A DNA stretch of 64,000 nt from Krischvirus LF73P4. The position numbers were made by a program, and so were the translations under genes. Numbering within the stretch: the stretch's first letter is position 1; every line of letters begins with the position of its first letter. The notes below the pieces were generated by a model. It made no database searches. It was given only the letters and a program-made list of their open reading frames with translations, and was not told where the DNA came from. Where the stretch lies: the sequence record OZ035795.1; one strand, written 5' to 3'. Of this stretch, positions 1-64,000 are shown piece after piece.

Positions 1-29
1 TGTAAGAGAATTTTAAGAGGTAATTTATT

Positions 30-2350
<2,321 letters not shown>

Positions 2351-2381
2351 CGATAATGCATAAAAAGATGAGGAAATTCTA

Positions 2382-4382
2382 ATGACTCTATTATCACCGG
2401 GTTTCGAAACGAAAGAAACTACTCTCTCCACTACCATTGTGCAATCTGCGACTGGTCGCGCGGCGCTGGTAGGTAAATTTCAATGGGGTCCAGCTTTCCA
2501 GATTGTTCAAGTAACTAATGAAGTTGAATTAGTTAATAAATTTGGTCAGCCGGATAATAACACCGCAGACTATTTCATGAGCGGGGCTAACTTCCTCCAG
2601 TATGGCAATGACCTGCGTGTTGTTCGTGTACTCAATAAAGAAAAAGCAAAAAACGCAACCGCACTGGCTGGTAACGTCGAGTTTGAAATCACAAACGAAG
2701 GTTCAAACTATGAAGTAGGCGATACCATCAAGATTAAACATAACCGTCAAGATATTGAAACGGCTGGTAAAGTAACTAAAGTTGATGGTGATGGTAAAGT
2801 TAAGGGCGTATTTATCCCAACTGGTAAAATTATCGCTCACGCTAAAGCAATCGGTGTATATCCAGAACTTGATGGCGGTTGGACGGCAGAGTTCACTTCT
2901 TCGTCAGGTAACGGTAGTGCGGCGCTGTCAGTAACTAAAATTGTTACTGATTCCGGTCTTCTGTTAACGGATCTGGAAACTTCCCGCGCCAATATCACAA
3001 ATCAAACTTTCTTGACTAAACTCCAGAAGTATGATATGCCAGCGGTAAGCGCGATCTATGCTGGTGAGATTGGCAACTCGCTGGAAGTGGAAATTCTGGC
3101 ACGTAGTGCGTTTAAGAACACTGCACCGGATCTGACCATGTATCCTTATGGTGGCGAGCGCACCGCAGCACGCAACCTGATTCCATATGCACCGCAGAAT
3201 GATAATCAATATGCATTTATTGTTCGTCGCGATGGTGTTGTGGTAGAATCCTATGTACTGTCTACTCTGAAAGGGGATAAAGACGTATACGGCAATTCTA
3301 TCTACATGGACGACTTCTTTGCTCGTGGTTCTAGCCAGTACATCTATGCAACCGCTCAAGGGTGGGTAGATGGTTTCAGTGGTATTATCTCTCTTGCTGG
3401 TGGTGTTTCTGCTAACGAAGCAACGACTGCTGGTGTTGGTGCTGATCCGTTCATCGGTGCGATGATGCAAGGTTGGGATCTGTTTGCTGAACGAGAATCT
3501 ATTCACGTAAACCTGTTGATCGCTGGTGCATGTGCTGGCGAAGGCGATGCGTTCTCTACCGTACAGAAACATGCTGTTTCCATCGGTGATGAGCGTCAGG
3601 ATTGCTTAGTAATGGTTTCTCCGCCGCGTAGCACTGTTGTTAATATTCCGGTGACTACCGCAATTGATAACCTGATTGCATGGCGCGAAGGTTCAGGAAA
3701 CTATAATGAAAACAACATGAACATTAATACCACTTACGCGGTTATTGATGGTAACTACAAATATCAGTATGACAAATACAACGACGTAAACCGTTGGGTT
3801 CCTTTGGCTGCTGATATTGCTGGTTTATGTGCTCGAACTGATGTGGTATCTCAACCGTGGATGAGTCCGGCAGGTTATAACCGTGGTCAGATCATGAACG
3901 TGGTTAAACTGGCAATTGAGCCTCGCAAGTCGCACCGTGATCGTCTGTATCAGGCCGCAATTAACCCGGTGATCGGTGCTGGTGGTGAAGGGTTTATCCT
4001 GATGGGTGATAAAACCGCTACGACTGTTCCTAGCCCGTTTGACCGCATTAACGTTCGTCGTCTGTTTAACATGCTGAAAAAGAATATCGGCGATTCAAGC
4101 AAATACAAACTGTTTGAAAACAACGATAACTTTACTCGCGCTTCCTTCCGTATGGAGGTTTCGCAATATCTCAGCACGATTCGCTCTCTTGGTGGCATTT
4201 ATGACTTCCGAGTACAATGCGACACCACGAACAACACGCCTGATGTAATTGATCGTAATGAATTTGTTGCTAGCATGTTCATCAAACCGGCAAAATCGAT
4301 CAACTATATCATGCTCAATTTCACTGCTGTTGCAACTGGTGCTGATTTTGACGAAATTATCGGTCCAGCTAACCAGGCATAA
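2382..4382 (+). CDS. 18: tail sheath protein
   Basis: 666 aa; follows terminase as in T4; TATAAATA late promoter upstream. Confidence 0.9.
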   Translation: MTLLSPGFETKETTLSTTIVQSATGRAALVGKFQWGPAFQIVQVTNEVELVNKFGQPDNNTADYFMSGANFLQYGNDLRVVRVLNKEKAKNATALAGNVEFEITNEGSNYEVGDTIKIKHNRQDIETAGKVTKVDGDGKVKGVFIPTGKIIAHAKAIGVYPELDGGWTAEFTSSSGNGSAALSVTKIVTDSGLLLTDLETSRANITNQTFLTKLQKYDMPAVSAIYAGEIGNSLEVEILARSAFKNTAPDLTMYPYGGERTAARNLIPYAPQNDNQYAFIVRRDGVVVESYVLSTLKGDKDVYGNSIYMDDFFARGSSQYIYATAQGWVDGFSGIISLAGGVSANEATTAGVGADPFIGAMMQGWDLFAERESIHVNLLIAGACAGEGDAFSTVQKHAVSIGDERQDCLVMVSPPRSTVVNIPVTTAIDNLIAWREGSGNYNENNMNINTTYAVIDGNYKYQYDKYNDVNRWVPLAADIAGLCARTDVVSQPWMSPAGYNRGQIMNVVKLAIEPRKSHRDRLYQAAINPVIGAGGEGFILMGDKTATTVPSPFDRINVRRLFNMLKKNIGDSSKYKLFENNDNFTRASFRMEVSQYLSTIRSLGGIYDFRVQCDTTNNTPDVIDRNEFVASMFIKPAKSINYIMLNFTAVATGADFDEIIGPANQA

Positions 4383-4415
4383 TCAGTAAATTAGCATAGA
4401 TTAAAAGTTAAATCA

Positions 4416-4436
4416 AGCGGGGAGAAAATCCCCGCT
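4416..4436 (+). other. conserved intergenic RNA hairpin (18/19 junction)
   Basis: AGCGGGG-agaaaat-CCCCGCT; no T-run. Confidence 0.5.
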
Positions 4437-4455
4437 CTATTAAGGAATATCAATT

Positions 4456-4950
4456 ATGGCACTCGATTTGAATGATATTACACGCGGTTTCGAGTCTGGC
4501 GATTTTGCTCGTCCTAACCTGTTTGAAGTTGAGATCCCGTATCTGGGGCAAAACTTTAAGCTGATGTGTAAGGCTGCGACCGTCCCGGCTGCTACCGTAG
4601 AAAAAATTGCTATAGGCTATCAAAACCGTAAAATTAACATCGCTGGCGACCGTGTATACGACGACTGGACCATCACTGTATTCAACGATGACGCACACAA
4701 GATCCGTGATGCTATCGTTGCATGGAGCGATCAAACACACGGCACTGGTTCGGCGATCACTGGCGCAACTCCTGCACAGTATAAGAAACAAGCTATTGTT
4801 CGTCAACTTAACCGTAACACCGAATCAACTAGCGAAAAAACATTGTACGGTATTTTCCCGACCAACGTAGGTGAAGTAACCCTCGATTGGGAACAAAACA
4901 ACGAAGTTGAAACGTTTGAAGTTACTTTTGCTATCGATTGGGTAGAATAA
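4456..4950 (+). CDS. 19: tail tube protein
   Basis: 164 aa; T4 gp19 size and position. Confidence 0.88.
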   Translation: MALDLNDITRGFESGDFARPNLFEVEIPYLGQNFKLMCKAATVPAATVEKIAIGYQNRKINIAGDRVYDDWTITVFNDDAHKIRDAIVAWSDQTHGTGSAITGATPAQYKKQAIVRQLNRNTESTSEKTLYGIFPTNVGEVTLDWEQNNEVETFEVTFAIDWVE

Positions 4951-4962
4951 ATATATTATCAT

Positions 4963-4981
4963 GCGGGGAGAAGTTCCCCGC
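4963..4981 (+). other. conserved intergenic RNA hairpin (19/20 junction)
   Basis: GCGGGG-agaagtt-CCCCGC; same stem sequence as at 4416. Confidence 0.5.
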
Positions 4982-5008
4982 CTAATTTCTCCCAATTCGA
5001 GGTGAATA

Positions 5009-6574
5009 ATGTTTAGTAGATTAAAAATGCTTGCGCGTTGGGCTGATTTTGACAACGACAAATACGAAGAACAAATTAAAGATAAAGCAGAGTCTATCGC
5101 CGCACCTAAAAACAATGATGGTGCTACGGAAGTAGAAATTAATGATAATTTACCTGCTAGCGCGTGGAACTCTCTTACCCAGCAATTTTACAGCACCGAC
5201 CAGAAAATCAGCACAACTAAGCAATTAGTTAACACATATCGCGGTTTGATGAATAACCATGAAGTCGAAAACGCTGTACAAAATATCGTTAACGATGCGA
5301 TTGTATTTGAAGAAGGTCATGAAGTTGTTTCATTAAATCTTGAGGCGACTGGTTTTAGTGAATCTGTAAAAGAGCGCATTCATGAAGAATTTAAAGATCT
5401 TTTAAACACTATCCAGTTTGATAAGCGTGGTCAGGATATGTTCCGTCGCTGGTATGTCGATTCGCGTATTTTCTTCCATAAGATCATCGGTAAAAATCCA
5501 AAAGATGGTATCGTAGAATTACGCCAGCTTGATCCACGAAATCTTGAATATGTTCGCGAGATCATTACAGAAGACACCCCGGAAGGTAAAATTTATAAAG
5601 CAACGAAAGAATATTTCATTTACACCGTAGGCAATAGTTCTTATTGCGCGGGCGGTCAAGTATTCTCTCCTAATAGTCGCGTTAAAATCCCGCGTAGTGC
5701 TATTACATACGCTCACAGCGGCTTGATGGATTGCGATGATAAATATATCATTGGTTATTTGCATCGGGCTGTTAAGCCAGCAAACCAGCTTAAATTGTTG
5801 GAAGACGCAATGGTCGTTTATCGTATCACGCGTGCACCGGAACGCCGAGTGTTCTTTATTGATACCGGAAACATGAACAACCGCAAGGCTGCACAGCACA
5901 TGAACTCAGTGGCACAGTCTTTTAAAAACCGCGTTGTTTATGATGCATCGACTGGTAAACTTAAAAACCAGCAAGCAAACCTATCAATGACAGAGGACTA
6001 CTGGTTACAGCGTAGAGATGGTAAAGCAATCACCGATGTTACTACTTTACCGGGTGCATCCGGTATGAGTGATATCGATGATATTCGCTACTTTAACCGT
6101 AAATTATATGAAGCGTTGCGTGTGCCATTGTCACGTAGCAATCTCTCCGATGCTAATATGGTGATCGGTGGTGACGGTTCAGAAATTACTCGCGATGAGT
6201 TGGAATTTTCGAAATTCATTAGAACTCTGCAATCACAGTTTTCGGAAGTATTGCGCGATCCTCTGAAATATAATCTGATTCTCAAAAATGTAATTACGGA
6301 AGACGATTGGGATCGTGAAATAAATAATATCAAGGTGGTTTTCCATCGGGACTCTTACTATACAGAAGTTAAAGACGCGGAAATTTTAGAACGTCGAATC
6401 GGTCTAATCGAACGTATTACACCTTACATTGGTAAATATTTCTCTAACCAGACAGTGATGCGTGACATTCTGAAATATACCGATGACCAGATGGACACCG
6501 AGAAGAAACAGATCGAAGAAGAAGCGAACGATCCGCGCTTTAAACAAACTCCCGATGAAATAGAGGATTTTTAA
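5009..6574 (+). CDS. 20: portal vertex protein
   Basis: 521 aa; long collinear matches to recalled T4 gp20 (e.g. RRWYVDSRIFFHKII, GYLHRAVKPANQLKLLED). Confidence 0.95.
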   Translation: MFSRLKMLARWADFDNDKYEEQIKDKAESIAAPKNNDGATEVEINDNLPASAWNSLTQQFYSTDQKISTTKQLVNTYRGLMNNHEVENAVQNIVNDAIVFEEGHEVVSLNLEATGFSESVKERIHEEFKDLLNTIQFDKRGQDMFRRWYVDSRIFFHKIIGKNPKDGIVELRQLDPRNLEYVREIITEDTPEGKIYKATKEYFIYTVGNSSYCAGGQVFSPNSRVKIPRSAITYAHSGLMDCDDKYIIGYLHRAVKPANQLKLLEDAMVVYRITRAPERRVFFIDTGNMNNRKAAQHMNSVAQSFKNRVVYDASTGKLKNQQANLSMTEDYWLQRRDGKAITDVTTLPGASGMSDIDDIRYFNRKLYEALRVPLSRSNLSDANMVIGGDGSEITRDELEFSKFIRTLQSQFSEVLRDPLKYNLILKNVITEDDWDREINNIKVVFHRDSYYTEVKDAEILERRIGLIERITPYIGKYFSNQTVMRDILKYTDDQMDTEKKQIEEEANDPRFKQTPDEIEDF

Positions 6575-6811
6575 ATGAAACAATTTATCGAAGCAATTAA
6601 AACTCGCGATCTAACGCTGATCGAAAAAGAATTTGATAAGATCATGGAGGCTAAAAAAGCCCAGATCATCGAATCCCAGCGTGTCGAAATCGCATCCAGT
6701 ATCATGATCGAAGGTGAAGAAGAAAAAGACCGCGATGATGACGAGGATATGGATGATGAGGACGACGAAGACCGCAAAGACGATAAAAAAGACAAAGAAG
6801 ACGACGAATAA
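6575..6811 (+). CDS. 67: prohead core protein, acidic C-terminus
   Basis: 78 aa between portal and prohead protease as in T4; D/E-rich tail. Confidence 0.7.
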   Translation: MKQFIEAIKTRDLTLIEKEFDKIMEAKKAQIIESQRVEIASSIMIEGEEEKDRDDDEDMDDEDDEDRKDDKKDKEDDE

Positions 6812-6823
6812 TAGGAAGCCAAC

Positions 6824-7231
6824 ATGATTAAAGATTTTACTCCTAAAGCTGACTTAGAAACTTTTCTGCCGGAAGCACAGGAAAAATTGGACATGTTGGC
6901 TATGTTTGAGTCAGAAGAGCTATTGAAAATCGTTGAAGGTATCTCCGAGGATGAGCCGGAACTGGCGGTAGCAATGCTGTCTATCATCGACGGAATTACT
7001 GTAAACGAAGCAATTGTTAAACATGTAAACGCACGCGGGGAAGTTGCACGTAAGAAAGATCGCAAAACCCGTGAGCGTAATGCTTACATGACTACTGGCC
7101 TAAGCAAAGCTAAACGCCGTCAAATTGCCCGTCGTGCTGCAAAAACCAAACGTGCAAATCCATCTATCGAACGTCATGCGGAACGTAAGCGCAAAAAAGC
7201 AATGCGTAAACGTAAGGCGTTAGGATTATAA
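6824..7231 (+). CDS. 68: prohead core protein, basic C-terminus
   Basis: 135 aa; position between 67 and 21. Confidence 0.7.
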   Translation: MIKDFTPKADLETFLPEAQEKLDMLAMFESEELLKIVEGISEDEPELAVAMLSIIDGITVNEAIVKHVNARGEVARKKDRKTRERNAYMTTGLSKAKRRQIARRAAKTKRANPSIERHAERKRKKAMRKRKALGL

Positions 7232-7242
7232 CAGGAAACAAC

Positions 7243-7938
7243 ATGGAAAAGAACGAATTACTGATCGAACAATGGGGCGTTCCTTGTGCTCGCGGTAGTT
7301 CGTCATTGCTTGAATCATTTGATGATAAGGCTACAGGAAATCTCTATATTCAAGGGATTTTCCTGCAAGCCGAAACGGTAAACCGCAATAAACGCTGGTA
7401 TCCTCGCAGTGTTCTAGAAAATGCGGTTACTAAATACATACATGAACAAGTTGAGACACATCAAGCTCTAGGCGAACTTAATCACCCAGCAAGAGCAATG
7501 CCAGATCCATCTAATGCTTGCATCATAATTGAAAAATTATGGTGGGAAGGTAATAACGTGATGGGTAAAGCCCGTGTTATTGAAGGGGATAAAGGCGCAG
7601 GTGATAAACTTGCTGCACTGATTCGCGCTGGCTGGATTCCTGGCGTTTCCTCCCGTGGGTTGGGTCGGTTGAAAGACTCTGGTCGCGGATACAATATTGT
7701 ACAGGAAGGTTTTGTGTTGACGGTTGGTGTTGATGTTGTATGGGGTCCGAGCGCACCTGATGCGTGGGTAACTCCGGTGGTTGAGTCAACGGATAGCGAT
7801 TCTAGCACGTCAGACGCACCAGAAAGCGATAAAACCGAAAAAGTGACTAACCCTATAGCCTCACAACAAAACATCGTAGAATCGAATAATAGCGCGTTTA
7901 TGGCGCTCGCAGAAGCGTTATCTAAACGCTATAAATAA
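7243..7938 (+). CDS. 21: prohead core scaffold/protease
   Basis: 231 aa; T4 order 68-21-22. Confidence 0.85.
   Translation: MEKNELLIEQWGVPCARGSSSLLESFDDKATGNLYIQGIFLQAETVNRNKRWYPRSVLENAVTKYIHEQVETHQALGELNHPARAMPDPSNACIIIEKLWWEGNNVMGKARVIEGDKGAGDKLAALIRAGWIPGVSSRGLGRLKDSGRGYNIVQEGFVLTVGVDVVWGPSAPDAWVTPVVESTDSDSSTSDAPESDKTEKVTNPIASQQNIVESNNSAFMALAEALSKRYK
7930..7937 (+). promoter_or_regulatory. T4-type late promoter TATAAATA
   Basis: Exact match upstream of gene 22. Confidence 0.55.
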
Positions 7939-7969
7939 TAACGTCGTTATCAACAAGAAGGTTATAACC

Positions 7970-8764
7970 ATGCTTAAAGAAATGCTGCTCGAAGAAGCAA
8001 AACAGATCACCGTAGACCTTGCTCTCGATGACCTGTTTGAATCCGTCGAACTGTCGCCGGAAGTAAAAGAAAATTTTGGTACTATCTACGCTCAGGCGGT
8101 AAAAGCTAATGCTGTTGCTCTGGCAGAAAGCCACATTGAAAAAATCGCCGCTAAAGCCGATGAACTGGTAGAATCAAAGGTCGAAGAAGCACGCACCGAG
8201 ATTGAAACCAAACTGTACGAAGATGCAGACAAATTCCTGAATCACTTAGGCGCTAAATGGCTGGCAGAAAATAAAGAAGCCGTCACCCGTAATATTAAAG
8301 CGGATCTGTGCGAATCCCTGATTGGTTCTCTGAAAGATGTTTTCGTTACTCACAATGTTGTAGTACCGGAAGAATCTGTAGACGTTGTTGCTGAACTTGA
8401 CGAAGCACTCAAAGAAGAAAAAGAAAAAACCTCTGAACTCTTTGATGCCAAACTGCAACTTGAAAGCGAAATTCGTGGCATGAAGCGAGAACAAGCGATC
8501 AATGAAAGCACTCGTGATCTTTCCGATACTCAGAAAGAAAAAGTAACCGCGCTGATTGAAGGTCTGGAATATAGCGAAACTTTCGATAAGAAATTAACTG
8601 CAATTGTCGAAATGGTTGCTAAGAAAGAAGACAAACCAGCGAAGATTGAAGAATCACTAAATACTGATGCCGACAAGCTGAATGTTATTGCAGAAGCTGT
8701 CGAAGAATCAGAGAAAAAGGCAACTGTAGATTCCGGCGTATCCCGCTACCTGAATTTCATCTAA
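7970..8764 (+). CDS. 22: prohead core scaffold protein
   Basis: 264 aa, acidic coiled-coil-like; TATAAATA upstream; precedes major capsid gene. Confidence 0.85.
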   Translation: MLKEMLLEEAKQITVDLALDDLFESVELSPEVKENFGTIYAQAVKANAVALAESHIEKIAAKADELVESKVEEARTEIETKLYEDADKFLNHLGAKWLAENKEAVTRNIKADLCESLIGSLKDVFVTHNVVVPEESVDVVAELDEALKEEKEKTSELFDAKLQLESEIRGMKREQAINESTRDLSDTQKEKVTALIEGLEYSETFDKKLTAIVEMVAKKEDKPAKIEESLNTDADKLNVIAEAVEESEKKATVDSGVSRYLNFI

Positions 8765-8782
8765 TGTAATTCAAATCTACTT

Positions 8783-8790
8783 TATAAATA
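8783..8790 (+). promoter_or_regulatory. T4-type late promoter TATAAATA
   Basis: Exact match 34 nt upstream of gene 23. Confidence 0.65.
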
Positions 8791-8823
8791 CTTTAGGTTA
8801 ACAACAAACAAGGTTTAAAGAAC

Positions 8824-10410
8824 ATGAAAACTACCAAAGAACTGATGGAAAAATGGTCCCCGCTGCTGGAGAACGAAAAACTGCCGGAAATCGCAACTGC
8901 GTCTAAGCAGAAACTGGTTGCTAAAATTCTGGAATCTCAGGAAGCGGATTTTGCTGTAGACCCGATCTATAAGGATGAAAAAGTTGTTGAAGCATTCGGT
9001 GGCTTTATCGCAGAAGCCGAAGTTGCTGGCGACCACGGTTATGATGCATCTCACATCGCGGCTGGTCAGACTACTGGCGCAATCACTAACGTAGGTCCGG
9101 CTGTTATCGGTATGGTTCGCCGTGCTATCCCTAACCTGATCGCATTTGATATTTGTGGCGTTCAGCCGATGAGCACTCCGACTAGCCAGATCTTTGCAAT
9201 CCGTTCTGTATATGGTGCTGATCCGCTGAAATCTGGTGCTCGCGAAGCATTCCATCCGATGTATGCACCTGATGCGTTCCATAGCTCTCTTGCTGCTAAA
9301 GATGCAACGACTGTTTCTCCTACTGGTACTGCATTCGCTAAACTAACTCTGCAAACTGCAATTCAGGCTGGCGATATTGTACACCACACCTTCGCAGAAA
9401 CTGGTATTGCATATCTGCAAAACGTTACCTCAGATGCAGTAACCCCAGCCAAAGCTGGCAGCGAGTCAGAAGATGAAGTTGTCATGAAGCTGATGGAAGA
9501 AGGTAAACTGGCTGAAATCGCTTTCGGTATGGCTACTTCCATTGCCGAAATTCAGGAAGGCTTTAACGGTTCCAGCAATAACCCGTGGGCTGAAATGTCA
9601 ATGCGTATTGACAAACAGGTTGTTGAAGCGAAATCTCGCCAACTGAAAGCCCGTTACTCTATCGAAGTTGCGCAGGATCTGCGTGCTGTACACGGTATGG
9701 ATGCTGACGCTGAACTGAATGCTATCTTGGCTAACGAAGTTCTGCTGGAAATCAACCGTGAAATCGTTGACGTCATCAACTTTACCGCTCAGGTTGGTAA
9801 GACTGGTATGACTCAGACCGTTGGTTCTAAAGCTGGTGTATTTGACCTGCAAGACCCGATCGATACTCGCGGTGCTCGTTGGGCTGGTGAATCCTTCAAA
9901 TCTCTGATCTACCAGATCGACAAAGAAGCTGCTGAAATCGCTCGTCAGACTGGTCGCGGTGCGGGTAACTTTGTTATCGCTTCCCGTAACGTTGTAAACA
10001 TCCTGGCTTCTGCTGATCAGGGTATCAGTCTTGCTATGCAGGGTGCTGCAAAAGGTCTGAATACCGACACCACTAAGGCTGTTTTCGCTGGTGTTCTGGC
10101 TGGTAAGTACAAAGTGTTCATCGACCAGTATGCTCGTCAAGACTACTTCACCGTAGGTTACAAAGGCGACAACGAAATGGATGCTGGTATCTACTATGCT
10201 CCGTATGTTGCTCTGACTCCGCTGCGTGCAACTGACCCGCAGTCTTTCCACCCGGTTCTGGGCTTCAAGACTCGCTATGGCATCGGCATTAACCCGTTTG
10301 CAGACAGCAAATCCCAGGCACCGTCCGCTCGCATCACCTCCGGTATGTTGAGCAAAGACAGCGTAGGTAAAAACGCATACTTCCGTCGTGTATGGGTTAA
10401 AGGTTGCTAA
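8824..10410 (+). CDS. 23: major capsid protein
   Basis: 528 aa; late promoter 8783-8790; strong terminator downstream; T4 gp23 size and position. Confidence 0.95.
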   Translation: MKTTKELMEKWSPLLENEKLPEIATASKQKLVAKILESQEADFAVDPIYKDEKVVEAFGGFIAEAEVAGDHGYDASHIAAGQTTGAITNVGPAVIGMVRRAIPNLIAFDICGVQPMSTPTSQIFAIRSVYGADPLKSGAREAFHPMYAPDAFHSSLAAKDATTVSPTGTAFAKLTLQTAIQAGDIVHHTFAETGIAYLQNVTSDAVTPAKAGSESEDEVVMKLMEEGKLAEIAFGMATSIAEIQEGFNGSSNNPWAEMSMRIDKQVVEAKSRQLKARYSIEVAQDLRAVHGMDADAELNAILANEVLLEINREIVDVINFTAQVGKTGMTQTVGSKAGVFDLQDPIDTRGARWAGESFKSLIYQIDKEAAEIARQTGRGAGNFVIASRNVVNILASADQGISLAMQGAAKGLNTDTTKAVFAGVLAGKYKVFIDQYARQDYFTVGYKGDNEMDAGIYYAPYVALTPLRATDPQSFHPVLGFKTRYGIGINPFADSKSQAPSARITSGMLSKDSVGKNAYFRRVWVKGC

Positions 10411-10495
10411 TATAAGCCATTCCTGAAAAACTCATGTCGGGTGCAATGCCCGACTTATCATAAACCTTATGACAGTGTAAAGTGTTAATTCCAAA

Positions 10496-10526
10496 GGGAA
10501 GACTCGAAAGGGTCTTCCCTTTTTGC
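10496..10526 (+). terminator. rho-independent terminator after gene 23
   Basis: Hairpin GGGAAGAC-tcgaaag-GTCTTCCC followed by TTTTT. Confidence 0.75.
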
Positions 10527-10540
10527 GTATCATACCCCGT

Positions 10541-10548
10541 TATAAATA
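10541..10548 (+). promoter_or_regulatory. T4-type late promoter TATAAATA
   Basis: Exact match just after the gene 23 terminator; heads a ~265-nt leader. Confidence 0.45.
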
Positions 10549-10813
10549 AGGTTGCAAGCCTATATTCTATTGGGAGCTAAAATAGATACACACAACAAAC
10601 AATTCCACCAATTTTCGTAGTAACTGCATGGCAAAGGACCAATGAATGAAATGAGCGTTCATGCTGATATTGGGTCGGATAGATTTGATAGATATACAAG
10701 ATCTGGTGTATGACGGACCTTGTTATGGCATTCCAGCGTGACGCTAGCGGTATTTTTTGGTTTTGGTACGCTGTTCCCTGAATTAACCCAAAATTCTCCA
10801 TAAGGAGGAATGC

Positions 10814-10966
10814 ATGAGTAAGAAAGAAAACAGCTATGTTATGACTCGTAAGGAATACAACGAATTGATGTTAGCATTAGCTTATGCAATTATTCGTTCT
10901 GATCATGCAATTAATCTGGTAAACAAAGTTAACCGTAGCGTTGATAATGTTTCTAGGAAGAAGTAA
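10814..10966 (+). CDS. small hypothetical protein (50 aa)
   Basis: ATG 8 nt after AAGGAGG; followed by hairpin+T-run terminator; lies where T4 carries segD. Confidence 0.4.
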   Translation: MSKKENSYVMTRKEYNELMLALAYAIIRSDHAINLVNKVNRSVDNVSRKK

Positions 10967-10976
10967 GTTTATTTTT

Positions 10977-11005
10977 GGAATCCTTCGGATTCCTTTTTCT
11001 TTTTG
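10977..11005 (+). terminator. rho-independent terminator
   Basis: GGAATCC-ttc-GGATTCC followed by a T-run. Confidence 0.65.
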
Positions 11006-11013
11006 TATAAATA
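11006..11013 (+). promoter_or_regulatory. T4-type late promoter TATAAATA
   Basis: Exact match 38 nt upstream of the gene 24 start. Confidence 0.6.
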
Positions 11014-11050
11014 TGATATATCCATTAAGGCAAATACAGGATTCATAAAC

Positions 11051-12292
11051 ATGACTCATATTTTTACTGAACTGTTGCGGGAATCTACTTCCTCAGTAGC
11101 TAACCAGACAGCGCGACCGCAACTATTATCATTAACTCGCGCGGTAAACAACCTGATTTTCTCTGATCTGGTAGCAATCCAGCCAACGGATCAACCAGTA
11201 TCTGCATTGTACGGCCTACGTTATCTTAATCGTGATGGTCAGATGACTTTCCGAACTGCTGCGACCTACGGTGGCGCGGCTGGTGATCGCACAGAGATTG
11301 AAGAGTTTTCAAAAGAAAAATCTTATGACGAAGGCGCACTGTTCAAATCAGGCGATGTTGTATACGAAGTTGTGACCGCTGGTACAGTCGGTGAAGATGC
11401 CGAAACTCCAGAAGCTGCGATCTTTAAAGGCGTAATGACAAACAAAATTCGTTTCTATAGCGATTGTGCATCGGTAGAATACTTTGAAGATAAAAACACC
11501 GAAATTTCGTCTACCTCTATGCAGTTTGATAAGTGGCAAGTTAATGTAGGTTCTCGTAAACTGAAAACCTCGTTCACCACTGAATTAATGCAGGATCTTG
11601 AGGCAAGCCAAATCAACTCTGAAAACTCTGTAATTGATCTTCTGGCTACTGTTGCTTCCGAAGAGATCAACAAAGATATTATTCAGAAGTTGATCACTGT
11701 ATCATCTCGCTATAAAATTAAAGGGATCACCCCTGATGGCGTACTTTCTCTCGTTAGCGTTCAGGATGCACCAAAACAAGCGCGTGAACTTTACCGCTAT
11801 GCTTGCGAAATGAGCAATCAAATGTTGCGGACTTCCTCCTTTGCTGGTACATACGTTTTGGCGTCTTCTCGCGTGGTTGGCCTCCTGCAATCTACCGGAT
11901 GGATGGAAGAAACCGACAATGCTCTAAGCGAAGGTCGTCTACGTTGCGGTCTGGAAGTGTACGCAGACACGACAACACCTTTCGATTATATGCTCGTTGG
12001 TTGTAAGCACATGATCGGTGATATGGAGAGTGTAGGTTCTCTGTTCTACTCCCCATATACAGAAGCCGACGGCGCTGGCGCGTATAAGAGCGTAATTGAC
12101 CCTAATAGCTTCCAGCATCATGTAGCTATTATGAATCGTTATTCACTCTCTGTCAACCCATATACATCAAAAGTTGATCAGGAAGAACACCAGGTCATCA
12201 AGGGTGACGATTGGGGTAAAATGGCTGGACGTTCAGAAATGTCCTACATTTTAGGAATCGAACTGCCACCGCTTGAGATTGACAACGCTTAA
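11051..12292 (+). CDS. 24: capsid vertex protein
   Basis: Start moved to internal ATG (MTHIFTELLRES) that aligns with recalled T4 gp24 N-terminus; TATAAATA at 11006-11013. Confidence 0.9.
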   Translation: MTHIFTELLRESTSSVANQTARPQLLSLTRAVNNLIFSDLVAIQPTDQPVSALYGLRYLNRDGQMTFRTAATYGGAAGDRTEIEEFSKEKSYDEGALFKSGDVVYEVVTAGTVGEDAETPEAAIFKGVMTNKIRFYSDCASVEYFEDKNTEISSTSMQFDKWQVNVGSRKLKTSFTTELMQDLEASQINSENSVIDLLATVASEEINKDIIQKLITVSSRYKIKGITPDGVLSLVSVQDAPKQARELYRYACEMSNQMLRTSSFAGTYVLASSRVVGLLQSTGWMEETDNALSEGRLRCGLEVYADTTTPFDYMLVGCKHMIGDMESVGSLFYSPYTEADGAGAYKSVIDPNSFQHHVAIMNRYSLSVNPYTSKVDQEEHQVIKGDDWGKMAGRSEMSYILGIELPPLEIDNA

Positions 12293-12880
12293 CTAAATAT
12301 CTAACCAAGACAAGTCAGATCCGCCCAAGATTTTTTCGACGGCGGATCTATTTTCTTGATGATATAAGTTAAAACATGGTATCCCATGTCTACGGGCAAC
12401 ATAAACAGCAATTCTAGTTCCTCCAGAAACAATCCCATTAACTTCTTTCGCCCAAAATAACACACAATCTACAGGATCATCAAGTGTCTCACCTAAGACT
12501 TGAGCAACATTTCTAGAAAACAGATTTTGCATGTATAACGGTATAGAACGAGGATTATCATAAACGTGTTCTAATTCATCCATCGCCAGATTTTTTTGTT
12601 CTAAGGTTTGCCATGCAATCACATCATGACCGTTATGCTTGTGGTCATAAAACTTCCAATTTGGAATGAAAATTTTTCTATAATCTGGATCGTAATACTT
12701 CATGAAAGCATTGTCCATACCGTAAGCCCCTCCAGAATGCGCTACAACGCGATTTTCTGACAATACCCTCCCAATGGTACTAGCCATTATCAAAATGTCG
12801 CTAGGCGCTTTTCTAGAGCCGATTAAAGCACATCTACGAAGTGGTTTTACTCCAAATAGATCTTGTAACTGGTCAAACAT
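12293..12880 (-). CDS. SLOG-superfamily (DprA/Smf-LOG-like) Rossmann-fold protein
   Basis: Motifs GSRKAP..SGGAYGMD and VSGGTRIA resemble DprA/LOG glycine-rich loops; GGAGG RBS; occupies the T4 rnlB position. Confidence 0.55.
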   Translation of the reverse strand: MFDQLQDLFGVKPLRRCALIGSRKAPSDILIMASTIGRVLSENRVVAHSGGAYGMDNAFMKYYDPDYRKIFIPNWKFYDHKHNGHDVIAWQTLEQKNLAMDELEHVYDNPRSIPLYMQNLFSRNVAQVLGETLDDPVDCVLFWAKEVNGIVSGGTRIAVYVARRHGIPCFNLYHQENRSAVEKILGGSDLSWLDI

Positions 12881-12905
12881 AATATTTCCTCCATAGAAAG
12901 CAATA

Positions 12906-12934
12906 TCATACTACAAGTTAATAACAAATACAAG
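12906..12934 (-). promoter_or_regulatory. sigma70-like early promoter
   Basis: Minus strand TTGTAT-17-TATGAT upstream of the SLOG gene. Confidence 0.4.
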
Positions 12935-13000
12935 TATCCGCGTAGCGGAAGCGAGCACAGCGAGCAATAAAACACTTCCAGTAATTGATTAATAAATGTT

Positions 13001-13060
13001 CGAAACAAATTTTTATTATTCTATAAGATAAGTCTTCGTTTTGATCATAATTTCATCATA
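13001..13060. repeat. intergenic repeat, copy A
   Basis: cgaaacaaatttttattattctataagat..tcttcgttttgatcat; imperfect copy of B and C. Confidence 0.6.
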
Positions 13061-13156
13061 CATGTAAAAACTACACAAAAGGATATCGCTTCGCGAACTC
13101 CTACGGAGTATAACATTTGTGTTACAATATGTAGTGATTAATAATTAACCAAAGAT

Positions 13157-13225
13157 ACATTTTCTATGTTCTAAAGATCTTTCTTCGTTTTGGTCATAAT
13201 TTAATCAAACAGTATTAATATTGTG
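13157..13225. repeat. intergenic repeat, copy B
   Basis: ttctaaagatctttcttcgttttggtcataattt; core palindrome AAAGATCTTT. Confidence 0.6.
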
Positions 13226-13259
13226 CACATGTAAACTAAAATTATGTTAATAACAGATA

Positions 13260-13286
13260 CAAAAAAGCCGCCCACAAGGACGGCTA
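13260..13286 (-). terminator. rho-independent terminator (minus strand)
   Basis: AGCCGCC/GGACGGCT stem with flanking A-run on plus (T-run on minus). Confidence 0.5.
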
Positions 13287-13293
13287 ATGTTAA

Positions 13294-13731
13294 TTATTTG
13301 TTGATAACGATCTGATTTCGGCGAATGGTAACATTACTCTTAGAGATGATCAGATCATCCGGCACTACGTTAGTTTTGTATGGTTGGAATCGAACAAGCA
13401 TCTGATTGCGTTTAGACCCTTCCTTAATCTTGATTTCCATCTGGATATTGTTGCCTACGTGAGCAACCGCAATTTCACCTTTATTCTCATAGACCCACTT
13501 GCTGGTAACGTCTCCAGCAAAAGCCTTAATAACTTGCAATGCTTCGTCGTATGCGGTAGAGCTGTGAACTTTCAGAAGTCCAGCCGTAGCAAGACGGGAG
13601 CAGGTGATCGCCGGAGATTGCCAAACATCAACATTAATTTGCTCAATCAGAGTAACACCGCCCTGGTCAACTGCTTTGAATGCTTCGAACATTGCCTTTT
13701 TCATTGCTACGTGGTTTTTACGGAATTTCAT
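13294..13731 (-). CDS. hypothetical protein
   Basis: 145-aa ORF with GAGGTGA RBS and downstream terminator. Confidence 0.5.
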   Translation of the reverse strand: MKFRKNHVAMKKAMFEAFKAVDQGGVTLIEQINVDVWQSPAITCSRLATAGLLKVHSSTAYDEALQVIKAFAGDVTSKWVYENKGEIAVAHVGNNIQMEIKIKEGSKRNQMLVRFQPYKTNVVPDDLIISKSNVTIRRNQIVINK

Positions 13732-13777
13732 AATTAGTCACCTCTATTGATTAGTTATTCAGAATATTAATTACAAA

Positions 13778-14053
13778 TCAGGACATTGCCCGTTTGAATG
13801 CGTCCATTATAACAGTGTTATTTGGCATGTCAACACGTTTTTGAACTTTATTTTTAATTTTTTTGTTGATGTGGTGTTTACGATAAACAACCTTTTCACG
13901 GCTGGCGTAAGCCTCTCGTGCATCTTTTACCATCAACCATGCCTTAGCCGCATCTTGTCCGCTGATCCCGCCAATCTTTTTAGCAATATCAACAAAATTA
14001 AGACCGTGGTCTTCGCGTAGCATGTAAACCATTAACGCTGTTTTCTTGTCCAT
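13778..14053 (-). CDS. hypothetical protein, possible helix-turn-helix
   Basis: ORF trimmed to internal ATG that overlaps the upstream stop (ATGA); segment LNFVDIAKKIGGISGQDAAKAW looks HTH-like. Confidence 0.4.
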   Translation of the reverse strand: MDKKTALMVYMLREDHGLNFVDIAKKIGGISGQDAAKAWLMVKDAREAYASREKVVYRKHHINKKIKNKVQKRVDMPNNTVIMDAFKRAMS

Positions 14054-14250
14054 CACTTCGCCCCATTGACGATTAACAGGATAGTGATCAGTACCGGAAA
14101 CTGGATCATGACAGTACCAAAAAACCGGATAAACGCATTTTCCGACTTCCACACATGACATGCGACTAGCTGATAGACCATTGTTGCAACCAAAGCCAGA
14201 AAATACATCTCGATTGGTGTTTCGTTGATCAATCGTACAATCTCATTCAT
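14053..14250 (-). CDS. small membrane protein
   Basis: 65 aa, hydrophobic; GAGGTGA RBS; sigma70-like promoter upstream. Confidence 0.4.
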   Translation of the reverse strand: MNEIVRLINETPIEMYFLALVATMVYQLVACHVWKSENAFIRFFGTVMIQFPVLITILLIVNGAK

Positions 14251-14364
14251 ACTTCACCTCATACATTCATAAACACAACAACGAATAATACAGTAACAGT
14301 TATTAAAGCCATTTTCAACCCCATATTCATAATATTTTCTTCGCCTCACTATGACAGTAGCATG

Positions 14365-14404
14365 TCGATGCGTGCCATTATAGGCATCTAAATCGCTCTG
14401 TCAA
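14365..14404 (-). promoter_or_regulatory. sigma70-like early promoter
   Basis: Minus strand TTGACA-16-TATAAT just after the hoc terminator. Confidence 0.5.
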
Positions 14405-14409
14405 GCACT

Positions 14410-14441
14410 AAAAACAAAAAAGCCACCCCGAAGGATGGCTG
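14410..14441 (-). terminator. rho-independent terminator after hoc
   Basis: AGCCACC-loop-GGATGGCT stem with A-run on plus. Confidence 0.55.
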
Positions 14442-14451
14442 ATAGATTTCA

Positions 14452-15666
14452 TTAAGCAGGATGCGTTTCACGAATGCGTAGAACTCGCTCTAACGTATCT
14501 CGGTCCAGTTTATGTAACTCTTTGGAATGATACATGAAACCATTGCGAGATTCCATGCAAGTGCAATCACTATATTTTTCTTCCGCTGCCGCGATTGTCT
14601 CCAGATCTTTGGCGTACTTGCTGGTAGAATAAACTTCTCGGTCACGCCACTCTAACCCAGCCTCATTGAATTTAACAATCTCGTCAAATACCCACCATCC
14701 AATGTAGATAAATGAAGTTTTGCGCCACGGGATCGGGTGTACGTAACGAAACATTTTAACAACTTCCATTGAACATTTTCTACTTGTACTTGTTGCAACT
14801 TCTACTGTTTCATCTTCGATCTGTTGATATAGTTTAGCAACACACCAGAATTTGGCTGTGTCATCGTAAGTAGCACTCTCTTTGAACAGATGACCGTCTG
14901 GAGTGATAGAAAATCCTTCCAGTGCTTCGCCGTCCTCACTACCGATTAGAGTCGGTGACAGTTGCCCTTCGCGCTGCAAATACCAGTTATGTTTGATCGT
15001 CAATTCAGGCATACCGCTAGAATCGCCTACAATGTCCTCTGACACGACATAATTAAGTAAGATCTCATTACCTAGTGCCACGGTCTTTGATTCCACTACA
15101 TCCTGATCTACGTTCATTGTTGCCAGCATGATTTTAGTCGATGCGCTATCGGCTGAATCTTCCGACTCACCCCACACTTTTACAGTATACACGCCGTTTT
15201 TATCTGCTGTAAATTTTTGGATCGTAATATCCTGTGTTGTGTCTATAACGTCTTCGCCCTTACTCCAACTATAATGTAGTTCATAGTTGTCTGCTGGAGT
15301 CTTCCCACCAGAAAATTTTACTGTTGCATGTAATTCTACGTCTGTTTGTGATGATACGTAGAAATGCTGCGGTTCGGTGATATTTACGATTAATTCAGCT
15401 TCTTCCATGAGGAAAACTTCAGATTCTACTGATTCCATCGTATCGGTATCCTGTACCGTTACTTTATAGCTACCCGCATTTTCACTTGTTGCACCTACTA
15501 CAGATAGCGTAGCTGTGCTATTTTCATGTGGTTGGTCGTCTTTTGTCCATGTATATGTCAAATTGCTGGGTAATGGTTCGTCACCCGATACAGTCGCCGT
15601 TAAGGTGAAACCATCGCCAGCAAGAAAACATCTTTTGTCAGATTTAATTGATACTGTGAAAGCCAT
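14452..15666 (-). CDS. hoc: Hoc outer capsid decoration protein
   Basis: 404 aa; Ig-like N-terminal repeats; C-terminus YVHPIPW..IGWWVFDEI matches recalled T4 Hoc capsid-binding region. Confidence 0.88.
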   Translation of the reverse strand: MAFTVSIKSDKRCFLAGDGFTLTATVSGDEPLPSNLTYTWTKDDQPHENSTATLSVVGATSENAGSYKVTVQDTDTMESVESEVFLMEEAELIVNITEPQHFYVSSQTDVELHATVKFSGGKTPADNYELHYSWSKGEDVIDTTQDITIQKFTADKNGVYTVKVWGESEDSADSASTKIMLATMNVDQDVVESKTVALGNEILLNYVVSEDIVGDSSGMPELTIKHNWYLQREGQLSPTLIGSEDGEALEGFSITPDGHLFKESATYDDTAKFWCVAKLYQQIEDETVEVATSTSRKCSMEVVKMFRYVHPIPWRKTSFIYIGWWVFDEIVKFNEAGLEWRDREVYSTSKYAKDLETIAAAEEKYSDCTCMESRNGFMYHSKELHKLDRDTLERVLRIRETHPA

Positions 15667-15835
15667 ATAAAGCCACTCCCATAGAAAATCCGAATTTAAT
15701 TAATTGAAATAGTTGATTGCCATCAACCAGATAACCATTGCGAGATTCCAATACATGAGTATTAGAATAGTGATGCAACGAGGCCGAAATAGTATCGATC
15801 TCGTCTGGGTATTTGTTCTGTTTGATGTAATACAT
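15644..15835 (-). pseudogene. ORF carrying a Hoc C-terminal-like fragment, possible duplication remnant
   Basis: Contains ESRNGY, as in Hoc ESRNGF; no RBS in this frame; GAGGA RBS serves a different, 29-codon frame. Confidence 0.25.
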
Positions 15836-15931
15836 TGATTTTGTTAGACATGTAGTATCCTCTTTTTAATTGCATAACGGAACTACAATTAAAATTATAA
15901 CAAATATTTCACAACTTTTATCACCCAAAAA

Positions 15932-16657
15932 TTACTTGAGTATGTGGAATTGGCTATGTTTAGTCTCTCGCACCTTGACAGACCCATCGCGTTTGATATA
16001 ATAGATCAGTGACTTGAGGGTGTCGTGTACATACGCGTGCGGGAAACGCTCTGGATACTTCTTCCAATCTGGAGTATTAACGATCCAGTCGAAAATCCAC
16101 CACGGGCAGGAGTAGTAACCACGACCGCCACCGATCAAGCAAATGGTCGGACGGAAGCCAGTAAGATCGCAAAATGAATCAGTGTCATGTGCTGGGGAAC
16201 GATGCTCTGCTTCGTTAGAGAAAATGTTGGCTACCGGAGATTCCACTTTAACTTCCAGTGCTTCTTCAACATCTGACTTAACTTCTTCGACCACTGGTTC
16301 AACTGCTGGAGATTCTTCTTTTGTTTCTTCAATGACGATCTCAGGTTCTTTCATTGCTTCAACCAGAGACGGATCAACTTCGTCGAATACCACTTTATCA
16401 TCTGCGGTGTCTGCTGCCAGAATAAGATCGTTAATACTGGTTCCTTCTGCCGGAGTTTCTTCTTCCATTTCGGAAGCCAGTTTAGTTAATTCGGTTTCTA
16501 CGAACTCGATCATGTTCTCTAACGAGAGCGTCTTTTTGACCTTAATATCAAATTGTTTTGCGTAGTCCGCTAATTCTGTTTTAGCGGCTTTCTGTGCTTC
16601 TTTGTCGTCGGACTCCGCAATAGCGCGGAGTTCTCCGAAATATTCTTTATCAAACAT
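15932..16657 (-). CDS. Hoc-paralogous protein: acidic N-terminus plus Hoc-like C-terminal domain
   Basis: C-terminal PWWIFDWIV and DTL..VRETKH align with Hoc GWWVFDEIV and DTLERV..IRETH; sits where T4 has inh. Confidence 0.55.
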   Translation of the reverse strand: MFDKEYFGELRAIAESDDKEAQKAAKTELADYAKQFDIKVKKTLSLENMIEFVETELTKLASEMEEETPAEGTSINDLILAADTADDKVVFDEVDPSLVEAMKEPEIVIEETKEESPAVEPVVEEVKSDVEEALEVKVESPVANIFSNEAEHRSPAHDTDSFCDLTGFRPTICLIGGGRGYYSCPWWIFDWIVNTPDWKKYPERFPHAYVHDTLKSLIYYIKRDGSVKVRETKHSQFHILK

Positions 16658-16683
16658 GTTATTCTCCTGATTGGGGGTGTTTG

Positions 16684-16691
16684 TATAAATA
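16684..16691 (+). promoter_or_regulatory. T4-type late promoter TATAAATA
   Basis: Exact match upstream of uvsW. Confidence 0.5.
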
Positions 16692-16727
16692 TTTGTATAC
16701 TGTATTTATTGAGTGAGGCTATTCGCT

Positions 16728-18230
16728 ATGCAAGATATTAAAATTCACTTTCTGAACTATTCCCATGTTCAAATTGAATGTAGCGATTCAATTTTATTAG
16801 AAATGCGAGATTATTTTAGTTTTGAAGTCGAGGGAGCGCGGTTTCAAAAAAGATTTAAGTATGGTGGATGGGATGGGCGTATTCGTCTTTTAGACTACAA
16901 CGGAAAGTTGCCTATCGGCCTAACTAAAACCGTGGGAATCTTCGCTAAAAATATGGGCTATAGCGTATGGGTAGATCCTCGCTTATTCGAAAAAGAACAA
17001 GTTACAGAAGAAGAAATTACAAAATGGTGTAATGACTTAGAATTATATTCCGGTGCTAACAGGATCACCCCGCACTGGTATCAATCAAAGGCTGTCTTTG
17101 AAGGTATCCATCATAAACGCCGTATGTTAGTTTTGCCTACGTCCGCTGGTAAATCTGCGATTGCTTGTATGTTGTCTCGCTGGTACTTAGAGAACTACGA
17201 AGGGAAAGTGCTGATCATCGTTCCTACCACGTCGCTAGTGCTGCAAATGCGTGATGACTTTGTTGATTATCGCCAGTTTCCTTATGAAGCAATTCATACT
17301 ATCATGAGCGGTACTAGTAAACACGTAGGTGATCGCCTGATCGTTGTTAGTACGTGGCAATCAGCATGTAAACAGCCTCGTGAGTGGTTCCAACAATTCG
17401 GGATGGTTATTGTTGACGAATGTCACAAAGCTACTGCTAAAAACCTGCTAAACATCGTTACTGATATGGATCATTGCCAATTTAAGATCGGTATGACTGG
17501 TTCCCCTCGTGACGGGAAAGCTAACATGATGCAGTATGTCGGGCTTTTCGGTGATATTTCTAAGATCGTGAGTATTGACCGCCTGATGGAAGAAGGGCAG
17601 GTGACAAAACTGAAAATTAACTGTCTTTTCCTTCGTTATACCGATGAGGAATGTAGCGCGGTTAAGGGTAGAGAATATGCGGAAGAGATCAAGTATATTA
17701 CGTCTAACCCACGACGAAATAAGTTTGCTTGTAATTTGGCGCTAAAACTCGCTAAGAAGGGCGAAAACGTATTCCTTATGTTCCGCAATACTAAGCACGG
17801 AAAACTTATGTATGACGCGTTACAGAAGGTACACGACAAGGTTTATTATATTGACGGTGGAGTTAAGACAGAAGAACGTGATGAATTTAAGAAAATGGCG
17901 GAGGGTGACACAGGGGTCATTTGTGTTGCGTCTTATGGTGTGTTCTCTACTGGTGTTTCAATTAAGAATTTGCATCATGTTATTTTCGGTCATCCAGTGA
18001 AGGAATCAACTATCGTTCGTCAGAGTATCGGTCGTGCATTGCGTAAACATGGTTCGAAAGACATTGCAACTGTCTGGGATCTTATCGATCATTTGGCGGT
18101 TAAGACAAAGAGCAAGAATGCTAAGAAACAGTTTAGCCACCTTAATTATGCTCTTAAACACGCGCTTTTGAGGATACAGCTTTACAATACCGATAAATTT
18201 GAGTATGTCACGAAAACAATCGAGATTTAA
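16728..18230 (+). CDS. uvsW: UvsW DNA/RNA helicase
   Basis: Collinear with recalled T4 UvsW (DIKIHF.., GWDGRIRLLD, VLPTSAGKS, VDECH); start set at ATG after GAGG rather than the upstream GTG. Confidence 0.93.
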   Translation: MQDIKIHFLNYSHVQIECSDSILLEMRDYFSFEVEGARFQKRFKYGGWDGRIRLLDYNGKLPIGLTKTVGIFAKNMGYSVWVDPRLFEKEQVTEEEITKWCNDLELYSGANRITPHWYQSKAVFEGIHHKRRMLVLPTSAGKSAIACMLSRWYLENYEGKVLIIVPTTSLVLQMRDDFVDYRQFPYEAIHTIMSGTSKHVGDRLIVVSTWQSACKQPREWFQQFGMVIVDECHKATAKNLLNIVTDMDHCQFKIGMTGSPRDGKANMMQYVGLFGDISKIVSIDRLMEEGQVTKLKINCLFLRYTDEECSAVKGREYAEEIKYITSNPRRNKFACNLALKLAKKGENVFLMFRNTKHGKLMYDALQKVHDKVYYIDGGVKTEERDEFKKMAEGDTGVICVASYGVFSTGVSIKNLHHVIFGHPVKESTIVRQSIGRALRKHGSKDIATVWDLIDHLAVKTKSKNAKKQFSHLNYALKHALLRIQLYNTDKFEYVTKTIEI

Positions 18231-18235
18231 TAAAT

Positions 18236-18259
18236 AGGGGCTTTAATGCCCCTTTATTC
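18236..18259 (+). terminator. possible terminator after uvsW
   Basis: AGGGGC-tttaat-GCCCCT then TTTATT. Confidence 0.45.
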
Positions 18260-18273
18260 TACGGAGATTAAAA

Positions 18274-18510
18274 ATGATTAGCTTTAAACGTTTTTTGGTT
18301 GAGGCCGCTATTGACGGTTTCATGCGTAAGATTTATTCTTGTAATACTATCGAGGGATTAAATGAACTTGAGGCATATTATGAGAAGCGCAAGAAAGAAA
18401 CAGAATTGAAACCTGCTGATGATATTTCGATCCGTGATGCCATCGCTGGACGCCGTAAGCAATTGGAAGCGGACAACGAGCCAGAAGAGGAGCCGGAAGA
18501 GGATTTTTAA
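18274..18510 (+). CDS. uvsW.1: UvsW.1-like small protein
   Basis: 78 aa directly after uvsW, as in T4. Confidence 0.65.
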   Translation: MISFKRFLVEAAIDGFMRKIYSCNTIEGLNELEAYYEKRKKETELKPADDISIRDAIAGRRKQLEADNEPEEEPEEDF

Positions 18511-18545
18511 GATATAAAAAAGCCCCATCAATGATGGGGCAAAAT
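18511..18545 (-). terminator. terminator between uvsW.1 and the uvsY operon
   Basis: GCCCCATCA/TGATGGGGC stem flanked by A-runs. Confidence 0.55.
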
Positions 18546-18573
18546 AAACCAATTAAAATCGGTTATCAACAAA

Positions 18574-18750
18574 TTACATTAACAGCATTGTTTGCTCTAC
18601 GAGTTGTTCTTGTTCTTCGCCGTTCGCATCTTCACTAATCGAACGTTCTGTTACTAGCTGTAAGCAGTAGCCAGTGTGAACAACGCCGTTTTCTGTCTGG
18701 ACTGCTAACGCATCCTCGACAGGTTGTTTACAACAAATACAGATTTTCAT
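18574..18750 (-). CDS. small Cys-containing protein, uvsY-upstream
   Basis: 58-codon ORF (MKICICCKQP..) found by manual translation; not in the supplied track. Confidence 0.35.
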   Translation of the reverse strand: MKICICCKQPVEDALAVQTENGVVHTGYCLQLVTERSISEDANGEEQEQLVEQTMLLM

Positions 18751-18771
18751 AAAAATTCCTCCTGCATGTAT

Positions 18772-19179
18772 TTAGCGACCAGATTCCAGCATACGCAATT
18801 CTATAGCATTCTTGATCGCAAATCCACGAGATTTAACGATATCAAGTGCGCGACCAGCAAAATCCATTACCAGATGGTAATATGCAATTTTCGTATCAAG
18901 CGGTAAGATCTCGTCGTCTGCTGCCATGACAACTTTCAATTCTGATTTCTCATATTCAGCGCGACACCAGTCATCACTACGGTTAGTGTAAAAATCAAGA
19001 CGATTTTTCATAGCCTTTTTCTTTTTAGCCTCAAGTGCAATCGTCTCTCTTTTCGCCTCGCTGTAAATCCTTAACCACTTTGAGTATACTACCGGATTAT
19101 TCAGCGCCTCCCATTGCAATTTAGTCGCATCGATCTTCATGTCAGCTTCTAATTGTTCTTTCAAATCGTTTAGGTCCAT
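18772..19179 (-). CDS. uvsY: UvsY recombination mediator
   Basis: 135 aa; KSRGFAIK and overall alignment to recalled T4 UvsY. Confidence 0.9.
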   Translation of the reverse strand: MDLNDLKEQLEADMKIDATKLQWEALNNPVVYSKWLRIYSEAKRETIALEAKKKKAMKNRLDFYTNRSDDWCRAEYEKSELKVVMAADDEILPLDTKIAYYHLVMDFAGRALDIVKSRGFAIKNAIELRMLESGR

Positions 19180-19226
19180 AATATCCCCTTATTCACACTA
19201 AGACCTATATCATATCACATACAAAA

Positions 19227-19625
19227 TCACTTTGCAAGTCTTATGCGTAGTTGTTCAAGATCATCTGGGTTATCTATTACTGAAAAGTAGATTGATACTA
19301 TGATTGAGTTATCGTCGTACTGTGGAGTTACTTCTACTGTCAGGTTTCGGACCCGTGGTTCATAGTTTCGGATCGCCTCATTGATGTTTTTTGATAAGGT
19401 ATCCACTGTCAGTGGGTTCATGTTCTCAAACAGTGATTTATTGAGATCGCATCCAAACAGTGGATCAAATGGACGAGATCCCTTGCGAGTAGTCACGATC
19501 AGTAGAATAGAATCCTTAACCGCTTTAATCCCTATGTTCTTTTTAACGTCGTTATTCCACGATCTGGATATATTGAGATCCAAATCAGTATACATCTGAT
19601 TAATAGTTGCCATGTTATACCTCAA
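19227..19625 (-). CDS. 25: baseplate wedge protein gp25
   Basis: 132 aa; TTRKGSRPFDP.FGCDL and YEPR..FSVIDNPDD match T4 gp25. Confidence 0.92.
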   Translation of the reverse strand: MRYNMATINQMYTDLDLNISRSWNNDVKKNIGIKAVKDSILLIVTTRKGSRPFDPLFGCDLNKSLFENMNPLTVDTLSKNINEAIRNYEPRVRNLTVEVTPQYDDNSIIVSIYFSVIDNPDDLEQLRIRLAK

Positions 19626-20251
19626 AGAATTTTAAGGAAACTGGATAGACCTGATAATGAATATACACCAGATTCCCCGCATTCGCACTTGATCGGTACT
19701 GCCAGCGTGATTTGATTTCTTGTTAGCTCGTCGATCACTTCTTCCACTTTATCCGTGGTAAGCATATCCAGCACGCGGTCAAAGTCCTGTGCGTTCAGGT
19801 CGTCTATATTGAATTGCTGATCGCCGATCACGATATATTCGATACATGCAATTACCATCTGCATAATATCAACATCTTCTGTAAATTTAGGTTGACGAAA
19901 CTTGATTTTTACTTGTCCTAAGTCCAGAATATACGGTTCAACTTCTGGTATCTGTGTGCGTGAAACATCAAGAGAGTATACTTTCTCTTTATTGCATACA
20001 CCACATACCCAAGTAGCATCAATTTTCATCTTATTGAGGCTGTGACACCATAAGAGAAGAAAAATATATTCTGCTTCGCATTTCTCTAGCTCTAATGCAT
20101 TGATCCCCGTACATTCATGTATGATCTCTATAACAACCTCTGACAGCTTGCCAGTCTCTTTTGCTGCTACCAGTTTTTGAAATTCGCCGAAGGTGAAAGC
20201 ACGGGCGTGTATCAACTTTTCGCCTAATTGGATCTTGAAAAAGTATTGCAT
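19622..20251 (-). CDS. 26: baseplate hub protein gp26
   Basis: 209 aa; upstream of and overlapping 25, as in T4. Confidence 0.8.
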   Translation of the reverse strand: MQYFFKIQLGEKLIHARAFTFGEFQKLVAAKETGKLSEVVIEIIHECTGINALELEKCEAEYIFLLLWCHSLNKMKIDATWVCGVCNKEKVYSLDVSRTQIPEVEPYILDLGQVKIKFRQPKFTEDVDIMQMVIACIEYIVIGDQQFNIDDLNAQDFDRVLDMLTTDKVEEVIDELTRNQITLAVPIKCECGESGVYSLSGLSSFLKIL

Positions 20252-20293
20252 AATAAAACACCCTTTATAAACACATAGAATTATTTAGTATTT

Positions 20294-20301
20294 TATAAAT
20301 A
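20294..20301 (+). promoter_or_regulatory. T4-type late promoter TATAAATA
   Basis: Exact match upstream of gene 51. Confidence 0.55.
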
Positions 20302-20321
20302 CCCGAAAGGGGGATTATACC

Positions 20322-21092
20322 ATGAATATTATCCGAATAAAACTACCGGAAGGTGTGCAGAGATTTAAACCATTCACGGTAAAAGATTATAGAGATTTCC
20401 TTCTGGTGTCAACTGAAATTAAGATGAATCCAGAAGAAGAACAAACGATTCTTGATGAGCTATTAGAAGAAATATATCCAGACGTAGATCCGGCATTTCG
20501 TGAATATATTTTCCTGAATGTCTTTACTAGTTCAATTGGTAAAACTAAGATACCGCTTTGTTTTACTTGCCCGACTTGCAACAAAGAAAGAAAAATGTTG
20601 CTTAACTTACAGATTGAAGCACTAAAACCAATCGTTCTAGAGGCCGCAGGGCTTAAAATAAATTTCCGGTATGTTAAACCATCAACCGACTATGCAAAAA
20701 CGTTTCTGGATGCGATAGAGCGTGTATCTGATGGTATTAATGATTATCTATGGACTGAATTACCGGAAGAAGTTAGAGAACAGGTTATCGATTCAATCTC
20801 ATTTGCTGAATTTGAAGAAGTTGTTAAGCAGATGCACACAATCAAGATCGAACAAAAGATATCTTGTTGTGAAAGTCATGACCTGAAATACATAGGTCTT
20901 CTTCCATTATTCAAATTGTTGTTGAATCCAGATGAGTTATTCATCTTTTATCGAATAAACCATCTGTTGGCAAAATCAAATTATTCTATCAGTGATCTTA
21001 TGGATATGTTACCGGTCGAGAGAAACATTGCACTGACACTGGTCGAGAAAGACGTAAAAGAGGCAAATAATGCAAAGAACGGGGTTTCCTAA
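20322..21092 (+). CDS. 51: baseplate hub assembly protein gp51
   Basis: 256 aa; divergent from 26; TATAAATA upstream. Confidence 0.8.
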   Translation: MNIIRIKLPEGVQRFKPFTVKDYRDFLLVSTEIKMNPEEEQTILDELLEEIYPDVDPAFREYIFLNVFTSSIGKTKIPLCFTCPTCNKERKMLLNLQIEALKPIVLEAAGLKINFRYVKPSTDYAKTFLDAIERVSDGINDYLWTELPEEVREQVIDSISFAEFEEVVKQMHTIKIEQKISCCESHDLKYIGLLPLFKLLLNPDELFIFYRINHLLAKSNYSISDLMDMLPVERNIALTLVEKDVKEANNAKNGVS

Positions 21093-22179
21093 TGTCTCAA
21101 TAAAACTTTATCAGGATTATGAGGCATTTCTAAATCATCGCTTTATAGAATTGGGCGCTACCTTTGTTACAATGACTCTGCGTGATTCGATTCGTGGGGT
21201 GAACGAAGGATTGTTGCAATTCTATGATAATAAGGCGATGCATACAAAATTAAACGGGAGAGAGATCATTCAGATTTCGCTATCCACTGCTAATACAGAT
21301 GAAGTGTTTAACCGAATCTATGGGATCTCTCATAGTAATGTAACAATTGACCAAAAATCCGACAACATTTTAACATTCCAGTTAAAGAGCTATCATGAAA
21401 CACTAAACCTTAAATTTTCTCGCTCATTGACAAATAACGCTGTTAATAACGTAACTAGCATGATTGATGCCATCTATAAGGAAGTTCCTTTATGGAAACC
21501 TACTATAAAGGGTGATAACGTTGTTATTCCTCGTTGTCCGTGGGTTAGTACCATAAATGACTATATGGATTTTGTGAGGGCATACGGGCAAAGCGTAGAA
21601 ACCGAGTCTTTCGTGTATTGCTGGGAAGATTTTGATGGTATAACGATCGCTGGACACGATACAATATTAAAAAATGAGCCAATACCAGCTATAATCTGTG
21701 AGCCTAGACTCATGGGGCAGTTTATTGATATGTCGCCTAATCTGATGGTTTTTAATTTCGAGTGGCAGACTAAGAGTAATGCTAAAGTTAAAAATTCATT
21801 TAGAAATGTGACATACACAACTATTGATTTTGTTACTAAGCAGTATAATAAAATTGTTGTTGGTAATGGGGATAATATTGCACACTTTGCTCATGGTGGC
21901 GCTTATGGTAATTTAACTTATAAGAATGCGTTTTTGGAAGGTTCTAAACTTGCCACAATAGAACAATATGATTCATATGCTACCGCCGTGTGTCATGGTA
22001 ATTTTTCGTTGCGCCCTAGTATGGTTATTCGATTCTTTGATGAGAAGCAACAAGCACGCAATGATTTTATTGTTGACGAAGTGGTGCATGAAATTAGCCG
22101 AGAGCAATCATTAACTCACCTGTATATGATCGGTAACAGCGAAGAATTACAGGAAGTCAAATTTGAAGGTAAGATATAA
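21070..22179 (+). CDS. 27: baseplate hub protein gp27
   Basis: 369 aa; T4 order 51-27-28-29. Confidence 0.82.
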   Translation: MQRTGFPNVSIKLYQDYEAFLNHRFIELGATFVTMTLRDSIRGVNEGLLQFYDNKAMHTKLNGREIIQISLSTANTDEVFNRIYGISHSNVTIDQKSDNILTFQLKSYHETLNLKFSRSLTNNAVNNVTSMIDAIYKEVPLWKPTIKGDNVVIPRCPWVSTINDYMDFVRAYGQSVETESFVYCWEDFDGITIAGHDTILKNEPIPAIICEPRLMGQFIDMSPNLMVFNFEWQTKSNAKVKNSFRNVTYTTIDFVTKQYNKIVVGNGDNIAHFAHGGAYGNLTYKNAFLEGSKLATIEQYDSYATAVCHGNFSLRPSMVIRFFDEKQQARNDFIVDEVVHEISREQSLTHLYMIGNSEELQEVKFEGKI

Positions 22180-22697
22180 TGACAGAAACTAAACCTATGT
22201 TAAAATTTGTTGTTCCTGTAAAAAAAATAGAGATAAACGGGAAACATATCAAGATCCCAAAAATGGGGATTAAGCAACATCGATTATTAAAAGATGTTCG
22301 TAGCTGTGATGAAACATTAAAGATTCTTCTTGATTCAATCTGTCCTGGGTTAAACGCTGCCGAGTCTGAATTGGTTATGCTTAACCTTTGTGCGTTTAAT
22401 GGTAAGTGTCTGGAAGAAAAAGATGGTCTTAAGCTGTCTGATGTGTATATTTGTACAGAGACTGAATTTACTTTAAATGGTAAAGTCTTTAAATTTAAAA
22501 ATCCAATGTATACTTCTGACCCCATTATCGATGACGCTGATTTCTTGAGTCATCATTATCACGATCCTAGCGTAGACTTCCATGATTTCCCAGCTTTTAT
22601 TATGGATTGGGCTACAGGATTAAGAAAAACTATTGCACTGGATACACCGGAAGGTACTATCTATGGTGGAATTAACATATTGGATCGCCTATCATGA
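22179..22697 (+). CDS. 28: baseplate hub distal subunit gp28
   Basis: 172 aa; position. Confidence 0.8.
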   Translation: MTETKPMLKFVVPVKKIEINGKHIKIPKMGIKQHRLLKDVRSCDETLKILLDSICPGLNAAESELVMLNLCAFNGKCLEEKDGLKLSDVYICTETEFTLNGKVFKFKNPMYTSDPIIDDADFLSHHYHDPSVDFHDFPAFIMDWATGLRKTIALDTPEGTIYGGINILDRLS

Positions 22698-24427
22698 ATG
22701 ACGCATTAACATCATTTCGCGGGATGCGCAAGGAAGCGGAAGAAAACCCGATTGATAAACTTAACAAATTAGATAAACTTGATTCTATTGATAATTTGCA
22801 AGCCGCTACCGAATTGGTGGCGGAGACAGTAGAACAAAAATCTAATGAAGTTGTTGGTGCGGTAGAGGATAACACCGCAGCCAATGAATTGACGGCAGAG
22901 AATACCCAATCTACCGCTGGCAATACCCAAAAAACTTATGAAGAATTGCAAAAACTCAATAATTTCTCTTCTCAGATGAATGAGAAATTACGTGGTTTTG
23001 GTGTTATGATGGAACGTAGATTTGGTGTTGTCAGTAAAATGGCTAGCGGTATTGGTGCGATTGAAGAAGCACTGAAAAAACCGGAACAACCGCAAACAAT
23101 GCCATCACCTCAGCCAGTTTTGCCTACTGTACCGGAACAGCCTAATAATGACAACTATCAAGGTCTTCCAAAGAAAAAACCAGATGTTGAGGAACGGAAG
23201 AAAAAGAACGCCGCAGATAAGCGCAATGCGGATTCTATGGAAAATCTTCTTAAAGTTGTTCGTGGAGGATTTAAAGAAACAATAGGTATCTCTAATAAGG
23301 TCTTAGGGATGTTATTTAAGATCACCTTGACCGCTATGGCAGAAGCCGCAAAATGGGGCGCTATTTTGATGGGTATTGTTTTTGCCATTGATACCCTTAT
23401 GATTCATTTCAGATATTGGAGTGATTTATTCGAAACAAAATTTGATGAATTTATGGATAAAGCCGGAGAATGGGCTGGACCAATTAGTGATATTCTAACA
23501 ACTATTCGTCAAGTTCGAGATTATTGGTCTAAAGGTGAATATGGAGAATTAATTAAATCTCTTGTTATGGGTATTGGTGATGCATTCTATAAAACCTTTA
23601 TCCAACTTGATCGAATTATCACTACTGGTATTGCTAAAATTCTTCGCATGATCCCTGGTATGGGTGATTATGCCGATAAGTTAGAATATGGTGCTTTAAA
23701 ATCTGCTGTCGCTCAAGGTTATACGCCAAATGAAAGAGAACTCGAATTAATGGATAAGGTCGAGTCTGAACACGAAGAGGACAAATACGGGGAGCGTACT
23801 GGTTGGACCGGAAAAGCCCGTGATATTGGTGAGGCTATCGGTGACTCCATTAAAGATAAAGTTAACGAGGGTCTTGTTAGTCTGGGTTGGAGAGATCAAA
23901 AGGATGTTGACGCAGAGAAGCGACAAGAAGAATTAAAGCGCGGAGAATATGAGTCTGTTTCTGCTGAACAACGATCTGCTAGTCGTAAACTTAGAATTAA
24001 AAGTGAGGGCGCGATCAACAATATTAATGAAGTTATGGAGAATTTGAGCGGTGACTATGACAAAGAAAGAATGGGAGAGTTGAAAAAGGATATTGATGTT
24101 TACCGTGAGCAAGTTCAAGATCCTACATTAGTTGAAAGTGATCGTTCTCAGTTAGAGCGTCTTATTGAAAAATTTGATGAGATGTATGCTGATAAAACTA
24201 AGGGTGTTGTGCAAACACAGCCGGTTCCTGCAACTGAAACGGAAACAGCAAAACAAGCGGAACGTACTGAACAAATGCAGAAACAAGCTGCAATCCAGAA
24301 ACAAACGACAAATCAGACCTCAAACGTAAATAATACACAAATTGTAACAAACAATAGAACTATTAAACAGGGTGCACCAACAACTAGAATTGATGCCCCC
24401 GGTACAATTAATATGGGGAACTTTTAA
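22694..24427 (+). CDS. 29: tail length tape-measure / hub protein gp29
   Basis: 577 aa, coiled-coil-rich; position. Confidence 0.82.
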   Translation: MNDALTSFRGMRKEAEENPIDKLNKLDKLDSIDNLQAATELVAETVEQKSNEVVGAVEDNTAANELTAENTQSTAGNTQKTYEELQKLNNFSSQMNEKLRGFGVMMERRFGVVSKMASGIGAIEEALKKPEQPQTMPSPQPVLPTVPEQPNNDNYQGLPKKKPDVEERKKKNAADKRNADSMENLLKVVRGGFKETIGISNKVLGMLFKITLTAMAEAAKWGAILMGIVFAIDTLMIHFRYWSDLFETKFDEFMDKAGEWAGPISDILTTIRQVRDYWSKGEYGELIKSLVMGIGDAFYKTFIQLDRIITTGIAKILRMIPGMGDYADKLEYGALKSAVAQGYTPNERELELMDKVESEHEEDKYGERTGWTGKARDIGEAIGDSIKDKVNEGLVSLGWRDQKDVDAEKRQEELKRGEYESVSAEQRSASRKLRIKSEGAINNINEVMENLSGDYDKERMGELKKDIDVYREQVQDPTLVESDRSQLERLIEKFDEMYADKTKGVVQTQPVPATETETAKQAERTEQMQKQAAIQKQTTNQTSNVNNTQIVTNNRTIKQGAPTTRIDAPGTINMGNF

Positions 24428-25485
24428 TGAAAATTAGTGTTATCAATGATGCCGTTGATAGCTTTAAAGCGGGGGTTAAAACCTCCGCTGGTTTTACCTC
24501 AAAAAATAAAGGGAAAACATTAACCGCTCAATTCCCCGCTGAACGTGCTAGCGGTAATGATGCTAGCGGTTATTATATCAACGACTTATATAATAATGGT
24601 CTGTTATTCACTGCATACGATTACACCTCTCGAACTACTGGATCGCTGCGTGATTTCAGGAAAAAGAAAAATGTTGCTAGCGGTTTTGGTGGTAGCGTTA
24701 ATATCGCTGGTTTTGATTTAAATTTGGGTGGGAGAAATGCTGCATTTGACCGAGAGGCAATTGCTAATATTCTTCTTCCTCGTAGTCAATCTGACGTTGA
24801 CGCTGCCAGCCATAAGTTTAATGATGTTGGTGAATCTGTTATTTCTCGCGGCGGTGGTACTTTAGGCGGTGCTCTTTCTAATATGGCATCTACTGCCGTT
24901 TTTGGTGGTATCGAAAGTATTACTGGTGGATACCTTGCCGATCACGGTGAACAGATTTATAATACTGCGCGAAGCATGTATGCGGGTGCTGACGCACGAA
25001 CGAAAAACTACGTATGGCATCTAACCCCACGTAGTATTGAAGACCTTCGCAATATTCTGATCATATACGAAACGTTTTTAGAATTGTCTTATGGTTCTAG
25101 TGGTATTTCCAGCACCGCAAAAGAATTAAAAGCGGAAGTTGATGCGTGGTATAAAAATACACTATTGAGAAAATCCACCCCAGAGGAAGCGAAGAGAAAT
25201 GATACTCTGTTTGAAGGGATCACCGATTTTCTATCCAACGTAATTACTGTATCTAACCCGACAATATGGATGATCTCTAACTTCGGCAAGCGTACATCGT
25301 TTGAAGGGCGTAGCGATGCATTTGGTCCCGCTCAGATCTCAAGTGTACGTCTGGACAAGTCGCCTGATGGTAAGTTTAATGGCCTTGCTATTTCTCCTAA
25401 CTTGCCGAGTACCTTTGTTCTGGAAGTATCATTTAGAGAGATCTTGACACTTTCCCGTGGTACTATATTTGGGAGTGCGGCATAA
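24427..25485 (+). CDS. 48: baseplate tail-tube junction protein gp48
   Basis: 352 aa; position. Confidence 0.82.
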   Translation: MKISVINDAVDSFKAGVKTSAGFTSKNKGKTLTAQFPAERASGNDASGYYINDLYNNGLLFTAYDYTSRTTGSLRDFRKKKNVASGFGGSVNIAGFDLNLGGRNAAFDREAIANILLPRSQSDVDAASHKFNDVGESVISRGGGTLGGALSNMASTAVFGGIESITGGYLADHGEQIYNTARSMYAGADARTKNYVWHLTPRSIEDLRNILIIYETFLELSYGSSGISSTAKELKAEVDAWYKNTLLRKSTPEEAKRNDTLFEGITDFLSNVITVSNPTIWMISNFGKRTSFEGRSDAFGPAQISSVRLDKSPDGKFNGLAISPNLPSTFVLEVSFREILTLSRGTIFGSAA

Positions 25486-26417
25486 TGTTTGATTTAAATG
25501 ACTTTAACGAACAAGCCGCTAACCTTGACTTTCAGCGATCTAACTTATTCAGCGTGGCATTTGCCACCACTCCAAGTAATAAGACACAAGCGATCCTAGA
25601 AAGTATGGGCGGTGCGGTATATGATATTATACCAAATGCATTAAATGACTATTTCGGGATTACTCGTGGTGATTATACTGACGCATTAACAAATCTTGCT
25701 GTACAGGGTGTTAGGCGTGCTGTTGATTCATCTGGTGTCAAAAAGTATCTTTTAGGTGCAATGTCATCCCGCGTAGTTCAATCTCTTCTGGGGCAATTTG
25801 ATGTTGGTACATATGCGCTTGACTGGTTCAATATGGCATATAAGACAAGCGGTCTTCTGGTGTATGCTGTTAAGGTTCCAGAAAACAGATTGAATTATGA
25901 AATGGACCGTAACCACAATGCGCCAAACATTCGAATTACCGGACGTGATTTTGATCCGCTTGTATTGAGCTTTAGAATGGACTCTAGCGCATCAAACTAT
26001 AGAGCAATGCAGGATTGGGTTAACTCAGTAGAAGACCCCGTTACAGGGCTTCGTGCGCTTCCTGTTGACGTTGAAGCAGATATTCAGGTCAACTTACATA
26101 ACCGAATGGGAGTTCCTCACACGATCATGATGTTTAGTGGTTGTGTTCCTGTTGGTGTGAGTGCACCGGAATTAAACTATGAAAACAACAACGAAATCAC
26201 AACATTCGATGTTACTTTCGCATATCGTTCTATGCAAACTGGTGCTGTAGGAGAGCAAGCCGCGCGAGAATGGATTGAGGATAAGGCAATAAACGCAATA
26301 ACAAACACTTTCGGCAATAATTTACTTGATAGTGGGTTATCTGCTGCTGGTAATGCTTTATCGCGTCTAAATGGCGTTGGTGGGCGTGTGGTGAATACTG
26401 TCACTAACTGGTTCTGA
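25485..26417 (+). CDS. 54: baseplate tail-tube initiator gp54
   Basis: 310 aa; position; terminator downstream. Confidence 0.82.
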   Translation: MFDLNDFNEQAANLDFQRSNLFSVAFATTPSNKTQAILESMGGAVYDIIPNALNDYFGITRGDYTDALTNLAVQGVRRAVDSSGVKKYLLGAMSSRVVQSLLGQFDVGTYALDWFNMAYKTSGLLVYAVKVPENRLNYEMDRNHNAPNIRITGRDFDPLVLSFRMDSSASNYRAMQDWVNSVEDPVTGLRALPVDVEADIQVNLHNRMGVPHTIMMFSGCVPVGVSAPELNYENNNEITTFDVTFAYRSMQTGAVGEQAAREWIEDKAINAITNTFGNNLLDSGLSAAGNALSRLNGVGGRVVNTVTNWF

Positions 26418-26426
26418 TAAGCGAAA

Positions 26427-26456
26427 GGCGGGGATTGTCCCCCGCCTTTTTATTTT
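26427..26456 (+). terminator. rho-independent terminator after gene 54
   Basis: GGCGGGG-attgt-CCCCCGCC followed by TTTTT. Confidence 0.7.
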
Positions 26457-26935
26457 GCTAAATCATTGCAATATTTTAGTGCCTTAGTTTGAAATTCTGC
26501 GCTGTTAAGTTCTTCATAACGGTCATAATCACCGTTTAATGCTGCCTTTCTTGCTTCTTGCTCTATCTGCATGTCAGACATGATAATACAGCGATCCCGC
26601 GCTTTCATCTTCTCAAGTTGTATAGACTCTTCTTTCTGCTTGCGCAATTCTTCTTGACGCTTCTTTTCTTCTTGTGCTTTCTCTTCCCGCGCTTCTTTGA
26701 TTGCATCCTTGAACATCTGCGTTTGTGGTGCTAAACCAACTTTAACTCGATCTACGTCTCGACGTTCCATTTTAGAAATAAAGCATGATTCGATCTGATC
26801 ATCACTTGCATATGCTGTTTTACATTCACGAAGCAAGAAAACCGGATCTGATTTAGCATTCATCATAGCTTCCATGTTGGCACAACCAGTAAGCATGAAT
26901 GCAGCCGCAAGACCAATCAGTTTAATCATTTTCAT
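26450..26935 (-). CDS. predicted lipoprotein with charged coiled-coil
   Basis: N-terminus MKMIKLIGLAAAFMLTGC carries a lipobox (LTGC). Confidence 0.55.
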   Translation of the reverse strand: MKMIKLIGLAAAFMLTGCANMEAMMNAKSDPVFLLRECKTAYASDDQIESCFISKMERRDVDRVKVGLAPQTQMFKDAIKEAREEKAQEEKKRQEELRKQKEESIQLEKMKARDRCIIMSDMQIEQEARKAALNGDYDRYEELNSAEFQTKALKYCNDLAK

Positions 26936-27756
26936 TTAGTCACCTCACCGAAAATTGTAAATTGTCTACGATTCTCATCGCCGAAAGATTCTACTACGTC
27001 GTTTACCTTGACGCAAGTCCCGCGCGGTAAAATTACTTCACATTCGCAAGGATTCCATGCAATTGACCCAACAACAAAACCTTTATGATCTTTTACGTCA
27101 ATTACCCATGATACATTACAAGAATGTTGCATCTTTCCGGTCATTGATTCATATCGATTCTCACAATAAAGGCTAGTGCTGTTTGATAGCCATCCTCCAA
27201 AGATGATCGGTGTCATGCTGGTAGATACAAAGTTTTTAAAGGTAAACTCCTTATCTTCAATGATACGCTCTATTGTCTGAATGTCAAGATGTTGACCGCG
27301 ATAAAGAGTACCGTTTAACTTTTCGGTTTTATCCATGACGCAATCCATCAAATCGACAATCTCTGATATCTCATCGGTCATGTCTTCTTCCCCTAAGAGA
27401 GCACCATTTACCCATTCGTATTGTTCAGATACATAATCACAGATTGCATTATATTCTGCTGGTGTTATGTTGTTATGTTTGTAATGTTTGAATACATTAT
27501 CTCCAAAGTCTTCGGAGTGTACTTCATACATCACATTAATGATTTTCTTGACAAATCCATAATCTTGTGTCTCACGCTCAAGGAAGCGGATAACCTTCAC
27601 ATAATCATCAAAGTTAATCTGATCGCTGATCATCTCAGTGATCATGTAACCATTAATCCCCTCAATGTCATATGTTTCAATATAATTATCCATACGTTCC
27701 ATCATTGATTCGCGTGATTCTTCCGAAAGACGAAAATCCTGTAATTTCTTGAACAT
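26932..27756 (-). CDS. ADP-ribosyltransferase, Alt/Mod family paralog
   Basis: R-S-E triad motifs LYRGQ, FVSTS, CECEVILPRG; GGGAGG RBS. Confidence 0.75.
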   Translation of the reverse strand: MFKKLQDFRLSEESRESMMERMDNYIETYDIEGINGYMITEMISDQINFDDYVKVIRFLERETQDYGFVKKIINVMYEVHSEDFGDNVFKHYKHNNITPAEYNAICDYVSEQYEWVNGALLGEEDMTDEISEIVDLMDCVMDKTEKLNGTLYRGQHLDIQTIERIIEDKEFTFKNFVSTSMTPIIFGGWLSNSTSLYCENRYESMTGKMQHSCNVSWVIDVKDHKGFVVGSIAWNPCECEVILPRGTCVKVNDVVESFGDENRRQFTIFGEVTK

Positions 27757-27773
27757 TTTAAACCTCCCATATA

Positions 27774-27808
27774 ACAGAAAACGGGGCTAGTATAAAACTA
27801 GTCCCCGT
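27774..27808 (-). terminator. terminator after alt
   Basis: Stem ACGGGGCTAGT/ACTAGTCCCCGT; T-run on minus. Confidence 0.5.
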
Positions 27809-27834
27809 TTGAGTCAACCATTATTTCTTAAAAA

Positions 27835-29886
27835 TTACATTTTAAATTTATCTGGCATTGCGTCTACAGATACCAGATCAGCGATAAGCTGACGTAGAGT
27901 TGCCTTATCTGCTTTCTTACGTTCGGTTTTAGCTTCGCTAATGAAGCTGGAGAAAGACAGGTCAGAAGCAGGTTTAACAACACCTTCACGGATGAATGCA
28001 TCACCGTCCGCGATCATCTCGCCAGATTCTTGTAATGCTGCCAGTTCATTTTTGTTCATAATATGTGCCTCAATGTAATAAGTTTCTTGTGAATCCGTCG
28101 ATGCCGTAGCACGAGTTACCGTATCAAAGGATAACACAACACCGCGAGGAAGTAAAATCTCGCATTCTTTGTAAGCAAATGCTTTGTTACCTACTGGCAA
28201 TACAGGGATGTTTTCCGCGCCAGCAATGGAGAAAGCAACATTAGCGCCACCTTCACCACGAGAGCCAGCCATAGAATCAACACCAGCAACGGCACTAGCC
28301 ACGTTTGCATTCCAGCCGCCAAAAATGTTAGGTGCAAGGGAAGTGCTCACATAGTTTTTAAAGTAAAACGCTTTTTGCTTACGTGCAGTTTCCCACATTT
28401 GCGACCGGAAGTCCATACCACGATACAGAATAGTACCCGGATCAAGTTTAACGCCATAGTTGGAGAAGGCATTATCCAGTGCATCGCACATCTTGACCAA
28501 TTCTTCTGGATCTGAGATGCCTTCAAACTCTTCCAGCTTACGGTCGGTTAGGAAGTTGTTCATATTGATGTATGCTGCATCGGCATATTCGCTCAACACA
28601 AAACCTTCCGCGCCTGGCAGATCAAGATCAATATCTGCCATCATTTCACCCATGTTACTAGCAATTGCTTCAAACATACCGGAAGCAACATTACGTAGGG
28701 CATCGGTTTTAATCTGGGTGATATGACTACGCAGCATTTCAGCTTTTACATCTGCTGGCATAGACTGGTCTACTCGATCCATTGCTAGGGCGGTGATCTT
28801 GTTTTCGAATACTTCCTCGCTCATGATTTCTTTTAAGCGTTTGATTGATGCTGCGATAACTTCCGCAGACAACGGATCATATTGATCCTGAACTTTTACC
28901 AGTTCGCTTACTGCGTATTTTGCATCGGCTTCGCTTTCAAAAATAGTACGCATGAAACCATAGCGAGTGATAATATCACTTGTCCAGTCATTCAGAGAAC
29001 GGGCGGTTGAACGTTCTAAGGCTTGACGATCAATCAGAGTATTAAACTGTTTCTTAGGTTCTGCTTCGGTGATATCTTCTTCCGGTTTAAGATTAATTTT
29101 TTCTGGATGATTCACATAGTCGCTGTTATAGGTCGCTTGAGTTTTCAGCATTTCTTCTTTAGTCAAACGAGATTTAGCCGCTACGCGTTGTTCTGCTTCC
29201 GCGTTTCGTTCTTCTTCTGACACAAGACTAGCCGCATACGCCTCATCTTTAGTCAGAGATTCACCAGTAGCCTTAGATACCCAGCGATCACCTAAATCAC
29301 TTTCTACTTTAGTGAACAAGGATTCATCAAGTTTAATCCCTTTAATCTTATCAATCGCCATCCCGCGACGTTTGACAACAACTAAAGCGATCTTTTTGCT
29401 GGTCATTACTTCCTGCTGGAATACTTCAAACTTCGGTGTACGACGCACCAAACGCTCTATAACGCGCTTAACCAGTTCGGTCTTACCTTTCATGCGGGAT
29501 ACGTTAAAACGGAACATAACAGCGTCTAATTGCGCTTTACGGGCTGTTTCCATAACCACATCAAAAGCACTTGCCATAACTGCAATCGGGTTATCTCCTA
29601 GACCATTTTTAAGCTGTACAATACGACCGCTTTTGTTCATTTCGCACAGTACAACATGTGCGGTCTTGTCACCCATACGAATGATTTTAGGTGTTTTGTT
29701 GGTGAAGTTACAAAGACGGACAATCACATCTTTATCGCGTGTCTGTACTGCAAAAAGCTGTTTAGGATTCTGCTTAGGCTTTAAGCACTGTACCGGAGCA
29801 ATACTGCCAAAGTTTTCTTCCTCTTCCGTCAACAGCCATTTCTCGAAAGATTCAATCATTAGATCGTCGATTTCTAAGTTAAACAT
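27835..29886 (-). CDS. alt: Alt ADP-ribosyltransferase
   Basis: 683 aa (T4 Alt 682 aa); LYRGMDF, YVSTS, ECEILLPRG; follows gene 54 as in T4. Confidence 0.85.
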   Translation of the reverse strand: MFNLEIDDLMIESFEKWLLTEEEENFGSIAPVQCLKPKQNPKQLFAVQTRDKDVIVRLCNFTNKTPKIIRMGDKTAHVVLCEMNKSGRIVQLKNGLGDNPIAVMASAFDVVMETARKAQLDAVMFRFNVSRMKGKTELVKRVIERLVRRTPKFEVFQQEVMTSKKIALVVVKRRGMAIDKIKGIKLDESLFTKVESDLGDRWVSKATGESLTKDEAYAASLVSEEERNAEAEQRVAAKSRLTKEEMLKTQATYNSDYVNHPEKINLKPEEDITEAEPKKQFNTLIDRQALERSTARSLNDWTSDIITRYGFMRTIFESEADAKYAVSELVKVQDQYDPLSAEVIAASIKRLKEIMSEEVFENKITALAMDRVDQSMPADVKAEMLRSHITQIKTDALRNVASGMFEAIASNMGEMMADIDLDLPGAEGFVLSEYADAAYINMNNFLTDRKLEEFEGISDPEELVKMCDALDNAFSNYGVKLDPGTILYRGMDFRSQMWETARKQKAFYFKNYVSTSLAPNIFGGWNANVASAVAGVDSMAGSRGEGGANVAFSIAGAENIPVLPVGNKAFAYKECEILLPRGVVLSFDTVTRATASTDSQETYYIEAHIMNKNELAALQESGEMIADGDAFIREGVVKPASDLSFSSFISEAKTERKKADKATLRQLIADLVSVDAMPDKFKM

Positions 29887-29926
29887 TTTATATCCTCTAG
29901 TTGATAACCTATAAACCTATATTTAT

Positions 29927-29948
29927 GAAAAAGGGGCTTAACGCCCCC
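29927..29948 (-). terminator. rho-independent terminator
   Basis: GGGGC-ttaac-GCCCC with A-run on plus. Confidence 0.55.
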
Positions 29949-29953
29949 ATTTA

Positions 29954-30166
29954 TTATAATGCACCATCGAGCAATTGCTCTAAGGTGTATCCTGAATAGT
30001 CTTTTTCAATCAGGATATATTTTCCTACTCGTTTAATACAACCGCGCATTTCAACGTATTCTGCGTAGTTGATGGTGCGAGTTGTTCCATCTTCCAGTAA
30101 TGCAGTACCGATTTCGTTAATGCGGTCATAAGTTACGTCGGTAATGATGATTTCGATGTTAGCCAT
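29954..30166 (-). CDS. hypothetical protein
   Basis: 70 aa; PeSL cassette upstream, terminator downstream. Confidence 0.5.
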   Translation of the reverse strand: MANIEIIITDVTYDRINEIGTALLEDGTTRTINYAEYVEMRGCIKRVGKYILIEKDYSGYTLEQLLDGAL

Positions 30167-30240
30167 TTGATACTCCTTAGTAGTTCGTTTCGGTATGGGT
30201 GTATTATGATATACACCCTCTGTTATGTCAACAACTTTTA
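30167..30240 (-). promoter_or_regulatory. PeSL-type early promoter/stem-loop cassette
   Basis: Minus strand TTGACA-17-CATAAT; hairpin GGGTGTAT/ATACACCC over the -10; leader GGAG..ATG. Confidence 0.6.
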
Positions 30241-30417
30241 GAACATTTTTGAAATCAATTCTGCTTTGATTTCGCAGAGAACATCTAAAGATTTCTCGTC
30301 ACCTGCTTTTGCTGCTTCTGCTTGCATTTTTGAAATGGCTTCAATGTCGGTGCAATTATAAGCCGCTTGAACTTTAGCGATTGCGATGATTGCCGATTCG
30401 ATGGTTAAGTGTTTCAT
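30238..30417 (-). CDS. small hypothetical protein
   Basis: 59 aa, manually translated; PeSL cassette and conserved leader upstream. Confidence 0.4.
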   Translation of the reverse strand: MKHLTIESAIIAIAKVQAAYNCTDIEAISKMQAEAAKAGDEKSLDVLCEIKAELISKMF

Positions 30418-30486
30418 GTTTGATTCCCCTTTCGTTTCGGTATGTGTGTATTATAGGGGATCACCGATCCCCCTGTCAACAACTTT
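30418..30486 (-). promoter_or_regulatory. PeSL-type early promoter/stem-loop cassette
   Basis: TTGACA, spacer palindrome GGGGGATCGGTGATCCCC, TATAAT. Confidence 0.6.
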
Positions 30487-31005
30487 TTAGTTATTTTTTA
30501 ATTGCTCATCTTGCAATAGGGCAATCACATGCTGGCGATGTTCTTCCGATTGAGGCACACCGAAAAAGTTTGTTTTGTAGAAATACTCTAATCGGTCTTC
30601 TCGTGTGCTCTCTTCCATCATGATCGCGGGTAGTCCGAGATTTCGGAAACGTCGCTTTTCTGCTGGCGTAAAATCACTGTAATACAACATAGAATCATCA
30701 TTACCAGCAATGCTAAACTCATCCTTCATAAAGGAGAATATTGCGTTTAAACGCTGTTTACCGTCCACGATTTCGATCTCATAGCGAGAGCCATCATCAA
30801 TCTTAGCCATTGCGATAGCACCAACCGGAAAATCATTAATCAGGTTTTCGATAAACATACGTTTGTTTTCGGTGTCCCATACCAAAGGACGCTGATAATC
30901 TGGGTTCATGTTGATATAGCCATCTTCTAACCATGCTTCGTAAACAGAGATGACAAAGTTTTTAGTATTGGTATAGTAACGGCGTTTAGGCGTTAAACGG
31001 TTCAT
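30487..31005 (-). CDS. DUF262 / ParB-like nuclease-domain protein
   Basis: DYQRPLVWD and VDGKQRL motifs; start set at ATG after AGGAG, 1 nt from the upstream stop. Confidence 0.6.
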   Translation of the reverse strand: MNRLTPKRRYYTNTKNFVISVYEAWLEDGYINMNPDYQRPLVWDTENKRMFIENLINDFPVGAIAMAKIDDGSRYEIEIVDGKQRLNAIFSFMKDEFSIAGNDDSMLYYSDFTPAEKRRFRNLGLPAIMMEESTREDRLEYFYKTNFFGVPQSEEHRQHVIALLQDEQLKNN

Positions 31006-31006
31006 G

Positions 31007-31336
31007 TTATAGTCTCCTGAATGGATCATCACGTAAATCAATATCTTTTAAGAACTCATCCCATGAATGGCGGATATTGTTCTTAATTCTCCAGATAAGC
31101 GCAGGGATTGAACGCTCTCCCATCTGGAAGTATGGATCATATGATCCGTATGCCCAATATGCTACTACAATTCCACAATCAGCGCAATAGTATTCTATTT
31201 CACTTGCTGGCGACCAAAGTCCATCAATATGATCGGTGATCTTGCTTTCGATGTTATGGCTATGACAATCAGGGCAACGGATGCAATGACCTTGTTTATC
31301 GTAATTTGACGTTAGCGAATACTTAAACAATCTCAT
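31007..31336 (-). CDS. zinc-ribbon protein
   Basis: CIRCPDC..CADC cysteine pairs; overlaps neighbours in an operon. Confidence 0.5.
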   Translation of the reverse strand: MRLFKYSLTSNYDKQGHCIRCPDCHSHNIESKITDHIDGLWSPASEIEYYCADCGIVVAYWAYGSYDPYFQMGERSIPALIWRIKNNIRHSWDEFLKDIDLRDDPFRRL

Positions 31337-32052
31337 TATAGATCCTTATTGGCTTCAAATACTGCCTTTGCGAATCCTCGCGGGGTAAGTGACCTTATAG
31401 TCTTTGTTTTCGTTCCTTTCCCGCCTAGCTTAGAATGCTGTTTACTGTACCCTTTATTAATCTGCAACGGTTTCTTTTCTGGCATTATAAAGCCTTGTCC
31501 GGTCCATAAGCAAGTCTTTTTTGGGTACATATCACGGTCGGCAATATACTCAGGAAAAGTAGGATGTTTATCATCTTCCGGCAAATAACCGCCATATTCC
31601 CACGGATGGAACATATAATCAGGCTTACGCCACATGCTAGAGATAACGCTTACAGGATTCTCTATCATGTAGGGAACTCCTAGCCATTCACCCAAATAAG
31701 CGGTTATTTTAGCTGCCCGTACATCATGAACTTGAATCAATGGTCCTTGTTCTAGTTTCTTTCGTTCAAAGTGCGCAGCGCCACTAACAGCTAAATTGGT
31801 GCACGGTGGGAATGCAAAGATAATATCCGGTTTCCCCCATTCAAGGTCCATTGCTCTTTCCAGCCAATTCAAATCAATCCATGTGTTTACATAGGTAATG
31901 TTTGGATGTTCAAATCGGGTATTATACTTTTTGTATGTGCCGTGGTCGCCATCGTCAGCATTAAAGCAGATCACCTTATGACCCGCTTTAGCCCATTCTA
32001 ACCCCATTATCCCCGATCCGTCAAAGTTGCAGAATATTAATTTTTGTTTCAT
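31336..32052 (-). CDS. DNA C5-cytosine methyltransferase-like protein (short)
   Basis: Motif I-like FDGSG, catalytic-like DIIFAFPPC (compare DIL.AGFPCQ), ENP at the motif VI spacing; only 238 aa with no obvious target-recognition domain. Confidence 0.5.
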   Translation of the reverse strand: MKQKLIFCNFDGSGIMGLEWAKAGHKVICFNADDGDHGTYKKYNTRFEHPNITYVNTWIDLNWLERAMDLEWGKPDIIFAFPPCTNLAVSGAAHFERKKLEQGPLIQVHDVRAAKITAYLGEWLGVPYMIENPVSVISSMWRKPDYMFHPWEYGGYLPEDDKHPTFPEYIADRDMYPKKTCLWTGQGFIMPEKKPLQINKGYSKQHSKLGGKGTKTKTIRSLTPRGFAKAVFEANKDL

Positions 32053-32294
32053 ATACGCCCCTTTAATCCAACACAGATTTTAGAAGGTTCTTTGCCGTGC
32101 CACATTAAGTAAAGTCCGTTAATGCGGCCTTGTTTTGTGTATGATTCTTTTCTGATCTTCTTATAGTGTCGTGTTTCCTCTACCGATTGTTTAGAATACC
32201 AATCATAAAGGAAGAGGAACAAAGGCCAACCATTAGCAACCTTAATGCAGTTATTCAAAAATTCCTTATTTCGTTTAATTAATTTTCTTTTCAC
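32049..32294 (-). CDS. hypothetical basic protein
   Basis: 81 aa; overlaps neighbouring genes. Confidence 0.45.
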   Translation of the reverse strand: MKRKLIKRNKEFLNNCIKVANGWPLFLFLYDWYSKQSVEETRHYKKIRKESYTKQGRINGLYLMWHGKEPSKICVGLKGRI

Positions 32295-32542
32295 GCTGCC
32301 CCCATTGGTTTGATAGTAACAGAATCTAAAAGACCTTTGTTAGCCAGTTCGCGGCAAGTTTTCAGATCCGCAACTTCCCAGCCAGCCGCAATCAGGTTAT
32401 CAATGAGGCTGTTAGCAACTTCTTCGCTCATGAAAGAGCACTGTTTGCCGATGGTGTAGCGTACACGCTGTAATTTCAGTTTACGGAAGCCTTTAACGTT
32501 CAGGTCTTTAGCGATTTTCTTTGCGGTTTCGATGTTAGCCAT
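32291..32542 (-). CDS. hypothetical protein, first gene of operon
   Basis: 83 aa; PeSL cassette immediately upstream. Confidence 0.5.
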   Translation of the reverse strand: MANIETAKKIAKDLNVKGFRKLKLQRVRYTIGKQCSFMSEEVANSLIDNLIAAGWEVADLKTCRELANKGLLDSVTIKPMGAA

Positions 32543-32625
32543 TGTTTGATTCTCCTAAGTGGTATCTCGTCTTGATGGTTGTATTGTAGGGGAGTTATCC
32601 TCCCCTGTCAACACTTTTTATAAAA
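32543..32625 (-). promoter_or_regulatory. PeSL-type early promoter/stem-loop cassette
   Basis: TTGACA, spacer palindrome GGGGAGGATAACTCCCC, TACAAT; heads the DUF262/methyltransferase-like operon. Confidence 0.6.
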
Positions 32626-32793
32626 TTATTTGTTAATTTCTGGTGCGTTGCTCGGATAGTAACCTTCTTTAACACCCAGATATTTTGCAACCATCCCTAC
32701 AATCTTCTGTGCTACTACAATGTCAAATTTCAGATAATCTTCGCCGTGGGTTTCAATGATATATGCTTCACATGCTGCTTTAGTCTCGAACAT
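32626..32793 (-). CDS. small hypothetical protein (paralog of 35896..36063)
   Basis: 55 aa; 49/55 identical to the second copy. Confidence 0.5.
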   Translation of the reverse strand: MFETKAACEAYIIETHGEDYLKFDIVVAQKIVGMVAKYLGVKEGYYPSNAPEINK

Positions 32794-32869
32794 TTTGATT
32801 CTCCTATTTCGTTTCGGTATGTGTGTATTATAGGGGATCTCCCGATCCCCGTCAACAACTTTTTTAAAA
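32794..32869 (-). promoter_or_regulatory. PeSL-type early promoter/stem-loop cassette
   Basis: TTGACG, spacer palindrome GGGGATC..GATCCCC, TATAAT. Confidence 0.55.
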
Positions 32870-33151
32870 TTATTCGTGATTAGTTTCGATGTTGTGCATT
32901 TTGCACCAGTTCAGCCAATCACCCAGATCCTGATAGTTAATGCTTTTATCTGCTGCCATCGTTTTTGTCTTGATACCCATATGTGCGTTATGAGTAAGCA
33001 TTTTTACAGTGAACTCAATTTTATCGCCTTTAGCTTTAACATCAACCAGTTTGGTCCACTGGCTACCAGCGCCGCGAATGTTCATACCAACGATGTTTCC
33101 GATGTATGCTTCTTTGTTTTTCAGGATTTCGGTTGCTTTGATGAATTTCAT
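32870..33151 (-). CDS. hypothetical protein
   Basis: 93 aa; PeSL upstream. Confidence 0.5.
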   Translation of the reverse strand: MKFIKATEILKNKEAYIGNIVGMNIRGAGSQWTKLVDVKAKGDKIEFTVKMLTHNAHMGIKTKTMAADKSINYQDLGDWLNWCKMHNIETNHE

Positions 33152-33222
33152 TTTTGATTCTCCAGTTCGTTTCGGTATGGGTGTATTATGCTATGTTCTT
33201 ACTTTGGTGTCAACAACTTTTT
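33152..33222 (-). promoter_or_regulatory. PeSL-type early promoter cassette
   Basis: TTGACA-17-CATAAT; conserved leader. Confidence 0.55.
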
Positions 33223-33492
33223 TTAGATATTTTCAGAAATAAATTTTAAAACTTGACGTAAATGTTTCTCATCTTTGATAGTCGCCGGAAGTTCTTCTTT
33301 TACTTCCTGTGCAAGATAGATATTTCCGTTCCAAGTGAAAGATCCGTCTTCGTTTACGCGATAGCTGAACATCCACTCGCAATCATTTTCGATTTCATAT
33401 ACACACAGAAGGGTGTAATCGTTAAAGCTATTGATTTCAAGGTCGAAGCCGTGACGTTTTGCAAAGTTGGTAGTGGTTTTAGTCAGTGCCAT
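33223..33492 (-). CDS. hypothetical protein
   Basis: 89 aa; PeSL upstream. Confidence 0.5.
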   Translation of the reverse strand: MALTKTTTNFAKRHGFDLEINSFNDYTLLCVYEIENDCEWMFSYRVNEDGSFTWNGNIYLAQEVKEELPATIKDEKHLRQVLKFISENI

Positions 33493-33575
33493 TGTTTGAT
33501 TCTCCTAAGTGGTATCTCGTTTCGATGGGTTTATTATGCTATAGGCGTGATCTGGTGTCAACAACTTTTTTAAAA
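33493..33575 (-). promoter_or_regulatory. PeSL-type early promoter cassette
   Basis: TTGACA-17-CATAAT; near-identical to the cassette at 52582-52670. Confidence 0.55.
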
Positions 33576-33585
33576 TTTTATGCAA

Positions 33586-33611
33586 TAAAAAAGCCGACAC
33601 TAAGGTCGGCT
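33586..33611 (-). terminator. rho-independent terminator
   Basis: GCCGAC-actaag-GTCGGC with A-run on plus. Confidence 0.6.
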
Positions 33612-33618
33612 AATAAAA

Positions 33619-33927
33619 TCAACGAGATAGATAATCGTTTTGCGCGATCTGGTCGGCGTATGCTGGTGTTATGTCAATCGCCAACACTTTAACGCGTGCT
33701 TTCTTGCGACCTGGGTTTTCTCGTAACCAGTGCTCATGACCGTACACATTTTTATATTTTGATGCGGTTTCGAAGGTACGGATCGGACCAGGGTAATCAG
33801 CGTAAAGGATCTCTAGGTCTTCTGTGATGTAAAAATATACGTTGTAATTGCTGTTCTCTAGCTTAAGCAGAGACTTTCGGAACATTGGGAGATTTTCGCG
33901 GGTAAATTCAAAGATATTATCTTTCAT
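33619..33927 (-). CDS. HxHW-family small protein (paralog 1 of 6)
   Basis: GHEHW..VKVLAIDI; GAGGA RBS. Confidence 0.5.
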   Translation of the reverse strand: MKDNIFEFTRENLPMFRKSLLKLENSNYNVYFYITEDLEILYADYPGPIRTFETASKYKNVYGHEHWLRENPGRKKARVKVLAIDITPAYADQIAQNDYLSR

Positions 33928-33950
33928 AGTATTATCCTCAATAGTTGGAT

Positions 33951-33973
33951 GAAAAGGGGGGCTTAATGCCCCG
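33951..33973 (-). terminator. rho-independent terminator or attenuator
   Basis: GGGGC-ttaat-GCCCC with A-run on plus. Confidence 0.5.
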
Positions 33974-33977
33974 TATA

Positions 33978-34265
33978 TTAAAACAGTCCTTCCTGTACAC
34001 CGTAGTAGAGTTCATCGCTGATAATTTCATTAATGCGACGGTGTGCATATTCCTGATTTGCGAAGTTGTCAGCAAGTTCTACTTTAGTTTCGCCGTCATG
34101 AGTCCATTTAGTGATAACTTTACCATCTGCAAATTTGAAGTTGAACTCTTTAGCTACTGCATCGCGTACCAGACGTGCGAACTTGTTGTTACGGATTGCA
34201 TTATCGGTTTCGTGTGCAGCGTGAGCAAATTTGTTAACTTTCAGAGTGATAGTAATGTATGCCAT
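33978..34265 (-). CDS. hypothetical protein
   Basis: 95 aa; shares VR.A.AKEFN with 37297..37608. Confidence 0.5.
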   Translation of the reverse strand: MAYITITLKVNKFAHAAHETDNAIRNNKFARLVRDAVAKEFNFKFADGKVITKWTHDGETKVELADNFANQEYAHRRINEIISDELYYGVQEGLF

Positions 34266-34346
34266 AATTTGATTCTCCTAGTTAGAAAGTGTATCTCGTT
34301 TCGATGGGTGTATTATGCTATACACCCGACCTCATGTCAACACTTT
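34266..34346 (-). promoter_or_regulatory. PeSL-type early promoter/stem-loop cassette
   Basis: TTGACA-17-CATAAT; hairpin GGGTGTAT/ATACACCC. Confidence 0.6.
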
Positions 34347-34625
34347 TTATAAAATAATTTTTTGATATTTTTCTATGATGTTCGTGTAATTCACATCAAC
34401 CGCTAGCACCGTTGCTTCGAATCCACCGTTTAGCCAATGGCTATGATCGTGATCGTGAAAGAAACCTAGACCAGTACGAAGACCTTCTTTATATTCGGCG
34501 CGTACATTCAGTTTGTCGTCGATAAACAGATAAAACCATGAATTTTTACTAGGATTGATGATACAACCTTTCAGATTAGGGAGAATATCACGACTAAGAA
34601 TAAACTTATCACCTACCTTGAACAT
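34347..34625 (-). CDS. HxHW-family small protein (paralog 2)
   Basis: HSHW..TVLAVDV; start at MFKVGDKF after GAGGAC. Confidence 0.5.
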   Translation of the reverse strand: MFKVGDKFILSRDILPNLKGCIINPSKNSWFYLFIDDKLNVRAEYKEGLRTGLGFFHDHDHSHWLNGGFEATVLAVDVNYTNIIEKYQKIIL

Positions 34626-34629
34626 AATA

Positions 34630-34950
34630 TTAGTCCTCACTTATAAGGTCAAACCAATTGTTTTTCGCATAATGCTTAATGCGTGCTTGATCTGCTTCCG
34701 CTGGTGATAGATTCCATGCAACCACTACAACTTCTGACGCATCGTCATCCGTTTCTGATACCCAATGATTATGATTCATACAATTGTTTGCTATCGCGTG
34801 AGCAAATGATCTCATTACCGGAGACGTATAATCATAGTAACGGATTTTCAGATTTTCATCAACGTACAAGTAGATCGTATACGGCTTATATTCAGTAACC
34901 AGTAACAGACAGTTACGCAATTCTGGGAAAATCTTTTTAGTTAATTTCAT
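34630..34950 (-). CDS. HxHW-family small protein (paralog 3)
   Basis: NHNHW..VVVVAW; start at MKLTKK after GAGGA. Confidence 0.5.
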   Translation of the reverse strand: MKLTKKIFPELRNCLLLVTEYKPYTIYLYVDENLKIRYYDYTSPVMRSFAHAIANNCMNHNHWVSETDDDASEVVVVAWNLSPAEADQARIKHYAKNNWFDLISED

Positions 34951-34951
34951 T

Positions 34952-35161
34952 TTATAATCCTCGGTCGCGGCTATAGTACACGGTACGCCATACAATTTCA
35001 TGTTTCGTGTCGCTCCAGCACACGATCTCATTTACTCTTAAATCTTTGTTATCAACAAAAGATGAACATTGTGACGCTTCTTTCATCATTTTATCTGCTG
35101 TTTTCTCATCAAATACAGCACAGATTTCTTTATACACTCGATAATCTTTAAACTTGCTCAT
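34952..35161 (-). CDS. small protein, MSKFKDY tandem family (copy B)
   Basis: Start at MSKFKDYRVY; paralog of the adjacent gene. Confidence 0.45.
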   Translation of the reverse strand: MSKFKDYRVYKEICAVFDEKTADKMMKEASQCSSFVDNKDLRVNEIVCWSDTKHEIVWRTVYYSRDRGL

Positions 35162-35163
35162 AA

Positions 35164-35373
35164 TTAACACCAATCAAGAGTTTTTGAGAAAACCTCTATC
35201 CATTGTTGAGTATATGCGGTTTCTTTCCATGAGACAATACCGGTAGAATAATGGTTTTTGTTTCCAGAAAAGGACGGGCATTTTGATGCATCTTCCATCA
35301 TCTTTTCCGCGAACTCTGGTTCGTATACTCGCAAGATCTGTTGATATGCTTTGTAGTCTTTAAATTTGCTCAT
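35164..35373 (-). CDS. small protein, MSKFKDY tandem family (copy A)
   Basis: MSKFKDYKAY..EKMMEDASKC parallels the next gene. Confidence 0.5.
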   Translation of the reverse strand: MSKFKDYKAYQQILRVYEPEFAEKMMEDASKCPSFSGNKNHYSTGIVSWKETAYTQQWIEVFSKTLDWC

Positions 35374-35638
35374 AATCGTTAACTACCTTATCAGCTTCTT
35401 TTATTGTTTTTACATCAACTGCGATAACCCGTAAAGGTTCGTCGTGGTTCCACCAATGATCGTGAATATCAGCTTGTGATTTATCACCAAAGGAATCACG
35501 AATATCATTTTTACATTTATAGCTAATGTGACCGTCATAGTCAACATAAAGGTAATTATCGAAAATCGGCGTTTTTAAGATCATGCCGAAAAATCTTTCT
35601 TTGTGTGTCTTATCCAGTGTTGCAGTAATTCGCATCAT
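35360..35638 (-). CDS. HxHW-family small protein (paralog 4)
   Basis: HDHWW..RVIAVDV. Confidence 0.5.
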   Translation of the reverse strand: MMRITATLDKTHKERFFGMILKTPIFDNYLYVDYDGHISYKCKNDIRDSFGDKSQADIHDHWWNHDEPLRVIAVDVKTIKEADKVVNDYEQI

Positions 35639-35650
35639 AATATATTCCTC

Positions 35651-35830
35651 TTAGAAAGGGATGGTCATTTCTTGAGCTTGTACATTCTCGTTAGGATTAA
35701 ACTTCATCCAACCGATATTGTCTACCAGCATATGCACATTTTTATCATATCCTACGTGAGTAGTCAATACTAAATGTGCTTTACCTTCAACGATGATTTC
35801 CATGTACTTCTGAACTTCGATAGCTTTCAT
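35651..35830 (-). CDS. small hypothetical protein
   Basis: 59 aa, manually translated; conserved leader GGAGAATCAAA-ATG. Confidence 0.4.
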   Translation of the reverse strand: MKAIEVQKYMEIIVEGKAHLVLTTHVGYDKNVHMLVDNIGWMKFNPNENVQAQEMTIPF

Positions 35831-35895
35831 TTTTGATTCTCCGTTTGTTGTCTTGATGGGAGTATATTACTACTCCCTTTAATCATTGTCAACTA
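35831..35895 (-). promoter_or_regulatory. PeSL-type early promoter/stem-loop cassette
   Basis: TTGACA-17-TAATAT; hairpin GGGAGTA/TACTCCC. Confidence 0.55.
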
Positions 35896-36063
35896 TTATT
35901 TGTTAATTTCCGGTGCGTTGCTCGGATAGTAACCTTCTTTAACACCCAGATATTTTGCGACCATTCCGGTGATCTTCTGTGCTACTACAATGTCAAATTT
36001 CAGGTAGTCTTCACCGTGGTTTGCTACAATGTATGCTTCGCATTCTGCTTTAGTCTGGAACAT
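35896..36063 (-). CDS. small hypothetical protein (paralog of 32626..32793)
   Basis: Track ORF (84 aa) trimmed to the ATG after the conserved leader; the extension ran through the promoter cassette. Confidence 0.5.
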   Translation of the reverse strand: MFQTKAECEAYIVANHGEDYLKFDIVVAQKITGMVAKYLGVKEGYYPSNAPEINK

Positions 36064-36133
36064 TTTTGATTCTCCTATATCTCGTTGGTATGTGTGTAGT
36101 ATAGGGGATCGGTGATCCCCTGTCAACAACTTT
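36064..36133 (-). promoter_or_regulatory. PeSL-type early promoter/stem-loop cassette
   Basis: TTGACA, spacer palindrome GGGGATCACCGATCCCC, TATACT. Confidence 0.6.
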
Positions 36134-36442
36134 TTATTCTTCATCTTCATCTTTATCTTGATATGCGTACTTCATAAATTTGTCTGCTACTTTGTCCGCG
36201 TTTTCAGGTTCTACGTCTGACGCTAGGACAACAGCTAGTTCGGTTTTGTCGTTTCCATCATACCAATGATTATGAGTGTCGTTTTCTTCGATATAAAACG
36301 AATCGTTTGGAGTTGTGCGACAATATACGTCTAAATTCCCATCGATATAAAAGATCCAATCCGAATACAAAATGATTGTTTTAGCAAGATTTTTATTGTC
36401 TCTTACAAAAGGTTCCGCGACAAATAGCTTAGTTTGTTCCAT
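36134..36442 (-). CDS. HxHW-family small protein (paralog 5)
   Basis: THNHW..LAVVLASDV; start at MEQTKLF after GAGGAAA. Confidence 0.5.
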   Translation of the reverse strand: MEQTKLFVAEPFVRDNKNLAKTIILYSDWIFYIDGNLDVYCRTTPNDSFYIEENDTHNHWYDGNDKTELAVVLASDVEPENADKVADKFMKYAYQDKDEDEE

Positions 36443-36458
36443 AATATTTTCCTCAAAA

Positions 36459-36650
36459 TTATACAGCTTCGTAAACTTCCCAATGTTCAGCACCAACACG
36501 CTTAACGAAAAGGTTTTCTTTGATGTTATTCATAAACGTCTGGATGGATTTAATGCGGTTGGAAGGTTTCCAGTCTTCGTTGGCATTGCGGCGATACATA
36601 ATAATATTACCAGTTCGCTTATATTCAGCAACCATTTTAAGACCACACAT
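36459..36650 (-). CDS. hypothetical protein
   Basis: 63 aa; variant promoter cassette upstream. Confidence 0.45.
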   Translation of the reverse strand: MCGLKMVAEYKRTGNIIMYRRNANEDWKPSNRIKSIQTFMNNIKENLFVKRVGAEHWEVYEAV

Positions 36651-36730
36651 AATATTATCCTCAATTTGTGGGAGAGTATTACCCTCCCGATTATTGTTAT
36701 ACTACATTACGCAAAATGGCGTGTCAATGC
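36651..36730 (-). promoter_or_regulatory. variant promoter cassette with downstream stem-loop
   Basis: TTGACA-17-TAGTAT followed by hairpin GGGAGGGTAATACTCTCCC in the leader; -35 lies in the upstream gene's 3' end. Confidence 0.45.
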
Positions 36731-37027
36731 TTCTTTTGCTGTTCCGCTAAGATTCTCGATCTCTCCTGGCATAACATCAACCGCCAGAACTTCTACAACA
36801 TCCTCTGATCCTAACCAGTGAGTATGACCTTTGTAGAACTTGATAATCAGACTACCTTCCTCATCCCATTTAACGCTATCGCTAGCCCACCACACATCAC
36901 CGTCGATAAAGTTGATGTAAAGCACACTACGCCACATTGAATTAATTACTTTCAATACTGCGCCTTTCATATCTTCCACGGTGTGGTCTTCCATTTTGAA
37001 GACCTCGCCTACCTGAACTTTTGCCAT
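36707..37027 (-). CDS. HxHW-family small protein (paralog 6)
   Basis: GHTHW..VEVLAVDV. Confidence 0.5.
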   Translation of the reverse strand: MAKVQVGEVFKMEDHTVEDMKGAVLKVINSMWRSVLYINFIDGDVWWASDSVKWDEEGSLIIKFYKGHTHWLGSEDVVEVLAVDVMPGEIENLSGTAKEALTRHFA

Positions 37028-37044
37028 TTAGTCACCTCTCTTTA

Positions 37045-37224
37045 TTACATAACAATTACGCCAGCCGTTGAAAGTTGATGTTTCAACTGAGCATTTTCTG
37101 CTACTGTCAAATCAATGATTTCTTGTGACGCTGCAATCATATAGCCATTGGTGATATTGTTTTGCATCAGTTCAATGGTTTCTTCGTTGTAGCGGATTTT
37201 AGCGATGATTTCGTTGAAGTTCAT
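37045..37224 (-). CDS. small hypothetical protein
   Basis: 59 aa, manually translated; PeSL and conserved leader upstream. Confidence 0.4.
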   Translation of the reverse strand: MNFNEIIAKIRYNEETIELMQNNITNGYMIAASQEIIDLTVAENAQLKHQLSTAGVIVM

Positions 37225-37296
37225 AATTGATTCTCCTAGTTCGTTTCGGTATGTGTGTATTATAGGGGAGTTTAACCTCCCCTGTCAACAACTTTT
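37225..37296 (-). promoter_or_regulatory. PeSL-type early promoter/stem-loop cassette
   Basis: TTGACA, spacer palindrome GGGGAGGTTAAACTCCCC, TATAAT. Confidence 0.6.
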
Positions 37297-37608
37297 TTAA
37301 AGTTTTTCCATGATAACGGTCATAATTACATCTTCTGCGCGAGCGGTCAGATTATCAGCGTCAGCATGTGGGCGGTTGGTTGTTACAGAGATAACACCGT
37401 TGCGCACTGGTTTGATATTGATATCAAGATGATCCGCGAAACGTTCGCCAGTTACAGAATGAATTTTGGTGTTAAATTCTTTTGCCAGTGCCTTGCGAAC
37501 TTCACGAATCAGGGTAGCGTTTTTCAGTTGGTTCTCCGCGCTCATGGTCTTCTGAGTGTTCATGGTTCCGTCGAAGTCAATCATTGGCAGCGTTACGATG
37601 TATTTCAT
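37297..37608 (-). CDS. hypothetical protein
   Basis: 103 aa; PeSL upstream. Confidence 0.5.
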   Translation of the reverse strand: MKYIVTLPMIDFDGTMNTQKTMSAENQLKNATLIREVRKALAKEFNTKIHSVTGERFADHLDINIKPVRNGVISVTTNRPHADADNLTARAEDVIMTVIMEKL

Positions 37609-37688
37609 TTTTGATTCTCCTTAAGAAAGTGTGTTTCGTTTTGATGTGTGTAGTATAGGGGATCACCGATCCCCTGTCAACAACTTTT
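37609..37688 (-). promoter_or_regulatory. PeSL-type early promoter/stem-loop cassette
   Basis: TTGACA, spacer palindrome GGGGATCGGTGATCCCC, TATACT. Confidence 0.6.
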
Positions 37689-38018
37689 TTATGATTTTAG
37701 TGAATTAACCACTACATCAAAATGATGTACAGAGCACACCTTATTAAACACATATTCATCGTGTTTAGGAATAGCCCCTAATCGCTCGATTTCGCTCGCT
37801 GACACGATAAACCGTTTATCAGGTGCATTTACCTTATATGCTTCAACAACGCACGGAAAACGCGTTTTAGAGAGTTCGGGATAGTTTTCTGACTCCATCA
37901 GGACAATGAATACCCTATTACATTGATTGTAGAATCCGGTTTTTGATTTCATCAAGTTTTCTTCTCTGTGAAATTCGTGCAATCTTCCTTTCATGATTTC
38001 GTTGGTTCTTGTCTTCAC
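37689..38018 (-). CDS. hypothetical protein (start uncertain)
   Basis: Track ORF overlaps the upstream gene by about 100 nt; true start is probably an internal ATG. Confidence 0.35.
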   Translation of the reverse strand: MKTRTNEIMKGRLHEFHREENLMKSKTGFYNQCNRVFIVLMESENYPELSKTRFPCVVEAYKVNAPDKRFIVSASEIERLGAIPKHDEYVFNKVCSVHHFDVVVNSLKS

Positions 38019-38259
38019 AGTTTACCCACTCAACAAGGTCTTTGCCTAACTCGAAAGCCCATTCTCGGTCCTGCTTTACGTTTTGTAGGTATGGACTTTC
38101 CGACACTCGACGAAGTGATCTTGTCGTAACAAGAATGATCCCAGGAATGTTCGGATGTTCCTTTCCATATACAATAGGACGCGAGTCACTATCAATACCC
38201 TGTAAGAAGGTGTATCCTGAATCACTTAGGATCATATACATTTTCATTTCATCCATCAC
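37918..38259 (-). CDS. hypothetical protein
   Basis: 113 aa. Confidence 0.45.
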   Translation of the reverse strand: MMDEMKMYMILSDSGYTFLQGIDSDSRPIVYGKEHPNIPGIILVTTRSLRRVSESPYLQNVKQDREWAFELGKDLVEWVNCEDKNQRNHERKIARISQRRKLDEIKNRILQSM

Positions 38260-38516
38260 AGTTTCCTCAACCAGTTATTAAAGCGAGTAAACCATGATGC
38301 TTTTCGTGCTTCTTCTTCGGCTTTGCACGCACGCAAACCACTGAAACACCATTCATAATCATCACTGAAACATGATTCAACAGGAACACCCGCATTTCGT
38401 AGTTCTCTGGTCTTTATCATGAATCCTTGACATAAGGGGCGACCTTCAACAATGATAGGAAGTTTAACTTTTTCCATGAAAGTATACCCAGCACGGTCAA
38501 TAATTTCAATTTTCAT
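38256..38516 (-). CDS. hypothetical protein (paralog of 39762..39983)
   Basis: N-terminal pattern II..AG..FM..K.P.I.E shared with the second copy. Confidence 0.45.
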   Translation of the reverse strand: MKIEIIDRAGYTFMEKVKLPIIVEGRPLCQGFMIKTRELRNAGVPVESCFSDDYEWCFSGLRACKAEEEARKASWFTRFNNWLRKL

Positions 38517-38760
38517 TTACATTATCTCCATAGATCTTTCCATCAATATCAATTTCACCAGCGCGAACATCTAGGATAAGATGTGGTAGGTGTATGCAGT
38601 TTTCCCACCCTACGCGCTTCATTTCTTCTACGGTAACGTAAGCCCACCCGTTCGCTGTAATAAAGTCTACTTCAACCTTGAGAGGAAAGCAAGACTTTTC
38701 TATGTCTTCGAATCCGACAATATGTTTTGTTGTTGAATATGGAATATATCCGGTGATCAT
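38506..38760 (-). CDS. hypothetical protein
   Basis: 84 aa; overlapping operon. Confidence 0.45.
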   Translation of the reverse strand: MITGYIPYSTTKHIVGFEDIEKSCFPLKVEVDFITANGWAYVTVEEMKRVGWENCIHLPHLILDVRAGEIDIDGKIYGDNVNEN

Positions 38761-39218
38761 TTTGTGATCTCCTTATACTCAACACACCATAAGCGGGTAG
38801 CCCATGATAAACGCTCATAACGCTGGCAGAAATCGGACCATAGATATTGTGTACCGTCTTGCATGGTTGAAATATGCGTTTTCTCTCCAACTTTCACGAA
38901 AGAAGTATTCGATTTTGTGATCTCGACCGGAGTATATCCGAAAGCGGGTTCCAACTCAACATCTGAACTAAATGCCAATTTAACAGAATTTGTTTTTCTG
39001 ACCGCTGTCCGGTTTCCTTCTGGGTACAGCACAGCAGGTTTAGCGCCTAAGCGGATAAACTCAGTATTTTTAATGAACAGAATATCATGATAACCGTCAT
39101 ATTCCGACACTTCCATAGTAACAGGAAAATCGACATGTGCTAAACCTGGTAGATCTCGCATATCATGAAATGTAGCCATAATCTTTTTCATTCTATATTC
39201 CTCACTCTTCTGTTTCAT
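38757..39218 (-). CDS. hypothetical protein
   Basis: 153 aa. Confidence 0.45.
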   Translation of the reverse strand: MKQKSEEYRMKKIMATFHDMRDLPGLAHVDFPVTMEVSEYDGYHDILFIKNTEFIRLGAKPAVLYPEGNRTAVRKTNSVKLAFSSDVELEPAFGYTPVEITKSNTSFVKVGEKTHISTMQDGTQYLWSDFCQRYERLSWATRLWCVEYKEITK

Positions 39219-39438
39219 TTCTTTTATATGGTACTATAACAGGATTAATACAGCAAGCACCAATTACGTTATGAGCACCACAATTTAAGCATTTATAATC
39301 ATGGAACTTATTAAGGAATCGCCCGAACTCATAACCGACTAACGCCGCGTGTACTTGAGTCTCGATCTCATCCATATCAGCCAATGTTTTAACCTTCATA
39401 ATATAATCCTCAAATACTGGTTTTGCGAAGATGGTCAT
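39202..39438 (-). CDS. Cys-rich small protein
   Basis: CLNCGAH..GACC. Confidence 0.4.
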   Translation of the reverse strand: MTIFAKPVFEDYIMKVKTLADMDEIETQVHAALVGYEFGRFLNKFHDYKCLNCGAHNVIGACCINPVIVPYKRNETEE

Positions 39439-39700
39439 TACATGCTTTTAATGCATCAGTCGAGGTGTCATAGCGAGTATTATCATAGCACCAATAACCA
39501 TCTGTCAACTGATAAATTAATCCATCCTTTTTAGCGTCGATGAAAGACAATTCTTTGAAAGTTTCTACTTTCTTTGCTGATACTCCACGGTCACGGCGTT
39601 TATAGAGTTTAGCTAAAATGCGTTCAGCTTGTTCCTCTTTATCGCCAGACAGATCCCAGATGATGTTTCTGATATGCTTGATTAATTGTTCAGTGGTCAT
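39410..39700 (-). CDS. hypothetical protein
   Basis: 96 aa; PeSL upstream. Confidence 0.45.
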   Translation of the reverse strand: MTTEQLIKHIRNIIWDLSGDKEEQAERILAKLYKRRDRGVSAKKVETFKELSFIDAKKDGLIYQLTDGYWCYDNTRYDTSTDALKACNDHLRKTSI

Positions 39701-39761
39701 ATTTGATTCTCCTTAGTTGGTATGGTTATCATTATACGGGGATTTCTCCCCGTGTCAACAA
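39701..39761 (-). promoter_or_regulatory. PeSL-type early promoter/stem-loop cassette
   Basis: TTGACA, spacer palindrome GGGGAGAAATCCCC, TATAAT. Confidence 0.55.
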
Positions 39762-39983
39762 TTAAATGATCTCTGCTTCACCGTTAAGGAAGAAAGACCA
39801 TGTTTTGTTAGGATAACGAAGCGCCCACGATTCAGCAGTTTTAACACCAGCTTCGAACAATTGACGGCTGGTTACTTTAGCCATACCATCTTCGATGGCA
39901 ACGTTTTCAATAATCATCGGGTACTTAGCGCCACGCATGAAACCGAAGCCAGCGGAAGATTTGATAATTTTAACAGTTGCCAT
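39762..39983 (-). CDS. hypothetical protein (paralog of 38256..38516)
   Basis: Trimmed to MATVKII after the conserved leader. Confidence 0.45.
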   Translation of the reverse strand: MATVKIIKSSAGFGFMRGAKYPMIIENVAIEDGMAKVTSRQLFEAGVKTAESWALRYPNKTWSFFLNGEAEII

Positions 39984-40070
39984 TTTTGATTCTCCTAGAA
40001 AGTGTCGTGTTTCGATGGGTGTATTATGCAATAACACCGGATCGCTGTCAACACTTTCTAAGAAAAATTT
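39984..40070 (-). promoter_or_regulatory. PeSL-type early promoter cassette
   Basis: TTGACA-17-CATAAT; conserved leader. Confidence 0.55.
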
Positions 40071-40355
40071 TTAAACTAATCGAATATAGCCCAGAATTTC
40101 AGCACCTTTAGCCAGTCCTAAAACTTCCCATTCAAGGTCGCCGTAGTCATAATTTGCAACCATCAACTGACCATTTTTCATGCAGCAATCATGAGAGAAA
40201 ATTTGCCCCGCATAAACTACGATAGTAATAAACTTTCCTGATTCTGGCGGTGTGGAAGACAAAGCGACCATATGACCATTCAGCTTAGTAACCAGTGATG
40301 GAACAATAAAATTCGGGCTTACCTTAATACCGTTAAATTCGTTTGTGTCTTTCAT
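40071..40355 (-). CDS. hypothetical protein
   Basis: 94 aa. Confidence 0.45.
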   Translation of the reverse strand: MKDTNEFNGIKVSPNFIVPSLVTKLNGHMVALSSTPPESGKFITIVVYAGQIFSHDCCMKNGQLMVANYDYGDLEWEVLGLAKGAEILGYIRLV

Positions 40356-40702
40356 GCCAGACCTCGCAAAACACTAATAGCATAATCATGCTGGTTATTC
40401 ATAATATCAATTGCATTGTGATAACGAGCTAAACCATCAAGGATAAATTCTTGTTTATCCTGTTTCAGTTTGGTATCACGCGCAGCCATAAGAGCATCAA
40501 GAACAGGTCCAAAGTGATTATCTAATTCATCTTCGGTTGCAATGTTTCCTATTGCCTCGTCGATCCGTGATTCTAATGCTTGCTTTTCGTTGATCACTTG
40601 CTGGGTATATTCCAACACATCAAGAATATCGCGGGTAACGTCGCCATGATAAGGTATTCCCGCATGAAGATGATCAATTAATCGCTGAATATCAATGTTC
40701 AT
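40352..40702 (-). CDS. hypothetical protein
   Basis: 116 aa. Confidence 0.45.
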   Translation of the reverse strand: MNIDIQRLIDHLHAGIPYHGDVTRDILDVLEYTQQVINEKQALESRIDEAIGNIATEDELDNHFGPVLDALMAARDTKLKQDKQEFILDGLARYHNAIDIMNNQHDYAISVLRGLA

Positions 40703-41037
40703 TTGTAACCCTCCTCTGAAAGCACATCCCAGATCGTTGAGTCAAGGTGCATTAAATTCCACATAATAGAGTCATAACTACCGAAGCCAGAAGTAAAAAT
40801 TACATCACACTGGCGATAGGTCTTATGAAAATCGGTGGCTGTCTCTGCATCAATCGGCATATCGTCACCTGAAAGCACCAGACATTTAAGAATCATAACT
40901 CTGTTAGCCGTTGGCGCTTGCTTAGTCTTTTCAGCATATTTTTCGATGATCCGTTTTGCCTTTTCTTCTTTGATACGTCCAGACCAAATCCGGTTTCGGT
41001 ATTGATTCATAATAATTTCAATCACATCATTTTGCAT
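40699..41037 (-). CDS. hypothetical protein
   Basis: 112 aa. Confidence 0.45.
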   Translation of the reverse strand: MQNDVIEIIMNQYRNRIWSGRIKEEKAKRIIEKYAEKTKQAPTANRVMILKCLVLSGDDMPIDAETATDFHKTYRQCDVIFTSGFGSYDSIMWNLMHLDSTIWDVLSEEGYK

Positions 41038-41236
41038 TCTTCACGGTCTCCATAATTGTTTTGTAAGCCAGCTTAAGATGATCACCGAAAAACTTTGCAG
41101 TGTTACCCTTCGGATCGCGAAGCATGGTTTCTACGATCTCATCGGCAGTAACAATTTCTCCTTTCTTTGCTGCATGTTCTACCATATACTTCAAAGTTTC
41201 TTCGGAGGCAAGTGCTGCGGCTACTGGATTAATCAT
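41027..41236 (-). CDS. hypothetical protein
   Basis: 69 aa; PeSL upstream. Confidence 0.45.
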   Translation of the reverse strand: MINPVAAALASEETLKYMVEHAAKKGEIVTADEIVETMLRDPKGNTAKFFGDHLKLAYKTIMETVKNAK

Positions 41237-41300
41237 TTTGGTTCTCCTTTGTTGTCGATGTGTGCATTATGCTATACCCTATTCCGGTTGTCAACACCTA
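41237..41300 (-). promoter_or_regulatory. PeSL-type early promoter cassette
   Basis: TTGACA-17-CATAAT; leader GGAGAACCAAA-ATG. Confidence 0.55.
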
Positions 41301-41304
41301 AAAA

Positions 41305-41336
41305 CGAAAAAGCCACCCTTTCGGATGGCTTTTTGA
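41305..41336 (-). terminator. bidirectional-looking terminator
   Basis: AGCCACCC-tttc-GGATGGCT flanked by A-run and T-run. Confidence 0.6.
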
Positions 41337-41564
41337 TTATATTTTATTCACGTCCATTTGTATAGTAGTGTTTGAATCGACCTTTGCTAAACTAGTTAAA
41401 CATAGTAACCAATTCACCATCCCTTTCCAATGATAACCCTTCCTCGTCTTAGACGGGTCTTCCGATTCGGCAGTAATTGAACACGCGAAAGTATGAGGAA
41501 GCCAAATGGTTGTGTTAATGCTAGTTTTCTTTTACTTCTGATATGTATCCCACGGTGACTAACA

Positions 41565-41963
41565 TTAAGCCAGTCGAGTGAGTTTATAAATTGTTTTAAA
41601 GCATAGAGCTTTGATATCGTCTAAAACGCTCTGTAACGAGCTATCAACATCATTATAAATCTCACTAGCCATTTGCGTTAACTCTTGCAAATAGGCAATT
41701 TCGCTAATCTCCTTGCGGACGACCAACTTTGGCTGATAACGACCAGTGATCCCAATATTGGTTTCAGTGAAATTATCAACCAATTCTTGCATTTCAAGAT
41801 AGAACTCTTCTAGAGCCTTATGTTTTGCATAAGATCCAGGACCAGTTACCCCAAAATGCGCAGAATGCATATAAGTAACACTCATCAGACATTCACCGAT
41901 AAAGCGGTCAACTTTATTAGCCTTTCCCTCTTCGGACGTCTTTAGAAAATCACTGAATTTCAT
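41565..41963 (-). CDS. Dps-like ferritin-fold protein
   Basis: Start at MKFSDF after GGAGAA; HSAHF..KHKALEEF..VDNFTE gives H-x11-H-x14-D-x3-E, the spacing of the Dps ferroxidase ligands. Confidence 0.55.
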   Translation of the reverse strand: MKFSDFLKTSEEGKANKVDRFIGECLMSVTYMHSAHFGVTGPGSYAKHKALEEFYLEMQELVDNFTETNIGITGRYQPKLVVRKEISEIAYLQELTQMASEIYNDVDSSLQSVLDDIKALCFKTIYKLTRLA

Positions 41964-42252
41964 GTTCTCGATTCTCCATATTATGCAACAGAACAAATTG
42001 TTGTGCGGCATATCCCCCCATAATAAAACACTGCCTAGAATCCATACATTTACTACGAGCATACATCTTCATAATATGGGCATGAAATTTCTGGCTGGTT
42101 TCAATGGAAGGAGATATTTTGTTTACATATACTATCATTGCGCCGTCGAAATAATCAGTAAAGTCACCAGTTGGATCATATTGATCAGCACTGACACTTC
42201 CGACCGCAGTCAAGCATATTGCCGCTGTTAGAGTTTTACGAATAAATGACAT
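41950..42252 (-). CDS. small secreted protein
   Basis: Signal-peptide-like N-terminus MSFIRKTLTAAICLTAVGSVSA. Confidence 0.45.
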   Translation of the reverse strand: MSFIRKTLTAAICLTAVGSVSADQYDPTGDFTDYFDGAMIVYVNKISPSIETSQKFHAHIMKMYARSKCMDSRQCFIMGGYAAQQFVLLHNMENREHEIQ

Positions 42253-42320
42253 AAGTCATTCCCCCAGATTGAAAATATTCAGTTATATTTATAATCTGGG
42301 GCTTTATTTATGATTAACTC

Positions 42321-42917
42321 TTATTTGGTAGTACCGTCAATAAAATGTTTACGGCACACAGAAACATATTTATCCTCTGCACCAACTTCGATTTGAGCAC
42401 CATCGCGAATAACATTACCCTCTTTATCTACACGAAGGACCATTGTTGCTTTCTTGCCACAATGACAAATACCCTTCATTTCGACCAGTTTATCAGCAAA
42501 TGCCATTAATGCCGCAGATCCTTCAAATAGATTGCCCTGAAAGTCAGTGCGAAGGCCATAGCACAGTACAGGGATATTAGCATCATCAACAAGCGCACAC
42601 AAGCCTAAAACATGCTCTTTAGTCATAAATTGGGCTTCATCTACAAATACTGCATCTGGACGCCATCGATCCGGTCTACGCTTACCTAACGATTCACGAT
42701 AAACCAAATCGAAAAGATCATCCGATTTAGTGAAGGTGATCGCTGGGGCACTTAGGCCAATTCGGGAAACGACTTCACTTTCTGAATCTCGATTATCAAT
42801 CGCTGGCTTAAGAATTAATACTCGCATATCACGTTCGGTATAGTTATAAGCACTTTGTAACAGAGAAGTTGATTTGCCAGCGTTCATAGATGCATAGTAG
42901 AAATATAATTGCGCCAT
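42321..42917 (-). CDS. tk: thymidine kinase
   Basis: P-loop MNAGKST; FVDEAQF; CHCGKKA; collinear with recalled T4 Tk. Confidence 0.93.
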   Translation of the reverse strand: MAQLYFYYASMNAGKSTSLLQSAYNYTERDMRVLILKPAIDNRDSESEVVSRIGLSAPAITFTKSDDLFDLVYRESLGKRRPDRWRPDAVFVDEAQFMTKEHVLGLCALVDDANIPVLCYGLRTDFQGNLFEGSAALMAFADKLVEMKGICHCGKKATMVLRVDKEGNVIRDGAQIEVGAEDKYVSVCRKHFIDGTTK

Positions 42918-43210
42918 TAATTAATCTCCAAAAATCCAACAAGGCCTAAACCGATATAAGTCCAGATACCAATGAAAAAGATGTTAATGCTCATGGCAAG
43001 GATAAACCCTTTCAGAGTTTTGGGATACCCGACCCAATATTCCCGACCATCTTCTAACCGGATCAACTTATTGCCTTGCGAGTCCATATCAACTACAACA
43101 TGTTTATTTCGAGATTGCAATAGATATTGTTTTACAATCTCTACACCCGCCATAATAACAATAACGAAAATAAAAGTCCACACAACAAGATTAATGATAG
43201 TCTCAAGCAT
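42917..43210 (-). CDS. small membrane protein
   Basis: Two hydrophobic segments. Confidence 0.45.
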   Translation of the reverse strand: MLETIINLVVWTFIFVIVIMAGVEIVKQYLLQSRNKHVVVDMDSQGNKLIRLEDGREYWVGYPKTLKGFILAMSINIFFIGIWTYIGLGLVGFLEIN

Positions 43211-43457
43211 TTTCTATCACCTCCACCCAATCAGGTGTTTCCTGAAAGACTCCTTCACCTTCATGATGGTCGCAACCTTTATTGCTACAGTACATCCACC
43301 AATCCCACATTCCCCACGGTAAACGCTGCATATCGTCGTTACAGCAAGTGAAGATGATAGGCCAACCACATCTACCACATCGGCAGTTTTCCTTCATGTG
43401 TGCGCTATTAGGCTTCATATTCAACCACCACAATATTGATATCCGGCGTAAAATCAT
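43203..43457 (-). CDS. Cys/Trp-rich zinc-finger-like protein
   Basis: CRCGRCGW..CC..C..C..H pattern. Confidence 0.4.
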   Translation of the reverse strand: MILRRISILWWLNMKPNSAHMKENCRCGRCGWPIIFTCCNDDMQRLPWGMWDWWMYCSNKGCDHHEGEGVFQETPDWVEVIENA

Positions 43458-43863
43458 TAATAATTTCTTCTACGCATTCCCACTCAAGACCGCCAATCCC
43501 ACAACCAATTTTAGGAATATAGAACGGCTTAACAGTACCTTCAAATGCGGAGTTAAGTTGTTCGAATCCACGGATGATAGCGGAATATTCAGCATTTGGT
43601 CCTGGACGGAATTGCGTATAAAGATTAATACCCATCCAGTTATAACCATTAACGGTATGATGCCAAACATTAAACTCGCCTAGCTTACTCGCCGTTCCTC
43701 TCGGTGTCTTTTTGTCAGTAGCCAATGCTTGCGGGAACTCTTTCGCGATCTTCGCAGCAATACCAGCACCCATAGTATGAAAACAATTACAACCATGAAT
43801 TAAATGACCGTTTCCTTGTTTAAACAGGGCGATGAGATCGCCCTTTACAGTATCAATAATCAT
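43408..43863 (-). CDS. macro-domain protein (ADP-ribose binding/hydrolase)
   Basis: GCNCFHTMGAGIAAKI and IGCGIGGL resemble macro-domain glycine-rich loops. Confidence 0.6.
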   Translation of the reverse strand: MIIDTVKGDLIALFKQGNGHLIHGCNCFHTMGAGIAAKIAKEFPQALATDKKTPRGTASKLGEFNVWHHTVNGYNWMGINLYTQFRPGPNAEYSAIIRGFEQLNSAFEGTVKPFYIPKIGCGIGGLEWECVEEIINDFTPDINIVVVEYEA

Positions 43864-43878
43864 AATATAAACCTCTCA

Positions 43879-44238
43879 TTAGTCACGGGAAGACAACCCA
43901 GCCATAAAACGGCTTAACAGTGTGTCGCGATAAGCAAAGCATAATTGCTTATCAGGGGCAGTATCACAAAGGTTGCGTTTTGTTTTAGCAAAGCTGGCAA
44001 TACTCAGATCCCACGCTCGATTTTTTCGTTTTTCATCTCGACCTTGTTTGTATGCTTCATCAAGTTCGAGCGCGATAAAATCACTACACATGTTATCATC
44101 ATCACAGAAAGTTTTAATGATCTTTTTGTTGATCTCAAATCCTTTGTATTCGAACTTTGGATAAGGGCGCTCATTACTAGCAAGCGCACCAGCCGAGAAC
44201 ATCATAGCAATCATAGCAATTATTGTCAACTTTTTCAT
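43879..44238 (-). CDS. secreted Cys-containing protein
   Basis: Signal-peptide-like N-terminus. Confidence 0.45.
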   Translation of the reverse strand: MKKLTIIAMIAMMFSAGALASNERPYPKFEYKGFEINKKIIKTFCDDDNMCSDFIALELDEAYKQGRDEKRKNRAWDLSIASFAKTKRNLCDTAPDKQLCFAYRDTLLSRFMAGLSSRD

Positions 44239-44245
44239 ATATTCC

Positions 44246-44836
44246 TCAATAGCGTTTAGTCTTAAGAATGCCTTTACTCTTTAGATGGTTAGCCTTTTTT
44301 AGTACATCATCAGCATAACCTAACCCGGCTTTATAGTTCCATCCAGCATTGTAAGAAGCTAGCGCGAGTCGGATATTACCGTTTCGAACATCCAGCCAGT
44401 ATGCTAACTCATCCATCGCGTAGAATGCAGAAACCTCGCGATTCATGATAAAGTTGATAGTCTGGCGATCACTCATTTTAACACCGCGCTTTGCATTTTT
44501 CGCTTTCACCGTTTTAAGGTAATTTTGAAATAATCCATAAGCATGATGATTTTTCTTTGGTGCTAAGTTTGCACCCGCGCTTGATTCTTGCCATGCGATA
44601 CCCGCCAGGATGTGACCTAAACCCTTTCCGTTATAGCGAATATTCGGATGGTCCTTTTTCAACTTACCGCTTTTCTCGAATTGCTCGCCGTATTGATAGG
44701 CGAAATGTAAATTATCTAGTTGGTGTGCTGTAAAGTTGTCTATCGGCGCTTTTTTGATCGGTGCGCTAGTCGATGCGTGTGTAGCACCAACGGCTAGTGA
44801 CAGACTCAATACTATCGCTTTTAGAACTTTTAACAT
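44246..44836 (-). CDS. secreted lytic transglycosylase (SLT domain)
   Basis: Signal peptide; GIAWQESS catalytic-Glu motif; YNAG. Confidence 0.65.
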   Translation of the reverse strand: MLKVLKAIVLSLSLAVGATHASTSAPIKKAPIDNFTAHQLDNLHFAYQYGEQFEKSGKLKKDHPNIRYNGKGLGHILAGIAWQESSAGANLAPKKNHHAYGLFQNYLKTVKAKNAKRGVKMSDRQTINFIMNREVSAFYAMDELAYWLDVRNGNIRLALASYNAGWNYKAGLGYADDVLKKANHLKSKGILKTKRY

Positions 44837-44869
44837 TAATTTCTCCTGTTTGGCTTAACTTTCTGATTC

Positions 44870-44905
44870 CATAATATAGCCCTATCACCAGAAAGTCAAG
44901 CATTA
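44870..44905 (-). promoter_or_regulatory. possible sigma70-like promoter
   Basis: Minus strand TTGACT..TATATT upstream of the transglycosylase gene. Confidence 0.3.
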
Positions 44906-44922
44906 TTTTTAACCAATTTCCA

Positions 44923-45345
44923 TTATTGGTCTACCTTCAAAACAACCGCCGACATTTTACCCGCCAGTCGTTTTGGATTCTCTATAATCATTCGGCAGCA
45001 TAGACCGTGATATGGCTTACCCTCTTCGATTAGATCTACTGTCATCCCGATCCACATGTTACCGTCAGTAATTTCTAATCGATTCGGACGGTCTTCCATT
45101 TTCAGGAAGTCGAAGATCTCCGGCAAACGAGTTTCTATCTTATTGAATAGTTCCATTGTCTTATGTTCATCGATATGACGATCGGTTAGACGGTCGATCA
45201 TATGCGGACTAAAGCGAATGAAAATATACTCACCATAACCATCATTCAAGCACTTTTCTTTGATCTGTGCATTGGTTTTGCGCATTTCGGTTTCGAAGAA
45301 TCTACGCAGCTTACTACGGCGAACATGTACGTTAATTGTTTCCAT
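44923..45345 (-). CDS. regB: RegB site-specific endoribonuclease
   Basis: RSKLRRFFE, RLEITDGNMWIG and CRMIIEN match recalled T4 RegB; start at METINVH after AAGGA. Confidence 0.85.
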   Translation of the reverse strand: METINVHVRRSKLRRFFETEMRKTNAQIKEKCLNDGYGEYIFIRFSPHMIDRLTDRHIDEHKTMELFNKIETRLPEIFDFLKMEDRPNRLEITDGNMWIGMTVDLIEEGKPYHGLCCRMIIENPKRLAGKMSAVVLKVDQ

Positions 45346-45349
45346 TTTA

Positions 45350-45685
45350 TTATCCTTTCTTAAACAAATTGCGAAGCCAGTATACAAACGGGATTTCTTT
45401 AAACTTGAACTTGTCAATAGTTAATTCTTTAGTAGCAAGATGAATACCATAAGCATCATGTGTAACTATATGCCATTTTCTATAGTCCAAATGTGAACAA
45501 CCGTCTGGATCTAGGTTAATAAGAGTTTCTCGCTCACTAGAATTATTTTTCCACAATTTTGTAATAGGATCGCACATAATTCGACCTAGCGTACCATGAA
45601 TAATCTCACAACGGTAAAGTTTTCCAGCAGTGAGATAGGCGCACCCGTCATAGTCGGTATAAACAAACACTTCTTTAACACTCAT
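45350..45685 (-). CDS. small protein, tandem family (copy 3, internally repeated)
   Basis: Start at MSVKEV after GGAGTA; shares motifs with the next two genes. Confidence 0.45.
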   Translation of the reverse strand: MSVKEVFVYTDYDGCAYLTAGKLYRCEIIHGTLGRIMCDPITKLWKNNSSERETLINLDPDGCSHLDYRKWHIVTHDAYGIHLATKELTIDKFKFKEIPFVYWLRNLFKKG

Positions 45686-45745
45686 TTTAATACTCCTTTG
45701 TTGTTTCGATGGGGGTATATTACTACCCCCGATCATGGGTGTCAA
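45686..45745 (-). promoter_or_regulatory. PeSL-type early promoter/stem-loop cassette
   Basis: TTGACA-17-TAATAT; hairpin GGGGGTAGTAATATACCCCC. Confidence 0.55.
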
Positions 45746-45991
45746 CTACTTTTTCAAGATTTTTTTGAGTGCATTCCAAAGACCTTTATTCCCAGGTTGT
45801 TTTGGTTCTTCGATCAGTGTCCATGTTCGACCGTCTAAGTGTGCACAATTTTTAAGACAAATAAAAATCTGGTGTCCCTTATCATCACGGATATAACCAC
45901 TATTCGCAAATCTTTCATGTGGTGTATATTCATACAGTGTATTAGGTGTAATATACTTGCGGTTACTATAAGGTGTCATCACATACATCAT
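45746..45991 (-). CDS. small protein, tandem family (copy 2)
   Basis: ATGA overlap with upstream stop; GYIRDDKGH..HLDGRTWTL parallels copy 1. Confidence 0.45.
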   Translation of the reverse strand: MMYVMTPYSNRKYITPNTLYEYTPHERFANSGYIRDDKGHQIFICLKNCAHLDGRTWTLIEEPKQPGNKGLWNALKKILKK

Positions 45992-46182
45992 GGTACTAAC
46001 TCCCAACGATCACCGCGAAGATGAGAACATCTACCATCAAGAAGTATTGTAATACGATAACCTATATCATCTTTGATGTAACCGATTGTCGGTGGATTTT
46101 CGTCGTCTCGTGCCGGGGTAAAATCATACATCTTTCCGGGCGTAATATCTTGTCCTTTATTGCTATTGGTATAAACTTGCAT
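45988..46182 (-). CDS. small protein, tandem family (copy 1)
   Basis: AGGAGA RBS; GYIKDDIGY..HLRGDRWEL. Confidence 0.5.
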   Translation of the reverse strand: MQVYTNSNKGQDITPGKMYDFTPARDDENPPTIGYIKDDIGYRITILLDGRCSHLRGDRWELVP

Positions 46183-46203
46183 TTTCTTAATCTCCTATAT
46201 TAA

Positions 46204-46902
46204 CTAACCACGGGTATAGTGTTCCAGAACAACTGTCAGATGAATATATTCTAATAGATCTTTCCAAAAGTCAACATCTGGTTCTTCCGGCATACCGTTT
46301 TTCTTTGCCTCTTCACGCGAGAGTTTAACACGCTCGTAGAGATCTTTCAATTCTTCCCGCACATTATCAAAGGTTCTTTCTCCTAACTTACACGCTAAAA
46401 TAGAAGAACGTCGCGCGAGCGGGAATTGTAGATCACCTGTCTGATAGATTTCAAGTAGCTGATAACCAACACGCAGAGCATGAGAAAGATCTTTCCAGTT
46501 ACTGAAATACTTTTCAGATTTGGCTACCTGCTTTTTGAGATAGCCAGACAAACCCCACATACCAACATGATAGAATTTATCTCGATGTGTTCGGATGTAT
46601 TCCCATTCTCTGGAGGATTCAATCAACATGTTACTAGGAGCGTGCACCATGTCAATAGCGCCGATATCGCCTTTACATGCCAGATTGATAAACCGTTTTA
46701 GACTGAACATATTAACATCAATATCGTCTTTGGTGTTCTTGATACCTTGACCGCTAGTGCTTTGGTCATAGTGTTCTTTCATAGATCCTAAGATAATTTC
46801 TTTCGCAGTCGGAACAAAGATACCACGATAATCTTTATCTGAATTTTCAGTATCAAGGCCGTACAAGTGAGATCCGAAGACCATTTTAACCATTGTATGC
46901 AT
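46204..46902 (-). CDS. nucleotidyltransferase-fold protein (Pol-beta superfamily)
   Basis: N-terminal GSHLYGLDTENSDKD fits the G[GS]-x(9-13)-DxD signature. Confidence 0.5.
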   Translation of the reverse strand: MHTMVKMVFGSHLYGLDTENSDKDYRGIFVPTAKEIILGSMKEHYDQSTSGQGIKNTKDDIDVNMFSLKRFINLACKGDIGAIDMVHAPSNMLIESSREWEYIRTHRDKFYHVGMWGLSGYLKKQVAKSEKYFSNWKDLSHALRVGYQLLEIYQTGDLQFPLARRSSILACKLGERTFDNVREELKDLYERVKLSREEAKKNGMPEEPDVDFWKDLLEYIHLTVVLEHYTRG

Positions 46903-46920
46903 AATTAAACCCTCAGTTGA

Positions 46921-47514
46921 TTAAACGTATTCAGCAACAACATTATGTTTAAAATTACCGCTCCTTTTTGGATTTGGATTTTTCAATCGACTATGTATTA
47001 AATTTTTGTTGTATCCGGTTGCTTTAGACGCTTCGCCAATACTTTGATAAACAACACCATTAACACGAATCGGACGAGACTTATTAAACAGTTTATTCAA
47101 TCCGGCATCATATGCATGGTTTTGGTTTTCTTGCCTCGTTGCGATCTCAAGATTCCAAACACAATTACAAGATTTTACCCCACTTTTATGATTAATTTCA
47201 AGACCTTCACAATCACCTATAAAGTGTTCAGCAACTAGTCTATGAATATAGCTATATTTCTTACTTTCCCCATCATGCAAGCATACATTATAATAACCAT
47301 CACCAGCGCGTTTAGGTCGGAGTAGTTTACCTTTAACACGTTTTATAGTAGGGAACTCACCAAATTGATTTCTCTGGATAAACGGAATCTCGCGGTCTAA
47401 TGAACGGATTCGACCATAGTTAGACACTTGATAAAAACTTTCATATCCTTTAATTGGCTTCCATATCTCAGGGATTTCTACACCATCAATAACAACAAGT
47501 TTAAATTCTTCCAT
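46921..47514 (-). mobile_element. free-standing HNH homing endonuclease
   Basis: NUMOD4-like GYESFYQVSNYGRIRS plus HNH region HRLVAEHF..EINHKSG..NLEIATRQENQNH. Confidence 0.75.
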
Positions 47515-47526
47515 ATTTCACCTCAT

Positions 47527-47557
47527 AAAAATAAAGCCAACCCTTTCGGATTGGCTT
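47527..47557 (-). terminator. rho-independent terminator
   Basis: AGCCAACC-ctttc-GGATTGGCT with A-run on plus. Confidence 0.55.
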
Positions 47558-47562
47558 GTCGA

Positions 47563-47976
47563 TTACATAGATTCCGTAAAGGTACGGGTGATAATATCAA
47601 GTTGTTGTTCGCGTGTCAAGGCGTTGAAGCGGGTAGCATAACCACTGATTCGAATTGTAAGCTGCGGGTACTTCTCAGGATGTTCAACCGCATCAAGAAG
47701 AGTCTCCCGACGCAGTACATTCGCGTTGAGATGATGACCCGCGTTACTATTTACCCCGTTATCAATTGCTAAAGGACGGAAGCTAGTTGTGTGCAGTGCC
47801 AGCGAATCGACGTCTTCTGCGGTGATCACATGGTCTTCTGCGAAAGTTTTACTAACAATTACTTTAGCGCCGATCAGTGCTTTCGGTTCGGATACCAGAA
47901 TCATAGGCGCGAAGTGTCCACCAATAATAGTACCTTTATGCTCACCTTTCATGATTTGAATTGCTTTAAATTCCAT
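47563..47976 (-). CDS. GrcA/YfiD-like autonomous glycyl-radical cofactor
   Basis: C-terminus ..[33 protein letters not shown] nearly identical to recalled E. coli GrcA; a T4 homolog (Y06I) is known. Confidence 0.8.
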
Positions 47977-48111
47977 AATTCACCTCTTATAGATCAGGAC
48001 GTTCGTCATTAATTTTACCAACCAAAACACCATAGAGTTTATCAGGTTGGACTTTACGATTCTTATTGATTGTAGAACGGAATCGACGAGCTACGCTATC
48101 TTTATTTTTCA

Positions 48112-56792: not shown

Positions 56793-56850
56793 CGAAACAA
56801 ATTTTCTATTATTCTAAAGATCTTTCTTCGTTTTGGTTATGTTTTAACCA
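56793..56850. repeat. intergenic repeat, copy C
   Basis: ccgaaacaaattttctattattctaaagatctttcttcgttttggttat; lies between the gene 35 terminator and gene 3. Confidence 0.6.
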
Positions 56851-56856
56851 ACTGTA

Positions 56857-56887
56857 TAAAAATAAAGCCGACCACGAGGATCGGCTT
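56857..56887 (-). terminator. rho-independent terminator after gene 35
   Basis: AGCCGA-loop-TCGGCT with A-run on plus. Confidence 0.5.
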
Positions 56888-56897
56888 GTTAAAAATG

Positions 56898-58037
56898 TTA
56901 ATCAACATCGAACTCTTTAAAGTTGTTGGATGTGATATGTTTATTGTCTCTAGGTAATTTAAGAAGACTCATAACAGGGTTATCGAAATTGCCGTTATCC
57001 TGAATGTGAGTTGTTCTAATACCGTTAACACCAAATGAAGTAGGACCAGTAGTTTTGACGACTCCACTGATCGGCGTTATTAGTATGTTTCTAATTTTAA
57101 CAATACCTTCATTTGAGTTGGTTGGATATCTGATACAACCAGTGGTAACACTATCAACTCCTTCCGGTACGGTATAGACGGCTTCAAACTTTTCCCATTG
57201 ATCTTTCTGGCTGGCATTATAACGAACGCCAGTTTGATATTGTCCATCAGTGAAGTAGTTGTGATAGAAACGCGCTGTTACGTTGGCTGCGGCTGCGGCA
57301 CTATCACGGAACAATTCAAAGGATATTGATAGTTTGTCACCTGCCTTTATGTTAAAATCTTCAAGTGGTGCGCTGATCTCATCATGAGGCCATTGTATTA
57401 GCTCGAAATGTTCGGCATCTTCGCTAACATATTCAACCGGATAATCTAAAAATCGTTGTGGTGTTCCTGTTATTGCAAGATCGTCTATAGTATCATAAAC
57501 TTTCTCGATCTGTATAGACGAATCTTGACCTTCCCCGTTCGTTGCTTGCATCCCTTCGCACACAATTTTGCCCATTTTAGTAGAATAAATTGCTGCATAG
57601 GATATACGAGGCATTTGCTGTAGCAAAATGTGATTCGGGAATGATACAGATCCCATCTTAGAGAATACAACATCACTTATCGGATCTGCAAACAATTCTC
57701 CATGCGTTGCCATCGCAATGATATAGTCACCTTTCAGCAAAGAGAGATAATCACGCATTGCCAAAACAGCACCGCGACCATAGAATACCTTTTCTTCGTG
57801 TAGTTGTCCAGTTGGAGTAAGAACTTTAAAATTTAGGCCATTTTCATAGCCAGTGCCAACTATCTCCACTCCATTAAATCTAATCCTTGCTGGTTTGGAA
57901 GAATCCGCATTAGATCCGCGCACTTCCAGCTTATACATCACAGAGTTGTTTTCTGAAATGCTTGTAAATGTCGCGGAGTCTTCGTCGAAATGCGCAAACT
58001 TAATTCCAGTATTGCGTAATTCTATCTCTTGTGTCAT
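56898..58037 (-). CDS. 35: long tail fibre hinge protein gp35
   Basis: 379 aa; C-terminal FGVNGIR as in T4 gp35; follows gene 34. Confidence 0.7.
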   Translation of the reverse strand: MTQEIELRNTGIKFAHFDEDSATFTSISENNSVMYKLEVRGSNADSSKPARIRFNGVEIVGTGYENGLNFKVLTPTGQLHEEKVFYGRGAVLAMRDYLSLLKGDYIIAMATHGELFADPISDVVFSKMGSVSFPNHILLQQMPRISYAAIYSTKMGKIVCEGMQATNGEGQDSSIQIEKVYDTIDDLAITGTPQRFLDYPVEYVSEDAEHFELIQWPHDEISAPLEDFNIKAGDKLSISFELFRDSAAAAANVTARFYHNYFTDGQYQTGVRYNASQKDQWEKFEAVYTVPEGVDSVTTGCIRYPTNSNEGIVKIRNILITPISGVVKTTGPTSFGVNGIRTTHIQDNGNFDNPVMSLLKLPRDNKHITSNNFKEFDVD

Positions 58038-58071
58038 AATAACCCCATAGGGGGGCTTTCGCCCCCTTTAA

Positions 58072-61000
58072 TTAGTCTTCCCAGATAAAATCTACGGTAC
58101 GAGTCAAATTATTGGCAATAATTTTAACATTACCAACCTTGATCCAATCACGAACCGTCATAGAGTTCATCAAACCACCTTCGGCAACCACTGCCCCGAT
58201 TTCCTGAGCGGTAGGCTTGTTCTGTTTGGTGTAAATTTCGCCCCATGCAGTCCATTGACCATCTGTACCGGAACGGATATAATGCTTATGAGTACCATCA
58301 GGCGACCAGATTTGGGTAAGGCCGTTTTCATCAGTACCCCATTGCATCAATGTACCATTTTTCTTTTCTGGGTAGGTTTCTTTGATGTTTTGGGTAGTAA
58401 CTCGCATATTCCAGAAACCGATGTTACCGATTGCCGGAGCGGTTGCCGCGCTAGCTTCATGCTTAACAGAAACAATAGGCGCATTATCCATAGTCAGCTT
58501 ACCGACCATTGTATCGCCAGCATTCTTAACAAACTGACGGTTAAGAACTTCGTCAGCGTTTCCTGCGTGTACGATCTGATATTTCTGTCCGGCGATCTCT
58601 GTAGTTAACGTTTGATGACCTGCCTTGATGTTAACACTTCCACCGTGACCGATATTCAGCATACCATCAGAGGAACGAGTCATCGCCGGATTAGACTGAT
58701 CAACAATGTACAAACCGCCTTGTTTCGCATACAGGTTACGACCTGCAATAAAGTCTCTATAGGCTAACGCATCGCCGTCATGTTCCATAGCAAAGGAGTA
58801 ATGCTCGACGACTCCACCATCACTGATTTTACCGAAAGCGATAGCATCACTATCAACGACTTGCGCTGTTCCAGTACCACCAACGATAATAGACCATGAG
58901 TTTTCCATACCTTCCGATGCGGTTGTGCCATGCAGAGTAATTCCGGTGTGACCGTCAACTCCACGCTCACCCAACACCAGATGACCATTACTCGGATCAT
59001 CAGTAGAGTTCTTAGTCACAGACAGAGTTTCAAAGGAACCAGATTTTAAGCACTCTAAATCGCCCTTCACGTTAACGTTTTTATTAAACGTGTAATTGCT
59101 CTCTATGATCTGGTCAATGTCTCTACGCGCCCATTTAGCGGCCTCTACGTTACCCAATTTCAAACTATTCTGAGCGGTTGCCATCTTAGGTAAGAAATTA
59201 GCAAGTGCGTAGTTTAATCCTTTCGGAGTAACAGCAATTCCGTCATGCTGGTAGTTTCCTAGTTCTTGAGTAGAACCTTGCAGATTATCACCAACAAAAC
59301 AGTTTTCCTGAGTAGCAACTTTCAAGAATCCACGACGCGCTTCGGTTGCTTTCCATGTATCCTCTGTCTGAACAACATATTTGAAGTTCTTCGGAGAAAT
59401 TGCTACATTAGCCAGTGTACCAGCCACGGTTTCGGCTTGAGTACCAACTCGGATAATACCTTCTTTACCTTCGGTGGCTTTTTTGCCTTGCAGCTTTTTA
59501 GGCGTGATGATTGTAGTATCATCTTGACCAGCGTCAGTAAGCTGACTAGTTGCAACTTTCGCGACACCTTTTGTATCTTCGGTTGCATCAAGACCACTGA
59601 TCATGATACCCTGCCACAAGTCACCAGTAAGGTTAAGTCCTTGAGTCGGATCTACTTTCAAACGCTGTGCGTTCTCAAAGAAGGTTTTAATCTTCAATGG
59701 AGTAGAAATGCGAGCGTCGTCACGACCTGCGTCAAATTCCGGTTGAGTTGCAATTTCTGCTAAACCATGTAAAGTTTCCGTAGCACGGCGAGTATGCAGT
59801 TTTTTAGGTGTGATAATATGGTTATCACTTTGGCCTAAGTTAGTTTCTTCCTGCGTAGCAATTTCAGCGATACCAGTACGGGATTCGGTAGCAGTACGCT
59901 TGGTTAACGTGCGAGTAGTGATCAGCAATGCATCTTGCGGGGTTGATTCAGTAGCCCCTTGCACTTCCGCGTCAGTTGCCAGATACCCAACACCACGAGA
60001 AGTTTCAGTAGCTTTAACTTCGTTGATGTTTTGCGGAGTAACGATTTTAGCGTGGTCGTTGATGTTATAGATCCCTGTACCAGCTTCACCCCTTAGAGCG
60101 GCAGCATTACCGCCTACCTGAACAATTTCAGCGATACCAGCAAGATCCTCTGACGCTCGACGCTCTTCTAACTTCTTAGGAGTGATTGCGCGAGTATCGT
60201 CTAAACCTTCGTTGGTTTCATGTTGAGTTGCAATTTCCATCACACCACGACGGTCTTCGGTAGCAACACAGTCATTTAACTTTTTAGGTGTAACGATAAC
60301 ATCATCCAGGAAGCTGGAACCAGTATCTTGATGCGTTTCCGCTTGAGTTGCAATGCGAGCAATACCGCGTCGAGTTTCGTTGGCTGTTTTATTAGCCAGA
60401 ACCTTTGGAGTCACCGCAACTTCGTCGCTAGGATTATCTTCATGGTTTTTGTTTGTTTCATCCTGGGTAGCCAGTGCAATTACACCAACACGATCTTTAC
60501 GTGTAGGATCTACTCGTTCTACAATCGGGTGAGCATGTGCAACCAACCAGTATTTCTTACCATCATCACCTTCTGAATAAGAGAACTCCAGATAAGGTAC
60601 ATAATCATTTGCAGCGTTGAAAGACAATTCAGACACTCCCGTCCATGTATCGGTCCCATTGAATGGGTACTCGCTACGCTTAGGAAACTGAACCATGTTT
60701 TTCTGCATAAGGATTTTTGTATCCTCTTCTGAGGTAACGATTCGGCAAGTCTGGTTTCCGTGCATATACTGCATAGAAACTTGGATACGATCACCCGGCT
60801 CGACATTGGTCGGTAAAGTCAAGGTAACATCACGATCACCAAATACTGCAACATAGCTATTAGGGGATAAGCGAGTATCACTAATGATAGGATTCAAGCG
60901 AACAGACTGATCGCCATCCCACAAACGCCATAAGTTTTCCGGTTTGTCAAAGATGAATACACCATGACCGCTACGCTTACCAACAATTTCTTTTACCCCG

Positions 61001-61812
61001 AAAGTACCGATCGATTGTTCTTGCGCACCTTCATGTACTTTTACTGTAACATGGTTGGTTGCAGTCAATCCGTCAAGATCGGTAGTCTGGATCATATCAC
61101 CGTTATTAGCAAACTTAGGAAGCATCAAAACAATGTTACCTAAAGAACTACGACGGAATACCTGATCACCGTTTTGCATCTGAATCGGATCAATAGATGG
61201 CTGTGCATATACCCCGCGCGGCTCCGTTCCCGTCTGGTAAACGTGCCAGCGATTGCGAACAAAAATGAAGTAGTTCATTGCATAAGGGGTAGTACAATAC
61301 CATTTGCGGTTGTTTACCACACCGTTATGATAGAACTCATGACCAGCCGCAAGGAACGATAACTCATTAACACCGCACTTGCCACCGATATCTTTTACTG
61401 TTATAGTGTCGCCCTCTGCCGGATTAGTAGGCATTGAGAATGTCAAGTTTGCAAACTGACAGTCCGCTGCGATATAATCACCGGACTTTAAAGGAGTATC
61501 GCCGGAAGTTGCTGCAACATAATCCCAACGTGGGTCCGTGCGCAGTGCTTGCCATTTAGTCGGGTCAAAGTCACCTGCTGGTTTTGCGATATCTTCTTTT
61601 GCATAATACGGACGGTTTTGATAGATTGTAGTTCCGTATTGATCATAACCGCGAGTTGTGTCATACTGAGTAATACCATTATGGTAATTGAAAAATTCAA
61701 CGTTGACCGCATCCGTTGATGTGTTTTTATCTGCGTATGCTACATTGACGACCTTTTCATTACCAGCGTCAAAGCCAAATGTGGCCTTGAAATGTTGAGA
61801 AAAATCTGCCAT
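58072..61812 (-). CDS. 34: long tail fibre proximal subunit gp34
   Basis: 1246 aa; N-terminus, ATQ.ET..G.DD..ITPKKL repeats and C-terminal GNVKII..FIWED match recalled T4 gp34; TATAAATA upstream. Confidence 0.92.
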   Translation of the reverse strand: MADFSQHFKATFGFDAGNEKVVNVAYADKNTSTDAVNVEFFNYHNGITQYDTTRGYDQYGTTIYQNRPYYAKEDIAKPAGDFDPTKWQALRTDPRWDYVAATSGDTPLKSGDYIAADCQFANLTFSMPTNPAEGDTITVKDIGGKCGVNELSFLAAGHEFYHNGVVNNRKWYCTTPYAMNYFIFVRNRWHVYQTGTEPRGVYAQPSIDPIQMQNGDQVFRRSSLGNIVLMLPKFANNGDMIQTTDLDGLTATNHVTVKVHEGAQEQSIGTFGVKEIVGKRSGHGVFIFDKPENLWRLWDGDQSVRLNPIISDTRLSPNSYVAVFGDRDVTLTLPTNVEPGDRIQVSMQYMHGNQTCRIVTSEEDTKILMQKNMVQFPKRSEYPFNGTDTWTGVSELSFNAANDYVPYLEFSYSEGDDGKKYWLVAHAHPIVERVDPTRKDRVGVIALATQDETNKNHEDNPSDEVAVTPKVLANKTANETRRGIARIATQAETHQDTGSSFLDDVIVTPKKLNDCVATEDRRGVMEIATQHETNEGLDDTRAITPKKLEERRASEDLAGIAEIVQVGGNAAALRGEAGTGIYNINDHAKIVTPQNINEVKATETSRGVGYLATDAEVQGATESTPQDALLITTRTLTKRTATESRTGIAEIATQEETNLGQSDNHIITPKKLHTRRATETLHGLAEIATQPEFDAGRDDARISTPLKIKTFFENAQRLKVDPTQGLNLTGDLWQGIMISGLDATEDTKGVAKVATSQLTDAGQDDTTIITPKKLQGKKATEGKEGIIRVGTQAETVAGTLANVAISPKNFKYVVQTEDTWKATEARRGFLKVATQENCFVGDNLQGSTQELGNYQHDGIAVTPKGLNYALANFLPKMATAQNSLKLGNVEAAKWARRDIDQIIESNYTFNKNVNVKGDLECLKSGSFETLSVTKNSTDDPSNGHLVLGERGVDGHTGITLHGTTASEGMENSWSIIVGGTGTAQVVDSDAIAFGKISDGGVVEHYSFAMEHDGDALAYRDFIAGRNLYAKQGGLYIVDQSNPAMTRSSDGMLNIGHGGSVNIKAGHQTLTTEIAGQKYQIVHAGNADEVLNRQFVKNAGDTMVGKLTMDNAPIVSVKHEASAATAPAIGNIGFWNMRVTTQNIKETYPEKKNGTLMQWGTDENGLTQIWSPDGTHKHYIRSGTDGQWTAWGEIYTKQNKPTAQEIGAVVAEGGLMNSMTVRDWIKVGNVKIIANNLTRTVDFIWED

Positions 61813-61840
61813 TATTGGGTCTCCTTTTATAGTATGTTCA

Positions 61841-61848
61841 TATTTATA
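61841..61848 (-). promoter_or_regulatory. T4-type late promoter TATAAATA
   Basis: Plus-strand TATTTATA (TATAAATA on minus) upstream of gene 34. Confidence 0.6.
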
Positions 61849-61886
61849 AAATAAGGCTTGATAGAAACAAAAGAGGATGATATATT

Positions 61887-62072
61887 ATGGTTAAAGTTGA
61901 TTTGTCAGACGGTGCAAAATGGGTAGTTGACCGAATCCCTGATAAGGATTACAATTATTTTCGCGCAGAACTAAACAATGCAATTCTGCGAGTTATGGAG
62001 AAATACGGGTATGATCGTGAAGTATCTAGCTCGTTTGATGAGTCTGTTGTTGTGAGAGTGGAGAGAACTTAA
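61887..62072 (+). CDS. small hypothetical protein
   Basis: 61 aa; AAGAGGA RBS; immediately upstream of rnh. Confidence 0.45.
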   Translation: MVKVDLSDGAKWVVDRIPDKDYNYFRAELNNAILRVMEKYGYDREVSSSFDESVVVRVERT

Positions 62073-62074
62073 TT

Positions 62075-63022
62075 ATGACGTATAACCCGTTTACAAAAAC
62101 TACCGCTACACTTAATGATTTCTTTGATGATCCAGAAGATAAACTGCCGGAAGGTGTGCATTTGATTGATATGTCGCAGCTTATGATTGCTACTATCTCG
62201 CATACCTTTAAACCGGAAGATCCTATTAATGAAGGCATGATCCGTCATCTTATTCTTGACACCATGCGTTATAATATGACAAAATTCAAAGATCAATACC
62301 CAATCACGGTACTTGCTTTTGATTCAAGCAAAGGTTACTGGCGACGTGATATCGCACCTTACTATAAACGCAACCGTAAGGAAAAACGAGACGCAGATCC
62401 GCGTGATTGGGAGATGATCTTTGCTGCGATCAATAAGATCACCGAAGAGTTTAAAGAGAACATGCCTTATCACGTTATTAAGGTTGACAAAGTTGAAGCA
62501 GATGATATAATCGCTGTGTTAACTAAAAAGTTTTCTGTAGAAGGTCGTAAGGTGCTAATCAACTCCGGCGATGGTGACTACACACAGTTGCACAAATACA
62601 AAAATGTGAAACAGTGGGCGCCAGTACAGAAAGCATGGAAGAAATGCAAATATGGTAGCCCTTACAAAGACCTTATGGTAAAATGTGTTAAGGGTGACGC
62701 AAAAGACGGTGTGGCTTCTGTCAAGTGTCGTAGTGATTTCATTATCTCTCGACTGGAAGGGGAACGAGCTAAACCAGTTCCAACCAAATGGTTGGAGCAA
62801 ATTTTCGATGCCGATGATCCAAAGTCTTTGATGACAGAGGAAGAAGCACGACGATTTGACGAAAACCGCGAACTTATTGATTTCGATTACATCCCAGATG
62901 ATATTCAGAATCAGATTCTGGAGTCATGGGAAAAATCTAAACCAGCACCACGCGGTAAAATTTATAACTATTTTGTAACAAATGCGTTAGTTAAAATGTT
63001 GCAGAAAATTAGTGAGTTCTAA
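62075..63022 (+). CDS. rnh: RNase H (5'-3' exonuclease / flap endonuclease)
   Basis: Collinear with recalled T4 RNase H (GYWRRD, MPY..K.EADD, SSDGDFTQLHKY, VLIDFDYIPD, PRGKIY.YFV). Confidence 0.93.
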   Translation: MTYNPFTKTTATLNDFFDDPEDKLPEGVHLIDMSQLMIATISHTFKPEDPINEGMIRHLILDTMRYNMTKFKDQYPITVLAFDSSKGYWRRDIAPYYKRNRKEKRDADPRDWEMIFAAINKITEEFKENMPYHVIKVDKVEADDIIAVLTKKFSVEGRKVLINSGDGDYTQLHKYKNVKQWAPVQKAWKKCKYGSPYKDLMVKCVKGDAKDGVASVKCRSDFIISRLEGERAKPVPTKWLEQIFDADDPKSLMTEEEARRFDENRELIDFDYIPDDIQNQILESWEKSKPAPRGKIYNYFVTNALVKMLQKISEF

Positions 63023-63032
63023 GGGTTGACAT

Positions 63033-63632
63033 ATGAAAGAACTTGAATTAAAATACTATGCACACTCACAAATTGGCGTCGAAACCATCTGTGATTTGTG
63101 GGTGGCAATGTATGACGGATACAATCTCTTAGACCGAGATAACATTCTAAAACACGAATTTTATTATGATACCGAAGATCATGCGCTACGTCAAAAAGGA
63201 ATTTATGCACGACTTGACTGTCGAAAATCAGAGATCATGGTCAAAATGGGTGATAATGAATCTGGACTATTCAACCGCGAGGAAATGACATTTTCAAATT
63301 GGGATGAGTTTGTCCATTTTATTGATAGTATAGGGGTAAACTCAGACTATATCACTACAACAATGCAAGTAATGACATATCGCAAGTCATTGACTATAGA
63401 TATGGGTTGTGGTATAGTGGAAATGTGCAAAGACACTTTCTATTATGGCAAAGTAGGCGAAGGATTGGGCGACACTGCTCATTATGAACTTGAGTTCGAG
63501 TTAAAATCAGGTGATGAAAAAGCACTTGACATTATCCGAGAAATGATGCTAGAATATGTGGGTGACGATTTACGTCCTAGCGAAATCTCAAAAGCTGAAC
63601 GTGGTTTTCAATTAATGACGAAAGAGGGTTAA
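63033..63632 (+). CDS. CYTH-domain protein (triphosphate tunnel metalloenzyme-like)
   Basis: N-terminal E-x-E-x-K (KELELKY) and C-terminal ELEFELK; about 200 aa. Confidence 0.5.
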   Translation: MKELELKYYAHSQIGVETICDLWVAMYDGYNLLDRDNILKHEFYYDTEDHALRQKGIYARLDCRKSEIMVKMGDNESGLFNREEMTFSNWDEFVHFIDSIGVNSDYITTTMQVMTYRKSLTIDMGCGIVEMCKDTFYYGKVGEGLGDTAHYELEFELKSGDEKALDIIREMMLEYVGDDLRPSEISKAERGFQLMTKEG

Positions 63633-63636
63633 TATT

Positions 63637-63912
63637 ATGACTGAACAGAAAAAAGAAAAAGTAGTATTTGACGAAAATGTACACGGAAATACCCTGGCAC
63701 AACTGATTAAAGAAGCCAGCGATCAGAAAACCATTCAAGAAGCATACGGCGATAAGATCAAAGAGATCAAACAGCGTGCTAAAGAAGAATTAGGCGTAGA
63801 CGGTAAAATGTGGGGCATTCTGTTTAAACTGTATCACCAGCAACAGCGCGAAACCTTCGAAGCAGAACGCGATGAAGCGGTAGAACTCTATGATCGGGTG
63901 TTCAATGCTTAA
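63637..63912 (+). CDS. small protein at the T4 dsbA position
   Basis: 91 aa between rnh and gene 33; identity not verified. Confidence 0.4.
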   Translation: MTEQKKEKVVFDENVHGNTLAQLIKEASDQKTIQEAYGDKIKEIKQRAKEELGVDGKMWGILFKLYHQQQRETFEAERDEAVELYDRVFNA

Positions 63913-64000
63913 TGAACATGCGGTAAAAGCCGCGAATAAAACAGCAAACGGTCTTGCAATCGAAAAACTGGTTGTTGAAGAGGGATTGACTTATCTTGAA
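63905..64000 (+). CDS. 33: late-transcription accessory protein gp33, 5' partial
   Basis: GLAIEKLVVEEGLTYLE matches recalled T4 gp33 GFIIEKMVEEFGMSYLE; runs off the window. Confidence 0.6.
   Translation, partial: MLNEHAVKAANKTANGLAIEKLVVEEGLTYLE

Follow-up and report, generated by a model that had tools for sequence, protein, structure and literature searches.

Analysis of the window, i.e. the whole 64,000-nucleotide stretch of Krischvirus LF73P4 (OZ035795.1), an RB49-like T4-type coliphage, confirmed six minus-strand ORFs, termed here A to F; their previously chosen start codons are also those annotated in RB49 and E26. The six genes are located downstream of alt, within the hyperplastic region that extends from alt to DNA ligase in the reference genomes, and they fall into three operons, each preceded by a PeSL cassette comprising a strong sigma-70 early promoter and a stem-loop (Table 1). 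Elements of this type (about 53-65 nt) occur in eight copies within positions 32000-38000, including the three in front of the operons with the six genes; they exhibit the features that define PeSLs, namely sigma-70 -35 and -10 boxes, a G/C stem-loop, an AT-rich upstream tract, and repetition between ORFans. Promoter function has been shown for PeSL206/205 and PeSL211/210 of RB49/phi1, i.e. in genomes other than this one, with about 13,000 Miller units for PeSL206/205 in a lacZ fusion (PMC2839356). Paralog A lacks a promoter of its own, hence its expression would depend on read-through past the stem-loop that separates it from the preceding gene.

Table 1. Paralogs, companion genes and regulatory elements of the six-gene locus (window coordinates; LOO, E-value with which the profile of the other five members recovers the protein)
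Feature	Position	Strand	Details
Paralog A	33619..33927	-	102 aa; orthologue of RB49 ORF197c; H-E-H-W codons 33727-33738; LOO 1.5e-14
Paralog B	34347..34625	-	92 aa; orthologue of RB49 ORF199c; H-S-H-W codons 34434-34445; LOO 3.9e-9
Paralog C	34630..34950	-	106 aa; orthologue of RB49 ORF200c; H-N-H-W codons 34762-34773; LOO 6.2e-10
Paralog D	35360..35638	-	92 aa; orthologue of RB49 ORF203c; H-D-H-W codons 35453-35464; LOO 2.8e-8
Paralog E	36134..36442	-	102 aa; orthologue of RB49 ORF206c; H-N-H-W codons 36263-36274; LOO 1.5e-8
Paralog F	36707..37027	-	106 aa; orthologue of RB49 ORF208c; H-T-H-W codons 36815-36826; LOO 9.1e-7
PeSL cassette	37251..37303	-	TTGACA, G/C stem-loop, TATAAT; 12/12 promoter match at 37288-37259
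Operon behind 37251..37303 PeSL	37224-36134	-	59-aa gene, F, 63-aa gene, E
PeSL cassette	36090..36142	-	right after E; equivalent of RB49/phi1 PeSL206/205; 11/12 promoter match at 36126-36098
Operon behind 36090..36142 PeSL	36063-34347	-	55-aa gene, 59-aa gene, D, two phrog_8471 genes, C, B
PeSL cassette	34304..34356	-	repeat family; 11/12 promoter match at 34340-34312
Operon behind 34304..34356 PeSL	34265-33619	-	phrog_7474 gene, then A
Two tandem phrog_8471 genes	34952..35373	-	35164-35373 (69 aa), 34952-35173 (73 aa)
phrog_7474 gene upstream of A	33978..34265	-	phrog_7474 match ~1e-43
Second phrog_7474 gene	37297-37608		paralog of 33978..34265; upstream of F operon; phrog_7474 match ~1e-43
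G/C stem-loop GGGGCATTAAGCCCC	33958..33972	-	between phrog_7474 gene and A; same element annotated as terminator in phage G2494
Intrinsic terminator after A	33592..33611	-	annotated in G2494 and G2248

The operons contain additional genes interspersed with the paralogs. The tandem phrog_8471 genes (E = 4e-36 and 2e-34) are related to each other by phmmer, overlap D on their upstream side and directly adjoin C on the downstream side, and the stop codon of C is followed after 4 nt by the start of B. The two phrog_7474 paralogs share 34% identity (MAFFT), and a search for their homologues returned three clusters, all restricted to Krischvirus and with no annotation among them. Outside the six-gene locus, a similarity noticed by eye across 37689-40037 (a possible second family) was confirmed just for the pair 38256-38516 / 39762-40037.

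All six ORFs represent genuine genes for soluble proteins of about 92-106 residues, which belong to one old paralogous family. Their kinship, proposed in the preliminary description, is borne out by leave-one-out searches against the 438 ORFs of the window, in which each five-member profile recovers the left-out protein with E between 1.5e-14 and 9.1e-7, while the best unrelated ORF has E of at least 0.09. Direct pairwise phmmer links connect five of the six proteins (C is the nearest paralog of A, with 2e-13), E being tied in via the profile only. No seventh HMM-detectable copy was found in the window, and when the 64 kb are translated in all six frames, the H.HW pattern is confined to these six ORFs, apart from one instance that contains a stop. 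The paralogs align collinearly (alignment A1), i.e. the non-collinearity that had been named as an argument against a common family is not observed. The invariant columns comprise H-x-H-W, followed by V-x-A of the VLAVDV-like strand; the segment Y-L-Y-I-D-x-x-L-x-V is conserved as a consensus. The strand was correctly described as conserved, but its distance from the Trp residue is 8-13 residues rather than 8-12.

The middle residue of the motif may be E, S, N, D or T. Other features weaken the metal site earlier suggested from the His, Trp and Asp residues. Some naturally occurring alleles of paralog E lack the first His and read S-N-H-W (in RB49, the type phage) or D-N-H-W, so that H-W alone is strictly invariant. 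In the strand, Asp gives way to Asn in C and to Gly in the RB49-type allele of E, and the alignment of the six orthogroups reveals no conserved third or fourth metal ligand. The pI values range from 4.3 to 7.9, with four of the six proteins being acidic (pI 4.3-5.6; net charge of E -14).

In the PHROG collection, phrog_9345 is matched by five of the six members (best E 1.4e-51; for A, E = 1.3e-47 over residues 1-101 of 102), and narrower PHROGs by at least five of the six with E from 1e-58 to 1e-71. Entries phrog_9345, phrog_17255, phrog_16486, phrog_15972 and phrog_15965 represent the same family, all labelled 'unknown function', and every RB49 orthologue is annotated as 'hypothetical'. The family, reported in the preliminary description as unrecognised, indeed has no functionally characterised match, but it had already been clustered as phrog_9345 and four further PHROGs. 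Scans of all six proteins against Pfam, NCBIfam and PADLOC yielded only noise (such as PROCT 0.0016, ISL3 transposase 0.012, Cupin_2 0.19, each in one member), PADLOC-DB returned zero families of anti-phage defence components, and a PDB sequence search with profiles A2 and A4 gave nothing below E = 0.1. Literature searches with gene names, PHROG identifiers and Krischvirus anti-defence terms retrieved no publication that mentions these genes or PHROGs by name, and the RB49/phi1 comparison paper gives no description of the genes as paralogs.

Two classes of proteins with superficially similar motifs were considered and rejected. Cupins are characterized by the motif G-x5-H-x-H-x3,4-E-x6-G within a double-stranded beta-helix; here the Cupin_2 match is restricted to one member (E = 0.19), and the predicted secondary structure, with five or six short strands and three helices, is not that of a jelly-roll. 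HNH endonucleases possess a beta-beta-alpha-metal fold in which H, N and H are spread over about 20-30 residues; our proteins have no HNH match in Pfam or NCBIfam, and the middle residue of the literal H-N-H varies. A link to the cytosine modification that is so far unexplained in Krischvirus SAP (PMC13390438) was likewise rejected. Among the SAP/TB34 variants is a frameshifted CDS of 279 nt near the inferred position of B; as the table contains dozens of single-base indels, including ones in essential genes, we read this one as sequencing noise.

Comparison of related phages revealed six copies in all 14 Krischvirus loci examined, with the order F-E-D-C-B-A kept in 13 of them; in JSE, two C-like copies replace C and B. 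Judging from the available sequences, the family is found almost only in Krischvirus and a few uncultured relatives. The latter are represented by short metagenome contigs that carry orthologues of individual paralogs (37-57% identity, motif intact, gene order partly conserved), which implies that the duplications are older than the genus. The distant relatives and the gene fusions described below trace back to the samples behind SRR8048111, SRR8048112, SRR8048117, SRR8048118 and ERZ27254724. Scans of viral contigs with P0090 and P0095 gave no match, and a metagenome scan for related loci retrieved further Krischvirus contigs and nothing else. The long proteins P0098 and P0101-P0103 (807-1217 aa), retrieved in an exhaustive HMM search, were rejected as spurious, since they contain 'YVD..GN.FVAD'-like repeats and lack H-x-H-W.

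The pooled pN/pS of orthologues within Krischvirus is 0.09 for B, 0.11 for D, 0.22 for C, 0.23 for F, 0.32 for E and 0.34 for A, which indicates purifying rather than diversifying selection. Together with the age of the paralogs and their orthologues in distant relatives, these values do not support the earlier proposal of a local expansion with divergence under diversifying selection. Orthologues of B are 97-100% identical over nine genomes and those of D 93-100%, and F exhibits a 6-residue indel polymorphism in the loop before the motif. Divergent alleles, turnover and decay are limited to A and E, the most variable paralogs: E falls into three classes of alleles that are 60-81% identical, with dS up to 1.6, and is split in JSE, while A is frameshifted in JSE and kvi; B is missing from JSE. 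Such decay, and the mostly non-essential nature of hyperplastic-region ORFans (PMC2839356), would fit functionless or nearly neutral filler carried along by PeSL cassette dynamics, a reading that is highly improbable given the pN/pS values, the constant copy number, the motif kept in distant orthologues and the confidently predicted folds.

The locus shares the RB49/phi1 region, the PeSL layout, early transcription and cassette-like variation with the PeSL-flanked ORFan cassettes of T4-type phages, which Arbiol et al. (2010) and Nolan et al. (2006) took as unrelated orphans that come and go (PMC2839356, PMC1524935). In contrast to that view, six of these ORFans prove to be homologous and old, fixed in number and order, and subject to purifying selection. 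We are highly confident in this description of a real, old Krischvirus-type family, its location and its operons.

The AlphaFold model of paralog D (m2a02932e18ea) has pLDDT 89.1 and pTM 0.83. Each protein is predicted to form one compact alpha/beta domain with the order beta-alpha-beta-beta-beta, long loop, short helix, strand and C-terminal helix, and the (H)-x-H-W motif is predicted to lie in the short helix preceding the VLAVDV beta strand. Foldseek searches of BFVD returned only Krischvirus paralogs as significant matches, and all scores against known folds are insignificant. This applies also to the top PDB analogue of both models, Tis1 (PA14_01140; PDB 6OX6 chain B), about 80% of which is covered at 2.7-2.8 A, and to the small beta-barrel (SH3/KOW/Sm-like) domains listed among the closest analogues. 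Model 1 overlays about 55 residues of DUF2829 proteins at 2.1-2.3 A; these are likewise small phage proteins (Tad2, an anti-Thoeris sponge, and AcrIIA7, an anti-CRISPR), but we rejected membership in DUF2829, having found neither a Pfam DUF2829 match nor a significant structural one.

The position of the genes behind PeSL sigma-70 early promoters suggests that the proteins are expressed within the first minutes of infection, and early expression would be consistent with a role in host takeover or counter-defence. Two gene fusions involving family members are present in relatives, one of them, in metagenome contig L015:318-1100, joining a C-like domain to two phrog_8471-like repeats; the two fusions suggest that the proteins act together. 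As the best overall explanation we tentatively propose an old family of early genes whose products form a non-enzymatic binding set; in the mechanism of such a set, taken separately, our confidence is low. The products would most likely be accessory proteins acting by binding, as sub-functionalised members of the set, and would probably assemble among themselves and with the co-transcribed phrog_8471 products into complexes that act on targets of the host or the phage. The H-W core may serve as a structural or ligand-contact element of the common scaffold, with specificity set by variable loops and surface charge. The family may have originated by ancient duplications, tandem or segmental, in a region whose cassettes are shuffled by PeSL-PeSL recombination, and purifying selection now preserves it, while alleles have been replaced at A and E. 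It is rather unlikely that all six paralogs and phrog_8471 (perhaps also phrog_7474) are subunits of one modular early complex, in which interchangeable H-W-core domains each dock a different host or phage target.

Other modes of action were also considered. The six could be small ligand- or metal-binding proteins in which H-x-H-W, possibly paired across a dimer interface, would hold a metal ion or small molecule; the paralogs would then cover different ligands, either sequestering host immune signalling nucleotides, as the sponges Tad1, Tad2 and Acb2 do, or acting as very small metalloenzymes. We consider this unlikely. Tis1 confers immunity to the type VI effector Tas1; it is small, has a single domain and acts by stoichiometric binding (PMC11782079). 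Tis1-like domains might inhibit toxic nucleotide- or ADP-ribose-transferring enzymes, blocking the active sites of host toxSAS or abortive-infection toxins, or tempering the phage Alt-type ADP-ribosyltransferases encoded next door, and the tandem array would then resemble the orphan-immunity arrays of polymorphic toxin loci; this is distinctly unlikely. A Pfam scan of ten neighbouring genes recognised no toxSAS. The proteins could also be small beta-barrel (KOW/Sm/SH3-like) nucleic-acid-binding regulators of early mRNA, translation or DNA, which is improbable in view of the insignificant scores, the acidic character of four members, in particular E, and an alignment without a conserved basic patch.

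A large share of the genome of T4-type phages consists of early orphan genes of unknown function, and phage therapy and defence-system panels both make use of RB49-like phages. The family described here is a sound but fairly ordinary example of phage orphan genes, which adds no new principle and no function. Nevertheless, six seemingly 'unrelated' orphans of one hyperplastic region turn out to be a single old family of fixed copy number under purifying selection, which corrects a widely held view, namely that tandemly arrayed paralogs in a phage imply an ongoing arms race. About a dozen anonymous ORFs are thereby turned into one testable module, with partner genes fused in relatives; if the modular complex were real, it would constitute a previously undescribed phage machine for host takeover or toxin neutralisation, parts of which are literally fused in some relatives.

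All six open reading frames of the family, A to F, are present on the minus strand, and their multiple alignment places the shared motifs collinearly in every member. Profiles built from any five paralogs retrieved the sixth among the 438 ORFs of the window at E-values of 1.5e-14 to 9.1e-7, and the best unrelated ORF never scored better than 0.09. Translated in all six frames, the 64 kb show the H.HW motif in these ORFs only, bar one stop-containing instance, and no further copy of the family was detectable in the window. The six-gene paralogous family with shared motifs proposed in the preliminary description is thus borne out. Solely the [H]-x-H-W motif and the V-x-A of the following strand are invariant across orthogroups, and the first His is not universal, being replaced in the RB49-type alleles of paralog E (S-N-H-W) and in one relative (D-N-H-W).

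Analysis of the distribution of this "H-W" family reveals a narrow range. When 5.8 billion proteins were searched with a word-indexed profile method, 87 clusters were obtained; the named ones are nearly all Krischvirus phage proteins, the others being labelled as uncultured Caudoviricetes or, on contigs of phage size, as E. coli. Among 1.84 billion representatives, exhaustive HMMER searching produced just 23 matches, four of them long repeat proteins without the motif that we judged spurious. With two distant members as tblastn queries against 50,697 phage records, matches were found in 55-56 records only, and the phage names among them show the same profile as those of the Krischvirus records found by megablast. 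All collected family proteins could be assigned to one of the six orthogroups. Pfam, NCBIfam, PADLOC and PDB sequences returned nothing for the six proteins, and a literature search found no paper naming these genes; PHROGs cluster them already (phrog_9345 and four narrower families, all of unknown function), i.e. the family is catalogued, without a function.

The region 33000-37500 matches 58 phage records at 90-96% identity (megablast), all named as Escherichia, Enterobacteria or Shigella phages or Krischvirus RB49, with the lone exception of "Phage ELT4"; every matching record examined (RB49, phi1, JSE, E26 and others) is classified as Krischvirus (Straboviridae). The RB49 counterparts of the six ORFs (ORF197c, 199c, 200c, 203c, 206c and 208c), all annotated "hypothetical protein", sit among small leftward genes that fill the stretch from alt (RNA polymerase ADP-ribosylase) to gene 30 (DNA ligase). 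This block counts among the RB49/phi1 hyperplastic regions known from earlier work (PMC2839356). The Krischvirus SAP carries glucosylated hydroxymethyl-cytosine without known pathway genes, according to a 2026 paper (PMC13390438); we looked for a link between this modification and the H-W family and found none.

Between 32000 and 38000 there are eight copies of a 53-65-nt repeat, in which an AT-rich tract is followed by TTGACA, a G/C stem-loop and a TATAAT-like box. This is the PeSL (early promoter plus stem-loop) cassette of Arbiol et al., and three of the eight copies head family-containing operons. PeSL206/205, the RB49/phi1 counterpart of the cassette preceding the D-to-B operon, gave ~13,000 Miller units in a lacZ assay, and the stem-loop of PeSL211/210 terminates transcription as well as rrnB T1 (PMC2839356). 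Because of these activities, early expression of the family is well grounded, yet for this genome we infer it. From D through B the genes are tightly packed, and their overlapping or abutting stops and starts suggest that translation is coupled. Apparent plus-strand ORF "families" with FRWVYYAI...CQHFL (e.g. 33262-33573, 33945-34352, 39977-40111, 41100-41336 and 54547-54690) are artefacts, namely reverse-complement readings of the repeated PeSL cassettes.

Features of the H-W gene array and its surroundings (window coordinates)
Feature	Position	Remarks
Paralog A	33619-33927	
Paralog B	34347-34625	
Paralog C	34630-34950	
Paralog D	35360-35638	
Paralog E	36134-36442	
Paralog F	36707-37027	
PeSL	37251-37303	heads 59-aa gene, F, 63-aa gene, E
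PeSL	36090-36142	heads 55-aa gene, 59-aa gene, D, two phrog_8471 genes, C, B
PeSL	34304-34356	heads phrog_7474 gene, stem-loop, A
Stem-loop	33958-33972	between phrog_7474 gene and A
Terminator	33592-33611	after A
alt and Alt C-terminal paralog	26932-27756, 27835-29886	just upstream of array
184-aa ORF	30487-31041	upstream of array; by eye ParB/DUF262-like (DGKQRL)
Cytosine-C5 (Dcm-like) methyltransferase	31336-32052	upstream of array
phrog_8471 tandem paralogs	34952-35173, 35164-35373	second small family, between D and C
phrog_7474 pair	33978-34265, 37297-37608	third paralog pair, 34% identical
172-nt direct repeat	32625-32796, 35895-36066	89% identical, 3.27 kb spacing, brackets A-D
Small-gene paralog pair	38256-38516, 39762-40037	minus strand, adjoining hyperplastic block
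Small-gene paralog pair	39410-39700, 40699-41037	minus strand, adjoining hyperplastic block
Long tail fibre gene	58072-61812	strand opposite to other late genes

The window also contains two breakpoints. The junction at 37605-37698 (PeSL 37644-37696) is absent from all 58 of the matching Krischvirus records. The alt-ligase hyperplastic region is matched as far as 37698, and from 37605 on the match is to a region (the tk / regB / nrdC block) that lies ~84-86 kb away without a change of strand; the ~94 bp common to both matches are the PeSL repeat. After 37608 one would expect the ORF211, HNH and ligase genes, but the window lacks them at this place. The junction reflects either recombination between PeSLs, of the kind proposed by Arbiol et al. 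2010 (PMC2839356), or an assembly chimera. At 56743-56851 the window departs a second time from all the reference genomes: the segment 56743-64000 corresponds to their gp34 / rnh / dsbA / gp33 block, but inverted, which places the long tail fibre gene on the strand opposite to the other late genes of the window. For the small genes around 37689-40037, a wider family that had been suspected by eye was not confirmed (37918-38259 reached only E 0.005).

Comparison across related phages, i.e. 10 sequenced Krischvirus genomes and four metagenome contigs, revealed six HMM-detectable copies in each of the 14 loci, with the transcription order F-E-D-C-B-A kept in 13; the exception, JSE, lacks B, and its two C-like genes share 46% and 53% identity with C. 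In three genomes (JSE, G2494 and G2248; loci L009 2854-3120, L006 8619-8885 and L008 5957-6223), an extra 88-aa gene, absent from the window, adjoins F. Its motif is reduced to G-N-G-H-L, and its similarity to the family (Foldseek E 9e-3, probability 1.00; collinear hhalign match, P 0.003) indicates that it is probably a seventh, degenerate member. Pooled orthologue pN/pS is 0.09 for B, 0.11 for D, 0.22 for C, 0.23 for F, 0.32 for E and 0.34 for A, within the range of non-family neighbours (0.00-0.50). The alleles of paralog E fall into three classes with 60-81% identity, and their dS, which reaches 1.6, greatly exceeds that of flanking genes. JSE has a frameshifted A, as does kvi, and a split E; one metagenome contig carries a D allele that has diverged to 57% identity. 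The proteins on short metagenome contigs of other lineages are clear orthologues of single paralogs, with 37-57% identity to one paralog and no more than ~32% to the others; since these exist outside Krischvirus, the duplications predate the genus, with every paralog retained. This is not a recent diversifying expansion; the pattern is the one left by sub-functionalisation when selection is purifying, cassettes or alleles being replaced at A, E and sometimes D.

In one relative (contig L003) the order n209-like, F-like, n204-like, B/E-like, D-like, C-like is kept, and a 203-aa ORF (P0090) unites a B-like and an E-like domain. In another (L015 318-1100), a 260-aa ORF comprises two phrog_8471-homologous repeats (BLASTP 6e-11 and 4e-10) followed in frame by a C-like domain; the Krischvirus equivalents of these three pieces are consecutive genes (35373-34630). 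Because they are fused in relatives, by Rosetta-stone reasoning from one short contig per fusion, these proteins may act together. Of the two phrog_7474 genes, the first stands at the head of the A operon and the second just upstream of the F-E operon; their similarity is shown by PHROGs and MAFFT and missed by BLASTP, and one copy has a sub-threshold Pfam match to Tox-ART-HYD1 (E 0.062). An old segmental duplication is hinted at by the pattern phrog_7474, H-W family, phrog_8009, which is present twice. The copies of the 172-nt repeat encode two 55-aa phrog_8009 proteins, 89% identical (equivalents of RB49 ORF191c and ORF205c), and the repeat could give rise to deletions or mini-circles.

AlphaFold2 models of paralogs A (pLDDT 79.9) and D (43-sequence alignment; pLDDT 89.1, pTM 0.83) share one topology: beta-alpha-beta-beta-beta, a long loop, a short H-x-H-W helix, a beta strand and a C-terminal helix. 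Significant matches in BFVD are Krischvirus paralogs only. The pI of members ranges from 4.3 to 7.9. The family is real, old and narrowly distributed, it lies in early operons, and its small fold is confidently predicted. Among rival roles is a metal or ligand site, with the proteins as sponges or mini-enzymes; the metal site is weakened: no conserved Cys or acidic ligand was found among family members, and the first His is replaced in E alleles. Tis1-like toxin neutralisation and nucleic-acid binding are further possible alternatives. Neutral filler is the reading least compatible with the selection data. The preliminary interpretation is therefore half right: the family stands and an early accessory role is plausible; diversifying selection lacks support, and the case for a metal site is weakened. 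We favor the view that the H-W proteins would not be enzymes but binders that act as a set, possibly complexed with one another and with phrog_8471 proteins, and that their targets may belong to the host or the phage.

Follow-up and report, generated by a model that had tools for sequence, protein, structure and literature searches.

A Krischvirus orthologue of T4 RI.-1 is a probable remote relative of Dps with conserved ferroxidase-type ligand residues

The gene studied here lies in the window (the whole 64,000-nucleotide stretch of Krischvirus LF73P4 DNA that was analysed). An earlier note, made from the sequence alone, had given its boundaries and a product of 132 residues, both of which are borne out; its strand, which that note had left unstated, is the minus strand (Table 1). 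Translation begins at an ATG at position 41963 and the protein starts with MKFSDF. A longer reading of 165 residues from an ATG at position 42062 was rejected because it overlaps the upstream gene rI, because the annotation of phage JSE uses the shorter start, and because the T4 RI.-1 protein also begins MKFSDF. The DNA of phage JSE, in which the gene is annotated as rI.-1, is 97% identical to the window across a 6-kb region, and the encoded protein is 100% identical to a protein of phage MIZ4. The gene order tk–rI–rI.-1 is common to the window, JSE and T4, with all three genes on the minus strand in the window.

Table 1. Features of the rI.-1 locus in the window (positions are those of the whole stretch)
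Feature	Position	Strand	Description
rI.-1 orthologue	41565..41963	(-)	132-aa DUF5856 / PHROG 858 protein; predicted Dps-like four-helix bundle
rI (antiholin, lysis inhibition)	41950..42252	(-)	immediately upstream; last 14 nt overlap the rI.-1 start; rI also in JSE and T4
tk (thymidine kinase)	42321..42917	(-)	upstream neighbour; fixes synteny with T4; tk also in JSE and T4
Putative T4-type late promoter TATAAATA	42286..42293	(-)	exact consensus match in the tk–rI intergenic gap, 33 nt upstream of the rI ATG
Intrinsic-terminator-like hairpin	41307..41334	(-)	12-pair stem, then a T run; ~230 nt past the stop codon of rI.-1
Dps-type ferroxidase ligand stretch H36...H48...D63...E67	41763..41858	(-)	runs from where helix A ends across two thirds of helix B (its first part)
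Ligand codons	H36 41856-41858; H48 41820-41822; D63 41775-41777; E67 41763-41765	(-)	

The earlier note had been aware of no T4 counterpart. This proved to be wrong: T4 rI.-1 is a syntenic orthologue, and its product (alias MobD.6; T4p103, NP_049716) aligns with the window protein in BLASTP at 33% identity and 56% positives over 132 columns (E = 1e-25). The two proteins are of similar length (128 residues in T4, 132 here), share their first six residues and the invariant positions H33, H36, H48, Y55, D63, E67 and Y126, and are both encoded downstream of tk by genes that overlap rI. They differ in the loop between helices A and B, which is three residues longer in the window protein (GPG) and gives a spacing of H-x11-H rather than the H-x8-H of T4; in addition, the window phage has no rI.1 gene between tk and rI, and the overlap with rI is 14 nt rather than 4 nt. 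Judged by sequence and gene order, the reading frame is the Krischvirus orthologue of T4 RI.-1. The protein matches Pfam DUF5856 (PF19174) with 75.1 bits against a cut-off of 34.6 (E = 9.8e-21) and PHROG 858 with an E-value of 3.6e-43, its residues 1–131 aligning with positions 1–128 of the 129-position profile. The gene as such is already known: the identical MIZ4 protein is in GenBank, the T4 name is decades old, and entries for the family exist in both Pfam and PHROG.

We infer late promoter function for the consensus match between tk and rI from its sequence; a T4 late promoter occupies the equivalent place (PMC2962797). A rho-independent terminator after rI.-1 has been tabulated for the T4-like phage UFV13 (PMC5931544), and the hairpin listed in Table 1 likewise lies downstream of the gene. 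A search of the window against Rfam gave no match.

In the papers searched, T4 rI.-1 is regarded as an accessory to lysis inhibition whose role is undefined (PMC2962797, PMC6832632). RI.-1 might, on such an account, be a helical-bundle adaptor that modulates RIII, and hence the RI–T holin complex, with its His, Asp and Glu residues playing structural or regulatory parts. The overlap of rI.-1 with rI in the same operon, here and in T4, is in keeping with this, as are the reports that plasmid-borne overexpression of T4 rI.-1 slightly delays the collapse of lysis inhibition (PMC2962797; summarised in PMC6832632), and that the gene enhances the action of rIII and alleviates RIII toxicity while having no effect in an rIII mutant (PMC2962797; PMC6832632). 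These effects, however, are small and were seen on overexpression only.

The distribution of the family also speaks against a function confined to lysis inhibition. Members of DUF5856 were found in 1,413 of 50,697 phage records, and the family comprises 1,922 clusters at 50% identity, far broader than lysis inhibition itself; it is a very large family, and nearly all of the members seen here are from phages. A search of genome contigs with the alignment of close homologues returned a single locus, on a phage-sized contig of 178 kb, a result that is hardly informative about cellular homologues at greater distance. The family is widespread in phages without rI, t or rIII, among them RaK2, Ackermannviridae and a crAss-like phage. 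RaK2, which carries a homologue, lacks all three genes (PMC3622015); the homologues of Kuttervirus and Limestonevirus adjoin a primase gene, and that of the crAss-like phage lies between genes for DNA ligase and thymidylate synthase. Since homologues are found beside primase and in phages without rI, t or rIII, the function of the family does not seem to be specific to lysis inhibition. Around 30% of the family representatives have sizeable additional regions or form part of longer proteins, of up to 1,934 residues; Pfam scans of ten such fused members revealed no informative partner domain.

The window protein contains the motif H36-FGVTGPGSYAK-H48-KALEEFYLEMQELV-D63-NFT-E67, that is, H-x11-H-x14-D-x3-E. 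This pattern has no other match in a six-frame translation of the 64-kb window, and it arises in 31 of 200,000 shuffled versions of the protein sequence. The earlier note had described the spacing as exactly that of the Dps ferroxidase ligands. It does equal the spacing in E. coli Dps and HP-NAP, whose ligands are H51/H63/D78/E82 and H25/H37/D52/E56, respectively (the sequences compared are identical to PDB chains 1f30_A and 1ji4_A), but the x11 element is peculiar to the Krischvirus-like clade: among 150 family representatives, no two of which exceed 50% identity to one another, 142 have H-x8-H. The x14 and x3 spacings are constant in 148 of these 150 proteins, and no columns of the family alignment are more conserved than the four ligand positions (H36 is kept in 149 representatives, H48 in 148, D63 in 148 and E67 in 149). 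The same residues align with the ligands of Dlp-2, S. aureus Dps and HP-NAP. Y55, retained in 145 of the 150, aligns with a tyrosine of Dlp-2 and HP-NAP; the two histidines, the aspartate and the glutamate, together with Y55 and Y126, are all present in the window protein and are invariant or nearly so in the family alignments and among the 150 representatives. As read from these alignments, the conservation of H36, H48, D63 and E67 reflects functional constraint. The near-invariance of exactly the four Dps metal ligands is not explained by an adaptor role, and we regard a primary function in lysis inhibition as unlikely, if not negligibly so; it would also be compatible, as a downstream consequence, with the explanation that we favour below. 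The 132-residue sequence contains no ExxH motif and all of its conserved ligands lie on helices A and B, so the bundle holds no internal site of the ferritin or bacterioferritin type.

Searches against solved structures retrieved Dps proteins. With the single sequence as query, phmmer against the PDB matched B. anthracis Dlp-2 with an E-value of 1.2e-4 and placed seven Dps chains below 0.01. A profile built from 98 family sequences matched S. aureus Dps (6.5e-5) and HP-NAP (1.1e-4) in the PDB, and hhalign gave HP-NAP a probability of 81.5% (E = 1.1e-5) with all four ligands aligned; the hhalign probability was about 80% for the family against HP-NAP or a four-sequence Dps alignment, and 31% against E. 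coli Dps alone. A profile restricted to close homologues gave weaker PDB matches than did the single sequence, because most relatives lack the GPG loop. The earlier note had proposed a profile search with PF00210, and this came out negative: the window protein has no match at E ≤ 10, and only two of 98 relatives were touched by the model, at E ≥ 0.023 (the best at 0.023). The NCBIfam Dps model NF006975 scored 15 bits against a cut-off of 114. The protein therefore cannot be filed as Pfam Ferritin, and its remote homology is shown instead by phmmer and hmmsearch against the PDB and by hhalign. The claim of a Dps-like ferritin-fold protein thus stands as to fold and ligands, on the strength of the PDB matches and the predicted structure, and falls short of the curated Dps and ferritin HMM cut-offs; the further claim that the protein is shorter than bacterial Dps holds (132 residues as against 142–173 in the matched solved Dps chains). 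Sequence similarity to Dps is reliable over helices A and B only and fades after helix B, and because a forced global alignment beyond that point is unreliable, we claim no equivalence of pore residues. By eye, D115-D116 and Y126 can be set beside D126-D127 and W137 of HP-NAP as a candidate match.

The earlier note had been prepared to abandon its reading if no ferritin-like fold was predicted. AlphaFold predicts, for a single chain, a confident four-helix bundle (pLDDT 94.3) comprising helices A (residues 17–37), B (44–73), C (88–103) and D (108–130), with an extended 14-residue crossover between helices B and C. In Dps, the long crossover loop contains a short BC helix that lies on the two-fold axis. 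This helix is absent from both models obtained here, residues 74–87 being non-helical with a block-mean pLDDT of 93–95 in the second model, and helix C is 16 residues long in both. Since the BC helix is missing and helix C is short, the models suggest that Dps-like interfaces may not be retained. The large extra regions and fusions found in other family members are likewise awkward for a closed cage such as the hollow dodecamer of Dps, which has 23 symmetry.

Could the resemblance to Dps be a coincidence, in which a generic helical bundle carries a chance motif? Foldseek E-values for the model are only about 0.02, helical bundles easily match one another, and there is no PF00210 match. The single-sequence and profile searches nevertheless retrieve Dps specifically and independently of one another, with the ligands in register; the motif is rare among shuffled sequences, and the ligand columns are the most conserved among 150 diverged relatives. 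We consider coincidence hardly credible, and this reading is already close to refuted. The evidence instead supports remote homology between the window protein and Dps, and a ferritin-like bundle of four helices. DUF5856 would, on its sequence relationships, be a reduced lineage that arose from the Dps branch within the ferritin superfamily, with Dps proteins as its closest solved relatives. The window protein is not a canonical Dps.

Annotation pipelines already apply Dps-derived labels to the family. One of them, the PHROG 858 label 'starvation-inducible transcriptional regulator', together with the RefSeq product names derived from it, would make RI.-1 a DNA-binding regulator of transcription, and a weak, partial match to PHROG 3636 ('DNA binding protein', 8.4e-7) points the same way. 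The label, however, looks like a corrupted form of 'starvation-inducible DNA-binding protein', as Dps used to be called; no Pfam family besides DUF5856 was matched at E ≤ 10, and the models contain a four-helix bundle only. The protein is also acidic (pI 5.4, with a family median of 5.3) and has no basic tail, its residues 1–18 having a pI of 8.2 with three lysines and three acidic residues, as compared with a pI of 10.0 for the first 20 residues of E. coli Dps. A Lys-rich DNA-binding tail is a trait of the E. coli and M. smegmatis type and not of all Dps proteins. An acidic protein that lacks such a tail is unlikely to bind DNA directly in the way that E. coli Dps does, and a role as a transcription regulator is very improbable.

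We favour the explanation that this RI.-1 orthologue is a trimmed Dps-type detoxifier of iron and peroxide that acts late in infection, to which we assign a probability of roughly 0.55. H48 and D63 are separated by 15 residues on one helix and lie ~22 Å apart, so the four ligands cannot make one site within a single chain. By analogy with Dps, a dimer would form about a two-fold axis and bring H36 and H48 of one chain to D63 and E67 of the other, so that each dimer would have two metal sites. Fe(II) bound there would be oxidised with H2O2 or O2, and Fenton-active iron would thereby be removed. Co-transcribed with rI from the putative late promoter, rI.-1 would probably act late and shield the phage DNA, as it accumulates, and the infected cell against damage by iron and peroxide. 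Such a late protective role would also explain why extra RI.-1 in T4 slightly prolongs lysis inhibition, as reported for the overexpressed gene (PMC2962797, PMC6832632). A literature search found no published metal-binding, iron-oxidation or oligomer data for any DUF5856 protein.

In at least some phages the protein would also travel with the particle. The LIMEstone1 protein ORF078 was found in virions with 28% coverage and three peptides (PMC3296691), and Sajous1 gp217, for which Phyre2 gave 'Ferritin' at 96.7%, was represented by 10 spectra in CsCl-purified virions (Harris et al. 2024, PMC10892097). We find both to be DUF5856 homologues, with 42–43% identity to the window protein, and an annotated late promoter lies directly upstream of ORF078. 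These detections raise the alternative that RI.-1 is a virion component used in entry, its iron being offered to host uptake systems (a 'Ferrojan horse') or injected with the DNA. It would accord with the mass-spectrometric identification of Ackermannviridae homologues in purified virions by two independent studies (PMC3296691, PMC10892097), with the virion proteins encoded by genes neighbouring those homologues, and with the late promoter upstream of ORF078 and the late promoter consensus in the window. Against it, the authors of one of these studies report having seen no dependence on this iron-uptake pathway in the one host tested (PMC10892097), the 10 spectra of gp217 compare with 924 for the capsid protein, and the LIMEstone1 preparation also yielded DNA ligase, PhoH and gp44. 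The detections are of low count, and a dense iron-loaded cage or a contaminating lysate protein could co-purify with virions. In T4-like phages, moreover, the gene lies among early and nucleotide-metabolism genes and not among structural ones. RI.-1 is not known to occur in T4 particles. On balance an entry function for a virion-borne RI.-1 seems quite unlikely. A resemblance of the N-terminal MKFSDF to the T4 capsid-targeting sequence was considered and dropped; the Ackermannviridae homologues found in virions do not have the N-terminal segment, and no conserved protease site was evident. The phiD3 proteome paper contains nothing on an RI.-1 homologue, and the paper on YerA41 treats the host dps only.

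The detoxification reading can be extended, more tentatively and at odds that we put below even, to the family as a whole. DUF5856/RI.-1 proteins would then be ancient, phage-restricted, working mini-ferritins and the most widespread viral ferritin-like protein, with Dps-type ferroxidase sites on two-fold axes in what is perhaps the smallest known ferritin-like cage, carrying out late iron and peroxide detoxification around phage DNA and travelling with the particle. If so, such mini-ferritins would be found in T4, most Straboviridae and Ackermannviridae, jumbo phages and crAss-like phages, the 40-year-old orphan gene rI.-1 would gain a biochemical function, and iron and redox control would be tied to the long latent periods of lysis inhibition. 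If the ferroxidase assignment itself is right, it provides a simple, testable function for a gene found in well over a thousand sequenced phages, T4 included, and would show that large lytic phages commonly need to control iron and peroxide.

Several known systems can be set beside the window protein. Compared with the bacterial Dps proteins considered (B. anthracis Dlp-2, 1JIG; S. aureus Dps, 2D5K; H. pylori HP-NAP, 1JI4; E. coli Dps, 1DPS; and M. smegmatis Dps2, 4M32), the phage protein is 10–40 residues shorter and has neither a predicted BC helix nor a Lys-rich tail. Classical ferritin, bacterioferritin and rubrerythrin have an in-bundle di-iron site formed by E and ExxH on helices B and D, a pattern to which the window protein does not conform. 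The Ackermannviridae homologue, annotated as an 'unknown structural protein', matches DUF5856 at 8.8e-29 and has the same ligand set as the window protein; it differs in being 117 residues long, in lacking the N-terminal helix, in its H-x8-H spacing, and in its gene neighbourhood, which contains DNA primase and a cluster of virion-protein genes but no rI. Canonical Dps proteins have been described in Lactobacillus plantarum myoviruses (PMC6669764) and in 'Gratiaviridae' and other gut phages (PMC8008677), and DUF5856 was not counted among phage Dps in the latter survey. These systems share with our proposal the idea of a Dps-type iron and peroxide detoxifier supplied by the phage, and their genes likewise lie near genes of DNA replication and metabolism. 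By the descriptions in those papers they are ordinary Dps proteins, recognisable by homology to bacterial Dps, whereas DUF5856 appears to be a separate, far more diverged and more widespread lineage.

The gene is the Krischvirus orthologue of T4 rI.-1 and is already catalogued, with a named T4 orthologue, Pfam and PHROG families, and Dps-derived labels in several records. The window DNA around the ORF (6 kb) shares 96–97% identity with RB49, JSE and related Krischvirus genomes. The ORF product has a 100% identical counterpart in phage MIZ4, and its identity to the RB49 protein is 97%. The JSE annotation names the gene rI.-1 (alias MobD.6) and places it directly downstream of rI and tk. The T4 order is alike (tk, rI.1, rI and rI.-1, the last being T4p103, of 128 aa), except that the window phage is without the rI.1 gene (T4p105) found between tk and rI in T4; its tk–rI spacer (42253–42320) is only 68 bp long and carries a late-promoter consensus. 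An alignment spanning the whole of T4 RI.-1 shows 33% identity to the window protein (E 1e-25), and MKFSDF opens both sequences. Given this similarity and the shared arrangement, the view in the earlier note that T4 has no counterpart was wrong.

The window protein scores 75 bits against Pfam DUF5856 (cut-off 34.6) and 3.6e-43 against PHROG 858. Homologues were found by tblastn in 1,413 of 50,697 phage records, and an exhaustive profile search recovered 1,922 clusters at 50% identity with E≤1e-3 (276 with E≤1e-10). The bacterial and archaeal genome collection, scanned with an alignment of close homologues, yielded a single match (locus L010), on contig NZ_JBHSCL010000010.1 (178,077 bp) of a Flagellimonas marina assembly. 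This contig is of phage-genome size and is probably a phage genome within, or contaminating, that assembly; the RI.-1 homologue that it encodes shares 57% identity with the window protein, as does that of the 178-kb Klebsiella phage phi1_146002.

Features of the rI.-1 locus, conserved residues of its product (numbering of the window protein; counts among 150 family representatives) and homologues discussed in the text
Feature	Position	Strand	Remarks
rI.-1 ORF	41565-41963	-	ATG at 41963; product 132 aa, MKFSDFLKTSEEGKANKVDRFIGECLMSVTYMHSAHFGVTGPGSYAKHKALEEFYLEMQELVDNFTETNIGITGRYQPKLVVRKEISEIAYLQELTQMASEIYNDVDSSLQSVLDDIKALCFKTIYKLTRLA
rI (ORF upstream of rI.-1)	41950-42252	-	last 14 nt overlap rI.-1 start
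Ligand motif H36-x11-H48-x14-D63-x3-E67	41763-41858	-	in window protein
T4 late-promoter consensus TATAAATA	42286-42293	-	exact match, correct strand, between tk and rI
Strong terminator-like hairpin	41334-41307	-	downstream of rI.-1
Conserved residue	H36		149/150
Conserved residue	H48		148/150
Conserved residue	D63		148/150
Conserved residue	E67		149/150
Conserved residue	Y55		145/150
Conserved residue	Y126		148/150
Conserved residue	D115		138/150
Conserved residue	G71		132/150
Conserved residue	H33		126/150; Trp in 20 more
LIMEstone1 ORF078	L008:6137-6490		
Sajous1 gp217	L009:5948-6301		
Example long representatives	P0047, P0053, P0037, P0093		among P0034-P0171

The earlier note had also recognized the exact ligand spacing of Dps in this protein, and this observation was borne out: H36-x11-H48-x14-D63-x3-E67 is the spacing of E. 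coli Dps (H51/H63/D78/E82) and HP-NAP (H25/H37/D52/E56), whose comparison sequences were checked to be identical to PDB chains 1f30_A and 1ji4_A. Translated in all six frames, the window contains the pattern once; it arose in 31 of 200,000 shuffles of the window protein. When the 150 best family representatives, mutually ≤50% identical, were aligned to the family HMM, the four ligands were among the most conserved DUF5856 columns, and the H-x14-D-x3-E spacing was unbroken in 148 representatives. The interval between the two histidines is x8 in 142 of the 150, T4 among them. Three additional loop residues (GPG, GAG, GEG or GDG), present in the Krischvirus-like clade only, bring back the canonical x11 and make the window protein look most Dps-like; the exact spacing, though real, is thus specific to this clade and lies in a loop.

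A phmmer search of all PDB chains with the window protein matched Dps proteins nearly exclusively (Dlp-2 at 1.2e-4 and B. brevis Dps at 2.3e-4, also Dlp-1, S. aureus Dps, MrgA and HP-NAP), with the ligand region tymHSAHFGVTGPGSYAKHKALEEFY collinear with Dps. Alignment A2, of 98 diverged relatives with a mean column identity of 27%, served as a profile that matched S. aureus Dps (6.5e-5) and HP-NAP (1.1e-4). In hhalign, the same alignment paired H36/H48/D63/E67 with H25/H37/D52/E56 of HP-NAP (probability 81.5%, E 1.1e-5), and reached E 1.6e-6 against a four-sequence Dps alignment. AlphaFold returned models with pLDDT 86.3 (from 13 sequences) and pLDDT 94.3 with pTM 0.88 (from 98). In line with the ferritin-like fold proposed in the earlier note, both are predicted four-helix bundles of one topology, comprising a short N-terminal helix (3–12), helices A (17–37) and B (44–73), an extended crossover (74–87), and helices C (88–103) and D (108–130). 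The Foldseek lists consisted almost wholly of Dps proteins (TM ≤0.74), yet with E-values of only ~0.02. Alignments and models together show a predicted four-helix bundle related to Dps, in which the Dps-type ligands are conserved; the structural intuition was good and the feature is real. That the resemblance to Dps arose by chance appears extremely improbable beside these matches.

The window protein contains no ExxH motif, and is therefore not of the ferritin or bacterioferritin type with a site inside the bundle. Since 15 residues separate H48 from D63 on the same helix, the four ligands would come together in a metal site only across two chains, as they do in Dps, and the working unit would then be no smaller than a two-fold dimer carrying two such sites. 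The predicted sites would bind and oxidize Fe(II), which could damp Fenton chemistry around the phage DNA in late infection, and perhaps also in, or with, the particle. We assign this reading of the protein as a Dps-like two-chain ferroxidase a probability of about 0.55; within it, a closed cage is rather doubtful. The biochemistry of DUF5856 should be easily testable.

The gene has a late-promoter context, is broadly distributed among phages, and has products detected in virion preparations of one phage family. The promoter consensus lies 33 nt upstream of the rI start, in agreement with a late promoter that has been reported for the rI operon of T4 (PMC2962797); a terminator after rI.-1 is listed for another T4-like phage (PMC5931544). 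The consensus and the terminator-like hairpin make it probable that rI and rI.-1 are co-transcribed late, besides early read-through. Overexpression of T4 rI.-1 from a plasmid slightly delays the collapse of lysis inhibition, boosts the rIII effect and relieves RIII toxicity (PMC2962797), and a 2019 review still describes its role as undefined (PMC6832632); neither paper mentions Dps or ferritin. These effects might mark RI.-1 as a lysis-inhibition adaptor acting through RIII, which we regard as unlikely: outside T4-like phages the gene is unlinked to lysis genes, adjoining DNA primase and a virion-protein gene cluster in Kuttervirus and Limestonevirus, flanked by DNA ligase and thymidylate synthase in a crAss-like phage, and present in jumbo phage RaK2 without t, rI, rI.1 and rIII (PMC3622015). 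If the protein is a ferroxidase, the slight prolongation of lysis inhibition on overexpression could stem from milder redox conditions.

Downstream of rI.-1 is a 328-bp gap (41237–41564) with no minus-strand ORF of at least 30 aa. A near-consensus sigma-70 promoter (TTGACA-17-CATAAT, 41294–41266, minus strand) follows the terminator hairpin. The segment 41255–41338 is repeated in the window at 54609–54668, 14399–14448 and 51639–51683 (78–85% identity), with three to five copies per genome in related phages, and looks like one of the mobile promoter/stem-loop cassettes known from RB49-like phages.

Two verified DUF5856 members, which share 91% identity with one another and 42–43% with the window protein, have been found in particles: LIMEstone1 ORF078 (Limestonevirus; 13.15 kDa, 28% coverage, 3 peptides; PMC3296691) and Sajous1 gp217 (Kuttervirus; 10 spectra from CsCl-purified virions; PMC10892097). 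One paper has already called a homologue 'ferritin', gp217 being so identified by Phyre2 at 96.7% confidence; its authors proposed a 'Ferrojan horse' role in entry, and report that in the single host they examined they saw no dependence on this iron-uptake pathway (PMC10892097). A function as a virion or entry factor seems slightly less likely still than that of an adaptor; both are compatible with the ferroxidase reading. The Ackermannviridae homologues, detected in virions in two independent proteomic studies, adjoin other 'unknown structural proteins' and are unusually conserved (tblastn 91–100% across Dickeya, Salmonella, Shigella, Escherichia, Enterobacter and Yersinia phage records).

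The phage PP35 copy is annotated as a 'putative starvation-induced DNA protecting protein', and a gut-phage survey discussing phage Dps leaves out the DUF5856 family (PMC8008677). The RefSeq/PHROG label 'starvation-inducible transcriptional regulator' is widespread on homologues (e.g. T4p103 and JSE EpJSE_00087). We found neither sequence nor model support for it (the only Pfam match is DUF5856, and the protein is acidic), and a role in transcription regulation is very improbable. Its wording seems to be a corrupted carry-over of the former name of Dps, and could mislead automated functional summaries.

Extra regions are present in 45 of the 150 best representatives (~30%), all >160 aa. In 24 of these a conserved N-terminal DUF5856 domain precedes mutually unrelated, highly variable C-terminal regions; 16 have disordered N-terminal extensions, some Lys-rich, and in 5 the domain is embedded in proteins of 447–1,934 aa. 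A Pfam scan of 10 fused members revealed no informative partner domain. The Lys-rich extensions, such as that of P0037 (...KPKAKPKTADKTKDKPK...), recall Dps DNA-binding tails.

The window protein departs from Dps in several respects. The profile search against PF00210 proposed in the earlier note gave no match at E≤10 (2 of the 98 relatives matched weakly), and the NCBIfam Dps equivalog scored 15 bits, below its cut-off of 114. Dependable sequence similarity to Dps ends after helix B. The protein is acidic (pI 5.4), without the Lys-rich tail of some Dps proteins such as that of E. coli; helix C, unlike in Dps, spans only 16 residues in both models, and both models are without the BC helix that in Dps lies on the two-fold axis.

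Follow-up and report, generated by a model that had tools for sequence, protein, structure and literature searches.

In 2025, the Tk.4 protein of phage T4 was named AdfM (anti-DarT factor macrodomain). Its gene was the single hit of a DarTG2 transposon screen, a clean knockout was sensitized to DarTG2, and T4 can grow on plain K-12 without tk.4, the gene being important only when DarTG2 is present (bioRxiv 10.1101/2025.11.20.689424). This evidence comes from a preprint and is genetic only (bioRxiv 10.1101/2025.11.20.689424); in vitro activity is on record only for distant relatives of the Krischvirus protein described below (22%–28% identity). One of these, SCO6735, cleaves thymidine-linked ADP-ribose in vitro and rescues cells from DarT; its Gln85 is essential, and its DNA activity has been linked to a longer mobile loop and to Val25 (PMC9411070). 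Another, the chimallivirus protein PhiKZ gp104 (also AdfM), de-ADP-ribosylates DarT2-modified DNA in vitro, an activity that is lowered by mutation of N23 (PMC13309987). A further T4 protein, AdfN, is specific for guanosine-linked ADP-ribose (the DarT1 product) and does not counter DarTG2 (PMC11825919, PMC11481870).

A Krischvirus Orthologue of T4 Tk.4

We analyzed a 64,000-nucleotide stretch (hereafter the window) of Krischvirus LF73P4 (OZ035795.1), an RB49/JSE-like T4-type coliphage. A preliminary description, made from the letters alone, had placed a macro-domain ORF and an overlapping Cys/Trp-rich ORF near the thymidine kinase gene. Both are present on the minus strand (43408-43863 and, as a mechanical ORF, 43203-43457), with tk two genes downstream. 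From upstream to downstream, the features of the block are:

44871..44899, minus strand: sigma-70-like promoter match (TTGACT-17-TATTAT) from a promoter scan, upstream of vs.1
43879..44238, minus strand: vs (valyl-tRNA synthetase modifier; phrog_1256, E 1.8e-33), immediately upstream of tk.4
43408..43863, minus strand: tk.4 (adfM orthologue); the product, 151 aa long, is a single-domain macrodomain protein and belongs to the ALC1-like class (TARG1/DarG/SCO6735)
43203..43418, minus strand: gene for a 71-aa Cys/Trp-rich protein, Pfam PF23895 (Phage_zn_bind; 115.8 bits), phrog_2306 (unknown function)
42917..43210, minus strand: gene for a 97-aa hydrophobic protein (phrog_16027, E 9e-63), between the zinc-binding gene and tk
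42321..42917, minus strand: tk, thymidine kinase (Pfam TK, 175.8 bits)

The product of tk.4 aligns with T4 Tk.4 over its full length (residues 1–150 on 1–152; 43% identity, 66% positives, E 2e-45). The order regB-vs.1-vs-tk.4-small ORFs-tk is kept in the window as in T4-type relatives, and the tk.4 slot between vs and tk is common to T4, RB32, JSE, Cronus, Miro, JS09, and KM16. By sequence and by position, then, T4 Tk.4 (AdfM) has its Krischvirus orthologue in the ORF at 43408-43863. Among the neighboring genes, the vs product has 100% amino-acid identity to JSE vs, and the 97-aa protein, the start of whose ORF overlaps the stop of the zinc-binding gene by 8 nt, is identical to JSE EpJSE_00090. 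Same-strand genes of the block are packed with gaps of 1–15 nt or overlaps. Judged by its match to the consensus, the sequence at 44871..44899 is a candidate start of a leftward transcript running through vs.1, vs, tk.4, the zinc-binding gene, the 97-aa ORF, and tk; the PF23895 gene and tk.4 would be co-transcribed, like every gene of this tightly packed block.

Comparison with phage JSE gives dN/dS ratios of 0.18 for the macro-domain ORF and 0.09 for the Cys/Trp-rich ORF; both are under purifying selection. Because of this selection, and of conservation across hundreds to thousands of phage genomes (Tk.4 is found in 2742 phage records and PF23895 in 785), neither ORF is a chance reading frame. 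Homologues of Tk.4 span many phage groups, including Felixounavirus-size, Pseudomonas, Vibrio, and Rhodococcus phages. Between Krischviruses that are nearly identical elsewhere, tk.4 diverges unusually in its central part (dS 0.75, vs ≤0.19). At a dN/dS of 0.18, selection on this imported allele is purifying rather than diversifying.

Most existing records label Krischvirus tk.4 as “phosphatase” or “hypothetical protein”; RefSeq uses “phosphatase” and JGI “O-acetyl-ADP-ribose deacetylase.”

Fold, Profiles, and Active Site

The Pfam Macro profile (PF01661) matches Tk.4 over all of its positions (1–118 of 118) at 28.3 bits (gathering score 22; E 1.9e-6). Searches of NCBIfam and PADLOC with Tk.4 each return a single match, antitoxin_DarG (NF048014, E 2e-14) and DarG (E 2e-15), respectively. 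The NF048014 equivalog score of 53.4 bits lies below the curated cutoff of 250, and Tk.4 spans only positions 2–144 of the 338-position DarG model. An AlphaFold (AF2) model of Tk.4 (pLDDT 96, pTM 0.90) has the three-layer alpha/beta/alpha macro fold, and Foldseek retrieves 134 PDB matches for it at E ≤ 0.001, the best-ranked of which are macrodomains with TM scores of up to 0.77. The top matches are TARG1 (E 1e-9), Mtb and Taq DarG (DarG, E 3e-8), Poa1p, T. africanus DarTG, BT1257, and SCO6735. A Tk.4 profile run against the PDB recovers much the same set: BT1257 (8e-16), TARG1 (5e-15), SCO6735 (2e-14), and DarG (9e-12). The key residues are:

43786-43788, minus strand: N26, the conserved ADP-ribose-binding Asn
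G32-A33-G34: the Gly-rich loop
43612-43614, minus strand: Q84, aligned with the catalytic Lys position (DarG K80, TARG1 K84)
I119-G120-C121-G122-I123-G124-G125: the second phosphate loop

Each of N26, G32/G34, Q84, and I119-G120-x-G122-x-x-G125 is either invariant or conserved to at least 90% among 66 Tk.4 homologues, and the ADP-ribose-binding motifs are intact. Together with the profile match and the fold, these residues bear out the macro-domain assignment of the preliminary description. In the alignments, N26 pairs with N23 of PhiKZ AdfM, and Q84 pairs with SCO6735 Gln85 (chain residue 105) and TARG1 K84; G124 stands opposite TARG1 D125, so that an Asp125 equivalent is absent. HMMER alignments with SCO6735 and BT1257 leave a gap of 5–6 residues in Tk.4 opposite the mobile loop and set Gly24 opposite SCO6735 Val25. 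By these alignments, the T-even AdfM family is of the Gln type, like SCO6735, and DarG and PhiKZ AdfM are of the Lys type.

Poa1p, an ADP-ribose-1''-phosphate (Appr-1''-p) phosphatase, and TARG1/OARD1, an O-acetyl-ADP-ribose (OAADPr) deacylase, are among the sequence and fold matches. They raise the question of whether Tk.4 might process such metabolites as a phosphatase or deacetylase, as the RefSeq and JGI labels would have it. These labels, however, are carried over from a generic A1pp motif, and the best curated profiles are those of DarG. The DarTG2-specific genetic phenotype of the T4 orthologue likewise speaks against metabolite processing, and we know of no source of Appr-1''-p or OAADPr in T4-type infection. 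We therefore regard a metabolite-processing role as very unlikely.

Proposed Function of Tk.4

The reading that we favor, with a probability of roughly 0.7, is that Krischvirus Tk.4 is an orphan antitoxin-like macrodomain directed against host DarTG2, and that the neighboring PF23895 gene is an independent accessory. Host DarT2 would modify thymidine bases of single-stranded phage DNA with ADP-ribose; the free-standing Tk.4 macrodomain would, most likely, hydrolyze the ADP-ribose off these thymidines, and with its removal replication could go on in DarTG2-carrying cells. The DarTG2 sensitivity of the T4 tk.4 knockout makes this freeing of phage-DNA thymidines from ADP-ribose the most likely activity. 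The substrate of the window protein is presumed to be that of its relatives. Since Gln84 and Gly124 take the places of TARG1 Lys84 and Asp125, the mechanism is probably Gln-dependent and water-mediated, as proposed for SCO6735. Two features of the window protein speak against this function: the catalytic Lys of DarG and PhiKZ AdfM is missing, and so are the longer mobile loop and the Val25 to which the DNA activity of SCO6735 has been linked. One option raised in the preliminary description, reversal of host defensive ADP-ribosylation, is what the T4 orthologue does in genetic terms, as seen in the DarTG2 sensitivity of the tk.4 (adfM) knockout (bioRxiv 10.1101/2025.11.20.689424).

The other option raised there was that the macrodomain regulates modifications made by the phage's own ADP-ribosyltransferases, erasing ADP-ribose or RNAylation set on host proteins by ModB and Alt. 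JSE, a close relative, has modB in the part of its genome that corresponds to the window, and SCO6735 and TARG1 are known to de-modify proteins too (PMC9411070). Against such self-regulation, tk.4 is dispensable for T4 on plain K-12 and important only with DarTG2, and homologues of Tk.4 are spread over many groups of phages in which T4-type ADP-ribosyltransferases are not known. The chemistry is also unfavorable. T4-type Alt, ModA, and ModB modify arginine, and Arg-ADP-ribose is cleaved by ARH/DraG-type enzymes; the macrodomains known to us cleave Glu/Asp esters, O-acetyl-ADP-ribose, and phosphate-linked and thymine-linked ADP-ribose, never Arg-ADP-ribose. With the arginine linkage outside known macrodomain chemistry, self-regulation seems highly improbable, and this part of the earlier interpretation was not retained.

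A third possibility is that Tk.4 counters some other immunity built on ADP-ribose, such as RNA ADP-ribosylation or ADPR-derived signals, instead of or besides DarT2. The spread of Tk.4 over 2742 phage records and many hosts may be wider than DarTG2 alone would account for, and the divergence of the central part of tk.4 would fit such a role. However, CmdTAC, which ADP-ribosylates mRNA, still strongly defends against wild-type T4, itself a tk.4 carrier; the dN/dS of tk.4 is that of purifying rather than diversifying selection; and there is no positive evidence of another substrate. We consider a target other than DarT2 improbable.

The Predicted Zinc-Binding Gene and Its Junction with tk.4

The mechanical ORF of the PF23895 gene encodes 84 aa, the length given in the preliminary description. 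Its upstream ATG, at 43457, lacks conservation (JSE has ATA there); conserved instead is the ATG at 43418, which follows GGTGG-N6. The gene thus likely starts at 43418 and encodes 71 aa rather than 84; counted from this start, its overlap with the tk.4 stop shrinks from 50 nt to 11 nt. The PF23895 match (gathering score 27) covers positions 2–68 of 69, and in 78 PF23895 sequences (71-aa numbering) C14, C17, C49, and H52 are invariant and C26 and C44 reach at least 90% conservation, as part of a larger conserved set (C14 C17 W19 P20 C26 N27 D39 W41 Y43 C44 S45 N46 K47 C49 H52 G54) that includes a W/D/W/Y motif. This Cys/His ligand set predicts that the protein binds zinc. Its AF2 model is confident (pLDDT 92.9); sequence and fold searches of the PDB found no relative, nor any similarity to the DarG/DarTG macro-domain entries (5m3i, 5m31, 7omu). 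Orthologues include RB49ORF089c, RB32ORF111c, and JS09_071, an alignment-based homologue search gathered 205 proteins, and we found no literature on PF23895, RB32ORF111c, or RB49ORF089c. PF23895 is hence a widespread family of small phage proteins with predicted zinc binding, a predicted fold that has no PDB match, and no functional assignment.

Alignment with JSE places a further feature at the contact of the two genes:

43408..43418, minus strand: overlap of the tk.4 stop and the PF23895 start, the junction of a 194-bp deletion

In 58 of 58 GenBank Krischviruses, a 64-aa ORF of another family, PF23903 (Phage_zn_bind_2), sits between tk.4 and the PF23895 gene, and all 58 records match the window in two pieces, with 855 nt where the window has 661 nt. 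The last two residues of Tk.4 have been rewritten at the junction (EA in place of DK). The contact between tk.4 and the PF23895 gene in the window is thus the product of a recent, lineage-specific 194-bp deletion: the two genes abut because the intervening ORF was removed. The divergent tk.4 allele is not tied to this deletion, since a 99%-identical allele still precedes the PF23903 ORF. Nor is the tk.4-tk interval a general zinc-binding cluster; most small ORFs there have no Cys motifs.

The preliminary description had named the overlapping small protein as a possible partner of the macrodomain. Such a partner could be, for example, a DNA- or DarT-binding module that replaces the C-terminal DarT-binding domain of DarG, and several observations fit a two-component unit of this kind. 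Tk.4 covers just positions 2–144 of the 338-position DarG model. The two genes lie on the same strand with an 11-nt overlap at the tk.4 stop, and the Shine-Dalgarno sequence of the second falls within the 3' end of the first. Where T4-like loci have both genes, PF23895 always follows tk.4 on its strand (24/24 and 7/7 loci), with the two in direct contact in at least six independent IMG/VR contigs; from this arrangement, a facultative functional link may exist. But T4 has no PF23895 gene, and its AdfM protects against DarTG2 all the same. PF23895 is found within 5 kb at only seven of 80 Tk.4 loci and is absent from the other 73. Conversely, 18 of 42 PF23895 loci lack Tk.4 over the same distance, and in one natural relative, seen at two loci, an in-frame stop makes the PF23895 gene a nonsense pseudogene beside an intact tk.4. 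Depending on the genus, 0–3 unrelated ORFs separate the two genes; the adjacency seen here was made by a recent deletion, and overlap is the rule for every gene pair of the block. The 71-aa protein also lacks sequence or fold similarity to any PDB entry, those of DarG/DarTG macro-domains included. A two-component unit is in our view a poor prospect, and the PF23895 gene would seem to be an independent small accessory gene of the variable tk.4-tk interval, not a required partner. The preliminary interpretation as a whole therefore survives in its macro domain and its counter-defense option, and not in self-regulation or partnership.

The 18 PF23895 loci without Tk.4 had no recurring neighbors, except for a NinX-like gene beside PF23895 in three. 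Because neighbors do not recur outside T4-like phages, the PF23895 neighborhood gives no functional hint. The PF23895 protein may be a counter-defense or host-takeover factor, in T4-like phages perhaps recruited beside adfM to help, facultatively, against some variants of DarT2, for instance by binding DarT2 or ssDNA directly; this is a speculative and rather unlikely reading.

Comparison with Known Systems

An anti-DarT macrodomain role is already known for the T4-type family, and the Krischvirus case is an ordinary one. The result mainly improves annotation and opens no long-standing question: Krischvirus tk.4 can now be read as a predicted AdfM-type anti-DarTG2 DNA ADP-ribosylglycohydrolase. 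The T4 and window proteins, from a Tequatrovirus and a Krischvirus, respectively, are of the same length class (155 vs 151 aa), have Pfam scores in a similar range, and share the NLYTQF motif, in which Gln occupies the position of the catalytic Lys. Downstream of tk.4 the phages differ, T4 having Tk.3 (DUF7202) and Tk.2/Tk.1 (DUF7438) and, unlike the window, no PF23895.

The DarG macrodomain of DarTG2 (PDB 5m3i, 5m31/5m3e, 7omu) has the same ALC1-like macro fold as Tk.4 (TM ~0.77), and the chemistry expected of both, predicted in the case of Tk.4, is removal of ADP-ribose from thymidine in ssDNA. In contrast to DarG, the 151-aa window protein has no C-terminal DarT-binding domain, its Gln84 replaces the catalytic Lys80, and its gene adjoins vs and the PF23895 gene rather than a darT toxin gene. 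SCO6735 (PDB 5e3b) and BT1257 (2fg1), the best PDB sequence matches (~22%–25% identity), share with Tk.4 the Gln at the TARG1 K84/DarG K80 position and the lack of an Asp125 equivalent. Tk.4 is missing the ~5-residue-longer mobile loop and the Val25 of SCO6735 (Gly24 in the window), and SCO6735 serves bacterial housekeeping rather than phage counter-defense.

PhiKZ AdfM resembles Tk.4 in being a phage-encoded single macrodomain with the conserved Asn (N23 vs N26), but the two are only 28% identical, and PhiKZ AdfM is of the Lys type (FPTKDNW), as is DarG, and is imported into the phage nucleus. Phage proteins called AdfM would thus span two mechanistic subclasses. The same logic, in which orphan antitoxin-like or inhibitor proteins of T-even and Vibrio phages act against DarTG, is followed by AdfN (T4 gp61.2, NADAR) and by AdfA/AdfB (PMC11825919, PMC11481870), although their folds are unrelated to the macro fold of Tk.4.

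Gene Order at the Locus

The locus lies in a minus-strand region of a Krischvirus genome (RB49/JSE-like, Straboviridae), and 58 phage records match a 2.6-kb query around it at 90%–96% nucleotide identity. The genes from vs.1 to tk share one strand, with gaps of 1–15 nt or overlaps, and stop/start overlaps are the rule across the block. Comparison with the close relative JSE and the T4 annotation identifies the order as the conserved T4-type regB-vs.1-vs-tk.4-(small ORFs)-tk. The macro ORF and its Cys/Trp-rich neighbor thus lie near tk, as the preliminary description stated, with tk beyond a 97-aa ORF on the same strand.

Genes of the vs.1-to-tk block
44246-44836, minus strand, vs.1
43879-44238, minus strand, vs
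43408-43863, minus strand, macro ORF (tk.4), 151 aa
43203-43457 as listed, minus strand, Cys/Trp-rich ORF (PF23895)
42917-43210, minus strand, 97-aa hydrophobic ORF
42321-42917, minus strand, tk

The 97-aa ORF (phrog_16027; no Pfam match), between the zinc-binding gene and tk, has hydrophobic N- and C-terminal segments and matches its JSE counterpart at 100% identity; no T4 equivalent is annotated at the same position. Of the sigma-70-like matches found here, the strongest (TTGACA-17-TATGAT, extended -10 TG, 11/12; 44201-44229, minus strand) sits just within the vs ORF at its 5' end, and this candidate promoter could produce a transcript that starts within vs and reads into tk.4.

Family and Probable Function of the Macro ORF

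The proposed macro domain is borne out: the Pfam Macro profile is covered in full at 28.3 bits (gathering score 22), and the ORF aligns with T4 Tk.4 over its full length (43% identity, E 2e-45). Relatives occur in 2,742 phage records (tblastn). An AlphaFold2 model built from an alignment of 60 sequences is very confident (pLDDT 96, pTM 0.90), and its best PDB neighbor is TARG1 (E 1e-9, TM 0.76), with the M. tuberculosis and T. aquaticus DarG macrodomains, Poa1p, the T. africanus DarTG fusion, BT1257, and SCO6735 also among the best. The model thus places the protein in the ALC1-like macrodomain class. The Tk.4 family profile finds BT1257 (8e-16), TARG1 (5e-15), SCO6735 (2e-14), and DarG (9e-12). 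DarG, the antitoxin of the DNA-modifying toxin DarT, is the only match in NCBIfam (E 2e-14) and in PADLOC (2e-15), restricted to model positions 2–144 of 338, the macro part alone, and its 53 bits fall far under the equivalog cutoff of 250 bits. Since the ORF lacks the DarT-binding C-terminal domain of DarG and has no darT neighbor, it is a DarG-like, "orphan antitoxin-like" protein. The "phosphatase" and "OAADPr deacetylase" labels carried by the family are generic transfers.

The gene belongs to a known, widely annotated family (Tk.4/AdfM) whose counter-defence role was assigned recently. Earlier work found that T4 without adfA and adfN stays resistant to DarTG2 and predicted a further factor (PMC11825919). 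In the T4 transposon screen of a 2025 preprint, run on a DarTG2 host, tk.4 was the single depleted gene, and a clean knockout sensitised T4 to DarTG2, whence the name adfM (10.1101/2025.11.20.689424). PhiKZ AdfM not only strips DarT2-made ADP-ribose off a TNTC oligonucleotide but also rescues cells from the toxin (PMC13309987); SCO6735 cleaves thymidine-linked ADP-ribose (PMC9411070). Because the window protein is an orthologue of Tk.4/AdfM, its most likely role is to clear ADP-ribose from thymidines in single-stranded phage DNA, although we infer both substrate and mechanism. The suggestion that it reverses host defensive ADP-ribosylation holds genetically for the T4 orthologue and would extend to the window protein by orthology.

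It had also been suggested that the protein regulates the phage's own modifications, which would mean erasing ModB and Alt marks. These marks are arginine-linked, and macrodomains are not known to cleave the arginine-linked ADP-ribose bond. Given this linkage, and the dispensability of T4 tk.4 unless DarTG2 is present (10.1101/2025.11.20.689424), such a role is unlikely. The protein is likewise unlikely to reverse the mRNA ADP-ribosylation carried out by CmdT, since CmdTAC still defends against wild-type T4.

The Putative Zinc-Binding Gene and Its Adjacency to tk.4

The Cys/Trp-rich ORF clearly belongs both to PF23895 (115.8 bits), named "Phage zinc binding domain", and to PHROG 2306, catalogued as function unknown. 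The overlapping metal-binding-like protein described earlier thus stands as to family and overlap, but its length does not: the 84-aa start, ATG 43457, is ATA in JSE, whereas ATG 43418, preceded by GGTGG-N6, is conserved, giving a 71-aa product (MKPNSAH...) with an 11-nt overlap with the tk.4 stop. C14, C17, D39, W41, Y43, N46, K47, C49, H52, and G54 are invariant in 78 homologues, and W19, P20, C26, N27, C44, S45, and G56 nearly so. The family profile had no match in PDB, and we found no literature mention of the family. Two database loci (L046 and L047, 4860-5534) encode a 224-aa fusion protein that begins with a PF23895 domain (48.8 bits) and continues for ~150 C-terminal aa with no Pfam match; the fusion could offer a clue to what the family does. 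The gene also contains a 53-aa ORF in another frame (43217-43378, minus strand). The database entry P0004 joins both frames into one chimeric protein through a frameshift; frameshift artefacts thus occur among the public gene calls at this locus.

In 58 of 58 GenBank Krischviruses, a 64-aa CxxC...CxxC ORF (PF23903, Phage_zn_bind_2) separates tk.4 from PF23895. The window lacks exactly this ORF through a 194-bp deletion, which brings together the sequences around the start codons of two consecutive ORFs (TATGA...TATGA) and leaves Tk.4 ending in EA instead of DK.

Deletion junction
43408-43418, minus strand, junction in the window; JSE counterpart (L001) 3622-3813

In a metagenomic read set, the PF23903 ORF still follows a tk.4 allele (P0005) 99% identical to that of the window, so the deletion is recent and lineage-specific.

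The proposed partnership with the Cys-rich protein finds no support in wider comparison. Tk.4 alone accounts for DarTG2 resistance in T4, which has no PF23895 gene; its tk.4-tk interval holds Tk.3 (DUF7202) and Tk.2/Tk.1 (DUF7438). Tk.4 occurs in 2,742 phage records versus 785 for PF23895, which lies within 5 kb in only 7 of the best 80 Tk.4 loci in IMG/VR. Conversely, tk.4 is upstream on the same strand in 24 of 42 IMG/VR PF23895 loci, most on ~100–180-kb contigs of T4-like size and a few on shorter fragments. No Tk.4 was found within 5 kb in the other 18, which share no recurrent neighbor except an adjoining NinX-like gene in three. Where both genes occur, zero to three unrelated small ORFs separate them, varying by genus. 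Moreover, in two Logan contigs from a close relative, codon 14 of PF23895 is an in-frame TGA (MKKPNTAHMKENC*CVRCGW...), in a stretch left uncalled by the gene caller, beside intact tk.4, PF23903 ORF, and tk.

Nonsense PF23895 alleles, Krischvirus relative
L051 ~3640-3848, Logan SRR25667332
L052 ~1771-1979, Logan SRR25667309

This evidence argues against an obligatory partnership. A facultative link is kept alive by the invariable position of PF23895 downstream of tk.4 in T4-like contigs and by its directly abutting tk.4 in several independent lineages. Vertical inheritance of a block with conserved gene order suffices, however, to explain both patterns, and the pairing in the window appears to be a by-product of synteny and local deletion.

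A Divergent tk.4 Allele

Between the window and JSE, tk, the 97-aa ORF, vs, and vs.1 are 98%–100% identical (dS 0–0.10), whereas tk.4 from about codon 46 on is only ~75% identical (dS 0.75, dN/dS 0.18); five flanking genes have dS of 0–0.19. The divergent stretch (~43410-43730, codons ~46–151) covers the 3' two-thirds of the gene and looks like a recombination patch. Its dS against near-identical flanks, with the low dN/dS, suggests that the allele was imported and is under purifying selection. In GenBank, protein identity reaches only ~84%, while metagenomic assemblies hold alleles 99%, 93%, and 91% identical.

Comparison with Known Macrodomains

H23, G24, N26, C27, G34, A36, D50, N80, Y82, P117, I119, G120, and G122 are invariant in 66 homologues of the macro ORF, and conservation is at least 90% at G32, T83, Q84, G125, and W128. 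In the alignments, the counterpart of N26 in PhiKZ AdfM is N23, mutation of which reduces de-ADP-ribosylation (PMC13309987), and that of G124 in TARG1 is D125. Q84 aligns with K84 of TARG1, K80 of DarG, and Gln85 of SCO6735, which is essential there and for which a water-mediated mechanism was proposed (PMC9411070). Because Q84 occupies the Lys position and the NLYTQF motif is shared with T4 Tk.4, the T-even Tk.4 family is of the Gln type, in contrast to the Lys type of PhiKZ AdfM (FPTKDNW) and DarG. SCO6735 differs from the window protein in having a longer mobile loop and Val25.

Follow-up and report, generated by a model that had tools for sequence, protein, structure and literature searches.

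Three diverged paralogs of a previously undescribed phage mini-protein family, with a predicted SH3-like fold, precede regB in a Krischvirus genome

The window, i.e., the whole 64-kb stretch of DNA analysed here, carries on its minus strand three small genes (designated g1, g2 and g3). The minus-strand order is vs.8, a 41-aa ORF, vs.6 (GrcA-like), an HNH homing endonuclease gene, nrdC.11, g1, g2, g3, regB, vs.1, vs and tk.4. For the 2-kb stretch around the trio, 58 phage records matched with nucleotide identities of 90-99%. All of them are RB49/JSE/phi1-like Krischvirus, and judged by its sequence the source of the window is a genome of this group. The three ORFs (64, 81 and 111 aa) were found where a preliminary description of this DNA had placed them, and the gene directly downstream is indeed regB, its product reaching 165.4 bits with PF10715 (gathering cut-off 27). 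The whole g3 gene covers positions 45350-45685 and is listed in two parts in Table 1. All starts had also been described as coupled by ATGA overlaps. This holds for the g1/g2 junction, where the g2 ATG overlaps the g1 stop codon (ATGA, 45991-45988), but not for g2 and g3, which are separated by 60 nt, nor for g3 and regB, with 4 nt between the g3 stop codon and the regB ATG. The spacer between nrdC.11 and g1 comprises 21 nt. The three small genes are annotated in JSE as hypothetical proteins only, and no published work on these ORFs was found in the literature. A family HMM built in this analysis detected exactly three members in the window.

Table 1. Positions of the trio, its expression signals and the flanking genes in the window.
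Feature	Coordinates	Strand	Description and evidence
nrdC.11 (RlaP-type nucleotidyltransferase)	46204-46902	minus	PF10127, E 3.6e-14; JSE annotation
g1 TIR	46185-46195	minus	GGAGATTAAGA; Shine-Dalgarno and 9/11 match to RegB/S1 consensus GGAGRAYARAA
g1	45988-46182	minus	64 aa; bare family domain, predicted SH3-like small beta-barrel; ORF and sequence
g2	45746-45991	minus	81 aa; domain at about residues 1-62, then short basic amphipathic tail GLWNALKKILKK
PeSL cassette between g2 and g3	45686-45745	minus	Promoter scan and stem-loop scan
g3, start codon and domain part	45458-45685	minus	Residues 1-76; profile match from residue 3
g3, C-terminal extension and stop codon	45350-45457	minus	Residues 77-111; ends in basic amphipathic helix FVYWLRNLFKKG
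regB endoribonuclease	44923-45345	minus	140 aa; PF10715, E 1.1e-48

The products of g1 and g2 were identical at 25 of 63 positions in BLASTP (40%, E 6e-13), and their Smith-Waterman score of 104 was reached in none of 2000 shuffles (22.5 +/- 4.2, z 19). The motif GYI[KR]DD.G..I..L......HL.G..W.L, which had been reported as shared by both, is present in both, and as quoted it requires a one-residue gap in g2 (ILLDGRCSHL versus ICLKN-CAHL). For g3, BLASTP showed 30% identity with g1 across 67 columns (E 1e-3) and two collinear segments with g2, and the shuffle tests against g1 and g2 yielded z values of 4.9 and 4.3, respectively. At the profile level, g1 matched phrog_6261 over its full length (E 1.8e-27) as well as phrog_15978 (E 8.6e-8), g2 matched phrog_15978 over its full length (E 8.4e-60) as well as phrog_6261 (E 6.5e-6), and g3 matched phrog_6261 only, not phrog_15978. 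The family HMM matched all three (g3 with E 1.4e-18). The signature residues of the family are complete in g1 and read TPNTLY, DDKG, CAHL and W in g2; g3 retains TAGKLY, CSHL and W, its DDxG motif having degenerated to NNSS. The motif matches were collinear in the alignment, and on this evidence g1, g2 and g3 are homologous, diverged members of one protein family (phrog_6261/phrog_15978), lying head to tail before regB as the tandem paralogs that had been proposed. Short ORFs that are annotated as hypothetical only could in principle reflect chance similarity or non-coding sequence. However, a pairwise E value of 6e-13, profile E values as low as 1e-60, dN/dS values of 0.16-0.35, reading frames kept in all relatives and a confident fold prediction for g1 argue against this. 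The probability left to this explanation is practically nil, and we consider it excluded.

The reading of g3 as two half-copies of the unit was not borne out. Because residues 3-76 of g3 cover positions 1-73 of the 73 positions of phrog_6261 (E 4.7e-37), g3 consists of one collinear whole unit and a 35-residue extension, and this extension (residues 77-111) is unrelated to the domain (z -0.2). An internal echo is nevertheless real, SVKEVFVYTDYDGCAYL versus SERETLINLDPDGCSHL (z 6.9; ...DYDGCAYL and ...DPDGCSHL), and was probably what had been noticed as half-copies. Its second half is the C-x-H-L motif of the family. At the level of the family profile, no significant internal repeat was detected in g3 (hhalign E 0.07 over 5 columns).

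To assess the extent of the family, 1.84 billion cluster representatives were searched exhaustively with a profile, and 173 proteins were returned at E<=1e-3. P0027, P0089 and P0128, repeat proteins with a match limited to a 20-residue stretch, were dropped. The aligned set (n=148) contained the three window genes and 145 search representatives. As many as 138 of these 148 proteins matched phrog_6261 and 119 matched phrog_15978; therefore, both PHROGs form one superfamily, although they are kept in PHROGs as two separate unannotated families. Neither this union nor the triple tandem occurrence is recorded there. Pfam gave no match for the trio and essentially none for the 148 relatives, apart from scattered sub-threshold ones mostly to fused domains. 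NCBIfam gave no match of substance, and no relative was found in the PDB by sequence. Matches of g3 to FosA in NCBIfam were rejected as chance, with about 18 bits against cut-offs of 180-310 and a length of 20 residues only.

Most members of the family stand alone as proteins of 58-75 aa, a few contain two to three domains per chain (P0023, P0025, P0034), and others are extended at the C-terminus in various ways (Tad2-like, DUF3850, a Cys-rich segment). Among phage genome records, the family occurs in Krischvirus, in a group of Vibrio phages of about 135 kb and in some siphoviruses of E. coli, Klebsiella and Morganella. At the non-Krischvirus loci inspected, those of Bas09 (PaulSarasin, which is Bas09 and not Bas11) and Vibrio phage helene, further small hypothetical genes surround the family gene, and the annotation of the flanking few kb contains no regB. 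Adjacent double copies are also found in unrelated phages, namely in Bas09 (L004) and on an IMG/VR contig (L016).

The signature shared by the 161 domains of the family is V-x-T...Y-[IL]-T-x-G-K-x-Y ... I-x-D-D-x-G ... C-[AS]-H-[LI]-x-G-x-x-W-x-[VIL]-[VI]-E, with Y conserved in 100%, W in 98%, T in 96%, K in 93%, C in 90%, D in 89% and H in 85% of the domains. The conserved residues are located in the turn motifs TxGKxY, DDxG and CxHL, together with the W. The near-invariance of the Cys and the His could mean metal binding or chemistry in place of a passive scaffold. If the conserved Cys-x-His motif (C53 and H55) were the centre of a mini-domain with a metal-binding, redox or catalytic role, this would also fit the N-terminal Cys present in 47 of the 161 domains and the pair DGCAYL/DGCSHL of g3; a second GC motif is found in g3 and about 39% of the family. 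However, most members, g1 and g2 included, have only two conserved potential ligands, the C-x-H-L segment of the model may have a structural role, being placed in the short 3-10 turn that is typical of SH3-like folds, and the few recognised fusion partners (Tad2-like, DUF3850 and other domains without assigned function) are not enzymes. We therefore regard a role of this kind as very improbable.

The AlphaFold2 model of g1, computed from an alignment of 11 sequences, was all-beta with a pLDDT of 90.1 and a pTM of 0.76, and the g1 domain of about 60 aa is predicted to be an SH3-like small beta-barrel. A Foldseek search of the PDB with this model returned nothing significant, and its matches in BFVD were uncharacterised, unnamed or DUF-type viral proteins without functional annotation. 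The model of g3 was unreliable (pLDDT 49) and placed a C-terminal helix at residues 99-109. The tails of g2 and g3 (FVYWLRNLFKK in the latter) are both basic and amphipathic, with hydrophobic moments of 0.66 and 0.65, respectively, and g1 is without a tail. Gp54 of phage Bas11 (PDB entry 9axb), the trigger of CapRel SJ46, was considered as a possible relative. The family has no detectable sequence homology to Gp54, which is structurally no nearer than any other SH3 domain, and Gp54 was rejected as a relative because the likeness is confined to the level of the fold. Gp54 is a barrel of 66 aa that acts as a CapRel trigger (PMC11578894).

The trio might instead be small barrels that bind RNA or ribosomes, comparable to Sm, KOW or Tudor-type SH3-like folds, and act on early mRNAs or ribosomal protein S1, influencing translation or the choice of RegB/S1 targets. 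The RNA-related neighbourhood (the RlaP-type nucleotidyltransferase, RegB and the valyl-tRNA synthetase modifier Vs), the fusion of one family member to DUF3850/phrog_986 ('RNA-binding protein') and the basic tails of g2 and g3 are in line with this. Against it, family members have a mildly acidic domain (median net charge of -4 and median pI of 4.8), and no sequence match to any RNA-binding family was found. We assign RNA or ribosome binding a low probability.

The signals for expression differ along the locus. The spacer between g2 and g3 contains a stop codon, TTGACA (45745-45740), 17 nt, TAATAT (45722-45717), then GGAG (45696-45693) and the ATG, and the promoter scan scored TTGACA-17-TAATAT as a 10/12 match. 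The stem-loop GGGGGTAGTAATATACCCCC (45730-45711) overlaps the -10 element of this promoter. Promoter-early/stem-loop (PeSL) cassettes of RB49 and phi1 combine strong early promoters with terminators and mediate gene shuffling (PMC2839356). The cassettes of PeSL plus ORFan described by Arbiol et al. (2010) come from hyperplastic regions of the same phage group as the window. The g3 element shares their parts, i.e., an upstream stop codon, sigma70-like -35 and -10 elements, a GGGG...CCCC stem-loop over the -10, a Shine-Dalgarno sequence and the ATG, and fits one subclass of PeSL in that study (PMC2839356), in which neither regB nor paralogs are mentioned (0 occurrences of either term). The window contains at least 11 PeSL-type cassettes on the minus strand. 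In one of them, the near-identical stem-loop at 54183-54164 differs from that before g3 by a single base and lends some indirect support to a putative promoter and terminator or attenuator activity of the g3 element and to recombination between cassettes. The cassette before g3 is conserved in L002 and relatives. Unlike in a set of PeSL cassettes, a PeSL is found before g3 only and none after it, and g1 and g2 are joined by ATGA; the trio is therefore not made up of three separate cassettes.

Since the gap of 21 nt between nrdC.11 and g1 holds no promoter cassette, g1 and g2 are probably co-transcribed with nrdC.11 and read from upstream early transcripts and translationally coupled through ATGA, whereas we infer that g3 and regB are read from the early promoter of the PeSL. 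No late-promoter motif was found within 44800-47100. The TIRs of g1 and g3 (the latter GGAGTATTAAA) each match 9 of the 11 positions of the RegB/S1 target consensus, which was taken from PMC1702504. With GGAG Shine-Dalgarno sequences that resemble this target, as in many early genes here, synthesis from g1 and g3 would probably be a short early pulse that is ended by RegB. Such RegB/S1-like sites are common, being present in 27 of the 80 putative minus-strand genes, and thus point to ordinary early-gene regulation without a special link. A GGAG Shine-Dalgarno was rejected as a special connection to RegB for the same reason, since 43 of the 80 putative genes have one and sensitivity to RegB is therefore not specific to the trio. 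The regB TIR itself, GGATAATAAAA (45355-45345), overlaps the g3 stop codon. It reads GGAUAAUAAAA here and GGAGAAUAAAA in relatives, the exact T4 consensus. The window thus agrees with RB49, whose regB is an exception with a GGAU Shine-Dalgarno (PMC3014915).

Copy number and gene order were compared among relatives. In all 58 Krischvirus records with this regB, g3 and the entire 2-kb block are present as well, and three copies were found in each record. Three copies in the order RlaP, g1, g2, g3, regB are likewise retained in divergent metagenomic relatives (L006-L014). Between the window and L006, amino-acid identity was 92% for RlaP and 91% for RegB as compared with 73% for g1, 56% for g2 and 45% for g3, and dN/dS was 0.12 and 0.07 for the two flanking genes and about 0.24, 0.32 and 0.18 for g1, g2 and g3, respectively (g1 0.24-0.35 against divergent relatives). 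The lower identity together with the dN/dS range of the trio indicates real genes that are under purifying selection and evolve several-fold faster than their neighbours. Two alleles of g3, of 111 aa and 100-103 aa, are only about 45% identical. The last 65 nt or so of g3 show 90-97% nucleotide conservation among lineages, and between the two alleles this stretch and the regB TIR are about 97% invariant, synonymous sites included. This 3' end contains neither a stable RNA fold (z +0.8) nor, in the promoter scan, a good sigma70 promoter; possible reasons for its invariance are the regB leader, a boundary of recombination and a constraint on the helix.

Two copies were found in L002, where the first gene is a g1/g2 chimera. 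In P0005, on an ENA contig, g1 residues 1-38 are fused at GYIKDD with a g2 allele's C-terminal half, and g3 and regB follow, which gives two copies. In addition, L007 has a mosaic g2 assembled from two alleles of that gene. These cases indicate that paralogs and alleles have recombined with one another. A single untailed g1-like gene is situated directly before regB, at a distance of 12-52 nt in L018, L020 and L023, in three T4-type lineages (L018/L019, L020/L021 and L023) whose RegB is 49-69% identical to that of the window, and some single-copy lineages have a second weak copy nearby. Of 27 regB loci in IMG/VR, 26, of T-even type, were without a family member within 2.5 kb. In T4, three small early genes, vs.3, vs.4 and vs.5, likewise lie in the same position, between vs.6 and regB. 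Their products look helical and are unrelated in sequence to the trio, no match to the family HMM was found in T4 positions 55-72 kb, and they were rejected as homologues.

The neighbouring position, common orientation and collinearity of g1, g2 and g3, the existence of single-copy relatives and the presence of g1-like proteins among the best non-orthologous matches of g2 would be expected if one gene had recently been triplicated in place in the Krischvirus ancestor. The similarity ranks argue otherwise, and the three are not one another's closest relatives. Neither g1 nor g2 is as close to g3 as are more than 130 of about 147 family matches, most of which are cluster representatives that the exhaustive search returned. 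Among the 147 matches of g3, g2 ranks 134th and g1 139th, dozens of proteins from unrelated phages being closer. Moreover, g1 and g2 share only 40% identity, the trio is already fixed where g3 is only 45% identical, and g3 is set apart by the PeSL cassette, a known vehicle of gene insertion. We therefore consider a recent in-place triplication, the most direct reading of three tandem paralogs, unlikely. As far as can be judged from the sequences, the three genes are instead old, strongly diverged paralogs. The nearest relatives of g1 are the single-copy g1-like genes (45-59% identity), and a single g1-like gene beside regB may have been the older state. In this scenario, the simplest one, which is based on similarity ranks of short sequences and not on a phylogeny, g2 would probably be a tandem duplicate of the g1-like gene that gained a basic tail, and g3 a much more distant member of separate or much older origin that possibly arrived as a PeSL cassette.

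The location next to regB raises the question of an anti-RegB or RegB-modulating partner in a toxin-antitoxin-like layout, in which the product of the small upstream gene would bind RegB and thereby postpone, restrain or direct RegB activity. The gene of a type II antitoxin sits upstream of its toxin gene. As with an antitoxin before a RelE/YoeB-type toxin, a small gene here lies directly before an RNase gene with which it is predicted to be co-transcribed, g3 and regB being 4 nt apart under one predicted PeSL promoter, and the helix of g3 is conserved. A family member also directly precedes regB in the three lineages with a RegB of 49-69% identity, as it does in Krischvirus. The tail of g3 is invariant while its domain is about 45% identical, as in antitoxins whose N-terminal domain varies and whose C-terminus binds the toxin; the RegB-binding element of g3 might be the invariant C-terminal helix. 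The fold of RegB resembles that of RelE/YoeB, and an anti-RegB partner has been raised as a question (PMC3014915). However, the known antitoxins (RHH, Phd/YefM and AbrB-type) have no relation in sequence or fold to the trio. A consistent co-occurrence with regB was not observed, each being found widely in the absence of the other, as at the 26 of 27 IMG/VR loci and the loci of Bas09 and helene mentioned above. T4 has its unrelated helical Vs.3-Vs.5 in that position, the single-copy g1-like proteins are without a tail, and the invariance of the g3 tail includes synonymous sites and may therefore stem from the leader RNA of regB instead of the protein. Taken together, a RegB partner appears improbable. 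The variant in which, in the RB49-type regB lineages, the regB-adjacent member (g3 in Krischvirus, the g1-like protein elsewhere) is the long-suspected partner, and extra paralogs tune it or back it up, is rather improbable too.

We give a slight preference to the overall explanation that g1-g3 are members of a diverged family of SH3-like mini-proteins in an early hyperplastic region and serve as small binding modules. It is suggested by the fold class, the small size, the acidic surface, the fast evolution, allelic replacement, copy-number variation, tandem genes and domains, and varied fusions. No function for the family was found in the libraries searched or in the literature, and no annotated relative indicates one. 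The barrels would be non-enzymatic modules that dock early in infection on macromolecules of the host, possibly also of the phage, for take-over or counter-defence. Three copies and two g3 alleles would supply different specificities, and in g2 and g3 the basic amphipathic tail would provide a second contact with the membrane, nucleic acid or a partner protein. As a mechanism of host take-over or counter-defence this is proposed tentatively, at somewhat less than an even chance. Against it, the persistence of a g1-like gene beside regB where RegB is only 49-69% identical could point to a RegB-linked role instead.

In the window, the trio looks like an ordinary phage accessory-gene cluster, small ORFan paralogs in a hyperplastic region of T4 type. 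Should the proteins prove to be common accessory factors that bind host targets, the result would be routine; if the link to RegB is true, it would gain interest beyond the modest, and the locus permits a cheap test of whether the toxin-like RNase RegB has a protein partner. The domain family beneath the cluster is previously undescribed. It joins two unannotated PHROG families into one that has no Pfam, NCBIfam or PDB entry but 173 cluster representatives, and that occurs in Krischvirus, Vibrio phages, E. coli siphoviruses and metagenomic contigs. With one, two (chimera) or three copies and with two g3 alleles of 45% identity between invariant flanks, the locus provides a compact natural series for the duplication, recombination and replacement of accessory genes in the hyperplastic regions of T4-type phages.

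The last ~65 nt of g3 (45351-45416), the third of the three paralogs g1, g2 and g3 (predicted SH3-like), and the translation initiation region of the downstream endoribonuclease gene regB (45345-45355) were ~97% nucleotide-invariant in five lineages. The remaining part of g3 was only ~45% identical at the protein level across these lineages, and regB itself showed ~85% nucleotide identity. In this invariant g3 end and regB leader, a search for RNA structure found none (z +0.8) and a search for a promoter revealed no clear one. The Shine-Dalgarno region of regB reads GGAUAAUAAAA in this phage (45345-45355) and GGAGAAUAAAA in an ENA contig (L002) and three divergent metagenomic relatives (L006, L010 and L011). 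The latter sequence at regB matches the 11-mer T4 RegB/S1 consensus exactly, suggesting conserved autoregulation of regB.

In L002 (45-296), residues 1-38 of g1 are joined at GYIKDD to the C-terminal half of a g2, leaving two family copies, and in the metagenomic relative L007 (4195-4440) two g2 alleles are combined in a mosaic g2. Both the fusion and the mosaic show that paralogs or alleles have recombined; as L002 is a single contig, its fusion may be an assembly artefact. In phage JSE the annotated g2 (L001 3824-4093) is 89 aa long: having lost its stop codon, it reads on for ~8 codons into the adjoining promoter-early/stem-loop (PeSL) cassette (…KKNLEKVVDTHDRG), and the g2 tail is therefore not strictly conserved.

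In a stem-loop scan, the minus strand of the window proved to carry at least 11 PeSL cassettes in an array, the parts of which are GTTGACA, a GGGG...CCCC stem-loop, TATAAT, a GGAG Shine-Dalgarno sequence and ATG. With a difference of a single base between them, the stem-loops at 54183-54164 and 45730-45711 are potential recombination partners (PMC2839356).

Further upstream, the homing endonuclease gene between vs.6 and nrdC.11 is present in L007 and absent from L006, and a different HNH gene takes its place in JSE and L011. Such presence and absence among relatives is the usual pattern for a mobile gene. The neighbouring vs.6 product is a GrcA/YfiD-like autonomous glycyl-radical cofactor, the same annotation as that of T4 vs.6.

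Positions of family members, upstream neighbours and PeSL cassettes
Feature	Sequence	Position	Strand	Remark
g1-like gene before regB	L018	1854-2048		
g1-like gene before regB	L020	808-993		
g1-like gene before regB	L023	3001-3186		
Extra weak family copy	L018	607-843		
Extra weak family copy	L023	4102-4392		
Family gene, siphovirus-type	L004 (Bas09)	3186-3800		bas09_0083
Family gene, siphovirus-type	L016 (IMG/VR contig)	3755-4177		
Family gene, siphovirus-type	L016	4632-4862		
NUMOD4/HNH_3 homing endonuclease	window	46921-47514	minus	
vs.6	window	47563-47976	minus	PF01228, E 1e-15
PeSL cassettes	window	~54183, 52381, 45730, 39751, 37674, 37282, 36120, 32850, 32605, 30473, 27806	minus	stem-loop scan

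In more distant T4-type lineages (L018, L020 and L023; RegB 49-69% identical), a single untailed g1-like gene lies directly upstream of regB, with spacer GGGG...CCCC stem-loops in L018 and L020 and extra weak family copies in L018 and L023. In unrelated siphovirus-type genomes the family again forms pairs of genes that are adjacent or close to each other, an extra domain being present in one of the two. Clustered copies are therefore a recurrent trait of the g1/g2/g3 family.

Follow-up and report, generated by a model that had tools for sequence, protein, structure and literature searches.

T4 Pnk and Rnl1 provide the textbook example of viral repair of a tRNA cut by a host suicide nuclease, a repair in which Rnl1 requires exactly a 3'-OH and a 5'-phosphate. 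A further family, PF10127, was reportedly named 'RlaP' by Burroughs and Aravind because some of its members lie in operons with RNA ligases. Its full name reads 'RNA repair pathway DNA polymerase beta family' (Pfam). Two RlaPs from Pseudomonas, both encoded in RtcB operons, extend RNA 3'-OH ends by one or two NMPs (or dNMPs), prefer Mn2+, and show no activity on DNA or protein (bioRxiv 10.64898/2025.12.29.696909). On a cleaved-tRNA mimic these enzymes favour the 3' end at the break over one of acceptor type, and they gave higher aminoacylation of a repaired tRNA missing one anticodon-loop nucleotide; their authors propose that RlaP acts against 'smart' ribotoxins such as RloC, where a nucleotide is excised after the cut, and consider its products suited to 5'-phosphate ligases (bioRxiv 10.64898/2025.12.29.696909). 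The same preprint lists T4 NrdC.11 as an RlaP in cluster 5, and places both assayed enzymes (PfRlaP and PaRlaP) in cluster 1a (bioRxiv 10.64898/2025.12.29.696909). RlaP is distributed among jumbo phages in parallel with RNA ligases (PMC7824862). A COG3541 match had already marked NrdC.11 as a nucleotidyltransferase in 2006 (PMC1524935), and the T4 block from nrdC.11 to mobD.3 can be deleted to leave a phage viable in the laboratory (PMC9825161); this dispensability fits a conditional, host-dependent role.

The window analyzed here is a 64,000-nucleotide stretch of DNA from Krischvirus LF73P4 (sequence record OZ035795.1). It encodes a 232-aa protein that, judged from its sequence, is the Krischvirus orthologue of T4 nrdC.11: an RlaP-family nucleotidyltransferase (NTase) of the Pol-beta fold, in a compact form that lacks the T4 insert. 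The gene, its putative functional sites, and its immediate surroundings are located as follows.

46204..46902, minus strand: predicted nrdC.11 orthologue, CDS of 232 aa; intact ORF with an ATG start, matched by Pfam and PHROG
46910-46914, minus strand: putative Shine-Dalgarno sequence GAGGG, 7 nt 5' of the ATG, read from the sequence
46831..46875, minus strand: codons G10-D24, with hG[GS] (F9-G10-S11) and the predicted metal-binding pair D22-x-D24 at the start of strand 23-30 (motif, conservation, and DSSP on the model)
46717..46725, minus strand: codons D60-I61-D62, candidate(s) for the third catalytic carboxylate, where strand 61-67 starts (conservation, model)
46498..46521, minus strand: codons 128-135 (SEKYFSN), junction at which T4-type proteins hold an alpha/beta insertion of ~105 aa (alignment, BLASTP)
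46471..46494, minus strand: codons K137-R144 (WKDLSHALR), conserved K-x3-H-x2-R (conservation, model)
46921..47514, minus strand: free-standing NUMOD4 + HNH_3 homing endonuclease, 18 nt 5' of nrdC.11 (Pfam NUMOD4 E=1.7e-18, HNH_3 E=3.2e-10)
47534..47619, minus strand: early-promoter-like site (TTGACA, 17 nt spacer, TGnTATTAT; 11/12 consensus matches), then a 10-bp hairpin
45350..46182, minus strand: three tandem small paralogous ORFs (64, 81-86, and 111 aa), directly 3' of nrdC.11 (alignments)

The N-terminus of the 232-aa protein reads MHTMVKMVFGSHLYGLDTENSDKDYRGIF, in which G10-S11 is separated by ten residues from D22-K23-D24. This GS-x10-DxD signature had been reported by the first-pass annotation at the N-terminus of the ORF with exact coordinates, the minus strand being left unstated, and a regular-expression search of the six-frame translation finds it at a single site in the 64-kb window. 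The signature alone is weak evidence; it is the family matches over the whole protein that take the assignment far beyond chance. Pfam PF10127 (RlaP) matches at E=3.6e-14 and 53.5 bits, above its gathering cut-off of 23, with residues 7-191 aligned to profile positions 24-198 of 249, and RlaP is the sole Pfam family recovered at E<=1. PHROG 388, 'nucleotidyltransferase', matches at E=4.1e-79, in two separate stretches. NCBIfam returned no match, PADLOC defence profiles returned only a spurious CARF match (E=0.034) and none of NTase type, and searches of PDB sequences with the single protein or with a 40-sequence profile returned chance matches only. The existence of the gene and its general annotation are already known, given the 2006 COG3541 match and the annotation of the JSE orthologue EpJSE_00100 as 'nrdC.11, nucleotidyltransferase', and the family is a named one with recently characterized members. 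What appears mildly new is the insert-less architecture and the different genomic position in Krischvirus, and nothing else.

An alignment of 40 T4-type homologues leaves G10, S11, D22, D24, N56, D60, D62, D84, W136, K137, H141, and R144, among others, invariant. With three distant phage RlaPs added (from Bacillus, Gordonia, and Mycobacterium phages; 21-28% identity), G10, S11, G15, D22, G27, D60, G78, F110, Y121, K137, H141, and R144 are still invariant, and D24 and D62 nearly so, the latter being D or E. The AlphaFold2 model of the window protein is confident (pLDDT 92.2, pTM 0.88); by DSSP it has a strand at 2-9, a helix at 11-14 after the GS, a strand at 23-30 from the DxD, and a strand at 61-67 from D60/D62. 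Sequence and model together place hG[GS], DxD on the next strand, and a further acidic residue on the strand following, which is the arrangement of a Pol-beta motif. The acidic residues that two-metal catalysis calls for are accordingly predicted at D22, D24, and D60 and/or D62; to judge from conservation and the model strands, no catalytic acid is missing, the loss of one having been named by the first-pass annotation as a ground for rejecting the assignment. Another acidic residue, D84, was also weighed for the role of third catalytic residue on account of its invariance in T4-type proteins, and rejected because it sits in a helix of the model and is not conserved in the distant RlaPs.

Beyond its N-terminal alpha/beta NTase domain, the model forms an all-helical C-terminal domain from residue 98 to 230. 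The K-x3-H-x2-R motif lies on the first long helix of this domain (136-155), where K137, H141, and R144 form a probable contact to NTP or RNA. The RlaPs of Pseudomonas fluorescens and P. aeruginosa share with the window protein both PF10127 and three conserved acidic residues, and the crystal structure of PfRlaP, by its description, follows the same plan of NTase and C-terminal helical domains. The Pol-beta-superfamily fold that had been proposed from the signature is thus upheld by the Pfam RlaP match, the invariant carboxylates, and the confident model.

The reading that we favor, with a probability of roughly 0.55, is that this protein would be an active RNA 3'-end nucleotidyltransferase, refilling nuclease-damaged tRNA between the actions of Pnk and Rnl1 as a counter-defence. 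An NTP would be bound together with two divalent metals, the metals being coordinated by D22, D24, and D60/D62. One or two NMPs would be joined, untemplated, to a broken RNA at its 3'-OH; the most plausible acceptor is the 5' half left when a host anticodon nuclease cleaves a tRNA in its anticodon loop. Pnk (pseT) would first strip the 2',3'-cyclic phosphate and phosphorylate the 5'-OH; RlaP would then put back the nucleotide trimmed by nucleases such as RloC; and Rnl1 (rnlA) would seal the break. The ends that Rnl1 demands are those that Pnk and an RlaP-type addition would deliver. Since the characterized RlaPs work at RNA 3' ends, and neither proteins nor signalling nucleotides are their targets, any part played in counter-defence is likely to be the mending of host-inflicted RNA damage. 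The first-pass annotation had instead suggested that the protein could modify host or defence components, pointing to antitoxin and signalling enzymes in the superfamily; an antitoxin or signalling role found no support.

RlaP occurs in essentially all T4-type phages, and is the obvious candidate for a filling step against nucleases that also remove a nucleotide, RloC among them. If the repair reading is true, nrdC.11 would be the missing third enzyme of the Pnk/Rnl1 pathway, T4-type phages could beat RloC-type nucleases, and the Krischvirus form would show the catalytic core to be sufficient in the absence of the T4 insertion domain. Being insert-less by nature, the Krischvirus protein would offer a convenient minimal enzyme for this idea.

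JSE encodes both pseT (Pnk) and rnlA (Rnl1), and the pseT-rnlA locus is found in 58/58 Krischvirus records at no less than 95% identity, at a distance from nrdC.11. Counted by genus, NrdC.11 and Rnl1 homologues are almost equal in number, which is given little weight, and the co-occurrence of nrdC.11, pseT, and rnlA amounts to weak evidence, because all three genes are quasi-core in T4-type phages. Whereas the Pseudomonas RlaPs reside in RtcB-RtcA operons, the window gene is phage-borne and lies away from any ligase gene; its likely partner is Rnl1, a 5'-phosphate ligase, in place of the RtcB that would serve the Pseudomonas enzymes. No RNA ligase or RNA-repair gene adjoins nrdC.11 at the window locus, where the neighbours are the HNH gene, a GrcA-like glycyl-radical gene (vs.6) farther upstream, the small ORFs, and, beyond these downstream, regB, with dmd farther still. 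A search for tRNA genes in the 64-kb window found none.

The gene context of RlaP was also inspected in seven phages outside the T4 group. In Bacillus phage KLEB27-3 the neighbours are Pnk, an RNA ligase, and phosphoesterases, and in Gordonia phage Kudefre they are Pnk, an RNA ligase, and a tRNA gene cluster. A CCA-adding enzyme is encoded 2 kb from the RlaP gene of Proteus phage Mydo, and Thg1 neighbours that of Cronobacter phage GAP32. The remaining three of the seven (Mycobacterium phages Winky and SilverDipper, and Gordonia phage ZiggyZoo) have no RNA-repair neighbour or other relevant gene nearby.

Several observations count against the repair reading. The window copy of nrdC.11, like T4-type copies generally, is not adjacent to pseT or rnlA; the assayed RlaPs belong to another similarity cluster (1a versus 5); an enzyme that adds nucleotides without a template and with little choice among NTPs would put the right one back in only a fraction of molecules; three of the seven contexts outside the T4 group lack an RNA-repair neighbour; T4 lacking nrdC.11-mobD.3 is viable in the laboratory; and the best single structural match is HalB, a maker of DNA oligomers discussed below.

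Some of the same facts bear on a different use of the enzyme, namely the tailing of RNA 3' ends apart from ligase repair, whether by patching damaged tRNA 3'-CCA ends or by adding short tails that alter the stability of host or phage RNAs. The chemistry would be as in the repair reading and the biological target different. Such a role is suggested by the range of RNAs that the Pseudomonas RlaPs labelled, which included rRNA-, full-length tRNA-, and cleaved tRNA-sized species, with little NTP specificity (bioRxiv 10.64898/2025.12.29.696909), and it is consistent with the nearby CCA-adding enzyme gene in Mydo and with the placement of the window gene among RNA-metabolism genes (regB, and dmd at a greater distance) and not beside pseT or rnlA. 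We nevertheless consider it unlikely: the characterized RlaPs halt at 1-2 nucleotides and favour the break-site end of a cleaved-tRNA mimic, and the family associates with RNA ligases across bacteria and jumbo phages.

Structural comparison brings in further candidates, each of which has to be set against the repair reading. A Foldseek search of the PDB placed ANT(4')/kanamycin nucleotidyltransferase on top (E=2e-5, TM 0.38), with Hailong HalB at E=7e-5 giving the best single structural match (TM up to 0.46), and with LinB, AAD(9), and Tam41 coming next. Two-domain NTases (HalB, 3c18, ANT, KNTase) make up the best fold matches, sequence identity to the PDB fold matches is 7-15%, and none of them is recognized by HMMER. 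The likeness to ANT and HalB is of the generic, fold-level kind that links minimal NTases with two domains. In a comparison with predicted viral structures, many phage proteins labelled 'nucleotidyltransferases' matched, with a query TM of ~0.8.

ANT(4') and related antibiotic NTases (1kny, 6un8; AAD(9), LinB) combine an NTase and a helical domain, as the window protein does, but the TM of 0.38 and the identity of 11-13% come with no Pfam relationship, and the substrates of ANT enzymes are small molecules. It is conceivable that the window protein nucleotidylylates a small molecule or a protein, in the manner of ANT/KNTase/Lnu, of the MNT antitoxins that AMPylate HEPN toxins, or of DrrA. We hold this to be quite improbable, given that the TM-scores are low (0.38-0.46) at identities of 11-14%, that the sequence falls in RlaP and in no ANT or MNT family, that E. 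coli proteins were left unlabelled by the Pseudomonas RlaPs, and that no HEPN toxin gene is adjacent. An MNT antitoxin of a HEPN-MNT module was rejected more specifically, the window protein being a two-domain protein of 232 aa with no HEPN gene beside it. Class II CCA-adding enzymes and poly(A) polymerases, and the cGAS/DncV-like CD-NTases, have the Pol-beta core, hG[GS], and DxD in common with the window protein; it has no Pfam match to the CCA-adding or PolyA_pol families and no NCBIfam match to them, and no CD-NTase or CCA-adding enzyme is among the PDB fold matches listed. Comparison with MNT, cGAS/DncV, and CCA-adding enzymes had been suggested at the outset, and yielded no Pfam, PADLOC, or listed fold match; the family is RlaP.

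HalB (PDB 9dbh) is the oligodeoxyadenylate-synthesizing NTase of the Hailong anti-phage system, and the window gene, by comparison, is without a HalA-like neighbour. A HalB-like synthase could produce short oligomers of DNA or RNA that serve as signals or decoys, for example to keep a Hailong-type abortive-infection effector of the host shut. Its standing as the best structural match is offset by an identity of 13%, by the lack of any HalB match even at E<=10 in HMMER searches with the single sequence or the family profile, and by the lack of an NTase-type PADLOC match. Fold similarity among minimal NTases is generic, and the characterized RlaPs depend on an RNA primer and add no more than two nucleotides, so that we give a HalB-like function very little credence.

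The repair reading concerns T4-type phages at large, and comparison with T4 itself shows where the Krischvirus protein departs from the common form. T4 NrdC.11 (NP_049709, 336 aa; PHROG 388) belongs to the same orthologous family (BLASTP E=2e-53), and T4-type phage homologues are ~44-45% identical to the window protein across the aligned parts. The GS, DxD, D(D)xD, and WKxxSHxxR motifs are common to T4 NrdC.11 and the window protein, but the latter is without a T4 segment that appears in BLASTP as a single gap of 106 residues. Nearly all homologues are 300-345 aa long, and the insertion of the T4-type proteins bears nearly invariant KYGxKGS and YGxR motifs. In the model of a long-form protein (P0017; pLDDT 86), the insertion is a separate helix/five-strand/helix subdomain at ~residues 131-240; it matches no Pfam family, its sole match being a sub-threshold one to DUF1409. 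The Pfam RlaP profile runs unbroken through short forms and stops at the insert in long forms, which indicates that the insertion is specific to the T4 lineage; the Krischvirus protein would then have roughly the length of a canonical RlaP. Two other, sporadic short forms (P0153 and P0229) retain KYGxKGS, which suggests that short forms arose from long ones by deletion. Because the Krischvirus form is without the insertion, its substrate recognition may differ from that of T4 NrdC.11.

The missing segment raises the question of whether nrdC.11 in Krischvirus is a decaying remnant, its function lost along with the insertion domain: ~105 residues are missing that nearly all T4-type homologues have, KYGxKGS and YGxR included. 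The record of selection makes such decay barely credible. The frame of 699 nt is intact in 7/7 Krischvirus genomes compared, and the seven orthologues show 0-2 amino-acid differences against 2-16 synonymous changes, with dN/dS of 0.00-0.13 (typically 0.02-0.06); Krischvirus nrdC.11 is under strong purifying selection. All catalytic and C-domain motif residues are kept, the Pfam profile, built without the insert, aligns straight across the junction, and the model is confident over it. The short form is also maintained in a divergent lineage, represented by a metagenomic relative (contig L016) at 56% identity with the same short form and the same synteny.

The repair reading would apply to a gene that is widespread. 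The region shows 95-99% identity to 58 genomes of Krischvirus, a group of T4-like coliphages of the RB49/JSE type, phage FL20 being the closest at 98.7%. The JSE and RB49 proteins annotated as nrdC.11/nucleotidyltransferase are 99% identical to the window protein, and at the protein level an identity of at least 99% is found in 49 records. Homologues were recovered by tblastn in 1598 phage records, which span T4-like phages infecting Escherichia, Klebsiella, Aeromonas, and Acinetobacter as well as phages of Bacillus, Gordonia, and Mycobacterium; HMMER, run exhaustively over 1.84 billion cluster representatives, returned 3538 relatives at E<=1e-3. The placement of the gene in an 'accessory region' by the first-pass annotation stands in part: the surroundings are a plastic early-gene region, and the T4 block is deletable (PMC9825161), but the gene itself is less accessory than this implies, given its homologues in 1598 records.

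The position of the gene also differs between the lineages. T4 nrdC.11 lies between nrdC.10 and mobD, whereas the Krischvirus copy lies between the small ORFs on the regB side and vs.6, and the same non-T4 position is found in JSE, FL20, and MIZ4. Both copies are flanked by a free-standing HNH endonuclease, but the two endonucleases have no detectable homology (E=0.043), and for this reason a joint move of nrdC.11 and HNH out of the T4 nrdC.11-mobD position is unsupported. Within Krischvirus, the NUMOD4/HNH gene is variable: it is not present in KFS-EC, and many records cover only 85% of a 4-kb query.

The promoter-like site 5' of the HNH gene is likely the transcription start for the HNH/nrdC.11 run, to judge from its match to the consensus, and the three small ORFs are probably co-transcribed with nrdC.11. 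These ORFs have a motif in common, Y-I-T-P...C-[SA]-H-L-x-G-x-x-W, and they follow the RlaP gene in the same order in L016, where the genes run M15 endolysin, vs.8-like, GrcA-like, NUMOD4/HNH, RlaP, and small ORFs.

Across the window as a whole, there is no collinearity with deposited Krischvirus genomes. The sequence instead resolves into blocks that correspond to separate stretches of two of these genomes, JSE and FL20, one of them in inverted orientation.

Blocks of the window and their counterparts in related Krischvirus genomes
20869-37690: matches JSE 110-127 kb; baseplate genes, alt and small ORFs
37605-56851: matches FL20 53.6-73.5 kb; rI, tk, regB and nrdC.11 through genes 1 and 3
56743-64000: matches JSE 152.5->145.2 kb, inverted; gp35, gp34 and rnh
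37605-37690 and 56743-56851: junctions between the blocks

Both junction segments are matched by all of the related records (58/58), and neither junction is spanned by any of them (0/58). Such an order would stem either from a genome that is genuinely rearranged or from a chimeric assembly formed at repeats. The first junction falls within a dispersed repeat (window ~37630-37665, minus strand), which reads TTGACA-GGGGATCGGTGATCCCC-TATACT on the minus strand and, judged by this sequence, is a predicted early promoter whose -35 and -10 boxes are separated by a hairpin. The repeat occurs at least 12 times from 30 to 55 kb of the window, with similar copies near 30430, 32526, 32807, 33490, 36061, 37209, 39981, 51602, 52342, 52579 and 54582. 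We presume a likeness to the 'promoter-early stem-loop' (PeSL) cassettes, proposed drivers of modular shuffling in RB49-type phages. The block that bears nrdC.11 (37605-56851) retains internal collinearity.

Within that block, nrdC.11 is flanked on both sides by genes on its own strand.

Neighbours of nrdC.11 in the window
45350-45685, 45746-45991 and 45988-46182, all minus strand: three tandem small paralogues, directly downstream of nrdC.11
46921-47514, minus strand: free-standing homing endonuclease with NUMOD4 and HNH_3 domains, abutting nrdC.11
47563-47976, minus strand: GrcA-like autonomous glycyl-radical cofactor, orthologue of vs.6 (Pfam Gly_radical, E=1e-15)

The three small paralogues, for which no Pfam family was found, share the motif Y-I-T-P...G-Y-I-x-D-D...C-[SA]-H-L-x-G-x-x-W, the other two being 42% and 31% identical to the first; in a divergent metagenomic contig (L016), two of the three follow the RlaP gene in unchanged order. 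The C-terminus of the GrcA-like protein is close to the spare-part motif of pyruvate formate-lyase.

The NUMOD4/HNH_3 endonuclease gene is absent from KFS-EC and missing from many other Krischvirus genomes as well (query coverage only 85%). JSE carries a different endonuclease, of 531 nt, at the same spot beside nrdC.11. In T4, nrdC.11 is adjoined by the HNH enzyme MobD, which is unrelated to the endonuclease of the window. Because the endonucleases found here differ or are missing among Krischvirus genomes and T4, the upstream flank of nrdC.11 looks like a recurrent insertion site for homing endonucleases.

One GenBank record of an nrdC.11 orthologue is itself labelled 'HNH homing endonuclease', and many others (for example, FL20, AV118, Nami and Killian) are labelled 'thioredoxin' or 'glutaredoxin nrdC'. 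The protein is without a thioredoxin fold, and the latter labels apparently spread from the gene name.

In the unrelated Bacillus phage KLEB27-3 and Gordonia phage Kudefre, the RlaP gene is clustered with Pnk and RNA ligase, and also with genes for a ribose-phosphate pyrophosphokinase-like protein and a nicotinate/nicotinamide phosphoribosyltransferase. This last pair is presumably similar to the NAD+-reconstitution pathways with which phages counteract NAD-depleting defences; if the likeness is true, both clusters would be counter-defence islands.

Residue variation was found at several positions of NrdC.11. Codon 195 of the window gene encodes serine, and all six compared Krischvirus orthologues (6/6) carry A195; S195 is thus a private substitution, within the C-terminal helical domain. 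In the T4 RefSeq protein (NC_000866; L008:6436-7446), position 101 is given as X, an ambiguous residue, and N stands at the candidate catalytic D60, where all other homologues carry D (KNTKDNID versus KNTKDDID). The N may go back to an old error in sequencing or may be a true peculiarity of T4. At D24, one representative (P0140) carries N.
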